The notes: a model not told the origin generated them from the letters alone. A stretch of 64,000 nt of DNA from Macrostomum lignano (GCA_002269645.1 NIVC01000327.1:248001-312000); one strand, 5' to 3'; counted from the stretch's first letter, positions 1 through 64,000 are shown. A program made the numbers and translations.

Positions 1-960
1 CTCCTCTCCTCTTCTCTTCTCTCCTCTCCTCTCGTCTCCTTCCTCTCCTCTCCTCTTCTCTCCTCTCCTCTCCTCTCCTCTCCTCTTCTCTTCTCTCGTC
101 CCCTCTCGTCTCCTTTCCTCTCGTCTCCTCTCCTCTCCTCTCCTCTCTTCTACTCTCCTCTTCTCTCCTCTCCTCTCCTCTCCTCTCCTCTCTCTCCTCT
201 CTCTACTCTCCTCTTCTCTCCTCTCCTCTCCTCTCTTCTCCTCTTCTCTCGTCTTCTCTCCTCTCCTCTCCTCTCCTTTCCTCTCCTCTCCTCTCCTCTC
301 CTCTCCTCTCCTCTCCTCTCTTCTCCTCTCCTCTCTTTTCCTCTCCTCTCCTCTCCTCTCCTCTCCTCTTCTCTCCTCTCCTCTCCTCTCCTCTCCTCTC
401 CTCTCCTCTCTTCTACTCTCCTCTTCTCTCCTCTCCTCTCCTCTCTTCTCCTCTCCTCTCCTCTCTTCTCCTCTCCTCTCTTTTCCTCTCCTCTCCTCTC
501 CTCTCCTCTCCTCTTCTCTCCTCTCCTCTCCTCTCCTCTCCTCTCCTCTCTTCTACTCTCCTCTTCTCTCCTCTCCTCTCCTCTCTTCTCCTCTTCTCTC
601 GTCTCCTCTCCTCTCCTCTCCTCTTCTCTTCTCTCGTCTCCTCTCCTCTCCTCTCCTCTTCTCTCCTCTCCTCTCCTCTCCTCTCCTCTCTTCTACTCTC
701 CTCTTCTCTCCTCTCCTCTCCTCTCTTCTCCTCTTCTCTCGTCTCCTCTCCTCTCCTCTCCTCTCCTCTCCTCTCCTCTCCTCTTCTCTCCTCCTCTCTC
801 TCCTCTCCTCTCGTCTCCTCTTCTCTCTCCTCTCCTCTTCCTCTCCTCTCCTCTCCTCTCCTCTCTCTCTCCTCTCTCGTCTCCTCTCGTCTCCTTTCCT
901 CTCCTCTCCTCTCGTCTTGTCTCCTCTGCTGTCTCCTTTTGTCTCTTCCCTCCTCTCCTC
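1..960. repeat. Low-complexity (CTCTC)n-type polypyrimidine microsatellite
   Basis: Degenerate CTCTC/CTCTT pentamers from position 1; the minus-strand E/R/G-rich ORFs are translations of this repeat. Confidence 0.95.
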
Positions 961-1762
961 CCCTCCCTTTCCTATTTCCATTAAAGCTCATTTCTCCCAA
1001 TCTTCTTTCCGTGCGTCATTCTCGTAATTTCCCTTCACGCGCTTTATGCCCCGCGTTCTTGCAATCTTTTCAAAACCCAAAGCAATCTGTTTGTATCGTG
1101 ACACCTTTTTATCCTTCCGAGCAGATTCAAAAGAAGCGCCCAAGCCAGAATTGGTGGCAATTTCGATTTGATCAAGTTTCATGCTGAAACAGACAACTGA
1201 AAGCGCCTAAAAAGAATTGGAATTTTCTCAGCATCACTAGCACAAGACTAATTGGACTTAAAATGAAGCCATTTTCTCTAGGACTCTGGCTGTATAGCAT
1301 CCGTTGCGTTTGATGCCTTTGAAGTCTTTTTCGAAGCCATCCTGCCCAAGGCTGCACGTCAGTCCGTATTAGTACTTGAACTTGGTCTAGTGCGCACTTG
1401 TAGTGTAGCAGTACAGTGCGCTAAGTTTCCTTGTTCCAGTTGCAACAGGGGGGCCTACACACTTTCTACTCGTATTATTACTGTCGATACTAAATGCCAT
1501 TTTAGAATTGCTTAAAATGCTGTTGTGTACATCTCTCTCAGGCCGTCACACACACGGAGACAGACACAAGTATTCCCTCAGCTCCCTCTCTCCTCCCCCC
1601 ATGCTGCCCAATCGGAATCCCCTCTTTTGCTTCATCAATTTTCCATCCTGACCTCCTCTCTCCTACCCCTGCCCTCCCACCCTTGCCTTAGTGTATAAAC
1701 TTCAACATTTTCGTTCAATAATTTTTTCTACCTTATCTTATCTATATTTTTGAAGAAAAAAA

Positions 1763-2086
1763 TTGCAATTAATCATAAGGTTAGTAAGTAGTATTGGCAG
1801 CGGCGACGGAGGAGGAAATGAATCGAAAAGCTGCTTTGACAATTTCGAAAGTTCAGTAGTGCCTGTCAGCGGTACTAATATTCATAATTATAATAGTAGT
1901 AATAATAAGCATCAATCAAGTCTGGCCATGTCCAGCATGACAGCAGCCAGTTATGTCGGAGTAGAGCAGCGCCTAGAGGCTGCTGAAGACTGTGTCGAAG
2001 ACTGTCTGGATGGCAGTCAGCAGTCTAGCGGAGTCACCGCTGAGGAGATCCTGTCGTTGGAGGCTGTGCTGTCAGTGCCGGGCAAT
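1763..2086 (+). CDS. Candidate upstream coding exon of the PDZ-PTP gene (low-complexity linker; 5' boundary undetermined)
   Basis: Open frame with coding-like composition ends at AAT|GTAAGT (2087), a phase-0 donor matching the phase-0 acceptor at 5807/5808. No recognisable domain. Confidence 0.45.
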
Positions 2087-2127
2087 GTAAGTTGAACAAT
2101 GGGCGATGTAGAGATTGAATTGATGAG

Positions 2128-3190
2128 GAATTAGTGTGCATACAGAGTGCGAGATGGAGAGAGTAGAGTGTAGGATAGAGATGAAAGATGGTAGTGTAGA
2201 GTGCGAGATGGAGAGAGATGTAGAGAGTAGAGTGTAGGATAGAGATGAGAGATGGTAGTGTAGAGTGTGAGATGGAGATGAGAGATGGTAGTGTAGAGTG
2301 TGAGATAGAGATGAGAGATGGTAGTGTAGAGTGTGAGATGGAGATGAGAGATGGTAGTGTAGAGTGTGAGATAAAGATAAGAGAGATATAGAGTAGAGTG
2401 TGGGATTGAGATGAGAGATGTAAAGTAGAGTGGAGATGGAGATGAGAGATGGTAAGTGTAGAGTGTGAGATGGAGATGAGAGATGGTAGTGTAGAGTGTG
2501 AGATGGAGATGAGAGATGGTAGTGTAGAGTGTGAGATAAAGATAGGAGAGATATAGAGTAGAGTGTAGGATTGAGATGAGAGATGTAGAGTAGAGTGGAG
2601 ATGGAGATGAGAGATGGTAGTGTAGATGCAGATGAGATGCAGATGAGAGATTTAGAATAAAGTGCGAGATATAGTAAGAGAAATACAGAGTAAGAATGCG
2701 AAATGGAGATGAGAGATGTAGAGCAGAGTGCTAGATAGAGGTAAGAGAGATTTATATTAAAGTAGTGCAAGATGGAGATAAGAGATAAAGAGTAGAGTGC
2801 GAGATGGAGATGAGAGTGATATAGAGTAGGTGCAAGATGAAGATAAGACAGATGTAGAGTAGAGTGCAAGATGGAGATAAGAGAGATATAGAGTAAGTGC
2901 AAGATGGAGATAAGAGAGATATAGAGTAGAGTGCAAGATGGAGATAAGAGAGATATAGAGTACAGTGCAAGATGGAGATAAGAGAGATGCAGAGTACAGT
3001 GCAAGACGGAGATAAGAGAGATATAGAGTAAGTGCAAGATGGAGATAAGAGAGATGCAGAGTACAGTGCAAGACGGAGATAAGAGAGATATAGAGTAAGT
3101 GCAAGATGGAGATAAGAGAGATGTAGAGTACAGTGCAAGACGGAGATAAGAGAGATATAGAGTACAGTGCAAGATGGAGAGTACAGCATG
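2128..3190. repeat. Degenerate purine-rich tandem repeat (GAGATGGAGAT/AGAGTAGAGTG units), intronic
   Basis: Recurrent gtgcaagatggagataagagagatatagag-like units. Confidence 0.9.
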
Positions 3191-3616
3191 AGTTTGCTAG
3201 ATGATAGATGTGAATAGATTTAGAATAGATAATTGGAGTCCCTAAAATGCAAGACGAATAAGTTCTCAAGCGCGCAAGAAGAGAGAGCAGTAAGGCATAA
3301 TATTGGTAAAGGCAAGCGAAGGATTTTCGTCCTTATTAGGACAGGAAGGAACTTTCTGGGTGTCCTATCGAGACAGAAAAGTCATATAACCGAGCTCTCT
3401 AGCTGCCATAGCGGCTACCTCTGTCTGGCTTTCGTGTGTAATTAGTCAATTTTTTTTACCTTCGCTGCATTTTCTGAAGCTTTTATCTGTTCGATTCTAG
3501 AATTAGTTGCTTTTTCTGGTTTAGCTACCCTGTGCGTCTTAGTTGCTGTAGAGCAAAGTTTTTTTACTGTATGCTTTTCCAGGCTAGTTTTGCGATGATT
3601 AAGGGAGCTCATCCCT

Positions 3617-5738
3617 GTGCATTACACCAGATCCCAGTGCATTACATCAGATCCCAGTGCATTACATCAGATCCCAGTGCATTACATCAGATCCCAGTGC
3701 ATTACATCAGATCCCAGTGCATTACATCAGATCCCAGTGCATTACATCAGATCCCAGTGCATTACATCAGATCCCAATGCATTACATAAGATTCCAGTGC
3801 AATACACCAGATCCCAATGCATTACATCAGATCCCGATGCATTACATCAGATCCCAATGCATTACATCAGATCCCGATGCATTACATCAGATCCCAATGC
3901 ATTACATCAGATCCCAATGCATTACATAAGATTCCAGTGCAATACACCAGATCCCAATGCATTACATCAGATCCCGATGCATTACATCAGATCCCAATGC
4001 ATTACATCAGATCCCAATGCATTACATCAGATCCCAATGCATTACATCAGATCCCAATGCATTACATCAGATCCCAATGCATTACATAAGATTCCAGTGC
4101 AATACACCAGATCCCAATGCATTACATCAGATCCCGATGCATTACATCAGATCCCAATGCATTACATCAGATCCCAATGCATTACATAAGATTCCAGTGC
4201 AATACACCAGATCCCAATGCATTACATCAGATCCCAATGCATTACATCAGATCCCAATGCATTACATAAGATTCCAGTGCAATACACCAGATCCCAATGC
4301 ATTACATCAGATCCCGATGCATTACATCAGATCCCAATGCATTACATCAGATCCCAATGCATTACATAAGATTCCAGTGCAATACACCAGATCCCAATGC
4401 ATTACATCAGATCCCGATGCATTACATCAGATCCCAATGCATTACATCAGATCCCGATGCATTACATCAGATCCCAATGCATTTCATCGGATCCCAATGC
4501 ATTTCATCAGATCCCAATGCATTACATCAGATCCCAATGCATTACATCAGATTCCAGTGCAATACACCAGATCCCAATGCATTACATCAGATCCCGATGC
4601 ATTACATCAGATCCTAATGCATTACATCAGATCCCAATGCATTACATAAGATTCCAGTGCAATACACCAGATCCCAATGCATTACATAAGATCCCGATGC
4701 ATTACATCAGATCCCAATGCATTACATCAGATCCCAATGCATTACATCAGATCCCAATGCATTACATCAGATCCCAATGCATTACATCTGATCCCAATGC
4801 ATTACATAAGATTCCAGTGCAATACACCAGATCCCAATGCATTACATCAGATCCTGATGCATTACATCAGATCCCAATGCATTACATCAGATCCCAATGC
4901 ATTACATAAGATTCCAGTGCAATACACCAGATCCCAATGCATTACATCAGATCCCGATGCATTACATCAGATCCCGATGCATTACATCAGATCCCAATGC
5001 ATTACATCAGATCCCGATGCATTACATCAGATCCCAATGCATTTCATCAGATCCCAATGCATTTCATCAGATCCCAATGCATTACATCAGATCCCAGTGC
5101 ATTACATCAGATTCCAGTGCAATACACCAGATCCCAATGCATTACATCAGATCCCAATGCATTTCATCAGATCCCAATGCATTACATCAGATCCCAATGC
5201 ATTACATCAGATCCCAATGCATTACATAAGATTCCAGTGCAATACACCAGATCCCAATGCATTACATCAGATCCCAATGCATTACATAAGATTCCAGTGC
5301 AATACACCAGATCCCGATGCATTACATAAGATTCCAGTGCAATACACCAGATCCCGATGCATTACATCAGATGCCAGTGCATTAAATCAGATCCCAGTGC
5401 ATTACATCAGATCCCAATGCATTACATCAGATCCCAATGCATTACATCAGATCCCAGTGCATTACATCAGATCCCAATGCATTACATAAGATTCCAGTGC
5501 AATACACCAGATCCCAATGCATTACATCAGATCCCGATGCATTACATCAGATCCCAATGCATTACATCAGATCCCAATGCATTACATCAGATCCCAATGC
5601 ATTACATCAGATCCCAGTGCATTACATCAGATCCCAATGCATTACATAAGATTCCAGTGCAATACACCAGATCCCGATGCATTACATCAGATGCCAGTGC
5701 ATTACATCAGATCCCAGTGCATTACATCAGATCCCAAT
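3617..5738. repeat. 20-bp minisatellite (ATTACATCAGATCCCAATGC)n, ~105 copies
   Basis: Exact 20-bp period; three units align on every 60-nt line. Confidence 0.98.
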
Positions 5739-5807
5739 GATGAATGAACGATTGAGCCAGGAATACCCCAGCTACAATCTCACTAATCCCTCTGCAATCC
5801 CCATCAG

Positions 5808-6426
5808 GCTGGCAGCTGCTTCCCCGGCTGCCCCAGCCTCACCACTGCCACTGTGAGAATCAAGCCGGACAGCTCGGGCCGTTTCGGCTTCAACGTCAAA
5901 GGCGGTGCAGACCAAGACTCGCCTATTCTGGTGTCCAGAGTGGCCCCGAACTCGCCAGCAGATCTAACGGAGCCCCGACTCCGGCAAGGCGACCAGCTGT
6001 TGTACATCAACGGCCGCGATCTGGGCGGTCACACTCACGAACAGGCTGTACAGTTCATCCGCGCCGCCGCTGAAAGGCACTCGGGCGAACTACTCTTAGT
6101 AGTGAGACAGCGCAGCTCCACTGATGAAGAAGCCGCCTCGGCCCAGCTGCCTGTTGTGCCCATCACTATTATAGATCCTGCAGACTGCGACTATCGGCTG
6201 GATAAGGATAATATCGACGAATTTACTGATGAACAATCCGATGACAATGACCGTTACGACGATTCTTCGTTGATGGATTCAATGCGTCAATTGCAGTTGG
6301 AGCTGGAGAGCGGAGTTGCCCTGGATCAGTTCGATCGGCTGTTCAGGCGGAAACCCGGTCTGAGCATGAGCGCCGCGAGGAGGCCTGAGAATCTGGCTAA
6401 GAACCGCTACAGGGATATCAGTCCGT
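5808..6426 (+). CDS. PTPN3/PTPN4-like: Non-receptor tyrosine phosphatase exon: PDZ domain, linker and start of PTP domain
   Basis: IKPDSSGRFGFNVKGG...VSRVAPNSPAD...GDQLLYING is a PTPN3/4-type PDZ, followed by the NLAKNRYRDISP (KNRY) motif. Acceptor CCCCATCAG (5807) with upstream CTAAT; phase-1 donor CCG T|GTGAGT (6427). Confidence 0.9.
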
Positions 6427-6439
6427 GTGAGTGTCTGCT

Positions 6440-8412
6440 GCTGAGGTGCTGTGTCTCCTGACTCTCACTGCTGGGTCTTCTGACTCTCACTGCTGTGTCT
6501 CTCCTGACTCTCACTGCTGTGTCTCCTGACTCTCACTGCTGTGTCTCTCCTGACTCTCACTGCTGTGTCTCTCCTGACTCTCACTGCTGTGTCTCCTGAC
6601 TCTCACTGCTGTGTCTTCTGACTCTCACTGCTGTGTCTCTCCTGACTCTCACTGCTGTGTCTCCTGACTCTCACTGCTGTGTCTTCTGACTCTCACTGCT
6701 GTGTCTCTCCTGACTCTCACTGCTGTGTCTCCTGTCTCTCACTGCTGTGTCTTCTGACTCTCACTGCTGTGTCTCTCCTGACTCTCACTGCTGTGTCTCT
6801 CCTGACTCTCACTGCTGTGTCTCTCCTGACTCTCACTGCTGTGTCTCTCCTGACTCTCACTGCTGTGTATCCTGACTCTCACTGCTGTGTCTCTCCTGAC
6901 TCTCACTGCTGTGTCTCTCCTGACTCTCACTGCTGTGTCTCTCCTGACTCTCACTGCTGTGTCTCTCCTGACTCTCACTGCTGTGTCTCTCCTGACTCTC
7001 ACTGCTGTGTATCCTGACTCTCACTGCTGTGTCTCTCCTGACTCTCACTGCTGTGTCTCTCCTGACTCTCACTCCTGTGTCTCCCCTGACTCTCACTGCT
7101 GTGCCTCCCCTGACTCTCACTGCTGTGTCTCCCCTGACTCTCACTGCTGTGTCTCTCCTGACTCTCACTGATGTGTCTCCTGTCTCTCACTGCTGTCTCT
7201 CCTGACTCTCACTGCTGTGTCTCCTGACTCTCACTGCTGTGTCTCTTGACTCTCACTGCTGTGTCTCCTGACTCTCACTGCTGTGTCTCCTGACTCTCAC
7301 TGCTGTGTCTCTTGACTCTCACTGCTGTGTCTCTTGACTCTCACTGCTGTGTCTCCTGACTCTCACTGCTGTGTCTCTTGACTCTCACTGCTGTGTCTCC
7401 CCTGACTCTCACTGATGTGTCTCTCCTGACTCTCACTGCTGTGTCTCTCCTGACTCTCACTGCTGTGTCTCTCCTGACTCTCACTGCTGTGTCTCTCCTG
7501 ACTCTCACTGATGTGTATCCTGACTCTCACTCCTGTGTCTCTCCTGACTCTCACTGCTGTGTCTCTCCTGACTCTCACTGCTGTGTCTCCTGACTCTCAC
7601 TGCTGTGTATCCTGACTCTCACTGCTGTGTATCCTGACTCTGACTGCTGTGTCTCCCCTGACTCTGACTGCTGTGTCTCTCCTGACTCTCACTGCTGTCT
7701 CTCCTGACTCTCACTGCTGTGTCTCCTGACTCTCACTGCTGTGTCTCTTGACTCTCACTGCTGTGTCTCTTGACTCTCACTGCTGTGTCTCTCCTGACTC
7801 TCACTGCTGTGTCTCTCCTGACTCTCACTGCTGTGTCTCTTGACTCTCACTGCTGTGTCTCTTGACTCTCACTGCTGTGTCTCCTGACTCTCACTGCTGT
7901 GTCTCTTGACTCTCACTGCTGTGTCTCCCCTGACTCTCACTGATGTGTCTCTCCTGACTCTCACTGCTGTGTCTCTCCTGACTCTCACTGCTGTGTCTCT
8001 CCTGACTCTCACTGCTGTGTCTCTCCTGACTCTCACTGCTGTGTATCCTGACTCTCACTCCTGTGTCTCTCCTGACTCTCACTGCTGTGTCTCTCCTGAC
8101 TCTCACTGCTGTGTCTCCTGACTCTCACTGCTGTGTATCCTGACTCTCACTGCTGTGTATCCTGACTCTGACTGCTGTGTCTCCCCTGACTCTGACTGCT
8201 GTGTCTCTCCTGACTCTCACTGCTGTGTATCCTGACTCTTACTGCTGTGTCTTCCCTGACTCTCACTGCTGTGTCTTCCCTGACTCTCACTGCTGTGTCT
8301 CCCCTGACTCTCACTGCTGTGTCTTCCCTGACTCTCACTGCTGTGTCTCCCCTGACTCTCACTGCTGTGTCTCCCCTGACTCTCACTCCTGTGTCTCCCC
8401 TGACTCTCACTG
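6440..8412. repeat. 22-24-bp minisatellite (CCTGACTCTCACTGCTGTGTCT[CT])n in PTP intron
   Basis: Continuous tandem units beginning just after the splice donor. Confidence 0.97.
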
Positions 8413-8744
8413 TACTATAATGGCAATCTAAAAGTGTTTGCAAAAGATATCCAGCTTCTCGATTTTAATAGCAGTCTTGATAATCCCAGAGTTGAAATAA
8501 TTGCAGCCATCCCATTTGCCCGGTGCAAGAGTTAAAATAATAGTATTAGAGTCTAATTTGCTTTCAAGTCCAGGCCTCATTGTCATTATCAAACTTTTTA
8601 CTGGCCTGGATGTTCACTTAAAAAGTAGACCTGTTTCTCAGATAATTTCTGTGTAATTATCTACTCGCAGTTGTCCCTGGAAACTGTGAAGCCTGCTTAT
8701 CATCTGCTTGAGCCTCAGCTTTGCACGACAGTTAATTTGAACTT

Positions 8745-9078
8745 TAGCATCTCAGCGACTCCCCCTATTGAGCCATGGCATCTCAGCATCTCTCCTCTCA
8801 CTGAGCCATGGCATCTCAGCGACTCCCCCTACTGAGCCATGGCATCTCAGCATCTCTCCTCTCACTGAGCCATGGCATCTCAGCATCTCCCCTCTCACTG
8901 AGCCATGGCATCTCAGCATCTCCCCTCTCACTGAGCCATGGCATCTCAGCATCTCCCCTCTCACTGAGCCATGGCATCTCAGCATCTCCCCTCTCACTGA
9001 GCCATGGCATCTCAGCATCTCCCCATTGAGCCATGGCATCTCAGCATCTCCCCCCATTGAGCCATGGCATCTCAGCAT
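8745..9078. repeat. ~33-bp minisatellite (GAGCCATGGCATCTCAGCATCTCCCCTCTCACT)n
   Basis: About 10 tandem copies; 11-aa periodicity in the ORF track. Confidence 0.95.
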
Positions 9079-9195
9079 CCCTGTACTGTGGATTGGCTCT
9101 CATAGGCATGATTCTAGAATCGAAGTCGGGACTTAAATCGCTAAGAAAGTGTATTATCAATGTTTTTACCTTCACCACTGTCCGCACACCTGCAG

Positions 9196-9695
9196 ACGAC
9201 GCCACTCGGGTTACACTGAGCTGCAGCCCGAACTGCTCCCAAGCTTCATCATCTAGCAAATCCGGCGACCTCAGCATCTCAGACTACATCAACGCCTCCC
9301 ATGTTGACATGCGAATACCCAGCCCCTGCGGCACTGTGAATCGCTACATTGCAGCTCAGGGCCCGCTGCCAAATACCTGTTCCGATTTCTGGCAGATGTG
9401 CTGGGAACAGTCTGTATCGCTGGTTGTCATGCTAACGGTTAGTAACGAGAGAGGCCGGACTAAGTGTCACGAATATTGGCCACCCCTGTATGAAACCGTC
9501 GATCATTGTAACGGCCTGTCAGTCACCTGTGTATCTGAACAGGTGCCAAAACTGTTTGGCAATGCTAAGAATAGCGATAATGATGATATCGCTGATACTG
9601 ACCGTGAGTGCGGATTTGCTCAGCGGGAGTTTATGATTAGCAAAACGGCTGATGCTGAGACTGCCGGAGAAGGGTCTGAAGTGCAGCAGAGACAG
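9196..9695 (+). CDS. PTPN3/PTPN4-like: PTP catalytic domain exon
   Basis: Acceptor CTGCAG (9195); T+AC gives the Tyr of SPYDATRV. Contains DYINAS, YIAAQGPLPNTCSDFWQMCWEQ, VVML and KCHEYWP motifs. Phase-0 donor CAG|GTGAGA (9696). Confidence 0.93.
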
Positions 9696-9719
9696 GTGAG
9701 ACTGCTCTTTACTTCTGTT

Positions 9720-10130
9720 TTTTCTTCCTTCCCTCTTCCTCCCCTCTTCCTCACCCTCTTCCTCACCCTCTTCCTTACCCTCTTCCTCCCCTCTTCCTCC
9801 CCCTCTTCCTCCTCGTCATCCTCCCCCTCTTCCACACCCTCTTCCTCCCCTCTTCCACCCCCTCATCCTCCCCTCTTCCTCACCCTCTTCCTTACCCTCT
9901 TCCTCCCCCTCTTCCACATCCTCTTCCTCCCCCTCTTCCTCCCCTCTTCCACCCCCTCATCCTCCCCTCATCCTCCCCCTCATCCTCCCCCTCTTCCATA
10001 CCCTCTTCTTCCCCCTCTTCCTCACCCTTTTCCTCCCCCTCATCCTCCCCCTCTTCCATACCCTCTTCCTCCCCCTCTTCCTCCCCTCTTTCTCACCCTC
10101 TTTCTCACCCTCTTGCTCCCCTCCTTTTCC
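9720..10130. repeat. CT-rich low-complexity tract filling PTP intron
   Basis: CCCCTCTTCCTC-type units. Confidence 0.9.
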
Positions 10131-10207
10131 CTATAGAGCTACCACAGCACTTTACCCTACAAAAGTTCCCAAACGCAGCTAATCGCCCAGCGCCTACCCG
10201 CTCTCAG

Positions 10208-10627
10208 GTGACGCACCTGCAGTACGCAGATTGGCCGGACCACGGTACGCCCAGCAACTTGGACGAGTTCCTAAATTTCGTTAGCCGGGTCCGGGCCCAC
10301 CGAGCCGGCCACTTGGCACCCGTGGTAGTGCACTGCTCCGCTGGCATTGGCCGGACTGGCGTCCTCATTGCCATGGAAACCGCTGTCTGCCTGATTGAAG
10401 CCGGCTTGCCAGTGAAACCGCTGTGCTTGCTGCGCAGGATGCGAAACCAGCGGCCGATGCTCATTCAGACAGCCGGACAGTACAGGTTCGTGTGCGAGGC
10501 CGTTCTGCGCTACTGGCAACAGTCGGGCAGAGGCGTCGGCCTTGCTGACCACCAGCTCCAGACCGCCGCTCAACCGGACGAAGCCAACACCAACTCGGAA
10601 AACAACAACTCGGCTTCTGCTTGTTGA
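10208..10627 (+). CDS. PTPN3/PTPN4-like: Terminal PTP exon with catalytic motifs
   Basis: Acceptor CTCTCAG (10207), phase 0. WPDHG loop, HCSAGIGRTG active-site loop and IQTAGQY Q-loop are all intact; stop ends at 10627. Confidence 0.95.
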   Translation: MTHLQYADWPDHGTPSNLDEFLNFVSRVRAHRAGHLAPVVVHCSAGIGRTGVLIAMETAVCLIEAGLPVKPLCLLRRMRNQRPMLIQTAGQYRFVCEAVLRYWQQSGRGVGLADHQLQTAAQPDEANTNSENNNSASAC

Positions 10628-10739
10628 GTGTTTTTTGCCGCTTAATGATTTGTTTACCAAAATATAGTCAGGGAAATGCTAAAACTTACTTATTTTGTAT
10701 GACTGTGCTAAAGATCTTCCTGAAGGTGGAGGGAAATTC

Positions 10740-11480
10740 CCCACGCAAAAATGGCACCCTCCCCGCAAAAATGACATCCATTCCCCACAAAAATGACACC
10801 CCTCAAACGCAAAAAATGGCACCCCTCCCACGCGAAAACGGAACTCCTCCCACGCAAAAATGGCACCCCTCCCACGCAAAAATGGCACCCTTCCCACGCA
10901 AAAATGGCACCCCTCCCACGCAAAAATGGCACCCCTCCCACGCAAAAATGGCACCCTTCCCACGCAAAAATGGCACCCCTGCCACGCAAAAATGGCACCC
11001 CTCCCACGCAAAAAATGGCACCCCTCCCACGCAAAAATGGCACCCCTCCCATGCAAAAATGGCACCCTTCCCACGCAAAAATGGCACCCCTCCCACGCAA
11101 AAATGGCACCCCTCCCATGCAAAAATGGCACCCTTCCCACGCAAAAATGGCACCCCTCCCACGCAAAAATGGCACCCCTCCCACGCAAAAATGGCACCCC
11201 TCCCACGCAAAAATGGCACCCCTCCCACGCAACAATGGCACCCCTCCCACGCAACAATGGCACCCCTCTCACGCAAAATTGGCACCCCTCCCACGCAAAA
11301 ATGGCGCCCCTCCCACGCAAAAATGGCACCCCTCCCACGCAACAATGGCACCCCTCCCACGCAACAATGGCACCCCTCTCACGCAAAAATGGCACCCCTC
11401 CCACGCAAAAATGGCGCCCCTCCCACGCAAAAATGGCGCCCCTCCCACGCAAAAAACGGCACCCCTCCCACGCAAAAATT
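10740..11480. repeat. 22-bp minisatellite (AAAAATGGCACCCCTCCCACGC)n
   Basis: About 33 tandem copies downstream of the PTP stop. Confidence 0.97.
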
Positions 11481-13420
11481 GGACTTACCCTACTCAACTC
11501 AGAAATATGCCAGTCAACACACAAAAACGGCACTCTCACTATAAAAGACACCCTCCCCGGCACAAAAATGACAAACTTTCATAGTTACCCGCTTTGATAA
11601 AGATGAATTATGATTTGGCCTCCAAATTTTTGTTTAACTTTGCAATTGTAGTCTTGGTCTAGTTTTAAGTCGTTTTTTATTCATTTCGTAGAGATTTGAC
11701 TTTCTAAAACTTTTTTATCTTAGCTACTGACACTACTGATTGTGTTTAATAAGTAGTACACGTAGAAGTAGCCGATCGTGAAGCAATATTAATGATCTTT
11801 CTGACCGCTCTACTTGCCCCGCACTATTTTGTCTTGGCGTTAAAGCTGAACAGTATTAAATCAGTGTAATTGATGTATAAAAAAGTTCTTGTTAGCATGC
11901 TGTAACTTTATTTCTTGTTTGCTTGTTTTTATTTTCTTTTTTGCACCAGCTTTAGCTTTTCAATAACTAATTTATAAACATATTTGTTATTTAGCAAGCA
12001 AATCGAAACAAAAACCAACTCATGATCGCGTCATCCATATTTGGCATTTACATCTGTCTTATTTATAGTTATTGAGGTCTGATTCAAATTTCATGCTATC
12101 AAGTCAGTTTGTCGTTTAAAAAATTTATCGATGCCCATAGTGTCGCAAACTCGGTTTTCTTTCAGTGGTTTTTTGTTTTAATTTTTGTTTTAACTTCACA
12201 AAGTAAAAATTTCGTGTTTACTAGTTGTGCACAAATTTCGCGTTAATAAGGCAATCAGCAAGATTTTTATCTATATTAATTATATTTTCATGCTTTGGTC
12301 AGAGCTTCACACGAGGTTTGGTTTTTTACCTTTGCTTTTTATAATTCAAATTTTTTATACTACTATATATTCAAGTCATTCTTTATCTTATTTGAATTCA
12401 ACGGAAATGTGTGACCAGTCATTTCATTAAATGTCTTGAACAGTCTTTGTCGCACTCTGTCTGTCTCATTCACTCTCCTGGTTCTTCTCATATCCCTTAT
12501 TTTGCATTCCATTGTGTGTCGCGTATCCTTATTGTAGTTTTCTTCTTCTGTACATACCTAATTGTGTGTGCTATGAGTTTTGCTATGTTATTTATGCACC
12601 CTTGTCATATTTTAACCTGATGAATAAAACTAGAAGTCAGAGTTCTATAGTAGGAAGTTTTTGGTCATATTTAATACACCATGTTGCAATAAAGCTTTTG
12701 CATATTTGTGTATTTAAAGTTAAATTTATACCCACTCTTCAGACAACAGGTGCGCTTTGTCAGATTAATTACGTCAACCACATTTTAAACAAATATATTC
12801 ATCCCTGTCAAATCATCATTGTCGTATATGGCTTTGTTACGAGTTAATAATAAAGACCTTGTGGAATTAATTTCGATTTTACATTTTTGCGAAGCGAATC
12901 AAGCTTCTGTACGCTCGGTGTCAGCGAAATTCGTTGTGTATTTTTTCATACATTTTTTCTTTGTGGATAGAATACTGAGACGAGAGTATACTGACTAGTG
13001 CAGCACTTATAACGGTACTATGTCAAAAACAGAGTGTAGCATCGTTGGGTAGAATCGTTCTCAATAATATAATTCACTTCTATATACTGACACAGAAATC
13101 TTCCTAAATAATTAATTTTCTATGTAAAAAAAACTTCTTTGAGATACAGCTGATGGCCTGCACTACAAAATAGTTTATAAACACATTTAGACTGTACTAG
13201 CAATCTACGCCCCCCGTTGGGGAGCCAAAGAAATGCAATACACGTTTTTTTAATAAGCTACATATATCCTTGAAATCTTAAAAAATCTCCTGTCAAACCT
13301 TGTAAGCCTTGACATGTCAATAATTCCCCCCCACAAGCTTTAACATATCAACTTCCCCCCTTGAAATCTCAGCAATGCCCCAAATAAGCCTTGGAAATCT
13401 AAAAATATCTGTCAACCTAC

Positions 13421-13463
13421 TAACCCTAACCCTAGCCTAACCCTAACCCTAACCTAACCCTAA
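13421..13463 (+). repeat. Short degenerate (TAACCC)n telomere-like tract, interstitial
   Basis: taaccctaaccctagcctaaccctaaccctaacctaaccctaa. Confidence 0.85.
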
Positions 13464-13904
13464 AGCATTGAAATTTCAGTAATTCTCTCTAAGAGTCATT
13501 ATAGCACTACTACAGCATTATAGCGATTCCTTGCAAGACTCAACATCGTAGGGATTCCCAAATGAATCTCTTAACTTCGACATGACTTTTCTTTTATGTA
13601 TACATAGTGCTACTTTTATTTTTTACATGACTTTTCTTCTATCAGCGCCCCCCCCCGTGACGAGCCAACAAAGAATGCAATAAAAAAATGGAGTAAAGTA
13701 CATGAACTTTGAAGTAGCTTCAAACCCCCCCCGTAATCTCAGTTATTCTCTGAGAGCCTTTACGTCTCAGTTTTTCTCCCCAGCACAGCATTATAGCTGC
13801 ATTTAATTTTTACATGAACCCTTCATGTCTGACATGACGTTTCTTTTATTCTACCGTGACGCTTCTTAATTTTTTAAATGACACTTTCATTAGTTTTTAA
13901 ATGA

Positions 13905-14350
13905 GGCTTCTATGATTTTTTCTTGACGCTTCTATGATTTTTACATGACGCTTCTATGATTTTTATATGACGTTTCTATGATTGTTTACATGACGCTTCT
14001 ATGATTGTTTACATGACGCTTCTATGATTGTTTACATGACGCTTCTATGATTGTTTGCATGACGCTTCTATGATTGTTTACATGACGCTTCTATGATTGT
14101 TTACATGACGCTTCTATGATTGTTTACATGACGCTTCTATGATTGTTTGCATGACGCTTCTATGATTGTTTGCATGACGCTTCTATGATTTTTTGCATGA
14201 CGCTTCTATGATTGTTTACATGACGCTTCTATGATTGTTTGCATGACGCTTCTATGATTGTTTACATGACGCTTCTATGATTGTTTACATGACGCTTCTA
14301 TGATTGTTTACATGACGCTTCTATGATTGTTTACACGTACATGACGCTTC
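13905..14350. repeat. 23-bp minisatellite (CATGACGCTTCTATGATTGTTTA)n
   Basis: About 19 tandem copies. Confidence 0.95.
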
Positions 14351-15109
14351 AAAACTTCTTTGAGATGCAGCTGATGGCCTGCACTCCAAAATAGTTTATA
14401 AACACATTTAGACTGTATGCGATATAGGGGCAGAAATGTTTAAACTCCTAACAATAGTTATAACATATCTGTCTCGGGCTATAAATCTGATCAGAATAGT
14501 TACTTTTTCAAGTTCTGGAACCAGGACTTATTTTACAATGCTAATGTGTCATTCTTGTGTAAGATCTCACAGCAATCTATTTTTTAAATGTATTTCAAAG
14601 ATCTTCAATCTGTACCCTAAATACCGTGCTAGAAGAAAAAAATCAACTGTCATTTAACTATTAAATTAGCTCCGATGAAACTGCATCAAATTTCGATGAC
14701 ATTTTTGCGATCCTACTGTACTATACGCATAATAATTATCCTAATCGGTGTTAAACGATAAAATCAAACAAAGCGGTATCAATTTTCTTAAAAATAGTTT
14801 TTACGTAGTTATAACACATATTTTAATATCGTCAGTTTCCTAGGTCTTTGGTTTTTTGTTTTTTTATTGGTCGTGTATTTTCCGGTCTTTTATCTTTCAA
14901 AAATTTGAAAATAAAACTAGTGGACGTCGCGGTTCAAATTTTAGCTATGACCCGCATTCGAACTCCAACTCCAACTCCAACTCCAAATTCGGGAAAAGAT
15001 AAACAAATTTTCAAATCCTTCAAAAGCTAACCGTATGTCTAAAACTGGGATAATCAGATGATAAAAATAAAGAATAACAACTGTTTTCTACATTTTTGTG
15101 ACTTTTCAG

Positions 15110-16153
15110 TCACATTCATTCATCCATCTAGTTGCTATTGATCTTCAGTTTAAAATAGACGAAATAAATACAACAATTTTCGTACATTTACAGACTCTAT
15201 TAAAATGTTTGAAGACCTGGTCTGCACTCAAAACTGAAAACTAATTTGAAGTTGAAGTAGAAATCAAAAATAACAAAAGAAATCTACATTTCTGTGCAAT
15301 TTCTGCAAGATTCATGCATCCAGCTCGGAGTTATTGACCTCTAGTTTGAAATGGACGCGTTTAAATGCATACATTTTAGTGCATTTACAGTATGAAACCA
15401 AAAGTTTAAAAATCTGGGCTGCACTCAAAACTGAAAACTAATTTGGAGTTGAAGTAAAAATCAAAAATAACAAAAGAAATCTACATTTCTGTGCAATTTC
15501 TGCAAGATTCATGCATCCAGCTCGGAGTTATTGACCTCTAGTTTGAAATGGACGTTTAAATGCATACATTTTAGTGCATTTACAGTATGAAACCAAAAGT
15601 TTAAAAATCTAAGCTGCACTCAAAACTGAAAACTAATTAGAAGTTGAAGTAAAAATCAAAAATAACAAAAGAAATCTACATTTCTGTGCAATTTCTGCAA
15701 GATTCATGCATCCAGCTCGGAGTTATTGACCTCTAGTTTGAAATGGACGCGTTTAAATGCATACATTTTAGTGCATTTACAGTATGAAACCAAAAGTTTA
15801 AAAATCTGGGCTGCACTCAAAACTGAAAACTAATTTGGAGTTGAAGTAAAAATCAAAAATAACAAAAGAAATCTACATTTCTGTGCAATTTCTGCAAGAT
15901 TCATGCATCCAGCTCGGAGTTATTGACCTCTAGTTTGAAATGGACGCGTTTAAATGCATACATTTTAGTGCATTTACAGTATGAAACCAAAAGTTTAAAA
16001 ATCTAAGCTGCACTCAAAACTGAAAACTAATTTGAAGTTGAAGTAAAAATCAAAAATAACAAAAGAAATCTACATTTCTGTGCAATTTCTGCAAGATTCA
16101 TGCATCCAGCTCGGAGTTATTGACCTCTAGTTTGAAATGGACGCGTTTAAATG
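15110..16153. repeat. 197-bp satellite, left part (~5 copies)
   Basis: CTGCACTCAAAACTG recurs at 15222, 15419, 15614, 15811 and 16008. Confidence 0.95.
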
Positions 16154-18328
16154 CCCAGTGAAAAATGATTCATGGATTCCACGTGGGTTCCACGTGGCCA
16201 TGTGGAATTTAAATGTTTCTTTAATTTTTGCAAATTAATGACTTAAAGATGACATAATGGTATGCAAAGTATTTTTTATGCATTATTTTTTTATTTTTAC
16301 TGTCCTAATGTTGATGTGGATTTTACAAGGAATTCATGAGAAATAAGCGTATATTGATTCAACATGGAATCCACTTCGATAAAAAACTGTGATACACCTT
16401 ATTCAGACGTTTTTATGAAATTACTAAAATTAATTATTATATTTATATGCTTTTAAGTAAAAATTATTATCTAAAAGCTAAATTATAATCGGAAAATAAG
16501 ATACTGTTTGTTAAAATAGACAAAATAGAAGTTAACAATAAAAAACGTTTCGTACGTTTTAAAATTAAATTAATTTTATTTTATATTCGTCAATGTCTTG
16601 GTCCAAGGCCTTGAAAGATAAAGTGCCTTGTTTATGGCTATTTAAGCACCTTAAAAATTTTAGTAGACCTAGCCTATAGGCAATAACTTACGAGTATAAG
16701 GCCATGGCCTCCATGGGATTAGAAATTAGATAAATCAGTATTTTATCATAGATAGGCCTAATACTTTTGGTAAAATCCATGATAAATTTATTTAGGCCTA
16801 GGCCCTATCCAATTTCTAGGAATCCCATGGCCATGTCCATAGATTGGCTACTCATTTTTTAACTTAAATAGGCCTTTAGAAGTTCATAATTTCCTCTTAG
16901 TCCTATCTATCTATTTATATGTATGCTTATTAGGCCTATTTTAAGCTAGGCCTATAACTATCAATTTAGGTCCTATTTTAATTAAGGTTGGGAGTTGGGA
17001 CTAGCTTGACTTTGTGAATTGTGACTAGTCAATCTAGTTAATCTGTTAAAAATCTATTAATTTATGATTTTCTTCAAAAAAGCTTATTAGCATCTTTTGG
17101 ACTTGTTGCATTTTTAAAAACAGTATTATTAATTATAATAAATAATTCTGCATTTACACTTGCAACTTGCTTTTGGCATAGCTAGCCTAGCAGATCCCTA
17201 AGGTTGCTATTATAAATAAATAATGATTATTGTAAATTTGATCTGATTTAGGCCAAGTCCAGAATTTAATAGCCATAGGCATAGGGCATAGGCCCCCTAG
17301 CTATTTAAGCTTAGGCCTAATGTTAAATCATACTAGGCCAGCAAATATAAAAAAACATGCATTGCTTTGCCTAAATACTTTATAGTTTAAAATCAATTTT
17401 AATATAAAAAATTAAATTTATAGAAACATATATTAATTATTTTTGTAGGGTAAGATCTCATCAACCGAACAAGGGATCTTCAAAACCGAACATGCAAGTT
17501 ACTTTCGTTTTTACTGTCTCATGGGGACTATATTCCAAGAGTCTATAAAAGTGAAATACCATTTAAAAGAAGGTATTCTTATCTACAAAATGAGATAAAG
17601 TTTTGACAATCTGCTCGATAGATACTCAAGAAAATTAGCAATATTGATAGAAATTTTTGAAATAATATGCGTTTTGAAGTTTTTTCTTGATTTGGGATGT
17701 CTGTAGAAAAATTGCTCTACAGACCACTATTTTTAACTTACATTCAAAACGAAACACTTTTTGAATTCAGTGTTAAATTTTCTACAAAGTGATCCAACAC
17801 ACATACCAATCTGATAAATAGTTCAGCAAAAAATGCCACTGTTCGGTTGATGATACCAAATTGACTGTTCGGTTCGGTTTTCAGATCTCGGGATCATCAA
17901 CCGAACAGAAAAATCTTCAAAACCGAACGAACAAAAATGGTCCAAAAAAACTTATTTTTCGCTCGCTTATTCTACCTTACAATAAAAAAGATCTTTTTTA
18001 AAAAAGAAAAACTCATTTAAGCCACGTAATTGCAAATATTTCGAGCTTAAAAATGTACCAATTTTTATGCAAAATACATAAGAGGATTATTCCATTCTGA
18101 CAAAATCTTGCTATTAATTGCTTCTATTTCTACTAAAAGTAGCTAAAAGCAACATATATATTTTCTTTTCAGAATTCCGCAGCATAAAAAAGAAAATCGA
18201 ATCAACAAGACAGGCCAAGTTGGATGTGCTAGGCGGCCTACTATAGGCCTAGGCCTAATGGTAGCCGCTTTACTGTTAAACGATTTAAGAGTAAAGCCTA
18301 TTAAACGTCTAATTTAATTTATAGTAAA

Positions 18329-18520
<192 letters not shown>

Positions 18521-18540
18521 CCACAGGTACAATACAAAAT

Positions 18541-21500
18541 TTGATACATGTAGATTGGTGGACTGAAGCAGTTAGAGAGGCGCCCACATGTAGATTGATG
18601 GATAGAAGCAGTTATAGAGAGGCGCCCTTGATACATGTAGATTGATGGATAGAAGCAGTTAGAGAGGCGCCCTTGATACATGTAGATTGATGGATAGAAG
18701 CAGTTAGAGAGGCGCCCTTGATACATGTAGATTGATGGATAGAAGCAGTTAGAGAGGCGCCCTTGATACATGTAGATTGATGGATAGAAGCAGTTAGAGA
18801 GGCGCTCTTGATACATGTAGATTGATGGATAGAAGCAGTTATAGAGAGGCGCCCTCGATACATGTAGATTGATGGATAGAAGCAGTTAGAGAGGCGCCCT
18901 TGATACATGTAGATTGATGGATAGAAGCAGTTAGAGAGGCGCCCTTGATACATGTAGATTGATGGATAGAAGCAGTTAGAGAGGCGCCCTTGATACATGT
19001 AGATTGATGGATAGAAGCAGTTAGAGAGGCGCTCTTGATACATGTAGATTGATGGATAGAAGCAGTTAGAGAGGCGCTTTTGATACATGTAGATTGATGG
19101 ATAGAAGCAGTTATAGAGAGGCGCCCTTGATACATGTAGATTGATGGATAGAAGCAGTTAGAGAGGCGCCCTTGATACATGTAGATTGATGGATAGAAGC
19201 AGTTAGAGAGGCGCCCTTGATACATGTAGATTGATGGATAGAAGCAGTTAGAGAGGCGCTCTTGATACATGTAGATTGATGGATAGAAGCAGTTAGAGAG
19301 GCGCTCTTGATACATGTAGATTGATGGATAGAAGCAGTTATAGAGAGGCGCCCTTGATACATGTAGATTGATGGATAGAAGCAGTTAGAGAGGCGCCCTT
19401 GATACATGTAGATTGATGAACAGCCGTTAGAGAGGCGCCCATGATACATGTAGATTGATGGATAGAAGCAGTTAGAGAGGCGCTCTTGATACATGTAGAT
19501 TGATGGATAGAAGCAGTTAGAGAGGCGCCCTTGATACATGTAGATTGATGGATAGAAGCAGTTAGAGAGGCGCTCTTGATACATGTAGATTGATGGATAG
19601 AAGCAGTTAGAGAGGCGCTCTTGATACATGTAGATTGATGGATAGAAGCAGTTAGAGAGGCGTCCTTGATACATGTAGATTGATGGATAGAAGCAGTTAG
19701 AGAGGCGCTCTTGATACATGTAGATTGATGGATAGAAGCAGTTAGAGAGGCGCCCACATGTAGATTGATGGATAGAAGCACCCTAGATGAAATCGTCATG
19801 CCATTTCTTAGCAGATCTGTCTGGAGCTTCTCGCTACGTTCTTGCAAGAACGTAACAGATCTGCACTATTTAAATATATAGGCAGAACTTACAAGATCTG
19901 CAGGAAGATCTTGCACGGTCTGCACAAGCAGATCTTAGAAGATCTGGGCAGATCTTGTAAGATGTATTAAGCTTTACCAATTGAATGCATTGTCCGTCTT
20001 ATCAAATCTTCCCAGATCTGTTTAGTAATCCATTTATAAAACCCCAATGCACTAATCTAATTCCAATAAAGAACACGAGTTATGACAGGACTTTCTTATT
20101 TGATTCTGCACTTTTAGTATTGTGCTAGGCCTAGTAAGCTGCCAGAACAAAAGCAAATGTCATTGAACAATCAAAATAAAGTAGACATATTTATTTGTGA
20201 AAATGTAAACAAATACACATATGCTCATGAAATAAAACTTGTATGCACAAGGGAAATAGCACAAGCAAAAAATAAGTCAACTTCAAAACAAAAGTTAAGC
20301 ACACATTCAATAGAAGAAATACTAATGGTACAATGGACTAATGAAATTAGGGTGAGCAATACTTTTAGCAACTAAAAAATAGAAGCAGAAACATTTGAAA
20401 AAAACCAGGTGCATCTTTTACTACAATGTACAATTAAATTGGTTTGCAAATAATTGAAACTGAAAGAGTCCAGTACTGAAAGATTTTAAAGTCAATATTG
20501 CTAGAAAGCTTACTTTGTTATCAATAAAAGTAGGTCTATAAGAGCTCTTAGTAATACTTTAGAGCTCTTTATCATGTTGCATTTTTACTTTAGGCTGGCT
20601 TCATTTTTTCTTTTAGCAATCATAGGATGCTTGCCACTTTGCCACTTGGTATAAAGACAAGCTTGGAACCCATAAGTAGTTATGCCATATTGACCATGTA
20701 AAGTAGCTGCAATGAAAGGGAAAATTGTAGTAAAGTTCTGGGATTATAAACATTAATATTCAATTCAAAATAACTAAAATATAAAACAAATATTGTTGTT
20801 ATGTTTTTAAATAGTCAGAATAATAACTTTTGTAAAAGTTCTATGGTCTTAATTAAATTTAGACCTATGTTTTTCTTCTATTCTATATTTTTCATATTAT
20901 TCATCTAGGCCTATCTAGCATAAATACTTTTAGATTTTAATATGCCTATATATATTCTTCAAATAGTAGGTCAAGGCTTAAGATAACTTTCTAACAACCA
21001 TAAGCCTATATTTAAGCATCCGGGTTTAATTCTAATTCATAAAAACTATACCCTATATAGCAATTACAATTTTTAGTAGAATAGGGCCTATTTTATTTTA
21101 AAATAAAAATGATAAGCCTAGTTATAACACTATTTACTAAAAGTAGACATTACACTCTTAACCTAAGTGTTTAAAATCAAGGAGGGATTAAAACCAAGTT
21201 TTACAGATATGTCAGTCTACCTATTTATAAATCTAGATAAGCATTTATAAAACAAACAAAAACAGAGTAGACCTATTTAATTAAGATTTACTTACTAGCT
21301 AGGTCACTAGAACTAGCCTAGCCCTAGCCTAGGGGCTAGAACTAGGTATGTATGTATAAATATAATATAATGAAATGCAAAAGACTACAAAAATACTGAT
21401 CTATGTAACTGAATTTCTGAATTATTAATGGTAATGGAATAATGAATTATTAATGGACAATATCGCTAGGTCTAGACATGCATTCTGTTTTTATTAAAGC

Positions 21501-22948
21501 ATAGAACAAAGTCATAGGCCTAGGCCTACTCATACTTATAGGCCTGGGAGTAGGAGACAAGCCTCGAGATATATATATATATATATAGATATAGATATAT
21601 ATATAGCATACATTTTATAGTCATAGTCAGTCTGTCAATTATGTCAAACTTTTTTTTAATTGATGACGCGATCTGCTCTTCATTTAAAGCCATAGCTATA
21701 CTCAATCAACAAAGTTATTATGGCTAAAAAATAGTGATACTACACTATGAAACAATTTAAGGAATTAAAAATTACGTATTCGGCTAAGTCAAAAGAAAGA
21801 ACTGAGATGGATGGATAAATTGCAAGAGCGAGAATTCAAACTATAAGGGTGCACTATGTTCAGAACTGCGGAAATAATATTTAAACAAATTCATTTACTG
21901 TTGGCTGCCAAAAGAACAACTAAAATAAATAAAAATCATTAAACAAACGTAATTACTATTAAGTTAAATACTTTGAGGAAAAAAAACAATTCAGACACTT
22001 TTCAAAACTGGTCTGTACAGATCTGCAAGAACTGATCTGACAAGATCCAGCAGAGAAATGTGAAAATATATGAAAGTCTTTTTTCTGATATACAGTTGGA
22101 AATTTTGTTTTCTCTTTATCTAAGAAGTATTTTCTAAAAAATCACGAAAGTTTTTAACGTACCAAACAATAAAAAATGGCTTGCAAAGATTTGCAGTAAG
22201 ATCTTGTAAGACAAAAGCAGATACAGATCTGCTAAGAGATTTAAGTAAGAACAGATCTGTTAAGAATGTTAACCAAAATTCACAGATCTGTTAAGAAATT
22301 TAAGTAAGAACAGATCTGCCAAGAATGAGTGAACAGAACTTCATCTAGGGCAGTTATAGAGAGGCGCCCTTGATACATGTAGATTGATGGATAGAAGCAG
22401 TTAGAGAGGCGCTCTTGATACATGTAGATTGATGGATAGAAGCAGTTAGAGAGGCGCTCTTGATACATGTAGATTGATGGATAGAAGCAGTTAGAGAGGC
22501 GCCCTTGATACATGTAGATTGATGGATAGAAGCAGTTAGAGAGGCGCTCTTGATACATGTAGATTGATGGATAGAAGCAGTTATAGAGAGGCGCCCTTGA
22601 TACATGTAGATTGATGGATAGAAGCAGTTAGAGAGGCGCCCTTGATACATGTAGATTGATGGATAGAAGCAGTTAGAGAGGCGCCCACATGTAGATTGAT
22701 GGATAGAAGCAGTTAGAGAGGCGCCCTTGATACATGTAGATTGATGGATAGAAGCAGTTAGAGAGGCGTCCTTGATACATGTAGATTGATGGATAGAAGC
22801 AGTTAGAGAGGCGCTCTTGATACATGTAGATTGATGGATAGAAGCAGTTAGAGAGGCGCCCACATGTAGATTGATGGATAGAAGCAGTTATAGAGAGGCG
22901 CCCTTGATACATGTAGATTGATGGATAGAAGCAGTTAGAGAGGCGCTT
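18541..22948. repeat. 45-bp minisatellite (TTGATACATGTAGATTGATGGATAGAAGCAGTTAGAGAGGCGCCC)n, split by an insertion at 19781-22350
   Basis: Arrays at 18541-19780 and 22351-22948; 15-aa periodicity in the ORF track. Confidence 0.97.
19781..22350. mobile_element. Non-autonomous CACTA/CMC-type element, 2570 bp
   Basis: 11-bp TIR CCCTAGATGAA, 2-bp TSD CA (19779-80 and 22351-2), many CAGATCTG/AAGATCT subterminal repeats at both ends, no long ORF. Confidence 0.88.
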
Positions 22949-23633
22949 TTTTGAAAATTGAATAGAAAAGAGGTTTGACATTATTGTAAAAATTTAATGT
23001 ACTTTACCTTAAAAGTTGGTTGAATTGTAAAGTAAATTTGGTAGACTACACTTTCTTGTTAATGCGCTTTCGATTGATAGGCCTTACTCGAGAGCTTTAC
23101 TCCAGCATATATTTCAAAAATGGCCTAAGGATAAAAAAGATAGATACTCAAGAGCCTTGCTTTCTTTGAGCTAGCCTATGCCTAGTTTAAAAGCTGGCCT
23201 GTAGTGATGCAATCCTAGGCCTACCAATGTAAGAGTCAACCTACGAGTACTTGAGCTGTGGGATTTCCAACCAGCCAATGGGAATCAGACCGCGAGTTTT
23301 TACTCTTGTATGACTAGGCCTAACGTGAACTCCCGCATTCACATGCCACTGCCAGGCTCCATAACCTTATATTTGAGCAGAACTAGGACCATTGCGCGTA
23401 GGCCTACTGATCGGTCTAGGCCTCATCAATAGAACCGGTATCGGCGCAGCGGGGGGGGTGAGGCAGATCGAGAGGGCTGCTGCCCCCGGATGACCCTCCG
23501 GACCACCCTACCATCCCTTCGAGGGGTATGAGCAGCTCGTTGTATTGCGAGATTTTAGCTTAATGCACTGCTCTAATTTTAAAAATTCGCTGGGGGAGGG
23601 GGGTCACCACCCAAACACCGCCCTCTTAATCAG

Positions 23634-23686
23634 CAAGGGCGGATTTACTTGGAACCCCCCAAAATGAAACTCTAGATCCGCCACTG
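23634..23686. mobile_element. 53-bp hAT-like mini-element
   Basis: Ends CAAGGGCGGATTTA / TAGATCCGCCACTG (imperfect TIR), flanked by a perfect 8-bp duplication TTAATCAG. Confidence 0.6.
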
Positions 23687-26150
23687 TTAATCAGAGGTGC
23701 AGCATCGCAACTGATTTGAACCAACATCGAAAGCAAAAATACATTTAGCCTATCGGCCATTTCCGTCACTAGTTAGGGCCTAAAGCAAAACGTAGGCCTA
23801 TAGTACTCGTATAGGCCTAAAATACCTAAATACTTCAATTTTAAAGAATACAAATTAAAGATACATATCTACATAATTTAATTCTTAACTGTACATGAAC
23901 TCCTAGTTTTCTCTAAGAACTCATCCTAGACTTATAGTTATCAATTATTATAACTAACATAATTAGCCCTAATTAGTGTTTCAGTGAATTAAAAACAGCA
24001 AAATGTTTTCTGTGATTGAGTGAAAATGCTGAGCTGGGTCAGACTCAGCTCATTCTGAATGCATTATGGACTCACGTGCTGGGACACACAGAGACAGTTA
24101 GAGAAGGAATCGGCCTGTTTGATGAAGAGGTTATAGCGGCTCTCAAGTCCTCTCTTTCTGTGTTTGAGTGAAAATGCTGAGCTGGGTCAGACTCAGCTCA
24201 TTCTGAATGCATGATGGACTCACGTGCTCGGACACACAGAGACAGTTAGAGAAGGAATCGGCCTGTTTGATGAAGAGGTTATAGCGGCTCTCAAGTCCTC
24301 TCTTTCTGTGTTTGAGTGAAAATGCTGAGCTGGGTCAGACTCAGCTCATTCTGAATGCATGATGGACTCACGTGCTGGGACACACAGAGACAGTTAGAGA
24401 AGGAATCGGCCTGTTTGATGAAGAGGTTATAGCGGCTCTCAAGTCCTCTCTTTCTGTGATTGAGTGAAAATGCTGAGCTGGGTCAGACTCAGCTCATTCT
24501 GAATGCATGATGGACTCACGTGCTGGGACACACAGAGACAGTTAGAGAAGGGATCGGCCTGTTTGATGAAGAGGTTATAGCGGCTCTCAAGTCCTCTCTT
24601 TCTGTGATTGAGTGAAAATGCTGAGCTGGGTCAGACTCAGCTCATTCTGAATGCATTATGGACTCACGTGCTGGGACACACAGAGACAGTTAGAGAAGGA
24701 ATCGGCCTGTTTGATGAAGAGATTATAGCGGCTCTCAAGTCCTCTCTTTCTGTGTTTGAGTGAAAATGCTGAGCTGGGTCAGACTCAGCTCATTCTGAAT
24801 GCATGATGGACTCACGTGCTGGGACACACAGAGACAGTTAGAGAAGGAATAGGCCTGTTTGATGAAGAGGTTATAGCGGCTCTCAAGTCCTCTCTTTCTG
24901 TGATTGAGTGAAAATGCTGAGCTGGGTCAGACTCAGCTCATTCTGAATGCATGATGGACTCACGTGCTGGGACACACAGAGACAGTTAGAGAAGGAATAG
25001 GCCTGTTTGATGAAGAGGTTATAGCCCTACTCTCTTATCATGGATAAATCATCTATGATCCATGATCCATTGATAAATCATGCATGTTCATGGTATTTTC
25101 ATGCATGGATTTTTAAAACTTTCCATGGTAAAATCATCCATGTCAGGGAGTTCATACGGGAAAATAAATAACTAAGCTTATAAAAAATTTCAGGCTATTT
25201 TATGTATATCTAATAAAGTTTTAAATATATTTAATAAAAGCGAAATTGTAAATACAAAAAATAGTTTAATAAATTTGTTAAAATCTTCACCTACAAATTG
25301 CTTTGAATATATTACCAGCAATTTTGTTGGCCATTTTGTTTCGGTTTAGTTAATTACGGACTTAACTTCCCATAAACATAAATTACTAGGCCTATTTTTC
25401 CTTTCTAAGAGGACTCTGTCACTCTTGCATGTTGTCATCATTTCATTATGTGTCACTATGTGCTATGTTTATGTTTATGTTTTTTCTTAGCTATATACTT
25501 CCAGTTCCACTTTTGGTAGCTAGTTTTAAAATTCGGTGGCTTGTAAGGTTTTTTGACATGCTAATTTTGATCTTCACTCCTTCAGTGAAAATTGTATTTG
25601 TAGATATATTAGAAAATAGAAACCCTATTATATATTATATTTGGGATGCAAAGATAACCTATAGGGGTTAGATGTATATTTTTGAATGATATTTTGCTGC
25701 ATTTTTATAATGATAGGTTGGCCTAACCAAAGCCAAAGGCCTAGTCTAAAGTGGCATCCTAGACCTAGGCCATAGCCTAATGATAAAAATCACATGGTAG
25801 GCTGACAGTTTCAAAATAATAATAAATAATAGTATATTATGGTAATTGGTACTTAATTTCGAGACCTTTCATGTCCTTTGTATCTAATATACAGTCTATA
25901 ATCAAAACTAGACTAGACTAGGCCCAATTAGGCCTAATATTGTCTACTTTGTATCAGAAAATCCACAATGGCACAACTTTATAATTATAGGCCTATATAT
26001 AGGGCCTAGGCCTTATATTATAATTTTTATTTAAAATCATAGGGGCCTAGGGTCCCTACATTAAATTTTTTTTATATACAATTCTAATTGGTTTGTCATT
26101 GGCCTCTTGATTGATTCTTCAAACCTTATCTCCTTGTGAAACTTTTTCAG

Positions 26151-28112
26151 AACAAATTGTTATGGATGATATTGGATTAAGTGCATCTAATTCTAGGCCT
26201 CTTCGAAAGCAGACAAAAAGTACTTCTAAATTTGGAAATGACAATTCAGCATTGTTTTTCTGCTTTATTCTTCACAATGTTGGCCATGATGAGCAATATG
26301 TGACCATTGCATTTGGGTCTCCCTATTGGCCAAGTACAATAACTAATGATGAAAAGTTGGAACTTGCACAAGTAAGATTTTAAGTTGGATTTATATGCAT
26401 AATATTTTGTTATTGAGTACATGGTTTCTAAAACAAATTATTCCAACTACAAATGTAATATTACTTTATTAAATTATATTTTAGGGGACTAAAGTCTTTT
26501 TACGCATGTATGGCAAACTATTTTCTGCTACACTTGTGGCAAAAGGTAGTGAAAGGCAAATGGCTTCAACTATGAACCAACTTTCCAACTTGGTTAGTGA
26601 GGCTGAAAATACTGATTCATTGATTAGCCAAGCTATTGAGCTTTTTGCAATGAAAGATCCCCAAGCTGGCATTGCAAATGTAAGGACAATAAGGTCATCT
26701 AGTTCAAAGCAGGTTGCTTCAAGTTCTAGTTGTCATCAGCATGGACTACTTGACGAGCTTTATGAAGTGGATAGTGAAAGTGGCGAACCAAATTTGGCGA
26801 TACCAGCTACTCAATCAATGGGTAAAACTGCAATATATATGAACTATTAATTGTTTGCAATTTGTTTTTTTTGTTGTATTATTTGATTAATTATTATTTT
26901 TTAGAAAAAGCCATTTCTGCATTTGAGAGAGAGGCATCTTTGGTTGAAAATGAGCAAGCTCGTGCCACAGGCCTCTTGGAATCAAGTTTGTATATTCTAT
27001 TACACCTAATTGAAAACCAAATACCAAATGAGTCAATATTTTTGTAGCAATAAGCCTTTTTTATCACTAGGTGCAATTCAAGAAGTGCAACCCCTCCGAG
27101 GGGTACAGATAGTAAACAGTGAATCGGATGCAACAATGAAAGGTATAATTTTATTTTTTTAATATGATACAATCACATTATTAAAAATCAAAATCACCAT
27201 ATTTTTATATATGAGCATATATCTTACTCTAGATCTAAAACTGTTCATTCAATCCGAGTTGCTTTCTCTTGAGAAGCGTCTTGCTGCAAGGATATGCCGA
27301 CTTTTAAAAAAGGATGACAACTTTGGTGGAATGCTAACAATTAAAGAATACCAAAATGAGGTATGTCAGTTTTTTCTTAGCATCAGCAGCATCACGTCTG
27401 TAGTATAAAAGTTCTACTATATAATAACATTTTTTAGGAATTTAGGTGCATTGATGGTTCCCTAGCTGAGCTGTCTTCAATTCTTTGCAACGATCCTAAG
27501 GTGTTCCTCCGAAGGTATATCAAGCTGCGATTTGGCGAAGGCTACTTGCTTGAGCATATAATCGATTCATCCTGTGGTGCTCGCAGTTCCCGAAGGCCTG
27601 CTCCATCTGAGCATGTGACAGAGTTTCAACGTAAATATATATATATAATTTTTTCACAGTTTTGTGCAATTTTTTTATTATAAAGCAATTTAGGCTAATT
27701 AATGCTAAATGATCTGAATCCAATACTTGGGATATTTTCTAAAAAAACACATTTAGGTCTGAGATAAAAGAAATTGAGGAAAAATAGTTCTAAAGTTCAA
27801 TACATCCCATTGACCTATTTAATGATTAGCATCATAAATCAACTTCCTTTTAAATTTAGCCTATTTCTACTATAAACACAGTACACAATGTCTATTGTAA
27901 AAATATTTTACTATACTCGTGAATTTTCAGGTTTGCTTCAATTGTGCTATCGAACATCTGGCTACGACTTCCACGAAATCTGGAAGTCTGTACGAGACCA
28001 TCTCAATCAGCTGGCCAGGGAGGAGACACGGGCGAGAAAGCGAACTTCAACTGCTGCTTCTGGACCCGAGTCAGGGGATTCCATTTCCCGCTCAAGGCGA
28101 ATGGGACCGTGA
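26151..28112 (+). CDS. Multi-exon CACTA accessory protein with C-terminal BEN-like domain: join(26151-26371, 26485-26821, 26905-26985, 27071-27142, 27233-27360, 27438-27630, 27931-28112); true start uncertain
   Basis: Six GT-AG introns with matching phases (0,1,1,1,0,1). The C-terminus FLRRYIKLRFGEGYL...RRPAPSEHV...WKSVRDHLNQLAR resembles the BEN helical pattern (by eye). Confidence 0.75.
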
Positions 28113-28161
28113 ATTGCGGAAAAAATTCTAGTAACTTTTGAATATTTGAATTGCTATTTTT

Positions 28162-30462
28162 ATGTCTAGTAAATCAGAATCTGAGCACTCTCTTTCTACT
28201 AATTACTCAGCCTACTCTTGTCAGGCGATTTCTTCTCCCTCAAATAGTTTTTCTACAAGTAATAGGAGTTCAATTTCAAGCGAAGCCGGTGTAACGCACT
28301 CGCACAGCTGTCCTGACGCTGTGGAAACTTTTATTGGTGAAAACAATGCTGTGCCTGTGCTTGAGGAGAGTTCAGATAGCTTAGCGAATTTGGCTTCCAT
28401 CTCAGATCCCAGTGTGCAGGCGGCTCTGATTTTTCAGTGGGCAATTACTTCCGGAGTTTCAGAGGCTGCTCTTGATAGACTCCTGAAGCTACTTTCTATT
28501 TTTAGTAGAGATTCTCTAGCTCTTCCAAATAGCGTCAAGTTGCTCAAATCATTGATTCAAGATACTTGCCCTCTTGATGATAGTGACGTGTCTGAATTTG
28601 GCTTTTGCCCAGAATGCAAAAGCCAGTGTCAGGTTCATTCCCCAAAGTCAAAGGTTGCTGTGACACAGCTCAATATTGTTCCACAGCTGCGGACTATCTT
28701 AAGCAGCCACACTTCAACTATTCTGCAGTATGAGCAAGAATTGCAAAAGGATAAAAACACAGACGTTTTGAATTCCAAAATAGTTAAAGAACAAGGCTTA
28801 AGCCTATCTTCTGGCAAGTCGCTTCACTTGCATCTTCTAATCTCAGCTGATGGCGCCAATTTTTTTGAATCTGTTCAGAGTAGCTTTTGGCCATTTCAGG
28901 CTCAACTTCTAAACCTTCCTGTTTACATCCGTCAACGCTTTGCAAATTTAATTCTAATTGCTCTTGTTTCATCGAAGGCAGTCCCGCATTTCCAGTCTTT
29001 TCTGTCTGAAATTATGAACAATTTGCCAAAACAGTTTATATTCTCGGAATACACCGTTCATGTCCATTACACACTCTTTGTTTGTGACTTGCCCGCTCTT
29101 GCTAAGCTCTTCTGCATTCACCAGTACAATGGTGCGTTTAGCTGTCCTAGGTGCTTGCACCCAGGTGAGAGCTTTAAAGTATCCGAGAAAGGTAAAAACT
29201 GGATCTTCCGCTATGGTGAAGGCTACTTGTTTCCTTTGAGAAACCCATCTTCCCATCTTGAACACTGTCGGCTCGCACAAATTCGAAATCGGCCTGTTTT
29301 TGGCGTAAAGATGCGCAGTTGCTTGTTAGACTATGTTCCGTTTCCCAGCTGCAATCCTATTGACAGTTTACACTGCTTTTTCGAAGGCCACACCAAGTAT
29401 CTACTAGAAGAGCTGTCATTACCTGCAAACAGGCGCGAGTTGTATTTTTGCTCAGCTAATTGCATGGATTTCATATCTAATTGTATTCGTCAATCTATAA
29501 CTCCTTCTAGCATCACAATCAACACAAATTTTAAAGGCTTTTCAGATTGGAAAGCAAAGCATTTTAAAAACTTTGCGCTATACTTTCTTCTTCCTACGTT
29601 TTTGCAGAGAATTTCGCATTTTCCATTGAAACTGCTGTTAACTAATTTAGTTCTTATTTATCACATGTTGTATAGCCCCCAATCAAATAAGACTGATATC
29701 GAAAAGCTATGCAAAGCTTTTATCTCCAATGCTCAGCAAATATTCGGACCGAAAGTACTCCGCCTTAATTTCCACCTGCTTTTGCATATGGCTGAACAGT
29801 ACGAATTGTACGGACCTGTATTTAATTATTCTATGTTCGCATTTGAGAGCTCCATTGGCATGTTCAAAAAGTTCTTATGCGGAACTGTGTCATTTGGCCC
29901 ACAGCTTGTTCGCAAGTTTTTGTTTCAAAAGTTGCTACATCACTACTTTTCTTGTGTTAAGGACTCTATTGTAGTGGATGCAGTTAACTCTATATCTTTA
30001 GAGCCATCCAGGCCACATGGTATTCTTCGAAACTCACTTGCTTATTTTAATGGACATTTTTTCTCGACAAGCTCAGCTTGTGCGTCGAAAAATTCTAACC
30101 ATCTTTGCCAATTGAAGTCCGGCGAAATCTGCACTATTGCAGAGTTCCTCGAGCCTAATACTATTCGAGTGCAAATTTTGGATCCCATTGGTTCGCTGTT
30201 TGATTTTGTTTTACGAGTACCAGCAGCAACTTTCCCCATCGATTTACTTAATTGGAAAGCATTGCTGGAATCCATGTTCAAAAAGTCTTCGACATTCAAT
30301 TTTGTATTGATATCCCTGTCTAATGCGCCCAGATCGGCCAGACGCGAACGTATAGTTAATTTTTCAGAGGTCGATCGACCCTGCATCGCTGTTCCAGTAG
30401 AATCGTTCAGCAAAGACTGTTATTGCGCTGTGCCATTGTTCAAAGAGTTTGAACATGATTAA
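28162..30462 (+). CDS. CACTA/EnSpm-family DDE transposase, 766 aa, uninterrupted
   Basis: Motifs ISADGA, SFWPFQAQLLNLP, FVCDLPA..NGAFSCPRC, IDSLH..FEG, WKAKHF and NFHLLLH...YGP...SMFAFES typify animal CMC-EnSpm transposases. Confidence 0.92.
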   Translation: MSSKSESEHSLSTNYSAYSCQAISSPSNSFSTSNRSSISSEAGVTHSHSCPDAVETFIGENNAVPVLEESSDSLANLASISDPSVQAALIFQWAITSGVSEAALDRLLKLLSIFSRDSLALPNSVKLLKSLIQDTCPLDDSDVSEFGFCPECKSQCQVHSPKSKVAVTQLNIVPQLRTILSSHTSTILQYEQELQKDKNTDVLNSKIVKEQGLSLSSGKSLHLHLLISADGANFFESVQSSFWPFQAQLLNLPVYIRQRFANLILIALVSSKAVPHFQSFLSEIMNNLPKQFIFSEYTVHVHYTLFVCDLPALAKLFCIHQYNGAFSCPRCLHPGESFKVSEKGKNWIFRYGEGYLFPLRNPSSHLEHCRLAQIRNRPVFGVKMRSCLLDYVPFPSCNPIDSLHCFFEGHTKYLLEELSLPANRRELYFCSANCMDFISNCIRQSITPSSITINTNFKGFSDWKAKHFKNFALYFLLPTFLQRISHFPLKLLLTNLVLIYHMLYSPQSNKTDIEKLCKAFISNAQQIFGPKVLRLNFHLLLHMAEQYELYGPVFNYSMFAFESSIGMFKKFLCGTVSFGPQLVRKFLFQKLLHHYFSCVKDSIVVDAVNSISLEPSRPHGILRNSLAYFNGHFFSTSSACASKNSNHLCQLKSGEICTIAEFLEPNTIRVQILDPIGSLFDFVLRVPAATFPIDLLNWKALLESMFKKSSTFNFVLISLSNAPRSARRERIVNFSEVDRPCIAVPVESFSKDCYCAVPLFKEFEHD

Positions 30463-30794
30463 AAAGGTACGAGTATGTGTCCGTACCTTAGATCCGATTA
30501 TTTTATTATTAATGCTGCAAAGTCTGGCAGAAAATAAAATTATGCTCCATGACCAAGATAAAACCATCAGGGAATCAGAATAACTTTCCAGATGCCCAAC
30601 TTCCTCCCTCTCAGACTCCCACCGTTACCTCTCTTTGTCCGATCTCTCCATATTCAAAATCTCCAAGTTTCTGTGCGCAAATAATTGACTAATGCAGCAT
30701 TAACTTCGTTTCGTAAAGGATTAGTCGGCCCTTGCCCTTAATGCGTACCGAATTCGGCTAATTCTATTTATTGACTGTTCAGTAAAATTTACTG

Positions 30795-31265
30795 TTTTAT
30801 TTTTTCTTACAGTACCTTGAAATGCGTCAAATTCTGTCTATTCTGTATCTTAAAGCTCTCTGAGCTGTTTTATTTTTTCTTACAGTACCTTGAAATGCGT
30901 CAAATTCTGTCTATTCTGTATCTTAAAGCTCTCTGAGCTGTTTTATTTTTCTTACAGTACCTTGAAATGCGTCAAATTCTGTCTATTCTGTATTTTAAAG
31001 CTCTCTGAGCTGTTTTATTTTTTCTTACAGTACCTTGAAATGCGTCAAATTCTGTCTATTCTGTATTTTAAAGCTCTCTGAGCTGTTTTATTTTTTCTTA
31101 CAGTACCTTGAAATGCGTCAAATTCTGTCTATTCTGTATTTTAAAGCTCTCTGAGCTGTCTTATTTTTTCTTACAGTACCTTGAAATGCGTCAAATTCTG
31201 TCCATTCTGTATTTTAAAGCTCTCTGAGACTGAGCTGTCTTATTTTTTCTTACAGTACTTTGAAA
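30795..31265. repeat. 72-73-bp tandem repeat (~6 copies) in the 3' part of the CACTA element
   Basis: TTACAGTACCTTGAAATGCGTCAAATTCTG recurs every 72-73 bp. Confidence 0.93.
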
Positions 31266-32693
31266 TGAATTATGCCTAATTATCATTAATAATATAAGTC
31301 TCGAAATGGTCATCATACGAGTTTTCAATTACTTCTACATTTAATTGCATAAGTATTTGTTCTGATACTTTTTTGTTTTGAAAGTGATTTATAAGGGAAT
31401 GGAAACATATTTCTCAGCAGCACTAAAGATGCTGCCGAATTTGTTTAGAAAATTTCAGCTTTAAAATGAACCTACGCAAACATTGCGTTCTACTAACAGT
31501 AGTGTAGTAAGGAAAATTATATTTAAAATCATACATCAATGTACATGGATGGAAAGTAACCATGGATGAAGTTTACGTGGAACCATGTATGATCAGGTAT
31601 GGCTCCATACATGTTCAGGTATGATCCATACATGGCATCATGGATGCTTCATCCATGATTTATCCATGCAAGGAGAGTAGGGAGCGGCTCTCAAGTCCTC
31701 TCTTTCTGTGTTTGAGTGAAAATGCTGAGCTGGGTCAGACTCAGCTCATTCTGAATGCATGATGGACTCACGTGCTGGGACACACAGAGACAGTTAGAGA
31801 AGGAATCGGCCTGTTTGATGAAGAGATTATAGCGGCTCTCAAGTCCTCTCTTTCTGTGTTTGAGTGAAAATGCTGAGCTGGGTCAGACTCAGCTCATTCT
31901 GAATGCATGATGGACTCACGTGCTGGGACACACAGAGACAGTTAGAGAAGGGATCGGCCTGTTTGATGAAGAGGTTATAGCGGCTCTCAAGTCCTCTCTT
32001 TCTGTGATTGAGTGAAAATGCTGAGCTGGGTCAGACTCAGCTCATTCTGAATGCATTATGGACTCACGTGCTGGGACACACAGAGACAGTTAGAGAAGGA
32101 ATAGGCCTGTTTGATGAAGAGGTTATAGCGGCTCTCAAGTCCTCTCTTTCTGTGTTTGAGTGAAAATGCTGAGCTGCACTGTAAATCTTATGGGTCCGGA
32201 TAAGGTCCGAATTGCATAATGCGGACCTTCATGCCTGAAGGCGGACCTTCATGTCTGAAGGTCCGATTTTTTTGGTCAGAGAAAACGAATGAAATTTTTT
32301 CAAGTGCCCTCAAATGATATTTTTTTAAGCACACGCGAGATTTTATAGAGAAAATCGGACTGGAAATAAATTTAGGTTTTATACCACCGTATTTTTTGCC
32401 GCATAAAAACACAAATAAAATTATCCGTCAAATGTAATTGCATCAATCGAAAGCTCTAAATGCCTTAAATTAAAGGAATTATATATTGTATTCCTTTTAA
32501 CAGGTACAAGCGCATTTCTAACACAGATCAAAAATATGTTGGGAACTTTTGTTTCACTCTACTAACTTCGAACATTTAGATTGTTGCGTGCAATTCGTTC
32601 TGATCAAACCTAAAAATTAGTGCTTTTTAAACGTTTTTACGCGTTGTCCATTCCACAACGACGAATTTAGTAGGCTTATCCACTGTCCAGGAT

Positions 32694-35250
32694 ATGTTAA
32701 ATGGAGATGAAAATGTAATTTCAAAACTATTTCAATGTAGTATATGTCTTCATACACACAAGGATTTATTTAAGCTTATAAGTCATATAAAACTATACCA
32801 TTCTTTTGGGAATAGCAATTTTTTATGTCCAGTTAGGGGATGTTACCATATTAGTGTTACAATTGAAGGATTACAAGCACATGCCTATCGTATGCACAAA
32901 AACAGTGTTGTTGATAATTTTTCCCAAGACCAAGTTCTACAGCCAAATTGTGTTCATAATAACCCTACTCTAGACTTATTAGGAAACCCTTTAGAAAATG
33001 AATTGCAAGCTGTGCCTATAGATATAGCCATATTATCTACTATTTGTAACCAAGTTGAAAATGAAAAAAAAGACCCTGAATTTGAAATGTCTAGTGATTT
33101 TTTATGTGAAAATACAAGAAAACATCTTGCTGAAAATTTTGTTTACTTTTATCTAAAGTCTAGACATTTCTTTTTAATTCCTAAAAGCAAATCTAATCAA
33201 TTATGTGAACTTGTTAAGGAAATAGTATTGAAGTTTGCTGATGACTATTTTTTGTTATTTGAGCAATTTTTAAAAGAAGAATGTCCTTCAATAGTTAACA
33301 GCTATAATTCTTATAAAAATAAATTAAATTTGCAAGAAATGATTGACCTTTCATTAGAGCATCTATTAAGTAATAAAAAAATATTTGAAATTTTACAATA
33401 CAAGTTTAATTTTGTTGAGCCCATTGAAATCATAGATGAAGAATCAAAATTAAAAATTCTATATATTCCAATAAAAGAAACACTTAGTTCTATTATAAAA
33501 AATGAGACATTGCTTAAGTATATTATTATAAATTCTTATTTAAATGCAACCAACAAAGAAAATTTTTTTTCAAGTCTACTTATTTTGAAGAACATATTAG
33601 TCCATTGTTAACAAATAAGAATGGTATATTCATAAAACTTTATTCAGATGAAATTGAAATATGTAATCCTATTGGGTCTGCCAAAACAAAACATAAATTA
33701 TGTGTAGTATACTTTACTATTCTTAATTTCCCTGAATATCTTAGTTCATCTTCAGACTTATATTTTCTTTTAACAGTATTTAATGATTCAAATGTTAAAA
33801 AGAAAGGTTTACAGTTTTGTTTATTTCCATTAATTAGAGAGCTGAATGAGCTTTACTTTGAAGAATTTCAAATAAGTAATTTGATAAAAATGCCTGTTAT
33901 TGCTGCTTTCATGACTGGGGATAATTTATCAATACATAGAATGTTAGGTATGCAAACTTGGTTTTCAAGTGGTTATATTTGTAGATTTTGTTTTATAGGT
34001 TATAAACAGCTTTGTAGCATTAGATTAGAAGAATTAAGTACATTATTCCTATTTGAATATCGAGATAATTCATCATATATTGAAGATTTTAAATCCTTAA
34101 GTAATGGTTTAATTTCACCATCTGTGTTTAGAAGTGTAGCATATATTAACTTTCAATATTTTTTCCCCCTGATATAATGCATGATGTGTTTGAAGGGTTT
34201 TCTCATGTTGTTATATGTATTATTCTATTAAGTATTATTCAAAATCATAATATTAGTATAGACTATATAAACAAACAACTAAATTTGATTAAAGAAGTCA
34301 GTATTCCTACAATAAATAAATATCACTTACAAAATTATCATCTACCATGTACTTCTAATCAAATAATTGTTATTCTACAATACTTTGGACTTTTATTTGG
34401 ACATTTGTTTGAGTTGGATGATGATATTTGGATATTATTTAATTGTCACAGGCAGTTTCTTGACATAATTTTGTCCCCATATGATAGTAGCATAAACTTA
34501 GAATATTTTCAATCTCTTATTTCTGGCCAATTAGAATTAATATATAGAAACACGGGCTTCAATCCTAAATATAAATGTAAATTGCATTATATATGTCACT
34601 ATCCTGAATTTTATCATTATTATAGTGGTCTTAAATACTTATGGTGTATGCAAGGTGAAGCTCATCATCAATTGCTTAAGAATATAAACAGGCATGCAAG
34701 AAATTTCAAAAATCCTGCCTATACATGTGCAAAACAATATCAAATTCAAAAGGCACTTATCATTAAGCACTATGAACCAGGTACAATTAAGAGCCATAAT
34801 ATAAATCCTATTAGCTTAAATATGCTATTGACAATAGATGAACAAACTGAGTTATGCAACAACATGAATTTAGATACAGACTCAATTATTGGCACTATTT
34901 GTCTTTCTACTAATGAACTAAAATATCAGCCTGGGTTTGTATATCGGACTCCAACATTAAATTACCGTTATTGTTTGCCAATTTTAGAACCAACTGGAAT
35001 TGCTTTAGCATTAATTAGCCATATTATTCAACTTTCCAACAAGTGGATAATTATTTGTAAAAAAGTGAATGCTAAATTTTCTTGTCATTATAGCAGTTTT
35101 ATATGCACTGTGAATAATGACCATTTAGTATTTATTGAACCTACTCAGCACTTTTTTCATCAGCCAATTCCATTTTTAATGTATCAAGGGAAACTTTTTC
35201 TTTCTTTAAAATATTATCCAATGCTACATTGCCAAAACATTGATCAATAA
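32694..35250 (+). pseudogene. CMC-type transposase with N-terminal C2H2-like fingers, split by two frameshifts (possibly sequencing errors)
   Basis: Three consecutive ORFs carry CSIC..H, KLYSDEIEICNPIGSAKTKHKL, GDNLSIH..YICRFC, (D)IMHDVFEG and KLHYICHY...WCMQGEAHH. Both breaks fall in homopolymers (T8 near 33563-70, C5 near 34165-69). Confidence 0.85.
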
Positions 35251-35599
35251 TCTACAATCTTAGTGGGTATCATTTTAGATAAATTTAAGCATATAACAAT
35301 ATGGCATACACTTGCACTTCATAAAATAACAAATGATTACAAGGGCCACCTTGCCTCTAGCACAAGGAACTGTGCTCTCCACCTTACATAGATTTCTGGC
35401 CTATAGGTGTCTAACCTTTTTATGATAGGTCGGCTTGCCCTTCCTTGACTAGGCTAGTTCTATGTAGATGGTGCAGGTTTTCGAACCATTTCTTGCCTAA
35501 AATGGGTTCATCCTCTGTCTAAGCTTGTTGAAGCTTCAGCTTTTAGTATTGAAGAGTGAAGATTGTTCAGAAAAAAGCAACAAAAAAACAAAAACATCA

Positions 35600-36098
35600 T
35601 AAAAACACTAAACATTTTGTTGTCACAGTCATTACTTATGGCTGCAAGGTATGGGGTCCACTGGCCAGGCAATCAAAAATTAAGGATCTGGATAATATTC
35701 AATTGAAATTCTATAAGTCTCTCCTTAAATTCTTAATCTACCAGAGCATACATACAAGCAATAAAGTCATACTCAATGAACTCAACATTCTTCCTATTTC
35801 TGAAATCATTAAGAAAAGGTACCTCCTTTTCTGGTTAAAACTTATTTAAAGCTAACTCTACTACCACTAGTCTCTTTAACAACAATGACAATCCAATTGA
35901 TCCTTGGAAGAAAGCCATCTCACAGCAACTTAAAGGCATTGATCTAATGCAAAAACTTCTACTGTTTAAATTGTATTGTCCATTATTGACAACTTTTGTT
36001 AACACTAAGTTATTCATATCTAATTAAATACACTCTATTAACATAACGGGCACTACTTGCCCAAGCCAATTAACTACTACTACTACTACTACTACTAC
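35600..36098 (+). mobile_element. 5'-truncated non-LTR (LINE) 3' fragment with (TAC)n tail
   Basis: ITYGCKVWG...IQLKFYKSLL...TSNKVILNELNILPI resembles the post-RT region of LINE ORF2; it ends in ACT/TAC repeats at 36073-98. No TSD found. Confidence 0.6.
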
Positions 36099-36466
36099 AT
36101 TAAGTCAAGCCAAGGACAAAAGCCGAAAAATCATAATGAACAAGAATTCCTTGGCTTTATAAATTCATTTTATCTGTGTCTTACCAGATGTATTCTGATT
36201 GAGGTTGTGCACATCATACCTCATTTCAGCTTCGAATCTGCAACGGCTCAGAGGAGCGCAAGAAGCTCCTTCCAGCTTCTGGCCTGACCTTGGCGGACCT
36301 TCGCATCAAAGGTTGTTTAAAATTGGACATTGCAGATGTTGAAAATGTTCGCATTGTCACTTCTGACGGTTTCGAAATCGACGACGATGATTTAATATCG
36401 GAGGTGGCAAAGGAATGTAGAACTGTGTACTTCCTTCTTTCTGGAGAGTTGCTTCCAAGCTGCGGT

Positions 36467-37077
36467 CCCTATTGGAATAAATGTTGAAAACCCGCGGACG
36501 CGCGCTTTAGAATAGAGTCAAATTATTTTCCCGCGCTTTAGGATAATTAGAGATGTCCCGAAAGAGCAGTTTCCTCGAAATCAAAATTCGTTAACTTTCC
36601 AAACTCAAAATTGAAATTTTCCGAAATCAAAACGCAGAAAAACAAAGTTTAGTATGACCAATACTCACTTTTTACATTCGATTTACTGCTTATGCAAAAT
36701 GAAATACACGTAGATGTAGCAGAAATTACTGCTTTTTTAGCGATTTTTGACTTTTCGATTTTAGCTTCCAAATTTTGACTTCTAATTTTATTCGAAATTG
36801 AAATTTGCTCTTAATAAAAATTCTAATTTTGGAAAATTCAAATTGAAATTTTGGAACATCTCTAAGCTTTATAAATTATAAGTGTATAGGCCCCTTCCAC
36901 AGAGGTATTAGATGACCCCTTTCCATGCATATGTATTTGCTAGAGCAGCAGCCAGCAAGAAAAGGCAGCGCGCGCATGCCGCGCAGGCGCTGCGCGCCTG
37001 TGCGCGCGCCGCGCTTTAGAAAAATTTCAAAAGTGCGCCGGACGCCGTCCGCGGATTTACAACTTTTTCCTATAGGG
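36467..37077. mobile_element. 611-bp MITE with 8-bp TSD
   Basis: Imperfect TIR CCCTAT(T/A)GGAA..GTTG.AAA.CCGCGGACG; TSD GCTGCGGT (36459-66 and 37078-85); CGCGCTTTAG subterminal repeats. Confidence 0.82.
36548..36864. mobile_element. Possible inner MITE (TAGAGATG...CATCTCTA, hAT-like termini)
   Basis: TAGAGATGTCCCGAAA versus reverse complement TAGAGATGTTCCAAAA; no TSD found. Confidence 0.5.
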
Positions 37078-40000
37078 GCTGCGGTGCATGCCCTGTAGAA
37101 CCTTCAACTACACCAAAGCAGCAAAGCGAAATACGCAATGTCGAGATTGCCACAACACCGAGTCGAGGCACACAGGCTCTGAGTCCAAATCCAGCTGTAG
37201 CAGCTACGGCTGCAACTACACTTCCATGGCCCGAAGTGTACTCGCTTCCACGAATGGACGATCTCGCCAACGCCCTTCGTGATCTACGAATGCACCCCGA
37301 AAAGGGTTCCGATTTAAAAATGAACGCGACGTTTGTCAACAAGTTCCTTAAATTCATCGTCGATCACATCTGTTTGAACTATCTGTCGCCAAATGAACCA
37401 TACCTGTCATCTAGCCAGATAACAGATGTGTGCACTTCCATAGTAACTTCGTATCCTGGACTGAAGGACACCTCATTAAGTGGGAGCTCAAGCTTTTGGC
37501 GCCAAAAGCTTATTCGGCGTTTCAAAGAGCTCCGGTTCGTTGGCGACTTTGTCGACAAGAGCAGCCCAACGGTTCAGGAGATGCGACGGAAGCATGGTCG
37601 ACTTGGTCATCGGCGTATAATTCTACCAAATGCTGCTGCAGCTGCTGCAGGCCCAAGTGCGGTTACTGTGAGCCAAAGGCATAAACGGCAGTACAAGGAA
37701 GTTGAAGGCCAGGAAGATGATGACGACAATGAAATTATAGCTTCACGTGCTAAAAGAGCCAACAAGCAGCGTATCAACGACGACGAAGATCTGATCGAAG
37801 AAGAAGGCGATGATGATAGTGATGCAGACGATGCTGGCAGTGCAATGGCGAAGAGCGTTGACTTCGGCGAGTTCGATACCGATGTACCACCGTCACACGA
37901 AGCTCGTCGAACGAGATTGAACGAGACTCATCATGACTCTTCAATATCAGACGTTCTCAACGAAATGCAGGCTCTGTTTCCGATTCGAATATTGCGGTGC
38001 CAAGATTTGACGGTTAGTGACGAAATTGCCTTATATGCGCCACTGGTAAACATCGCAGTACTGCAGCAGGAGGCGTATCTCATGATCCAGACATACAACA
38101 GAAGCAAAACTGACTATGTACTTCCACCAAGTCCATCGGAAATGAGAAGCAGGATTATTAACGCCTTGTTGCTTGTGTACAGTAAAAGGCAGTTGCTAAA
38201 AAATTTCAAGCTGTGCAAGGATTATGTGGAATTGCCAGTTGTTTCAGAGGAGGACAAGCTGCCTGTGGCTGTCTTTCTTCTTCTCGGTCGGTTGCGAGTC
38301 GACCCGTCTATTATTCTTCGCGACGCACTGCCAGTCAGAATTCTGACAGAGGATGGAAAATGGTGCGGCGTTTTCGTCAACGGTGCGAGCATCCCATTCG
38401 ACAGTGTTACTGACTCGATAATTGCATTTGTAATTGTCTTCATCGCGTTCAACCTCCAGCACCTCCCTGCCCTAGAGGCGTTTCTGGAGGTAATCGAAGT
38501 GCTGTCGGGCCTTCGCAAGAAAGCCGTCCGCAAGGCTGCAGTAGCTATTTTGGATGCACTTCGTTAGATGATTTTATAACGCCTAGACATGACTATTGTA
38601 ATCATTTTCATTTTTATAATAATTATATTCATTTTCATGTTAGTACGATTGAATATGACTGTGAATTAATCGTAATCACAAGCCTAATCACAATCACAAT
38701 ATTTATTTTCATATTCACAATCATAATCATAGAGTGTTATCTGTCATCAGAGGGTCACGGCGATGTTGGCTGCTTATTTATTGCCCTGTGTATTTAGTTT
38801 GTGCTTTTTAGTCTGTATATTCAACTTCACTCTTTGAGTGACCAAAGCAAACACTTATTCGCAATGTGTAATGTGCAACAAATAATTACTAAATATTATT
38901 ATTACCACTGTTTTTGTACTACAACAATAAATATTTTAGGATCAATCTTTATATACCATAAAAAATACTTTAAATTGGTTAACATCCTTCATAAACATGC
39001 AATTGTTGATTACGAATGCTTCACTTCTTACTTTTCTTAAATTGAGCAATGACTGACAACATTGTATGCCTCACATAATGTAATTGGGAACAATTTTACA
39101 GGTAAGGAAATTCATAAAATTCATACCTATAATAGTGGGTATTTTGTGTCTTGCAGATCAAGTGAATACATTTTGGGGTGTAATCGTTTTTATATTTCGG
39201 ACCCATAATGCGGACATCTGAAAAATATGGACTTTGCAATAGGGACCTTTCAAAATACGGACCTTTCAAAATACGGACCTTGCAATACGGACTTTACAAT
39301 ACGGACCCATCAAAATACGGACCTTTCATGGTCCGTTATTTCGACGCTCCGGACCCTCCACAATGGACCTTTCCCGGACCCTTCTTCGGACCTTTAGGAA
39401 TTACAGTGTGGGTCAGACTCAGCTCATTCTGAATGCATGATGGACTCACGTGCTGGGACACACAGAGACAGTTAGAGAAGGGATCGGCCTGTTTGATGAA
39501 GAGGTTATAGCGGCTCTCAAGTCCACTCTTTCTGTGATTGAGTGAAAATGCTGAGCTGGGTCAGACTCAGCTCATTCTGAATGCATGATGGACTCACGTG
39601 CTGGGACACACAGAGACAGTTAGAGAAGGAATAGGCCTGTTTGATGAAGAGGTTATAGCGGCTCTCAAGTCCTCTCTTTCTGTGATTGAGTGAAAATGCT
39701 GAGCTGGGTCAGACTCAGCTCATTCTGAATGCATGATGGACTCACGTGCTGGGACACACAGAGACAGTTAGAGAAGGAATCGGCCTGTTTGATGAAGAGA
39801 TTATAGCGGCTCTCAAGTCCTCTCTTTCTGTGTTTGAGTGAAAATGCTGAGCTGGGTCAGACTCAGCTCATTCTGAATGCATGATGGACTCACGTGCTGG
39901 GACACACAGAGACAGTTAGAGAAGGGATCGGCCTGTTTGATGAAGAGGTTATAGCGGCTCTCAAGTCCTCTCTTTCTGTGATTGAGTGAAAATGCTGAGC

Positions 40001-42374
40001 TGGGTCAGACTCAGCTCATTCTGAATGCATTATGGACTCACGTGCTGGGACACACAGAGACAGTTAGAGAAGGAATAGGCCTGTTTGATGAAGAGGTTAT
40101 AGCGGCTCTCAAGTCCTCTCTTTCTGTGATTGAGTGAAAATGCTGAGCTGGGTCAGACTCAGCTCATTCTGAATGCATGATGGACTCACGTGCTGGGACA
40201 CACAGAGACAGTTAGAGAAGGGATCGGCCTGTTTGATGAAGAGGTTATAGCGGCTCTCAAGTCCTCTCTTTCTGTGATTGAGTGAAAATGCTGAGCTGGG
40301 TCAGACTCAGCTCATTCTGAATGCATGATGGACTCACGTGCTGGGACACACAGAGACAGTTAGAGAAGGAATAGGCCTGTTTGATGAAGAGGTTATAGCG
40401 GCTCTCAAGTCCTCTCTTTCTGTGTTTGAGTGAAAATGCTGAGCTGGGTCAGACTCAGCTCATTCTGAATGCATGATGGACTCACGTGCTGGGACACACA
40501 GAGACAGTTAGAGAAGGAATCGGCCTGTTTGATGAAGAGATTATAGCGGCTCTCAAGTCCTCTCTTTCTGTGTTTGAGTGAAAATGCTGAGCTGGGTCAG
40601 ACTCAGCTCATTCTGAATGCATGATGGACTCACGTGCTGGGACACACAGAGACAGTTAGAGAAGGGATCGGCCTGTTTGATGAAGAGGTTATAGCGGCTC
40701 TCAAGTCCTCTCTTTCTGTGATTGAGTGAAAATGCTGAGCTGGGTCAGACTCAGCTCATTATGAATGCATGATGGACTCACGTGCATGCTGGGACACACA
40801 GAGACAGTTAGAGAAGGAATCGGCCTGTTTGATGAAGAGGTTATAGCGGCTCTCAAGTCCTCTCTTTCTGTGTTTGAGTGAAAATGCTGAGCTGGGTCAG
40901 ACTCAGCTCATTCTGAATGCATTATGGACTCACGTGCTGGGACACACAGAGACAGTTAGAGAAGGAATCGGCCTGTTTGATGAAGAGGTTATAGCGGCTC
41001 TCAAGTCCTCTCTTTCTGTGTTTGAGTGAAAATGCTGAGCTGGGTCAGACTCAGCTCATTCTGAATGCATGATGGACTCACGTGCTGGGACACACAAAGA
41101 CAGTTAGAGAAGGAATCGGCCTGTTTGATGAAGAGGTTATAGCGGCTCTCAAGTCCTCTCTTTCTGTGTTTGAGTGAAAATGCTGAGCTGGGTCAGACTC
41201 AGCTCATTCTGAATGCATGATGGACTCACGTGCTGGGACACACAGAGACAGTTAGAGAAGGGATCGGCCTGTTTGATGAAGAGGTTATAGCGGCTCTCAA
41301 GTCCTCTCTTTCTGTGTTTGAGTGAAAATGCTGAGCTGGGTCAGACTCAGCTCATTCTGAATGCATTATGGACTCACGTGCTGGGACACACAGAGACAGT
41401 TAGAGAAGGGATCGGCCTGTTTGATGAAGAGATTATAGCGGCTCTCAAGTCCTCTCTTTCTGTGATTGAGTGAAAATGCTGAGCTGGGTCAGACTCAGCT
41501 CATTCTGAATGCATTATGGACTCACGTGCTGGGACACACAGAGACAGTTAGAGAAGGGATCGGCCTGTTTGATGAAGAGATTATAGCGGCTCTCAAGTCC
41601 TCTCTTTCTGTGATTGAGTGAAAATGCTGAGCTGGGTCAGACTCAGCTCATTCTGAATACATGATGGACTCACGTGCTGGGACACACAGAGACAGTTAGA
41701 GAAGGAATCGGCCTGTTTGATTTCTTCGGCTATAGCTTTGTGTCTTTTTGTGTCTAGGGCCTAGTCAAATGACTGAAGGCTTAGTTTTGGTTTTATCTAC
41801 AAACGATATTTTTAAAAAGAGTATAATATGCTCCAAAATTGGTAGTGGGCCAACAAACGACAGGGGAACATCTCGGCGGGGCTTTTCGCATTTTTACGTA
41901 GACCGATGTCAGAGTCATTTTAGTTTGTCATGGGCAACTCTGTTTCTATTTAGACCCTTGCCATACGCCGTACACCATCAACATTTGAGCCAAATTGAGC
42001 CGAGTTGTCTAGGTGCGAAAAATTGGTTGGGCAGACTGTTTACGATAAGGGCTGTCTATTAGTCCAGTTTTACAGCGAACAGAAATGAAAATTCGCAAGT
42101 CCGTAGGAAGGATTCGGTTCAAATTTAAGCACGATTTTTCCTACCAAACAGTCAATCGTATTGTGCAGAATCCATGGGCCATACTCTTATAGGGGTAATA
42201 TGCAAATTGATCTGCATATCCTTATCTTTCTGTTAACTCTTGACTGTTGCGCAAACTTCGGTTCGTTTTCGCACTTTGAATCGACTCATGCACGTTCTAA
42301 GCATGCTAGCTAGACCAAACGAAATGTCAGAAACTTAATCTCGTATGGAAGCTCCTAGAAGTATGTATGGAAGA

Positions 42375-43070
42375 TGGAGAGGAAGGGGCGATGGAGAAGA
42401 AGGGGCGGATAGAGAAGAAGGGGCGGATAGAGAGGAAGGGGCGGATGGAGAGGAAGGGGCGGATGGAGAGGAAGGGGCGGATGGAGAGGAAGGGGTGGAT
42501 GGAGAGGAAGGGGTGGATGGAGAGGAAGGGGCGAATGGAGAGGAAGGGGCGGATGGAGAGGAAGGGGCGGATGGAGAGGAAGGGGCGGATGGAGAGGAAG
42601 GGGCGGATGGAGAGGAAGGGGCGGATGGAGAGGAAGGGGCGGATGGAGAGGAAGGGCGGATGGAGAGGAAGGGGCGGATGGAGAGGAAGGGGCGGATGGA
42701 GAGGAAGGGGCGGATGGAGAGGAAGGGGCGGATGGAGAGGAAGGGGCGGATGGAGAGGAAGGGGCGGATGGAGAGGAAGGGGCGGATGAAGAGGAAGGGG
42801 CGGATGGAGAGGAAGGGGCGGATGGAGAGGAAGGGGCGGATGGAGAGGAAGGGGCGGATGGAGAGGAAGGGGCGGATGGAGAGGAAGGGGCGGATGGAGA
42901 GGAAGGGGCGGATGGAGAGGAAGGGGCGGATGGAGAGGAAGGGGCGGATGAAGAGGAAGGGGCGGATGGAGAGGAAGGGCGGATGGAGAGGAAGGGGCGG
43001 ATGGAGAGGAAGGGGCGGATGGAGAGGAAGGGGCGGATGGAGGGAAGGGGCGGATGGAGAGGATAGTGGA
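42375..43070. repeat. 18-bp purine-rich minisatellite (GGAGAGGAAGGGGCGGAT)n
   Basis: About 38 copies; 6-aa periodicity in the ORF track. Confidence 0.96.
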
Positions 43071-44028
43071 TAGGGAGAAAGGATCCGCTGTCTCTCCTAG
43101 TCTCAGTGTCTATCTATATGTAGCTATTCTGCACCTTCAGATTTACGCATCAAAATCCTTTGGCTGATCTAATATTTGGATCCAGAAAACTTTGAAAGGT
43201 GAGTGGGCGCATAATGAATGGTGCAGTTGGCAAAGGAAGTGAAGAGAGAGAAAGAAAGAGAAAGGAAAAAGATATAGTGAGATAGATGTGCCCAGAGTGA
43301 GAGATGGATAATGCCATTCCATATAGATCAGCATGTTCGTGCATCTAAAGTTAAAAACTGAACGAAGAGGAAAAATAGGTCTTAAAAGAAAAGAACTTTA
43401 GGAACTTTTCTCGCGTTGTCATTGGTTAGCCTAGTTTATTGCTCAGCCATGAGGATTGGCTGTTCCTGGCTGCTTTTTTGGCGCAACCAATTAGCTATCA
43501 TGAAATGTGTTCCCATAGGTCTTGAACCTTTGGCATTGGATCCAACGTCTCTTCCTGCGTTTCGCGATATATACAAGCTACATAAAATTTAAGACTGATT
43601 GCCCTTAATTACTTTAAACTTTCATTTTCAAAGCTCTTCAATAGCATCTGACATCTGCAACATCGTTTGGAGATCGTACAACCGGATATCTGCATCTTTC
43701 GTGAAACTTTTAAAATATTTTTTCTAATTATTGGCTTTTTATTCATATAGGCTTAGTCCAGGTCAATTAACTTAATATCTCATTAGGTCTAACTTAGTTT
43801 TATTAGCTAATAAACTCAAATAGCAATTTAGGGTCTTATAAGTCTAGTGATATTGTAGTGATCAAATCCATAATTCTAGCTGTGCTTCTAGCTGTTCTAG
43901 CTATTACTGTGTAGACTAGCGTATATACTTCGTATATAAACTAAATTTAGTCGAAGACTAGGCCGTATAGGTTTGTTTAGTAGTTCTTTAAGTTTTTTTA
44001 CAAGGTCTAAATTAATAGAGAGACAGGT

Positions 44029-44388
44029 ATGGCAGCAATTAGAAGCAAGAAGGAGAGAGTCCAAGCCGCAGTGGACAGTGTAATTGAAAGAATTCGCACT
44101 GGCAAAGAGTGCAATTATCGAAAAATTGCTCAAGAATTTTCCGTACCTACCACCACCGTTTATGACAGAGCTCGCAGGCTGATGAACGGGCTGAAGGTGA
44201 CGGAAAAAAATACTGCCAAGCGGTATTTGACGCAGGCCGAGGAGCGAGTCTTCTGTGATGCAATCAAGCAGGCCGCTCGACAACAGGTCCCCATCACGAG
44301 GAAGAAGCTGCTCGAAATGGCAAGTGAGACTGTCCGCAACATCGGCGTTTCGAATGAGGAGCGCTGCGGTTTGCGTGACGCAACCAAG
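44029..44388 (+). CDS. pogo-family transposase exon 1 (psq-type HTH and first part of CENP-B/Tc5 HTH)
   Basis: NYRKIAQEFSVPTTTVYDR and YLTQAEERVFCDAI...PITRKKLLEMA motifs; phase-0 donor AAG|GTAGGC (44389). Confidence 0.85.
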
Positions 44389-44470
44389 GTAGGCCAAATT
44401 TTAAAATAATAAGAAGCCTGCTTGGACTCAAACATATTTAACTGTTAATTCTCTATCAATCGCATGTCTA

Positions 44471-47400
44471 TCTCTGAATCAGCACCTGTCTATCACCTCT
44501 CTATCAGCCGCCCGTCTGTCTCCTCTCTATCAGCCGCCCGTCTGTCTCCTCTCTATCAGCCGCCCGTCTGTCTCCTCTCTATCAGCCGCCCGTCTGTCTC
44601 CTCTCTATCAGCCCCCGTCTGTCTCCTCTCTATCAGCCGCCCGTCTGTCTCCTCTCTATCAGCTGCCCGTCTGTCTCCTCTCTATCAGCCGCCCGTCTGT
44701 CTCCTCTCTATCAGCCGCCCGTCTGTCTCCTCTCTATCAGCCGCCCGTCTGTCTCCTCTCTATCAGCCGCCCGTCTGTCTCCTCTCTATCAGCCGCCCGT
44801 CTGTCTCCTCTCTATCAGCCGCCCGTCTGTCTCCTCTCTATCAGCCGCCCGTCTGTCTCCTCTCTATCAGCCGCCCGTCTGTCTCCTCTCTATCAGCCGC
44901 CCGTCTGTCTCCTCTCTATCAGCCGCCCGTTAATCTCTGAATCAGCACCTGTCTATCACCTCTCTATCAGCCGCCCGTCTGTCTCCTCTCTATCAGCCGC
45001 CCGTCTGTCTCCTCTCTATCAGCCGCCCATCTGTCTCCTCTCTATCAGCCGCCCGTCTGTCTCCTCTCTATCCGCCGCCCGTCTGTCTCCTCTCTATCCG
45101 CCGCCCGTCTGTCTCCTCTCTATCAGCCGCCCGTCTGTCTCCTCTCTATCAGCACCTGTCTATCACCTCTCTATCAGCCGCCCGTCTGTCTCCTCTCTAT
45201 CAGCCGCCCGTCTGTCTCCTCTCTATCAGCCGCCCGTCTGTCTCCTCTCTATCAGCCGCCCGTCTGTCTGCTCTCTATCAGCCGCCCGTCTGTCTCCTCT
45301 CTATCAGCCGCCCGTCTGTCTCCTCTCTATCAGCCGCCCGTCTGTCACCTCTCTATCAGCCGCCCGTCTGTCTCCTCTCTATCAGCCGCCCGTCTGTCTC
45401 CTCTCTATCAGCCGCCCGTCTGTCTCCTCTCTATCCGCCGCCCGTCTGTCTCCTCTCTATCCGCCGCCCGTCTGTCTCCTCTCTATCAGCCGCCGGCGTC
45501 TGTCTCCTCTCTATCAGCCGCCCGTCTGTCTCCTCTCTATCAGCCGCCCGTCTGTCTCCTCTCTATCAGCCGCCCGTCTGTCTCCTCTCTATCAGCCGCC
45601 CGTCTGTCTCCTCTCTATCAGCCGCCCGTCTGTCTGCTCTCTATCAGCCGCCCGTCTGTCTCCTCTCTATCAGCCGCCCGTCTGTCTCCTCTCTATCAGC
45701 CGCCCGTCTGTCTCCTCTCTATCAGCCGCCCGTCTGTCTCCTCTCTATCCGCCGCCCGTCTGTCTCCTCTCTATCCGCCGCCCGTCTGTCTCCTCTCTAT
45801 CAGCCGCCGGCGCCCGTCTGTCTCCTCTCTATCAGCCGCCCGTCTGTCTCCTCTCTATCAGCCGCCCGTCTGTCTCCTCTCTATCAGCCGCCCGTCTGTC
45901 TCCTCTCTATCAGCCGCCCGTCTGTCTCCTCTCTATCAGCCGCCCGTCTGTCTCCTCTCTATCAGCCGCCCGTCGTCTCCTCTCTATCAGCCGCCCGTTA
46001 ATCTCTGAATCAGCACCTGTCTATCACCTCTCTATCAGCCGCCCGTCTGTCTCCTCTCTATCAGCCGCCCGTCTGTCTCCTCTCTATCAGCCGCCCATCT
46101 GTCTCCTCTCTATCAGCCGCCCGTCTGTCTCCTCTCTATCCGCCGCCCGTCTGTCTCCTCTCTATCCGCCGCCCGTCTGTCTCCTCTCTATCAGCCGCCC
46201 GTCTGTCTCCTCTCTATCAGCACCTGTCTATCACCTCTCTATCAGCCGCCCGTCTGTCTCCTCTCTATCAGCCGCCCGTCTGTCTCCTCTCTATCAGCCG
46301 CCCGTCTGTCTCCTCTCTATCAGCCGCCCGTCTGTCTGCTCTCTATCAGCCGCCCGTCTGTCTCCTCTCTATCAGCCGCCCGTCTGTCTCCTCTCTATCA
46401 GCCGCCCGTCTGTCACCTCTCTATCAGCCGCCCGTCTGTCTCCTCTCTATCAGCCGCCCGTCTGTCTCCTCTCTATCAGCCGCCCGTCTGTCTCCTCTCT
46501 ATCCGCCGCCCGTCTGTCTCCTCTCTATCCGCCGCCCGTCTGTCTCCTCTCTATCAGCCGCCGGCGCCCGTCTGTCTCCTCTCTATCAGCCGCCCGTCTG
46601 TCTCCTCTCTATCAGCCGCCCGTCTGTCTCCTCTCTATCAGCCGCCCGTCTGTCTCCTCTCTATCAGCCGCCCGTCTGTCTCCTCTCTATCAGCCGCCCG
46701 TCTGTCTGTTCTCTATCAGCCGCCCGTCTGTCTCCTCTCTATCAGCCGCCCGTCTGTCTCCTCTCTATCAGCCGCCCGTCTGTCTCCTCTCTATCAGCCG
46801 CCCGTCTGTCTCCTCTCTATCAGCCGCCCGTCTGTCTCCTCTCTATCAGCCGCCCGTCTGTCTCCTCTCTATCAGCCGCCCGTTAATCTCTGAATCAGCA
46901 CCTGTCTATCACCTCTCTATCAGCCGCCCGTCTGTCTCCTCTCTATCAGCCGCCCGTCTGTCTCCTCTCTATCAGCCGCCCGTCTGTCTCCTCTCTATCA
47001 GCCGCCCGTCTGTCTCCTCTCTATCAGCCGCCCGTCTGTCTCCTCTCTATCAGCCGCCCGTCTGTCTCCTCTCTATCAGCCGCCCGTTAATCTCTGAATC
47101 AGCACCTGTCTATCACCTCTCTATCAGCCGCCCGTCTGTCTCCTCTCTATCAGCCGCCCGTCTGTCTCCTCTCTATCAGCCGCCCGTCTGTCTCCTCTCT
47201 ATCCGCCGCCCGTCTGTCTCCTCTCTATCCGCCGCCCGTCTGTCTCCTCTCTATCAGCCGCCGGCGCCCGTCTGTCTCCTCTCTATCAGCCGCCCGTCTG
47301 TCTCCTCTCTATCAGCCGCCCGTCTGTCTCCTCTCTATCAGCCGCCCGTCTGTCTCCTCTCTATCAGCCGCCCGTCTGTCTCCTCTCTATCAGCCGCCCG

Positions 47401-50400
47401 TCTGTCTCCTCTCTATCAGCCGCCCGTCCGTCTCCTCTCTATCAGCCGCCCGTTAATCTCTGAATCAGCACCTGTCTATCACCTCTCTATCAGCCGCCCG
47501 TCTGTCTCCTCTCTATCAGCCGCCCGTCTGTCTCCTCTCTATCAGCCGCCCATCTGTCTCCTCTCTATCAGCCGCCCGTCTGTCTCCTCTCTATCCGCCG
47601 CCCGTCTGTCTCCTCTCTATCCGCCGCCCGTCTGTCTCCTCTCTATCAGCCGCCCGTCTGTCTCCTCTCTATCAGCACCTGTCTATCACCTCTCTATCAG
47701 CCGCCCGTCTGTCTCCTCTCTATCAGCCGCCCGTCTGTCTCCTCTCTATCAGCCGCCCGTCTGTCTGCTCTCTATCAGCCGCCCGTCTGTCTCCTCTCTA
47801 TCAGCCGCCCGTCTGTCTCCTCTCTATCAGCCGCCCGTCTGTCACCTCTCTATCAGCCGCCCGTCTGTCTCCTCTCTATCAGCCGCCCGTCTGTCTCCTC
47901 TCTATCAGCCGCCCGTCTGTCTCCTCTCTATCGCCGCCCGTCTGTCTCCTCTCTATCCGCCGCCCGTCTGTCTCCTCTCTATCAGCCGCCCGTCTGTCTC
48001 CTCTCTATCAGCCGCCCGTCTGTCTCCTCTCTATCAGCCGCCCGTCTGTCTCCTCTCTATCAGCCGCCCGTCTGTCTCCTCTCTATCAGCCGCCCGTCTG
48101 TCTCCTCTCTATCAGCCGCCCGTCTGTCTGCTCTCTATCAGCCGCCCGTCTGTCTCCTCTCTATCAGCCGCCCGTCTGTCTCCTCTCTATCAGCCGCCCG
48201 TCTGTCTCCTCTCTATCAGCCGCCCGTCTGTCTCCTCTCTATCAGCCGCCCGTCTGTCTCCTCTCTATCAGCCGCCCGTCTGTCTCCTCTCTATCAGCCG
48301 CCCGTCTGTCTCCTCTCTATCAGCCGCCCGTTAATCTCTGAATCAGCACCTGTCTATCACCTCTCTATCAGCCGCCCGTCTGTCTCCTCTCTATCAGCCG
48401 CCCGTCTGTCTCCTCTCTATCAGCCGCCCGTCTGTCTCCTCTCTATCAGCCGCCCGTCTGTCTCCTCTCTATCAGCCGCCCGTCTGTCTCCTCTCTATCA
48501 GCCGCCCGTCTGTCTCCTCTCTATCAGCCGCCCGTTAATCTCTGAATCAGCACCTGTCTATCACCTCTCTATCAGCCGCCCGTCTGTCTCCTCTCTATCA
48601 GCCGCCCGTCTGTCTCCTCTCTATCAGCCGCCCGTCTGTCTCCTCTCTATCCGCCGCCCGTCTGTCTTCTCTCTATCAGCCGCCCGTCTGTCTCCTCTCT
48701 ATCAGCCGCCCGTCTGTCTCCTCTCTATCGCCGCCCGTCTGTCTCCTCTCTATCAGCCGCCCGTCTGTCTCCTCTCTATCAGCCGCCCGTCTGTCTCCTC
48801 TCTATCAGCCGCCCGTCTGTCTCCTCTCTATCAGCCGCCCGTCTGTCTCCTCTCTATCAGCCGCCCGTCTGTCTCCTCTCTATCAGCCGCCCGTCTGTCT
48901 CCTCTCTATCAGCCGCCCGTCTGTCTCCTCTCTATCAGCCGCCCGTCTGTCACCTCTCTATCAGCCGCCCGTCTGTCTCCTCTCTATCAGCCGCCCGTCT
49001 GTCTCCTCTCTATCAGCACCTGTCTATCACCTCTCTATCAGCCGCCCGTCTGTCTCCTCTCTATCAGCCGCCCGTCTGTCTCCTCTCTATCAGCCGCCCG
49101 TCTGTCTCCTCTCTATCAGCCGCCCGTCTGTCTCCTCTCTATCAGCCGCCCGTCTGTCTCCTCTCTATCAGCCGCCCGTCTGTCTCCTCTCTATCAGCCG
49201 CCCGTTAATCTCTGAATCAGCACCTGTCTATCACCTCTCTATCAGCCGCCCGTCTGTCTCCTCTCTATCAGCCGCCCGTCTGTCTCCTCTCTATCAGCCG
49301 CCCGTCTGTCTCCTCTCTATCCGCCGCCCGTCTGTCTCCTCTCTATCCGCCGCCCGTATGTCTCCTCTCTATCAGCCGCCCGTCTGTCTCCTCTCTATCA
49401 GCCGCCCGTCTGTCTCCTCTCTATCAGCCGCCCGTTAATCTCTGAATCAGCACCTGTCTATCACCTCTCTATCAGCCGCCCGTCTGTCTCCTCTCTATCA
49501 GCCGCCGGCGCCCGTCTGTCTCCTCTCTATCAGCCGCCCGTCTGTCTCCTCTCTATCAGCCGCCGCGCCGTCTGTCTCCTCTCTATCAGCCGCCCGTCTG
49601 TCTCCTCTCTATCAGCCGCCCGTCTGTCTCCTCTCTATCAGCCGCCCGTCTGTCTCCTCTCTATCAGCCGCCCGTCTGTCTCCTCTCTATCAGCCGCCCG
49701 TCTGTCTGTTCTCTATCAGCCGCCCGTCTGTCTCCTCTCTATCAGCCGCCCGTCTGTCTCCTCTCTATCAGCCGCCCGTCTGTCTCCTCTCTATCAGCCG
49801 CCCGTCTGTCTCCTCTCTATCAGCCGCCCGTCTGTCTCCTCTCTATCAGCCGCCCGTCTGTCTCCTCTCTATCAGCCGCCCGTTAATCTCTGAATCAGCA
49901 CCTGTCTATCACCTCTCTATCAGCCGCCCGTCTGTCTCCTCTCTATCAGCCGCCCGTCTGTCTCCTCTCTATCAGCCGCCCGTCTGTCTCCTCTCTATCA
50001 GCCGCCCGTCTGTCTCCTCTCTATCAGCCGCCCGTCTGTCTCCTCTCTATCAGCCGCCCGTCTGTCTCCTCTCTATCAGCCGCCCGTCTGTCTCCTCTCT
50101 ATCAGCCGCCCGTTAATCTCTGAATCAGCACCTGTCTATCACCTCTCTATCAGCCGCCCGTCTGTCTCCTCTCTATCAGCCGCCCGTCTGTCTCCTCTCT
50201 ATCAGCCGCCCGTCTGTCTCCTCTCTATCCGCCGCCCGTCTGTCTCCTCTCTATCCGCCGCCCGTCTGTCTCCTCTCTATCAGCCGCCGGCGCCCGTCTG
50301 TCTCCTCTCTATCAGCCGCCCGTCTGTCTCCTCTCTATCAGCCGCCCGTCTGTCTCCTCTCTATCAGCCGCCCGTCTGTCTCCTCTCTATCAGCCGCCCG

Positions 50401-53400
50401 TCTGTCTCCTCTCTATCAGCCGCCCGTCTGTCTCCTCTCTATCAGCCGCCCGTCCGTCTCCTCTCTATCAGCCGCCCGTTAATCTCTGAATCAGCACCTG
50501 TCTATCACCTCTCTATCAGCCGCCCGTCTGTCTCCTCTCTATCAGCCGCCCGTCTGTCTCCTCTCTATCAGCCGCCCATCTGTCTCCTCTCTATCAGCCG
50601 CCCGTCTGTCTCCTCTCTATCCGCCGCCCGTCTGTCTCCTCTCTATCCGCCGCCCGTCTGTCTCCTCTCTATCAGCCGCCCGTCTGTCTCCTCTCTATCA
50701 GCACCTGTCTATCACCTCTCTATCAGCCGCCCGTCTGTCTCCTCTCTATCAGCCGCCCGTCTGTCTCCTCTCTATCAGCCGCCCGTCTGTCTGCTCTCTA
50801 TCAGCCGCCCGTCTGTCTCCTCTCTATCAGCCGCCCGTCTGTCTCCTCTCTATCAGCCGCCCGTCTGTCACCTCTCTATCAGCCGCCCGTCTGTCTCCTC
50901 TCTATCAGCCGCCCGTCTGTCTCCTCTCTATCAGCCGCCCGTCTGTCTCCTCTCTATCCCGCCCGTCTGTCTCCTCTCTATCCGCCGCCCGTCTGTCTCC
51001 TCTCTATCAGCCGCCCGTCTGTCTCCTCTCTATCAGCCGCCCGTCTGTCTCCTCTCTATCAGCCGCCCGTCTGTCTCCTCTCTATCAGCCGCCCGTCTGT
51101 CTCCTCTCTATCAGCCGCCCGTCTGTCTCCTCTCTATCAGCCGCCCGTCTGTCTGCTCTCTATCAGCCGCCCGTCTGTCTCCTCTCTATCAGCCGCCCGT
51201 CTGTCTCCTCTCTATCAGCCGCCCGTCTGTCTCCTCTCTATCAGCCGCCCGTCTGTCTCCTCTCTATCAGCCGCCCGTCTGTCTCCTCTCTATCAGCCGC
51301 CCGTCTGTCTCCTCTCTATCAGCCGCCCGTCTGTCTCCTCTCTATCAGCCGCCCGTTAATCTCTGAATCAGCACCTGTCTATCACCTCTCTATCAGCCGC
51401 CCGTCTGTCTCCTCTCTATCAGCCGCCCGTCTGTCTCCTCTCTATCAGCCGCCCGTCTGTCTCCTCTCTATCAGCCGCCCGTCTGTCTCCTCTCTATCAG
51501 CCGCCCGTCTGTCTCCTCTCTATCAGCCGCCCGTCTGTCTCCTCTCTATCAGCCGCCCGTTAATCTCTGAATCAGCACCTGTCTATCACCTCTCTATCAG
51601 CCGCCCGTCTGTCTCCTCTCTATCAGCCGCCCGTCTGTCTCCTCTCTATCAGCCGCCCGTCTGTCTCCTCTCTATCCGCCGCCCGTCTGTCTTCTCTCTA
51701 TCAGCCGCCCGTCTGTCTCCTCTCTATCAGCCGCCCGTCTGTCTCCTCTCTATCCGCCGCCCGTCTGTCTCCTCTCTATCAGCCGCCCGTCTGTCTCCTC
51801 TCTATCAGCCGCCCGTCTGTCTCCTCTCTATCAGCCGCCCGTCTGTCTCCTCTCTATCAGCCGCCCGTCTGTCTCCTCTCTATCAGCCGCCCGTCTGTCT
51901 CCTCTCTATCAGCCGCCCGTCTGTCTCCTCTCTATCAGCCGCCCGTCTGTCTCCTCTCTATCAGCCGCCCGTCTGTCACCTCTCTATCAGCCGCCCGTCT
52001 GTCTCCTCTCTATCAGCCGCCCGTCTGTCTCCTCTCTATCAGCACCTGTCTATCACCTCTCTATCAGCCGCCCGTCTGTCTCCTCTCTATCAGCCGCCCG
52101 TCTGTCTCCTCTCTATCAGCCGCCCGTCTGTCTCCTCTCTATCAGCCGCCCGTCTGTCTCCTCTCTATCAGCCGCCCGTCTGTCTCCTCTCTATCAGCCG
52201 CCCGTCTGTCTCCTCTCTATCAGCCGCCCGTTAATCTCTGAATCAGCACCTGTCTATCACCTCTCTATCAGCCGCCCGTCTGTCTCCTCTCTATCAGCCG
52301 CCCGTCTGTCTCCTCTCTATCAGCCGCCCGTCTGTCTCCTCTCTATCCGCCGCCCGTCTGTCTCCTCTCTATCCGCCGCCCGTATGTCTCCTCTCTATCA
52401 GCCGCCCGTCTGTCTCCTCTCTATCAGCCGCCCGTCTGTCTCCTCTCTATCAGCCGCCCGTTAATCTCTGAATCAGCACCTGTCTATCACCTCTCTATCA
52501 GCCGCCCGTCTGTCTCCTCTCTATCAGCCGCCCGTCTGTCTCCTCTCTATCAGCCGCCCGTCTGTCTCCTCTCTATCCGCCGCCCGTCTGTCTCCTCTCT
52601 ATCAGCCGCCCGTCTGTCTCCTCTCTATCAGCCGCCCGTTAATCTCTGAATCAGCACCTGTCTATCACCTCTCTATCAGCCGCCCGTCTGTCTCCTCTCT
52701 ATCAGCCGCCCGTCTGTCTCCTCTCTATCAGCCGCCCGTCTGTCTCCTCTCTATCCGCCGCCCGTCTGTCTCCTCTCTATCAGCCGCCCGTCTTTCTCCT
52801 CTCTATCAGCCGCCCGTCCTTCTCCTCTCTATCCGCCGCCCGTATGTCTCCTCTCTATCAGCCGCCCGTCTGTCTCCTCTCTATCAGCCGCCCGTCTGTC
52901 TCCTCTCTATCAGCCGCCCGTTAATCTCTGAATCAGCACCTGTCTATCACCTCTCTATCAGCCGCCCGTCTGTCTCCTCTCTATCAGCCGCCCGTCTGTC
53001 TCCTCTCTATCAGCCGCCCGTCTGTCTCCTCTCTATCAGCCGCCCGTCTGTCTCCTCTCTATCAGCCGCCCGTCTGTCTCCTCTCTATCAGCCGCCCGTC
53101 TGTCTCCTCTCTATCAGCTGCCCGTCTGTCTCCTCTCTATCAGCCGCCCGTCTGTCTCCTCTCTATCAGCCGCCCGTCTGTCTCCTCTCTATCAGCCGCC
53201 CGTTAATCTCTGAATCAGCACCTGTCTATCACCTCTCTATCAGCCGCCCGTCTGTCTCCTCTCTATCAGCCGCCCGTCTGTCTCCTCTCTATCAGCCGCC
53301 CGTCTGTCTCCTCTCTATCAGCCGCCCGTCTGTCTCCTCTCTATCAGCCGCCCGTCCTTCTCCTCTCTATCAGCCGCCCGTCTGTCTCCTCTCTATCAGC

Positions 53401-54180
53401 CGCCCGTTAATCTCTGAATCAGCACCTGTCTATCACCTCTCTATCAGCCGCCCGTCTGTCTCCTCTCTATCAGCCGCCCGTCTGTCTCCTCTCTATCAGC
53501 CGCTTGTCTGTCTCCTCTCTATCAGCCGCCCGTTAATCTCTGAATCAGCACCTGTCTATCACCTCTCTATCAGCCGCCCGTCTGTCTCCTCTCTATCAGC
53601 CGCCCGTCTGTCTCCTCTCTATCAGCCGCCCGTCTGTCTCCTCTCTATCAGCCGCCCGTCTGTCTCCTCTCTATCAGCCGCCCGTCTGTCTCCTCTCTAT
53701 CAGCCGCCCGTCTGTCTCCTCTCTATCCGCCGCCCGTCTGTCTCCTCTCTATCAGCCGCCCGTCTGTCTCCTCTCTATCAGCCGCCCGTCTGTCTCCTCT
53801 CTATCAGCCGCCCGTCTGTCTCCTCTCTATCAGCCGCCCGTCTGTCTCCTCTCTATCAGCCGCCCGTCTGTCTCCTCTCTATCAGCCGCCCGTCTGTCTC
53901 CTCTCTATCAGTCGCCCGTCTGTCTCCTCTCTATCAGCCGCCCGTCTGTCACCTCTCTATCAGCCGCCCGTCTGTCTCCTCTCTATCAGCCGCCCGTCTG
54001 TCTCCTCTCTATCAGCCGCCCGTCTGTCTCCTCTCTATCAGCCGCCCGTCTGTCTCCTCTCTATCAGCCGCCCGTCTGTCTCCTCTCTATCAGCCGCCCG
54101 TCTGTCTCCTCTCTATCAGCCGCCCGTCTGTCTCCTCTCTATCAGCCGCCCGTCTGTCTCCTCTCTATCAGCCGCCCGTT
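44471..54180. repeat. 26-bp minisatellite (TCCTCTCTATCAGCCGCCCGTCTGTC)n, ~370 units, filling transposase intron 1
   Basis: Continuous array with recurring variant TTAATCTCTGAATCAGCACCTGTCTATCACC. Confidence 0.98.
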
Positions 54181-54228
54181 TATCTCCTCAATGTGATTAT
54201 ACGAGTATATATTCTACTTGCCTACCAG

Positions 54229-55528
54229 GTCAAGCCAGCCGGACTGTCGAAGGGCTGGATTACCGGATTTCTGTTGCGCCATCCCGACATCGCTCAGCGA
54301 ACGCCGCAGACGGTGAATCCTGCCCGGGCGATCGTAACGGAGGGCCGCATTCGTGATTGGTTTTCCGAGCTGGCCGACTTCGATGACGATGACCTTGTCG
54401 ACGGCGCGCTGCAAGATCCGTCGCGAATTTTTAATTGTGACGAGATTGCAGTGCCGCAAGGATTGAAGTCTCACGCTGTTCTGGCAGAGAAAGGAATGGT
54501 AAACGTGGTGCAGAAGGTCCACGGCAGTGACCGGAAGCATACCACAGTTTTAATTTGTGTTCAATGCTCAGGTTCTCTATTGCCACCCCGCTTTGTTTTT
54601 CCAGGAAAGACGCAGCCTCGAATGGATGGCTATCCCACTGATTGTCATTATTCTTTTTCACCCAACGGGTGGATGACCACCACTGGGTTTGAGGAATTTA
54701 TTAAAAAAACATTCATGCCCTATCTAGAACAAAAGCGAGTTCGCCGTCCTGTTGTCCTTTTCACAGATTTACACGGCTCCAGATTTTCGCTGGAGGTTCT
54801 GGAGTATCTGAGGCAGCAGAAGGTTGTGCTCTACGGGCTGGTGCCGAACGCAACGCACGTCATGCAGCCTCTGGACCTCGCTGTGTTTCGTCCCGTCAAG
54901 ATGGGATGGCGCGAGCTTCTCGCCGACAGGTCCCGGAGTGCTGCGATTGGAGACTCTGTCACCAGGCTGCGATTCGTGGATATGCTCCGCGAGGTCCTGG
55001 CAGAGCGGGCTACTCCGCAGAACATCATGGCTGGCTTCCGAAAAAGTGGCATTTTTCCGCGGAACCCTGATGCTCTAGCGTATGACAAGCTCTGCAAGCG
55101 GCAAGACCCGGCTCCTAAGCAGCAAGCAGCAGGTGAGAAGGATTGTGAATGCGTGCTAAAAGCAAGCAACACCGCCCCCACCTCTAGCCTCCCACAGAAA
55201 AAATTTAAATCAAAAAAGTGCCAAACAGCCTCAGGCTCTGTGGAGCGCTGCTTCGAGGATGTTCTTGGCACCGCTAAGCTTCACGACTTGCAAACGAAGC
55301 CAGCAACGACCGACAATGATCGCGTACTGCAGCAGCTGCTGCTGCGCCTGACCGGACAGGTGAACTGCCAACAGATCAGTGACGAGCACGTGAGCTCCGA
55401 CCAGCAGAGCACTGACAGCGAGGACCAGATCGAGAGCAGCCCACTGCATCATCCCTCTCTCGATGAGGATACCGTCGAGGCGGTTGAACCACAGAGTGAG
55501 GATTTGCTCGATGCAGAGAGACAGTCTG
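54229..55528 (+). CDS. pogo-family transposase exon 2 (end of CENP-B HTH and DD35D catalytic domain)
   Basis: Acceptor CCTACCAG (54228), phase 0. GWITGFLLRHP, FNCDE, WMT..F..F, LFTDLHGSR and HVMQPLD motifs; 35 residues between the second and third Asp. Phase-1 donor G|GTGAGT (55529). Confidence 0.92.
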
Positions 55529-55649
55529 GTGAGTAGTCGGTAAATTTTGAAAAGTAAACTCAAATTAACGTATAGTATACAAGTAAATTTCACGTAAAGA
55601 CGTAAAAGATGTGACACTGTAAATTACATTGTACACTACTTTAAGACCA

Positions 55650-56240
55650 TCTTCCTAATTTTCTCTCCTCTCCTCTCTCCTCTCTCCTCTCTCCCCCTCC
55701 TTCTCTCCTCTGCTCTCCCTTCTCCCCTCCTCTCCCTTCTCCCCTCTCCTCTCCCTCCTCCCCTCCTCTCCCTTTTCCCCTCTCCTCTCCCTTCTCCCCT
55801 CCTCTCCCTTCTCCCCTCCTCTCCCTTCTCCCCTCCTCTCCCTTCTCCCCTCCTCTCCCTTCTCCTCTCTCCTCTTCCTTCTCCCCTCTCCTCTCCCTTC
55901 TCCCCTCCTCTCCCTTCTCCCCTCCTCTCCCTTCTCCCCTCCTCTCCCTTCTCCCCTCCTCTCCCTTCTCCCCTCCTCTCCCTTCTCCCCTCTCCTCTCC
56001 CTTCTCCCCTCCTCTCCCTTCTCCCCTCCTCTCCCTTCTCCCCTCCTCTCCCTTCTCCTCTCTCCTCTTCCTTCTCCCCTCCTCTTCCTTCTCCCCTCCT
56101 CTTCCTTCTCCCCTCCTCTCCCTTCTCCCCTCTTCGCTCCCTTCTCCCCTTCTCTCCATTCTCCCATCCTCTCCCTTCTCCCCTCTCCTCTCATCTTCCT
56201 TATTTCCCCCTCTTCTCTCTCCCTTCTTTCTTTCTCATCT
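55650..56240. repeat. CT-rich tract (CTCCCCTCCTCTCCCTT)n in transposase intron 2
   Basis: Polypyrimidine tandem units. Confidence 0.92.
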
Positions 56241-56375
56241 CCTGTCTATGTTACACAGTCATGCGCTATATTTTATATCTGATCATTAACTTAAAAGCTT
56301 ATCGACTTCATCATTCATATATATTTTTTCTTCATGATTGCTAAGTTTGAGCTACAAATTATTTATTTCGTTCAG

Positions 56376-57484
56376 GTGCCTTTTGCTCGGTGACGTCAGT
56401 ATCACCCGCAGCTCGAGAAACAGCCGAGTCGATGGCGTTCCCGATAAAGCGGAACCGGACTCCAGTTTCCGGCAAGAAAAGAAGAACGTCCGTTTACCAG
56501 GACATTCCGCATCCTAACTTAACTAGCCGCTCTACTTTAGCCTTTTTCAGACTAAGACAGCAAAAGCGTCAGGCTGCTCTGGACGCCAAGGCCGCACGGC
56601 AGACCGCTCGGAGGCTTCGGGCACAGCAGCGTCAGCGTCAAGGTTCCCGGCGACTGCAGTCGAAGCAGACGGTCGCAGCTGAGCAACCGGTCGCCCAATC
56701 TGCCGTGCTGGATATGTCCGTCGCTTTAGGTCGGCTTGAGAGCAAGGCGAAGTCGTTGAATTGCTCCTTAGGTAAGGCAGATTCTTTTGGAAATTGTTTT
56801 TTTGACTCCGTCCGGCAGGTGCTGAGTTCCGAAGGCATCAATTCCGACGCCGACAGACTTCGATCAGACAGCTGCGCTTTCCTAGAGCAAAACTCCTATG
56901 TAAATGGTGAGAGTATCGTTGACTTTTTGGAAATGCCACTTAATGACTATTTACAAAAAATGAAACGTTCAAGTACCTATGCTGATCATCTTATTATCGT
57001 TGCATTAGCCAATTTCTTAGACAGGCCTTTTCAGATTTACCAGCCTGACCGTCCGGAGCCGGTAGTCATCATGCCAGAGGATCGCCACCCAGAAGGGCAA
57101 CCAATCAAGCTGGCGCACATCCCAGAGCTGCACTATCTGCCGATGCTGCCGCTACCTCTGCCGGAGCTAAGCGTTGACTGCTGGGTGCTGGTTGCCGTGC
57201 AGGCAACTTGCAGAGGACGAAAAGCTTGGCAGCATTACCCGTGTCGAGTCATTCAACTCCAGGGCGATGGCCAAGTCGTTGTCTCTGCCTGCACTCAGTC
57301 GGTGACAAACTGGATGGCTGGAGGTCAAAAGCCATTCATATTCCCGGCCAAGAGTGACGAGTTCAGCGCATTGGTGAGTGAGGTCGCAGTTTTACCCAAT
57401 CCCCATTTTCCTACGGGAAGGAATCCTGGATTCCTCTGGACCCGTGATCAGCTCATGAATGCTCGCAGCCGCCTTATTCACTGA
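56376..57484 (+). CDS. Exon 3 of the transposase gene: basic coiled segment, OTU-like cysteine protease domain and terminal beta-rich module
   Basis: Acceptor TTTCGTTCAG (56375), phase 1 (G+GT=Gly). ADSFGNCFFDSV...LR...YLQKM...TYADHLIIVALANFLDRPFQIY...LAHIPELHY is the OTU pattern. Confidence 0.82.
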
Positions 57485-57559
57485 GTTGATCACTAGGCCT
57501 AGAAATTACGTCCCCATCGTTCTATCACATTTTATGAATTTTATGAACTCAAATGACCG

Positions 57560-59090
57560 TTCACTGCTCATTTAATTTCCTGCATTGCTCAACAATTGCC
57601 TCATTGCCTAACCTTCAAATCATAATGAATGCTAACTTCACTTTGACATTGCTTCTATCAAACATCACCATGCACAAGACTTTCATCAAAAGTTTAAAAT
57701 CTAAAAAAACAAAAAAATTACAAGTATTGCTTGCCTATTTTTCTTCAGCACATTCGCACTAAAATGACTGCTCACTGACTCAAGCTCTCTCATCTATATT
57801 TCCTCTCCTCTCCCCTGTCATCTCGCTCTCTTCTCACCCTCTCTTGTCGCTTCTCTCTTCTCTCCCCTACCATCATCCCTCTCATCCCTCTATCCCCTCT
57901 CCTCTCTACCATCCTCTCCTCTCTCCCCTTCTCCTCTCTCATCTCTCCTCTCCCTCTCCTCTCTCATTTCCTTTCTCCCTCCTTTCTCATCTTCCGGCCT
58001 CTCTCCATTCTCACCTATCCTCTCATCTCCTTTTTCATCTCCTTTCTCCCCTCTCCCTTTTTCTTTCTCTCTCATCTCCGCCTATCATCTCTCAGCTTGA
58101 CTCTAATCTATTCGCTTTTCCCTTCTCTCTCCTCTCTCATCTCCCTTCTCCCCTCTCATCCGCTCTCTATCTCCTTTCTCACCTCTCACCTCTCATCTTC
58201 CCTCTTTATCTTTGCACTGTACTCAAAATTGAAAAAAAAACAAAAAAATTACAAGTACATGTATTGCTCGCCTATTTTGCTTCAGCACATTCGCACTAAA
58301 AATTACTGCACACTGATTGCTCATTAACTTTCATTTAATTTCCTGCATTGTTCAACAATTGCCTCATTGCCTAACCTGCACTCTCTATTTAAATCATAAT
58401 GAATACTAACTCACTTTGACTTGTACATTGCTTCTATCAAACATCACCATGCACAAGACTTTCATCAAAAGTTTAAAATCTAAAAAAAACAAAAAAATTA
58501 CAAGTATTGCTTGCCTATTTTTCTTCAGCACATTCGCACTAAAATGACTGCTCACTGACTCAAGCTCTCTCATCTATATTTCCTCTCCTCTCCTCTCCTC
58601 AGCTGTCATCTCGCTCTCTTCTCACCCTCTTCTGTCGCTTCTCTCTTCTCTCCCTTATCATCTTCCCTCTCATCCCTCTATCCACTCTCCTCTCTACCAT
58701 CCTTTCCTCTCTCCCCTTCTCCTCTCTCCTCTCCCTCTCCGCTCTCATTTCCTTTCTCATCTTCCCTATCTCCTCTCTCCAATCTCCCCTATCATCTCCC
58801 TTCTTCCCTCTCCTCTCTCATCTCCTTTTTCCCTCCTTTCTCATCTTCCGGCCTCTCTCCCTTCTCCATTCTGCCCTATCCTCTCACCCCCTTTTTCATC
58901 TTCTTTCTTCCCTCTCCCTTCCTCTTTATTCTCTTTCATCTCCGCCTATCATCTCTCAGCTCCCCTCTCCCATCTTTGCACTGTACTCAAAATTGAAAAA
59001 CAAAAAAATTACAAGCATTGCTTGCCTATTTTGCTTCAGCACATTCGCACTAAAAATTACTGCATACTGACTGCTCATTATCATTAATTT
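57560..59090. repeat. Complex local duplication (~770-bp blocks with CT-rich cores)
   Basis: AAAAAATTACAAG..TTGCT(T/C)GCCTATTTT..CAGCACATTCGCACTAAA recurs near 57712, 58244, 58493 and 59004. Confidence 0.85.
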
Positions 59091-62000
59091 TCCTTGTCTT
59101 GATACATGGCGCTATATATGTCTATAAATCTTACGAGCGTAATATTGGTGACTTTTGACTTGGTGACTCAGCAACAAGCATTTCCAACGCACATTAATTT
59201 AAATTTGGGTCAAAAGCCTATTATCAACAATGGGAAAACATACGAGCTAGATACAGTAGGTTTTAATAAGCCTTTAAATTTTTTATGGAACTGTAATACT
59301 TTTACTTGTAATCCCAATAGAAACATTATGCGTTCTTATACAAAACCATTGGATTTATTTTATGTGCCTGACTAATGTCAGAATTTTTTATAATTAAAGA
59401 TGAACTCAAACTGATAGTGCGGAAGATATGCTTGCTGCTGCGGCAGGGAAGGGCCTCCTTCTCGGTTAAAAAAAGCCCCTGCCGACGAAGCCAAGGAAGA
59501 AAGGTGACAGTTAAAAAGAAATTAAAAATGCAACTGTCACTTTTTGAGTCACGACGAGAAGGAATTGAGCAATATCCTGGAAGCTATCAATGTCAAAAGG
59601 CCTAGCTTCTATCCAATTAAGAATGACAATACATGTAGTTACGTTTTTGTAGTGCCTTATAGGCTTAATCATTGGCCAGCGAATTTAGTCATTTCAAATA
59701 TTCTGAAGCATAAAAACAAACTCAATAAAGTTTGAGTGCATTCGAGTCTATATCTTTAATATCTTTCGGCATATTAATTACTGTGGAATATTTAAGGATG
59801 AGCTATTCTTGCTGAGTTATAATTATGTATTACATATATGTATGTAGCATTTGCTTTTTGTATTTCTATTTCGCGTATACATGTACGAGCCTATATCTCT
59901 AGTTGGCCTCTGCGAGTTTGGCGCCTATAGTCTGTGTACAGTATCGCAAATATGTAAGTCAGGTCAGTATTATAGCCTGGCTGCCAGGAGTCGGGGGCAA
60001 GAGGGAGCTGCGCCCCCACCCCCCAGGCTGGTAAAAGTATGTAGCGCCCCATTGCCAGTGGGCTTGGCTCCCCCCCCCTCTTGCCACCAAGCTTGCCCAT
60101 CCGCCCAATTAGAAATTCTGGCTATGCCCTTGTATTAAGACGTTTACTCTATTATACTGCGCACATATCTTAAACCTATAAAAAGGGTCAGCCGATTGCC
60201 TGCCATCGATTGGGCCTATGTGGCAATTAGTTTTGCACTCTCTTCAAAGATCTTCTTGAGCCTGTATACATTAAGTTTAGACCTAGCCCCAGAGAAATGT
60301 TGGATTGTGGCCTCTTTTGCAATGTGTATGTGTACAAAATGTATGCAATACAAGTATTCAATATGTATACTAAGCGCACAGGCGCACCCAATGAGCCTTT
60401 TTTAGGGAGGGTTTAGCGGCCCCATCTTGCTGGTTGTGTCAAGGGGCCCAGTGATGACTCAGTGCTCAGAGTCATCAGACTCTGCAGACTCAGAACGAGA
60501 TGATTGTTTTCAACAAAATTTTAAGAACTTAAAGCATTTTTCTCTGCATATTGGATTCATCTACTTGAAGTAGAAACATATGAGTATGGTAAGAAAAAAA
60601 GAAACAGAATATTTGCAGAATTTGTTTGCAGAAAAATGGACTTTTTTTTACTATTTCTTGAATTTTTCGCTTTTTCTTCTTTAATGTTTAAAAATGACCA
60701 ATAATATAGCAAGAAGAGCAGTAGACGAAACTAGTGGTACCTTGATTTTTTTTAAATCGTGGTATAATGGTGAAATACAGGCAAGTTTAGGAAGCGAAGG
60801 TCCCTTTGAAGAAATCTGAAATGAACAAAATATGAGGTCTGTTTAAAAAAAACAGGATTTTTTACCTTCGTAAATGATTGCTTAATTAAAAAAGTCTAAA
60901 ATACGTAGAAAAATATAACTTTTTATCAATTTAGCATGAAAGAGTTCAAATAAATCGCAAAAAAGTAAAAAATCACGATTTTTCTGTTCAATGGGGGGTA
61001 CTATATTCAAATGCAGATAAACAATATTTTTCGGAATCTATCCATGCAAAAGTTATACCTTTTAGAAAGAGTATGAACTAATCTTTACAATGATATATAT
61101 TTCAGAAAAAACGAACAAGAAATAAAAAAGTTATTAGTGTTCAAACACAAAAACTGAACATCAGATATCCTGTTCGGTTTGAAGATACCCTAGAATCATC
61201 GTTCGGTTTTGATATAAAATCATCAATAACTTTCTTTCTACTTGTGCAATCAAGTAAAGCGAACATTCATTTGAAAGAAAAAAATGTTTTAAACAACTTC
61301 GGGGTAGTTTCATTTCATTACATATAAAACTTTCTTTCCTATCTATGAGAGAATGTCGAAAAATGACACTTTCATGTTCGGTTGATGAGATCTTACCCTA
61401 CTTATTATTTCATTGGTTTATTGATTGACTTAGGTAGGGTTTTCTTTTTTGCTAGAGACAAAGTGCAAAATTATATCCTATGCTCACTTTCAGGGTTTTA
61501 TGATTTTAAGGCTTAGAATGCAATTTCTCTTTTTTCTTATATAAAGGCAGTGCAAATAAGGCTTCAACAGAAAAATAGGTAATGAAATCGCACCTAAACT
61601 GTATCCACTTTTTAATTTCAATTTTCAAGGTGCAATTTTAAAATTTAAGGCGCATATGCACACTTTGCGCATAAAAAAATAAACCTAGAACTTAGGCCTA
61701 GTTAATTTTAAAATAAACTTTATTAAGTATTCATCCTTAAATTAGTTTTATGAATTATATCAATATAATCTATCAATCTTAATTGGCAACAATTATTTTT
61801 CTATTTCATTTCAGCCTAACATTACATGGCCCATCCTCAAACTTGGATGTCACCTTGGTCTTGCCTTTGAAGAAGCATGCAAAGCTACTTGGAATTTGAA
61901 TATAATATCTAGAATGCTACCTTTTGTGAAGCAATGGTAAGTTTTAGTTATAAACTGATTTTTTTCTGTCATCAAAATCTGTTATAAGATCAAAATCTAT

Positions 62001-62660
62001 CAAAATCTATTACAAAATCTATCATCAATCTGTTATAAAATTCTGTAATTTAACCCCTTTCTTTTCTAAGGTTTCTCACCTAACCTGAAGAAGCAGCATT
62101 CTGGCAATTGGCAGCAGCATGTTTCTGACTGTTCTAATTCTGGTGCATTATATTATTGTTAATTAAATAATGCTATTGACAATGTCAATTTCAAATTATA
62201 TATTATATCATATGCGCAGCGCAACTTTAAAGATATCAATATCTATATCAGTGTGTTTATTCTTTGTGTGCCAGTGACTCACTACTGTATATAAATACAC
62301 CTTACTTATTGAGACATCCTTTTTGAATATATTTTTGTGCAGAAATATTTTTTCGCTATAGCTAGTGTTTTTATCTGTGTTTCAGTTTCTTTTATATGGT
62401 ATTGAGATCTGGGGTTCATATGAAATTTTGAGATCTGATATTATTTTGAGATTTAGGATGCAACAATTTATTATGGCAACCAGTATAATGGCTGTTTACT
62501 CAATGACAATGTGGATTCTATGTGAAATACATAATTACTTCCATGTGGATCTTCCATGTGGAATCCATATCTCAATTCCACATGGATGGACGGAGACAAA
62601 TGCACATATGGATTTCATATGAAAAATCCACATGGAATCCATATACTTTTTTTCACTGGG

Positions 62661-63172
62661 TGCATACATTTTAGTGCATTTACAGTATGAAACCAAAAGT
62701 TTAAAAATCTGGGCTGCACTCAAAACTGAAAACTAATTTGGAGTTGAAGTAAAAATCAAAAATAACAAAAGAAATCTACATTTCTGTGCAATTTCTGCAA
62801 GATTCATGCATCCAGCTCGGAGTTATTGACCTCTAGTTTGAAATGGACGCGTTTAAATGCATACATTTTAGTGCATTTACAGTATGAAACCAAAAGTTTA
62901 AAAATCTGGGCTGCACTCAAAACTGAAAACTAATTTGGAGTTGAAGTAAAAATCAAAAATAACAAAAGAAATCTACATTTCTGTGCAATTTCTGCAAGAT
63001 TCATGCATCCAACTCGGAGTTATTGACCTCTAGTTTGAAATGGACGATTAAATGCACACATTTTAGTGCATTTACAATATGAAACCAAAAGTATAAAAAT
63101 CTGGGCTGCACTCAAAACTGAAAACTAATTTGGAGTTGAAGTGAAAATTAAAAATAACAAAGGAAATCTACA
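62661..63172. repeat. 197-bp satellite, right part (~2.6 copies), continuation of 15110-16153
   Basis: Same monomer at 62714, 62911 and 63106; starts exactly where the left part was cut. Confidence 0.95.
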
Positions 63173-64000
63173 AATAGTTTTCTACATATTTGTGCGTCTT
63201 CTCCACGATGAATGAAAGTGGCGGGAATATGAAATTGAAGTCTTCACACTTATTGACCAAATTGCGTAGTTTATTGCAAAAATGACAAGATATTGTCTTT
63301 GAAGTATAAAAATTACAATTTCTTAGGAAAGTGCCAAAATTGCCATTTATTAGAGTGTAGTTAATTATAATTAAGAACATTGGTTGCTATTTAAAAGTTT
63401 TACTGTTTTAATGGCGAATATTTTTCTTTCTTGTGAAGTGAAGATTTGATGCAAATTATTTAGATAGTTTATATCTTATAGCAAAATACTTTAAATAATA
63501 TTCAGTTACAGACTTGACTTGGAAGTATTTGTTTAAACTATTATAGCCTGCTTTTTTTTATCAAAGTCTGGTGTGATTATTCTAACGATTGTAAATATAG
63601 TAAAATAATTCAGATGACAGAATGCTATACCATATAGTCATACAGTAATTGCGCAACTTTAGCTATTCTAGCAAATTTTAACCATTTTAGCTAAATATAT
63701 ATTTAAGCTCCGCTACATATTGACTTCGATGCAAGCTCTTAGTATGAAACAGTGTGACTGGTTTCAAATCAATGATGAGACATTCAAAATTAGCCCTAGG
63801 CCTTAGCTTAGGGCCTATTTAAATATTATAAGGCAAGGGCCTATATGGACTAGGCCTATGGCTGGCTATGCTTTTATCAGTTGAATTCTATCATTAGCTA
63901 GATAAAAAAAGCTTATTTAATGACTTATTCTATAGGCTAAAAGTTTTAGTTTTGAATAGGTCTATATTTTTGTTATAATTATTGTAATATACATTTTTAT

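What the first reader, a model, noticed from the sequence alone, without database searches (positions are those of the whole stretch)
44029..57484. Spliced pogo (DD35D) transposase fused to an OTU-type deubiquitinase domain
Seen: join(44029-44388, 54229-55528, 56376-57484) = 2769 nt, 922 aa, with strong GT-AG sites and matching phases (0, 1) and no stops. Architecture: psq-HTH, CENP-B HTH, intact D-D35-D, basic coil, OTU-like domain (GNC...TYADH...HY), then a beta-rich module (CWVLVAV...HYPCRV...FIFPAKSD...VAVLPNP) resembling Tudor/SH3-like tails I recall on some invertebrate transposases. Established: OTU domains are Cys-His deubiquitinases and have been reported in Helitrons and Ginger elements; I do not recall them as a standard part of pogo transposases. 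Inference: a transposase carrying its own deubiquitinase and a possible chromatin reader, or a domesticated gene. Caveat: catalytic Cys and His are present, but the usual Asp of DGNC is Phe and His+2 is Leu, so activity may be weak or absent.
Basis: partly seen in the sequence, partly recalled or inferred. Interest (0 to 1): 0.85.

Follow-up and report, generated by a model that had tools for sequence, protein, structure and literature searches.

The report
Pogo transposase carrying OTU deubiquitinase domain
A three-exon gene in what looks like a Macrostomum flatworm genome encodes a pogo-type cut-and-paste transposase with an OTU (deubiquitinase-type) protease domain inserted before its barrel-shaped tail. 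I found this combination in only two other sequences and in no paper, although other transposon families are known to carry such proteases.

Summary
Pfam finds DDE_1 and OTU above their cut-offs. D191/D300/D336 form an intact DD35D triad.

The best evidence that the exons belong together is not the splice sites: 28 of 108 nearby GT-AG pairs for intron 2 also stay open. It is a 3.2-kb Logan contig (L001) that is collinear and intronless from start to stop codon at 49-57% identity. A second, more distant pogo+OTU protein (P0070, 27% identity) has the same domain order up to where its ORF stops, 27 nt from the contig end.

The OTU domain models at pLDDT above 90 and superposes on OTUD3 (TM 0.84). 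Cys694 and His806 are conserved.

The tail (aa 816-922) models confidently as a beta-rich domain. It is probably homologous (hhalign E 8e-5, probability 60%) to the tails of OTU-less pogo relatives, so the OTU looks inserted into an older architecture. Its Tudor/SH3 resemblance is weak.

I found no terminal inverted repeats. Both introns are filled with minisatellites. Active element versus domesticated gene stays open.

OTU or Ulp1 domains on Ginger1, Helitron and Mutator proteins are published; pogo+OTU is not in the papers searched. I rate it a new variant of a known kind, of moderate interest.

The parts
44029..44388 (+). Exon 1 (aa 1-120): psq-like HTH and the first half of the CENP-B/Tc5-type HTH. 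The ATG is at 44029 and an in-frame stop lies upstream at 44008.
   Evidence: The start codon aligns with the start of the L001 ORF.
44389..54228 (+). Intron 1 (9840 nt, GT..AG, phase 0). A 26-bp minisatellite of about 375 copies fills 44488-54189.
   Evidence: L001 is gapless across this junction. The Pfam HTH_Tnp_Tc5 hit at aa 71-144 bridges it.
54229..55528 (+). Exon 2 (aa 121-553, plus the first base of codon 554): the rest of HTH2, the DDE_1 catalytic core and the acidic, poorly conserved linker.
54421..55068 (+). RNase H-fold DD35D catalytic core. D191 is at 54439-54441, D300 at 54766-54768 and D336 at 54874-54876.
   Evidence: Pfam DDE_1 at 51 bits. The triad columns align with 11 pogo relatives. 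Coordinates were checked. The core is 71% identical to L001.
55529..56375 (+). Intron 2 (847 nt, GTGAGT..TTCAG, phase 1). A CT-rich 17-bp tandem array fills 55664-56241. If the intron is unspliced, an in-frame stop follows at 55534-55536.
56376..57484 (+). Exon 3 (the last two bases of codon 554, then aa 555-922 and the TGA stop at 57482-57484): basic motif and coil, OTU domain, and tail.
56468..56695 (+). Basic motif KKRR-TSVYQDIPHPNLTSRSTL followed by an Arg/Gln-rich helix. The motif (basic run, IP, LTS) recurs in OTU-less pogo relatives.
   Evidence: by visual comparison of P0116, P0118, P0119 and P0120. Coordinates were checked.
56723..57157 (+). OTU cysteine-protease domain of the OTUD3/OTUD5 type. 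The catalytic Cys694 is at 56795-56797 and His806 at 57131-57133.
   Evidence: Pfam OTU at 32.3 bits. AF2 pLDDT is above 90. Foldseek matches OTUD3 4bou with TM 0.84 and rmsd 2.2 A. A profile of the domain hits OTUD5 at E 9e-35. Cys and His are conserved in L001 and P0070.
57161..57481 (+). C-terminal beta-rich tail (aa 816-922). It is probably homologous to the C-terminal tails of OTU-less pogo relatives, and its fold is possibly Tudor/SH3-like.
   Evidence: AF2 mean pLDDT 91.2 and pTM 0.82 with a 10-sequence alignment. hhalign against the other tails gives E 8.4e-5 and probability 60%. It is 55% identical to L001. Weak PDB hits go to Tudor domains and bL19.

Best explanation
What it is. The locus encodes a member of a small, old sublineage of pogo-superfamily DNA transposases. 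Reading from the N-terminus, the protein has two helix-turn-helix DNA-binding domains, a DD35D RNase H-fold catalytic core and an acidic linker. These are followed by a basic motif with a coiled helix, an OTUD-type OTU cysteine-protease domain and a beta-rich barrel-like tail.

How the architecture arose. OTU-less relatives already have the basic motif and the tail. The OTU domain was therefore most likely inserted between two pre-existing C-terminal modules, probably once.

What is shown. The domain identities, the intact catalytic residues of both enzymes, and the collinearity with two independent homologues.

What is inferred.
1. The two minisatellite-filled introns are removed by cis-splicing, giving one 922-aa protein.
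2. The transposase binds element or target DNA through its HTH domains and cuts and pastes like other pogo elements.
3. The tethered OTU removes ubiquitin, or a ubiquitin-like modifier, either from the transposase itself or from chromatin and repair factors at the break. This would stabilise the transposase or steer repair, as has been proposed for Ginger1 and Helitron proteases.
4. The tail helps dock the complex on chromatin.

Status of this copy. The window copy is coding-intact but has no detectable terminal inverted repeats. It is either an immobilised copy or on its way to domestication.
For: Architecture and exon linkage.
- Searches give the ORF and the Pfam domains.
- L001 is collinear from start to stop.
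- P0070/L003 is a second pogo+OTU ORF with an intact DDD triad and a DGDC Cys loop.

OTU fold. AF2 pLDDT is above 90. Foldseek matches OTUD3, OTUD5, Otu2 and OTUD1. The family profile hits OTUD5 at E 9e-35.

Selection. Against L001, non-synonymous differences are far below saturated synonymous ones in the DDE core (pN 0.18 vs pS 0.74), the tail (0.30 vs 0.75) and the OTU domain (0.36 vs 0.67). Identity is 71/55/48% in those modules and 33% in the linker.

Ancestral tail and motif. See, and the confident tail model.

Single acquisition. The motif FT[DN]LH is shared only by the three OTU-bearing proteins. A neighbour-joining tree groups them with bootstrap 134/200.

Transposon behaviour. L001 carries a premature TAA, a frameshift and D300N, which is the usual decay of element copies. 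The nearest relatives are ordinary pogo transposases.

Mechanistic precedent. PMC2836005 describes Ginger1 transposases with a C-terminal OTU or Ulp1 domain. PMC9741609 shows that Helitron-encoded VTD deubiquitinases are active and notes that the transposon OTU domains remain untested.
Against: - There is no RNA evidence for either splice. For intron 2 the open frame is not statistically remarkable.
- No terminal inverted repeats were found within about 1 kb on either side, there is no second copy in the window, and a 9.8-kb intron is odd for a mobile element.
- The Asp at Cys-3 is Phe (Tyr in L001), and no acidic or amide residue sits at His+2. Only a Cys-His dyad is evident, so the domain could be a weak enzyme or a ubiquitin binder.
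- The link from the tail to the Tudor fold is weak.
- The single-insertion clade has only 67% bootstrap support.
- The substrate and the benefit of deubiquitination are inferred only by analogy.
Confidence: 0.5

Rival explanations
1. It is a domesticated host gene. A former pogo-OTU transposase lost its terminal repeats, acquired introns, and now serves the flatworm as a DNA- or chromatin-targeted deubiquitinase or regulator, as CENP-B, POGK and POGZ derive from pogo transposases in vertebrates.
For: - No terminal inverted repeats were found.
- The gene has two introns, one of 9.8 kb.
- There is a single copy in the window.
- No near-identical protein turned up in 1.84 billion cluster representatives or in the word search.
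- The ORF is fully intact, with conserved start and stop positions.
- Repeated pogo domestication is documented in PMC7386202.
Against: - The full DD35D triad is retained.
- The only close homologue, L001, is decayed: it has a stop, a frameshift and D300N. That is not expected of a conserved host gene.
- The distribution is very patchy: three sequences at 27-49% identity.
- The window's own genome seems absent from the protein collections, so copy number is simply unknown.
Confidence: 0.3
2. There are two separate products. The transposase ends at the stop at 55534-55536 (555 aa). Exon 3 is expressed on its own, for example by SL trans-splicing to the AG at 56375, giving a 350-aa OTU-plus-tail protein that starts at Met573 (MAFPIKR...).
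For: - In M. lignano about 39% of genes are trans-spliced, and about 7% of transcripts are polycistronic precursors (PMC5730564).
- A stop follows the donor site immediately.
- An in-frame Met lies 19 codons into exon 3.
- The open-frame join is not statistically compelling by itself.
Against: - In both L001 and L003 the DDE and OTU parts lie in one uninterrupted frame with no stop between them.
- The strongest donor and the strongest acceptor are phase-compatible.
- Similarity to L001, though weak in this indel-rich linker, already starts at the first codons of exon 3, upstream of that Met.
Confidence: 0.1
3. It is a dead copy. An intronless pogo-OTU ORF was broken by two minisatellite insertions or expansions, and the GT-AG borders are fortuitous.
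For: - Both interruptions consist almost wholly of tandem repeats of the kind that litter the whole window.
- The homologues are intronless at both positions.
Against: - Removing exactly GT..AG restores residue-for-residue collinearity at junction 1 and the correct phase at junction 2.
- All three exons are free of stops and frameshifts over 2.8 kb, and the catalytic residues are intact.
- The donor and acceptor sites are near consensus.
Confidence: 0.1

Closest known systems
Pogo superfamily transposases (pogo, Tigger, pogoR, Passer; IS630-Tc1-mariner group, DD35D)
   Same: It has the psq-like and CENP-B/Tc5-like HTH domains, the DDE_1 core and exact DD35D spacing. It is 27-33% identical to pogo-type proteins such as P0113-P0121, one of which is annotated 'Pogo transposable element with KRAB domain' in Frankliniella fusca.
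   Different: It carries an OTU domain, which the two pogo surveys read here do not mention. No terminal inverted repeats were found at this copy. It has two long introns. I did not assign it to a named pogo family.
Ginger1 DNA transposons (Bao, Kapitonov and Jurka 2010, PMC2836005)
   Same: A DDE-type transposase carries a C-terminal OTU (pfam02338) protease domain. It is found in invertebrates, and some copies have 1-4 introns.
   Different: The Ginger1 catalytic domain is a Gypsy-integrase-like DDE with YPYY, zinc-finger and GPY/F motifs. It is not a pogo DD35D core with HTH domains. This is an independent acquisition in an unrelated transposase superfamily.
Helitron/Helentron proteins with OTU or VTD deubiquitinase domains (PMC9741609)
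   Same: A mobile-element protein carries a deubiquitinase-class cysteine protease. Helitron VTD domains were shown to cleave ubiquitin and NEDD8.
   Different: Those are rolling-circle RepHel proteins, not cut-and-paste transposases. The paper states that transposon OTU domains have not been tested for activity.
Human OTUD3/OTUD5 (DUBA)-type OTU deubiquitinases
   Same: These are the best structural and profile matches: 4bou with TM 0.84, and OTUD5 at E 9e-35. The Cys-loop GNC and the His-loop HY motifs are shared.
   Different: Sequence identity is only 14-20%. The Asp of DGNC is Phe. His+2 is Leu where OTUD5 has Asn and OTUD3 has Asp.
Unnamed OTU-plus-tail proteins P0008, P0060, P0069 and P0078 (Logan and metagenome-derived)
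   Same: In P0060, P0069 and P0078 the OTU domain is followed directly by a tail of the same pattern ([FY].AV.Y ... F.WP). Those tails are homologous to the pogo tails (hhalign E 4e-6, probability 87%).
   Different: In P0008, P0060 and P0069 the N-terminal part is a different, Pfam-negative module, not a pogo transposase. The direct match between the window's tail and these tails is not significant.

Membership tests
Pogo superfamily transposase | DDE_1 (PF03184) RNase H-fold catalytic domain | tested here: met
   51 bits against a cut-off of 22.
Pogo superfamily transposase | Catalytic triad D, D, D with 35 residues between the second and third Asp | tested here: met
   D191, D300 and D336. 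The spacing was counted directly, and the columns align with 11 relatives.
Pogo superfamily transposase | N-terminal paired HTH domains (psq type and CENP-B/Tc5 type) | tested here: inconclusive
   HTH_Tnp_Tc5 scores 15.4 bits (cut-off 22.2) and HTH_psq 11.9 bits (cut-off 20.4) in the window protein. Both domains pass their cut-offs in P0070, P0114 and P0116. The aligned columns included those regions.
Pogo superfamily transposase | Terminal inverted repeats flanked by a TA target-site duplication | tested here: not met
   No inverted repeat above shuffled background was found between 43060-44028 and 57485-58700. The flanks run into satellites, so the ends may be lost or lie further out.
Pogo superfamily transposase | Multiple dispersed copies, or evidence of mobility | not testable with these tools
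   Only a 64-kb window is available, it holds one copy, and the host genome is not in the searchable collections.
OTU deubiquitinase (PF02338; OTUD subfamily) | OTU profile match above the curated threshold | tested here: met
   32.3 bits against 23.3. A profile of this domain and its neighbours hits OTUD5 at E 9e-35.
OTU deubiquitinase (PF02338; OTUD subfamily) | OTU fold | tested here: met
   The AF2 model has pLDDT above 90 over about 145 residues. Foldseek gives 4bou at TM 0.84 and rmsd 2.2 A, and probability 1.00 for many OTU structures.
OTU deubiquitinase (PF02338; OTUD subfamily) | Catalytic Cys in the Cys loop and His in the His loop | tested here: met
   Cys694 (GNC) and His806 (HY). 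These columns are invariant or nearly so in about 104 neighbours, and are conserved in L001 and P0070.
OTU deubiquitinase (PF02338; OTUD subfamily) | Third triad residue (Asp/Asn at His+2, or Asp at Cys-3) | tested here: not met
   Cys-3 is Phe (Tyr in L001, Asp in P0070) and His+2 is Leu (Met in L001). His+2 is also non-polar in most neighbouring OTU domains.
OTU deubiquitinase (PF02338; OTUD subfamily) | Isopeptidase activity on ubiquitin or a ubiquitin-like modifier | not testable with these tools
   This needs a biochemical assay.
Tudor/Royal-family or SH3-like barrel (the tail) | Significant sequence or structure match to a known Tudor, chromo, MBT or SH3-like domain | tested here: inconclusive
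   There is no Pfam hit. The best Foldseek PDB matches have E of 0.03 and TM of about 0.42, to ribosomal protein chains that I take from memory to be bL19. FMRP tandem Tudor ranks 43rd. The tail-family profile hits the PHF19 and KDM4C Tudor domains and two chains I take to be PHF20 Tudor, at E of only 0.2-1.4. P0078's tail has a weak MBT hit at E 0.011.

The most novel reading that the evidence does not exclude
Pogo-OTU-barrel is an ancient, selectively maintained transposase lineage in which a tethered, catalytically active deubiquitinase is needed for transposition, possibly guided by a chromatin-reading barrel. In the TIR-less, intron-bearing window copy the same machinery may instead have been co-opted as a sequence-targeted chromatin deubiquitinase of the flatworm.

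A second possibility is also not excluded. The two minisatellite-filled introns may be recent intron gains into an ancestrally intronless ORF, because L001 and L003 lack introns at both sites.
Probability: 0.25. Interest if true: 0.7.

Novelty: new variant of a known kind. Interest (0 to 1): 0.5.

Why it matters
Deubiquitinase-type proteases have been picked up independently by several unrelated mobile elements: OTU or Ulp1 by Ginger1, OTU or VTD by Helitrons, and Ulp1 by Mutator elements. Why a transposon benefits from one is unknown, and the transposon OTU domains have never been assayed (PMC9741609).

A pogo element with an OTU domain adds another independent acquisition. It also sits in the mechanistically simplest class of elements: a single-protein, cut-and-paste system of the Tc1/mariner/pogo type that is routinely tested in cell-based assays (for example Passer, PMC9976928). 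That would make the question directly testable by comparing wild type with a Cys694 mutant in excision and integration assays.

The work also defines a recurrent C-terminal barrel domain. It is shared by a pogo sublineage and by another, unnamed OTU-carrying protein family.

Tried and rejected
- Word-indexed homologue search with exon 3 alone found nothing, not even P0001. Low-complexity basic words probably swamped the candidate list. The exhaustive HMMER search was needed.
- Exact look-ups of the 922-aa product, the 555-aa unspliced product and the 350-aa Met-start product were all absent from the collection. No existing gene model could be consulted.
- Rfam and tRNA scans of the window were empty.
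- TIR searches found only CT/GA-rich satellite matches at background score. Flank self-BLAST found only a local tandem duplication of the 3' flank.
- An HMM built from the two tails alone found nothing significant beyond P0003 among the fetched proteins. The relationship to the other tails appeared only with profile-profile comparison.
- dN/dS against L001 is unusable as a ratio, because synonymous sites are saturated (pS 0.67-0.98). Only pN far below pS is reported.
The tail was re-modelled with the tail alignment.
- Foldseek of the tail against viral structures was uninformative.
- The TIR check on relatives was inconclusive. L004 shows repeated inverted 15-bp motifs around the ORF, while L001, L003 and L005 have too little flank.
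- I considered that the OTU exon belongs to a neighbouring unrelated element (Helitron or Ginger). I rejected this because L001 and L003 carry DDE and OTU in one frame, and no Rep/helicase or integrase ORF lies nearby.

Full report
**1. Observation**

This gives 922 codons and a TGA stop, with no internal stop. The borders are AAG|GTAGGC...CCTACCAG|G and CTG|GTGAGT...TTCGTTCAG|G, in phases 0 and 1.

Read without splicing, exon 1's frame stops at 44407-44409 and exon 2's frame stops at 55534-55536. The exon 3 frame is closed upstream at 56348.

Both introns are almost entirely tandem repeats:
- Intron 1 (9840 nt) holds a 26-bp minisatellite of about 375 copies at 44488-54189.
- Intron 2 (847 nt) holds a CT-rich 17-bp array at 55664-56241.

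**2. Domains**

Pfam gives DDE_1 at 51 bits (cut-off 22) and OTU at 32.3 bits (cut-off 23.3). It also gives sub-threshold HTH_Tnp_Tc5 (aa 71-144, spanning junction 1) and HTH_psq hits.

The catalytic triad is D191, D300 and D336, with 35 residues between the last two. These columns align with the triad of eleven pogo relatives.

**3. Are the exons really one gene?**

The open frame alone is weak evidence for intron 2. Of 108 GT/AG pairs in the neighbourhood, 28 also keep the frame open. The chosen pair does combine the best donor (8/9 consensus) with the best polypyrimidine tract.

The strong evidence comes from homologues. An exhaustive HMMER search of exon 3 against 1.84 billion cluster representatives gave one close hit and one tail fragment:
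- P0001 (E 1.8e-58), which Pfam shows to be DDE_1 plus OTU.
- P0003, a 77-aa fragment matching the tail.

Both lie on one 3191-bp Logan contig, L001 (SRR30276804), next to an HTH ORF. TBLASTN shows that L001 is collinear with the whole model and has no introns. It matches aa 6-813 at 49% identity and aa 818-918 at 57%. The alignment is gapless across junction 1, and the start and stop codons fall at the same alignment positions.

L001 itself is damaged. It has a TAA inside the DDE core, a frameshift just before the tail, and Asn in place of the second catalytic Asp.

A local phmmer of the transposase half against the 112 OTU hits revealed a second, more distant fusion. This is P0070 (838 aa, Logan DRR639055, contig L003). 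It has HTH_psq, HTH_Tnp_Tc5, DDE_1 and OTU all above their cut-offs, an intact DDD triad and a canonical DGDC Cys loop. It is collinear with the window protein over aa 31-811 at 27% identity. Its ORF stops 27 nt before the contig end, after a few residues that resemble the start of the tail, so its tail could not be checked.

None of the nine other pogo relatives found has an OTU domain.

**4. The OTU domain**

With a 33-sequence alignment, AlphaFold2 models aa 670-814 at pLDDT above 90. Foldseek against the PDB returns OTUD3 (4bou, TM 0.84, rmsd 2.2 A), then OTUD5, yeast Otu2 and OTUD1. A profile of the domain and its neighbours hits OTUD5 at E 9e-35.

Cys694 and His806 sit in columns that are invariant or nearly so across about 104 neighbouring OTU domains. 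Both are conserved in L001 and P0070.

The Asp normally three residues before the Cys is Phe here. It is Tyr in L001 and Asp in P0070. His+2 is Leu. What is evident is a Cys-His dyad. Activity is plausible but unproven.

**5. The tail and the basic motif are older than the OTU**

The C-termini of the OTU-less relatives P0113, P0114, P0115, P0116 and P0121 end in a segment with the pattern [FW]V.V.Y ... YP..V ... W.WP..D ... I...P...RG.F. The window's tail follows the same pattern.

Profile-profile comparisons gave these results:

| Comparison | E-value | Probability |
|---|---|---|
| Window + L001 tails vs the pogo tails | 7.5e-4 | 25% |
| Window + L001 tails vs the eight-sequence tail profile | 8.4e-5 | 60% (70 columns) |
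| Pogo tails vs tails that follow OTU in P0060, P0069, P0078 | 4e-6 | 87% |
| Window + L001 tails vs P0060, P0069, P0078 tails directly | 0.086 | not significant |

With the ten-sequence tail alignment, AlphaFold2 gives a confident beta-rich model (mean pLDDT 91.2, pTM 0.82).

The nearest PDB folds are only weak. The top hits are ribosomal protein chains (bL19 by my recollection) at TM of about 0.42, and FMRP tandem Tudor ranks 43rd. The tail profile's best PDB sequence hits are the PHF19 and KDM4C Tudor domains and two chains I take to be PHF20 Tudor, at E of 0.2-1.4, which is not significant. 'Tudor/SH3-like' is therefore a lead, not a result.

The conserved motif KKRR..IP..LTS, followed by a charged helix, is also visible in P0116, P0118, P0119 and P0120.

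The three OTU-bearing proteins share FT[DN]LH at the second Asp, where the others have DGH. A neighbour-joining tree groups them with bootstrap 134/200. The simplest reading is one insertion of an OTU domain between the coil and the tail of an existing pogo architecture.

**6. Selection**

Against L001, identity by module is as follows:

| Module | Identity to L001 |
|---|---|
| DDE core | 71% |
| HTH2 | 56% |
| Tail | 55% |
| Basic region | 52% |
| OTU | 48% |
| HTH1 | 34% |
| Linker | 33% |

Synonymous sites are saturated, so no dN/dS ratio is quoted. Non-synonymous differences stay far lower in the DDE core, the tail and the OTU domain. All of these modules have therefore been under long-term constraint.

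**7. Host and context**

A Macrostomum lignano UniRef protein (A0A1I8F3W3) is collinear with window 5808-10278, including a 45-residue stretch at 97.8% identity. The window is therefore from Macrostomum or something very close.

M. lignano is known to be rich in simple and tandem repeats. About 39% of its genes are trans-spliced, and some of its transcripts are polycistronic (PMC5730564). That keeps alive the rival in which exon 3 is expressed separately.

No terminal inverted repeats were found around the gene, and there is no second copy in the window. The window's own proteins are not in the searchable collections, so copy number in the genome is unknown.

**8. Comparison with what is known**

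C-terminal OTU or Ulp1 domains on DDE transposases are published for Ginger1, OTU for Helitrons and Ulp1 for Mutator elements (PMC2836005). Helitron VTD deubiquitinases are enzymatically active, and the same paper notes that transposon OTUs remain untested (PMC9741609).

Full-text searches for OTU or deubiquitinase together with pogo, Tigger or DDE_1 found nothing relevant. The two pogo surveys do not mention OTU or ubiquitin.

**9. Verdict**

It is a new variant of a known kind, namely transposase plus deubiquitinase-type protease, rather than a new kind.

Three questions remain open: whether the introns are spliced as modelled, whether the OTU is active, and whether this copy is a mobile element or a domesticated gene.

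My estimates are:
- about 0.5 for a transposon-borne or recently immobilised pogo-OTU transposase acting as described;
- 0.3 for a domesticated gene;
- 0.1 for separate products;
- 0.1 for a dead copy.

Noticed in passing
window 44488-54189 and 55664-56241: Both introns of the gene consist almost entirely of tandem repeats: a 26-bp unit of about 375 copies (9.7 kb) and a CT-rich 17-bp array. The two homologous contigs have no intron at either position. These may be intron gains or expansions driven by minisatellites, or the contigs may be mRNAs.
   Followed up: partly
window 24007-25025, 31683-32176, 39409-41721: A 148-bp satellite (97-98% matches between copies) occurs in three separate arrays. 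The first 20 kb of the window also holds many other minisatellite arrays.
   Followed up: no
window 5808-10278 (PTP exon about 9309-9560): There is a protein-tyrosine-phosphatase exon (Pfam Y_phosphatase, E 1.6e-28). A Macrostomum lignano UniRef gene model (A0A1I8F3W3, named 'LSM14 domain-containing') is collinear with three pieces of this region, one at 97.8% identity over 45 aa. This identifies the likely host genus.
   Followed up: partly
window 28162-30462 and 32694-35250: A 766-aa intact ORF has DUF1258, DUF4218 and Transposase_21 hits, which I take to be EnSpm/CACTA-like. Downstream is what may be a second, fragmented copy split over three ORFs; only one of the three has a weak Transposase_21 hit.
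   Followed up: no
window 57568-58336 vs 58331-59090: The 3' flank of the gene is tandemly duplicated, as a unit of about 770 bp at 82-92% identity.
   Followed up: no
proteins P0008, P0060, P0069, P0088 (not in the window): A Pfam-negative N-terminal module with motifs DFAENY, SDG.GSQFKN and HGKGP.DG.GG..KR is fused to an OTU domain. In P0060 and P0069 a tail of the pogo type follows. This looks like another, unnamed OTU-carrying mobile-element protein family.
   Followed up: partly
window 37236-38567: A 443-aa ORF has no Pfam match.
   Followed up: no
L001 1-130: The homologous contig begins with about 6.5 copies of a 20-bp tandem repeat (CCGTTGCTTAAYTACTTAA) just upstream of the start codon. 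The contig may be genomic DNA that breaks off inside a repeat.
   Followed up: no
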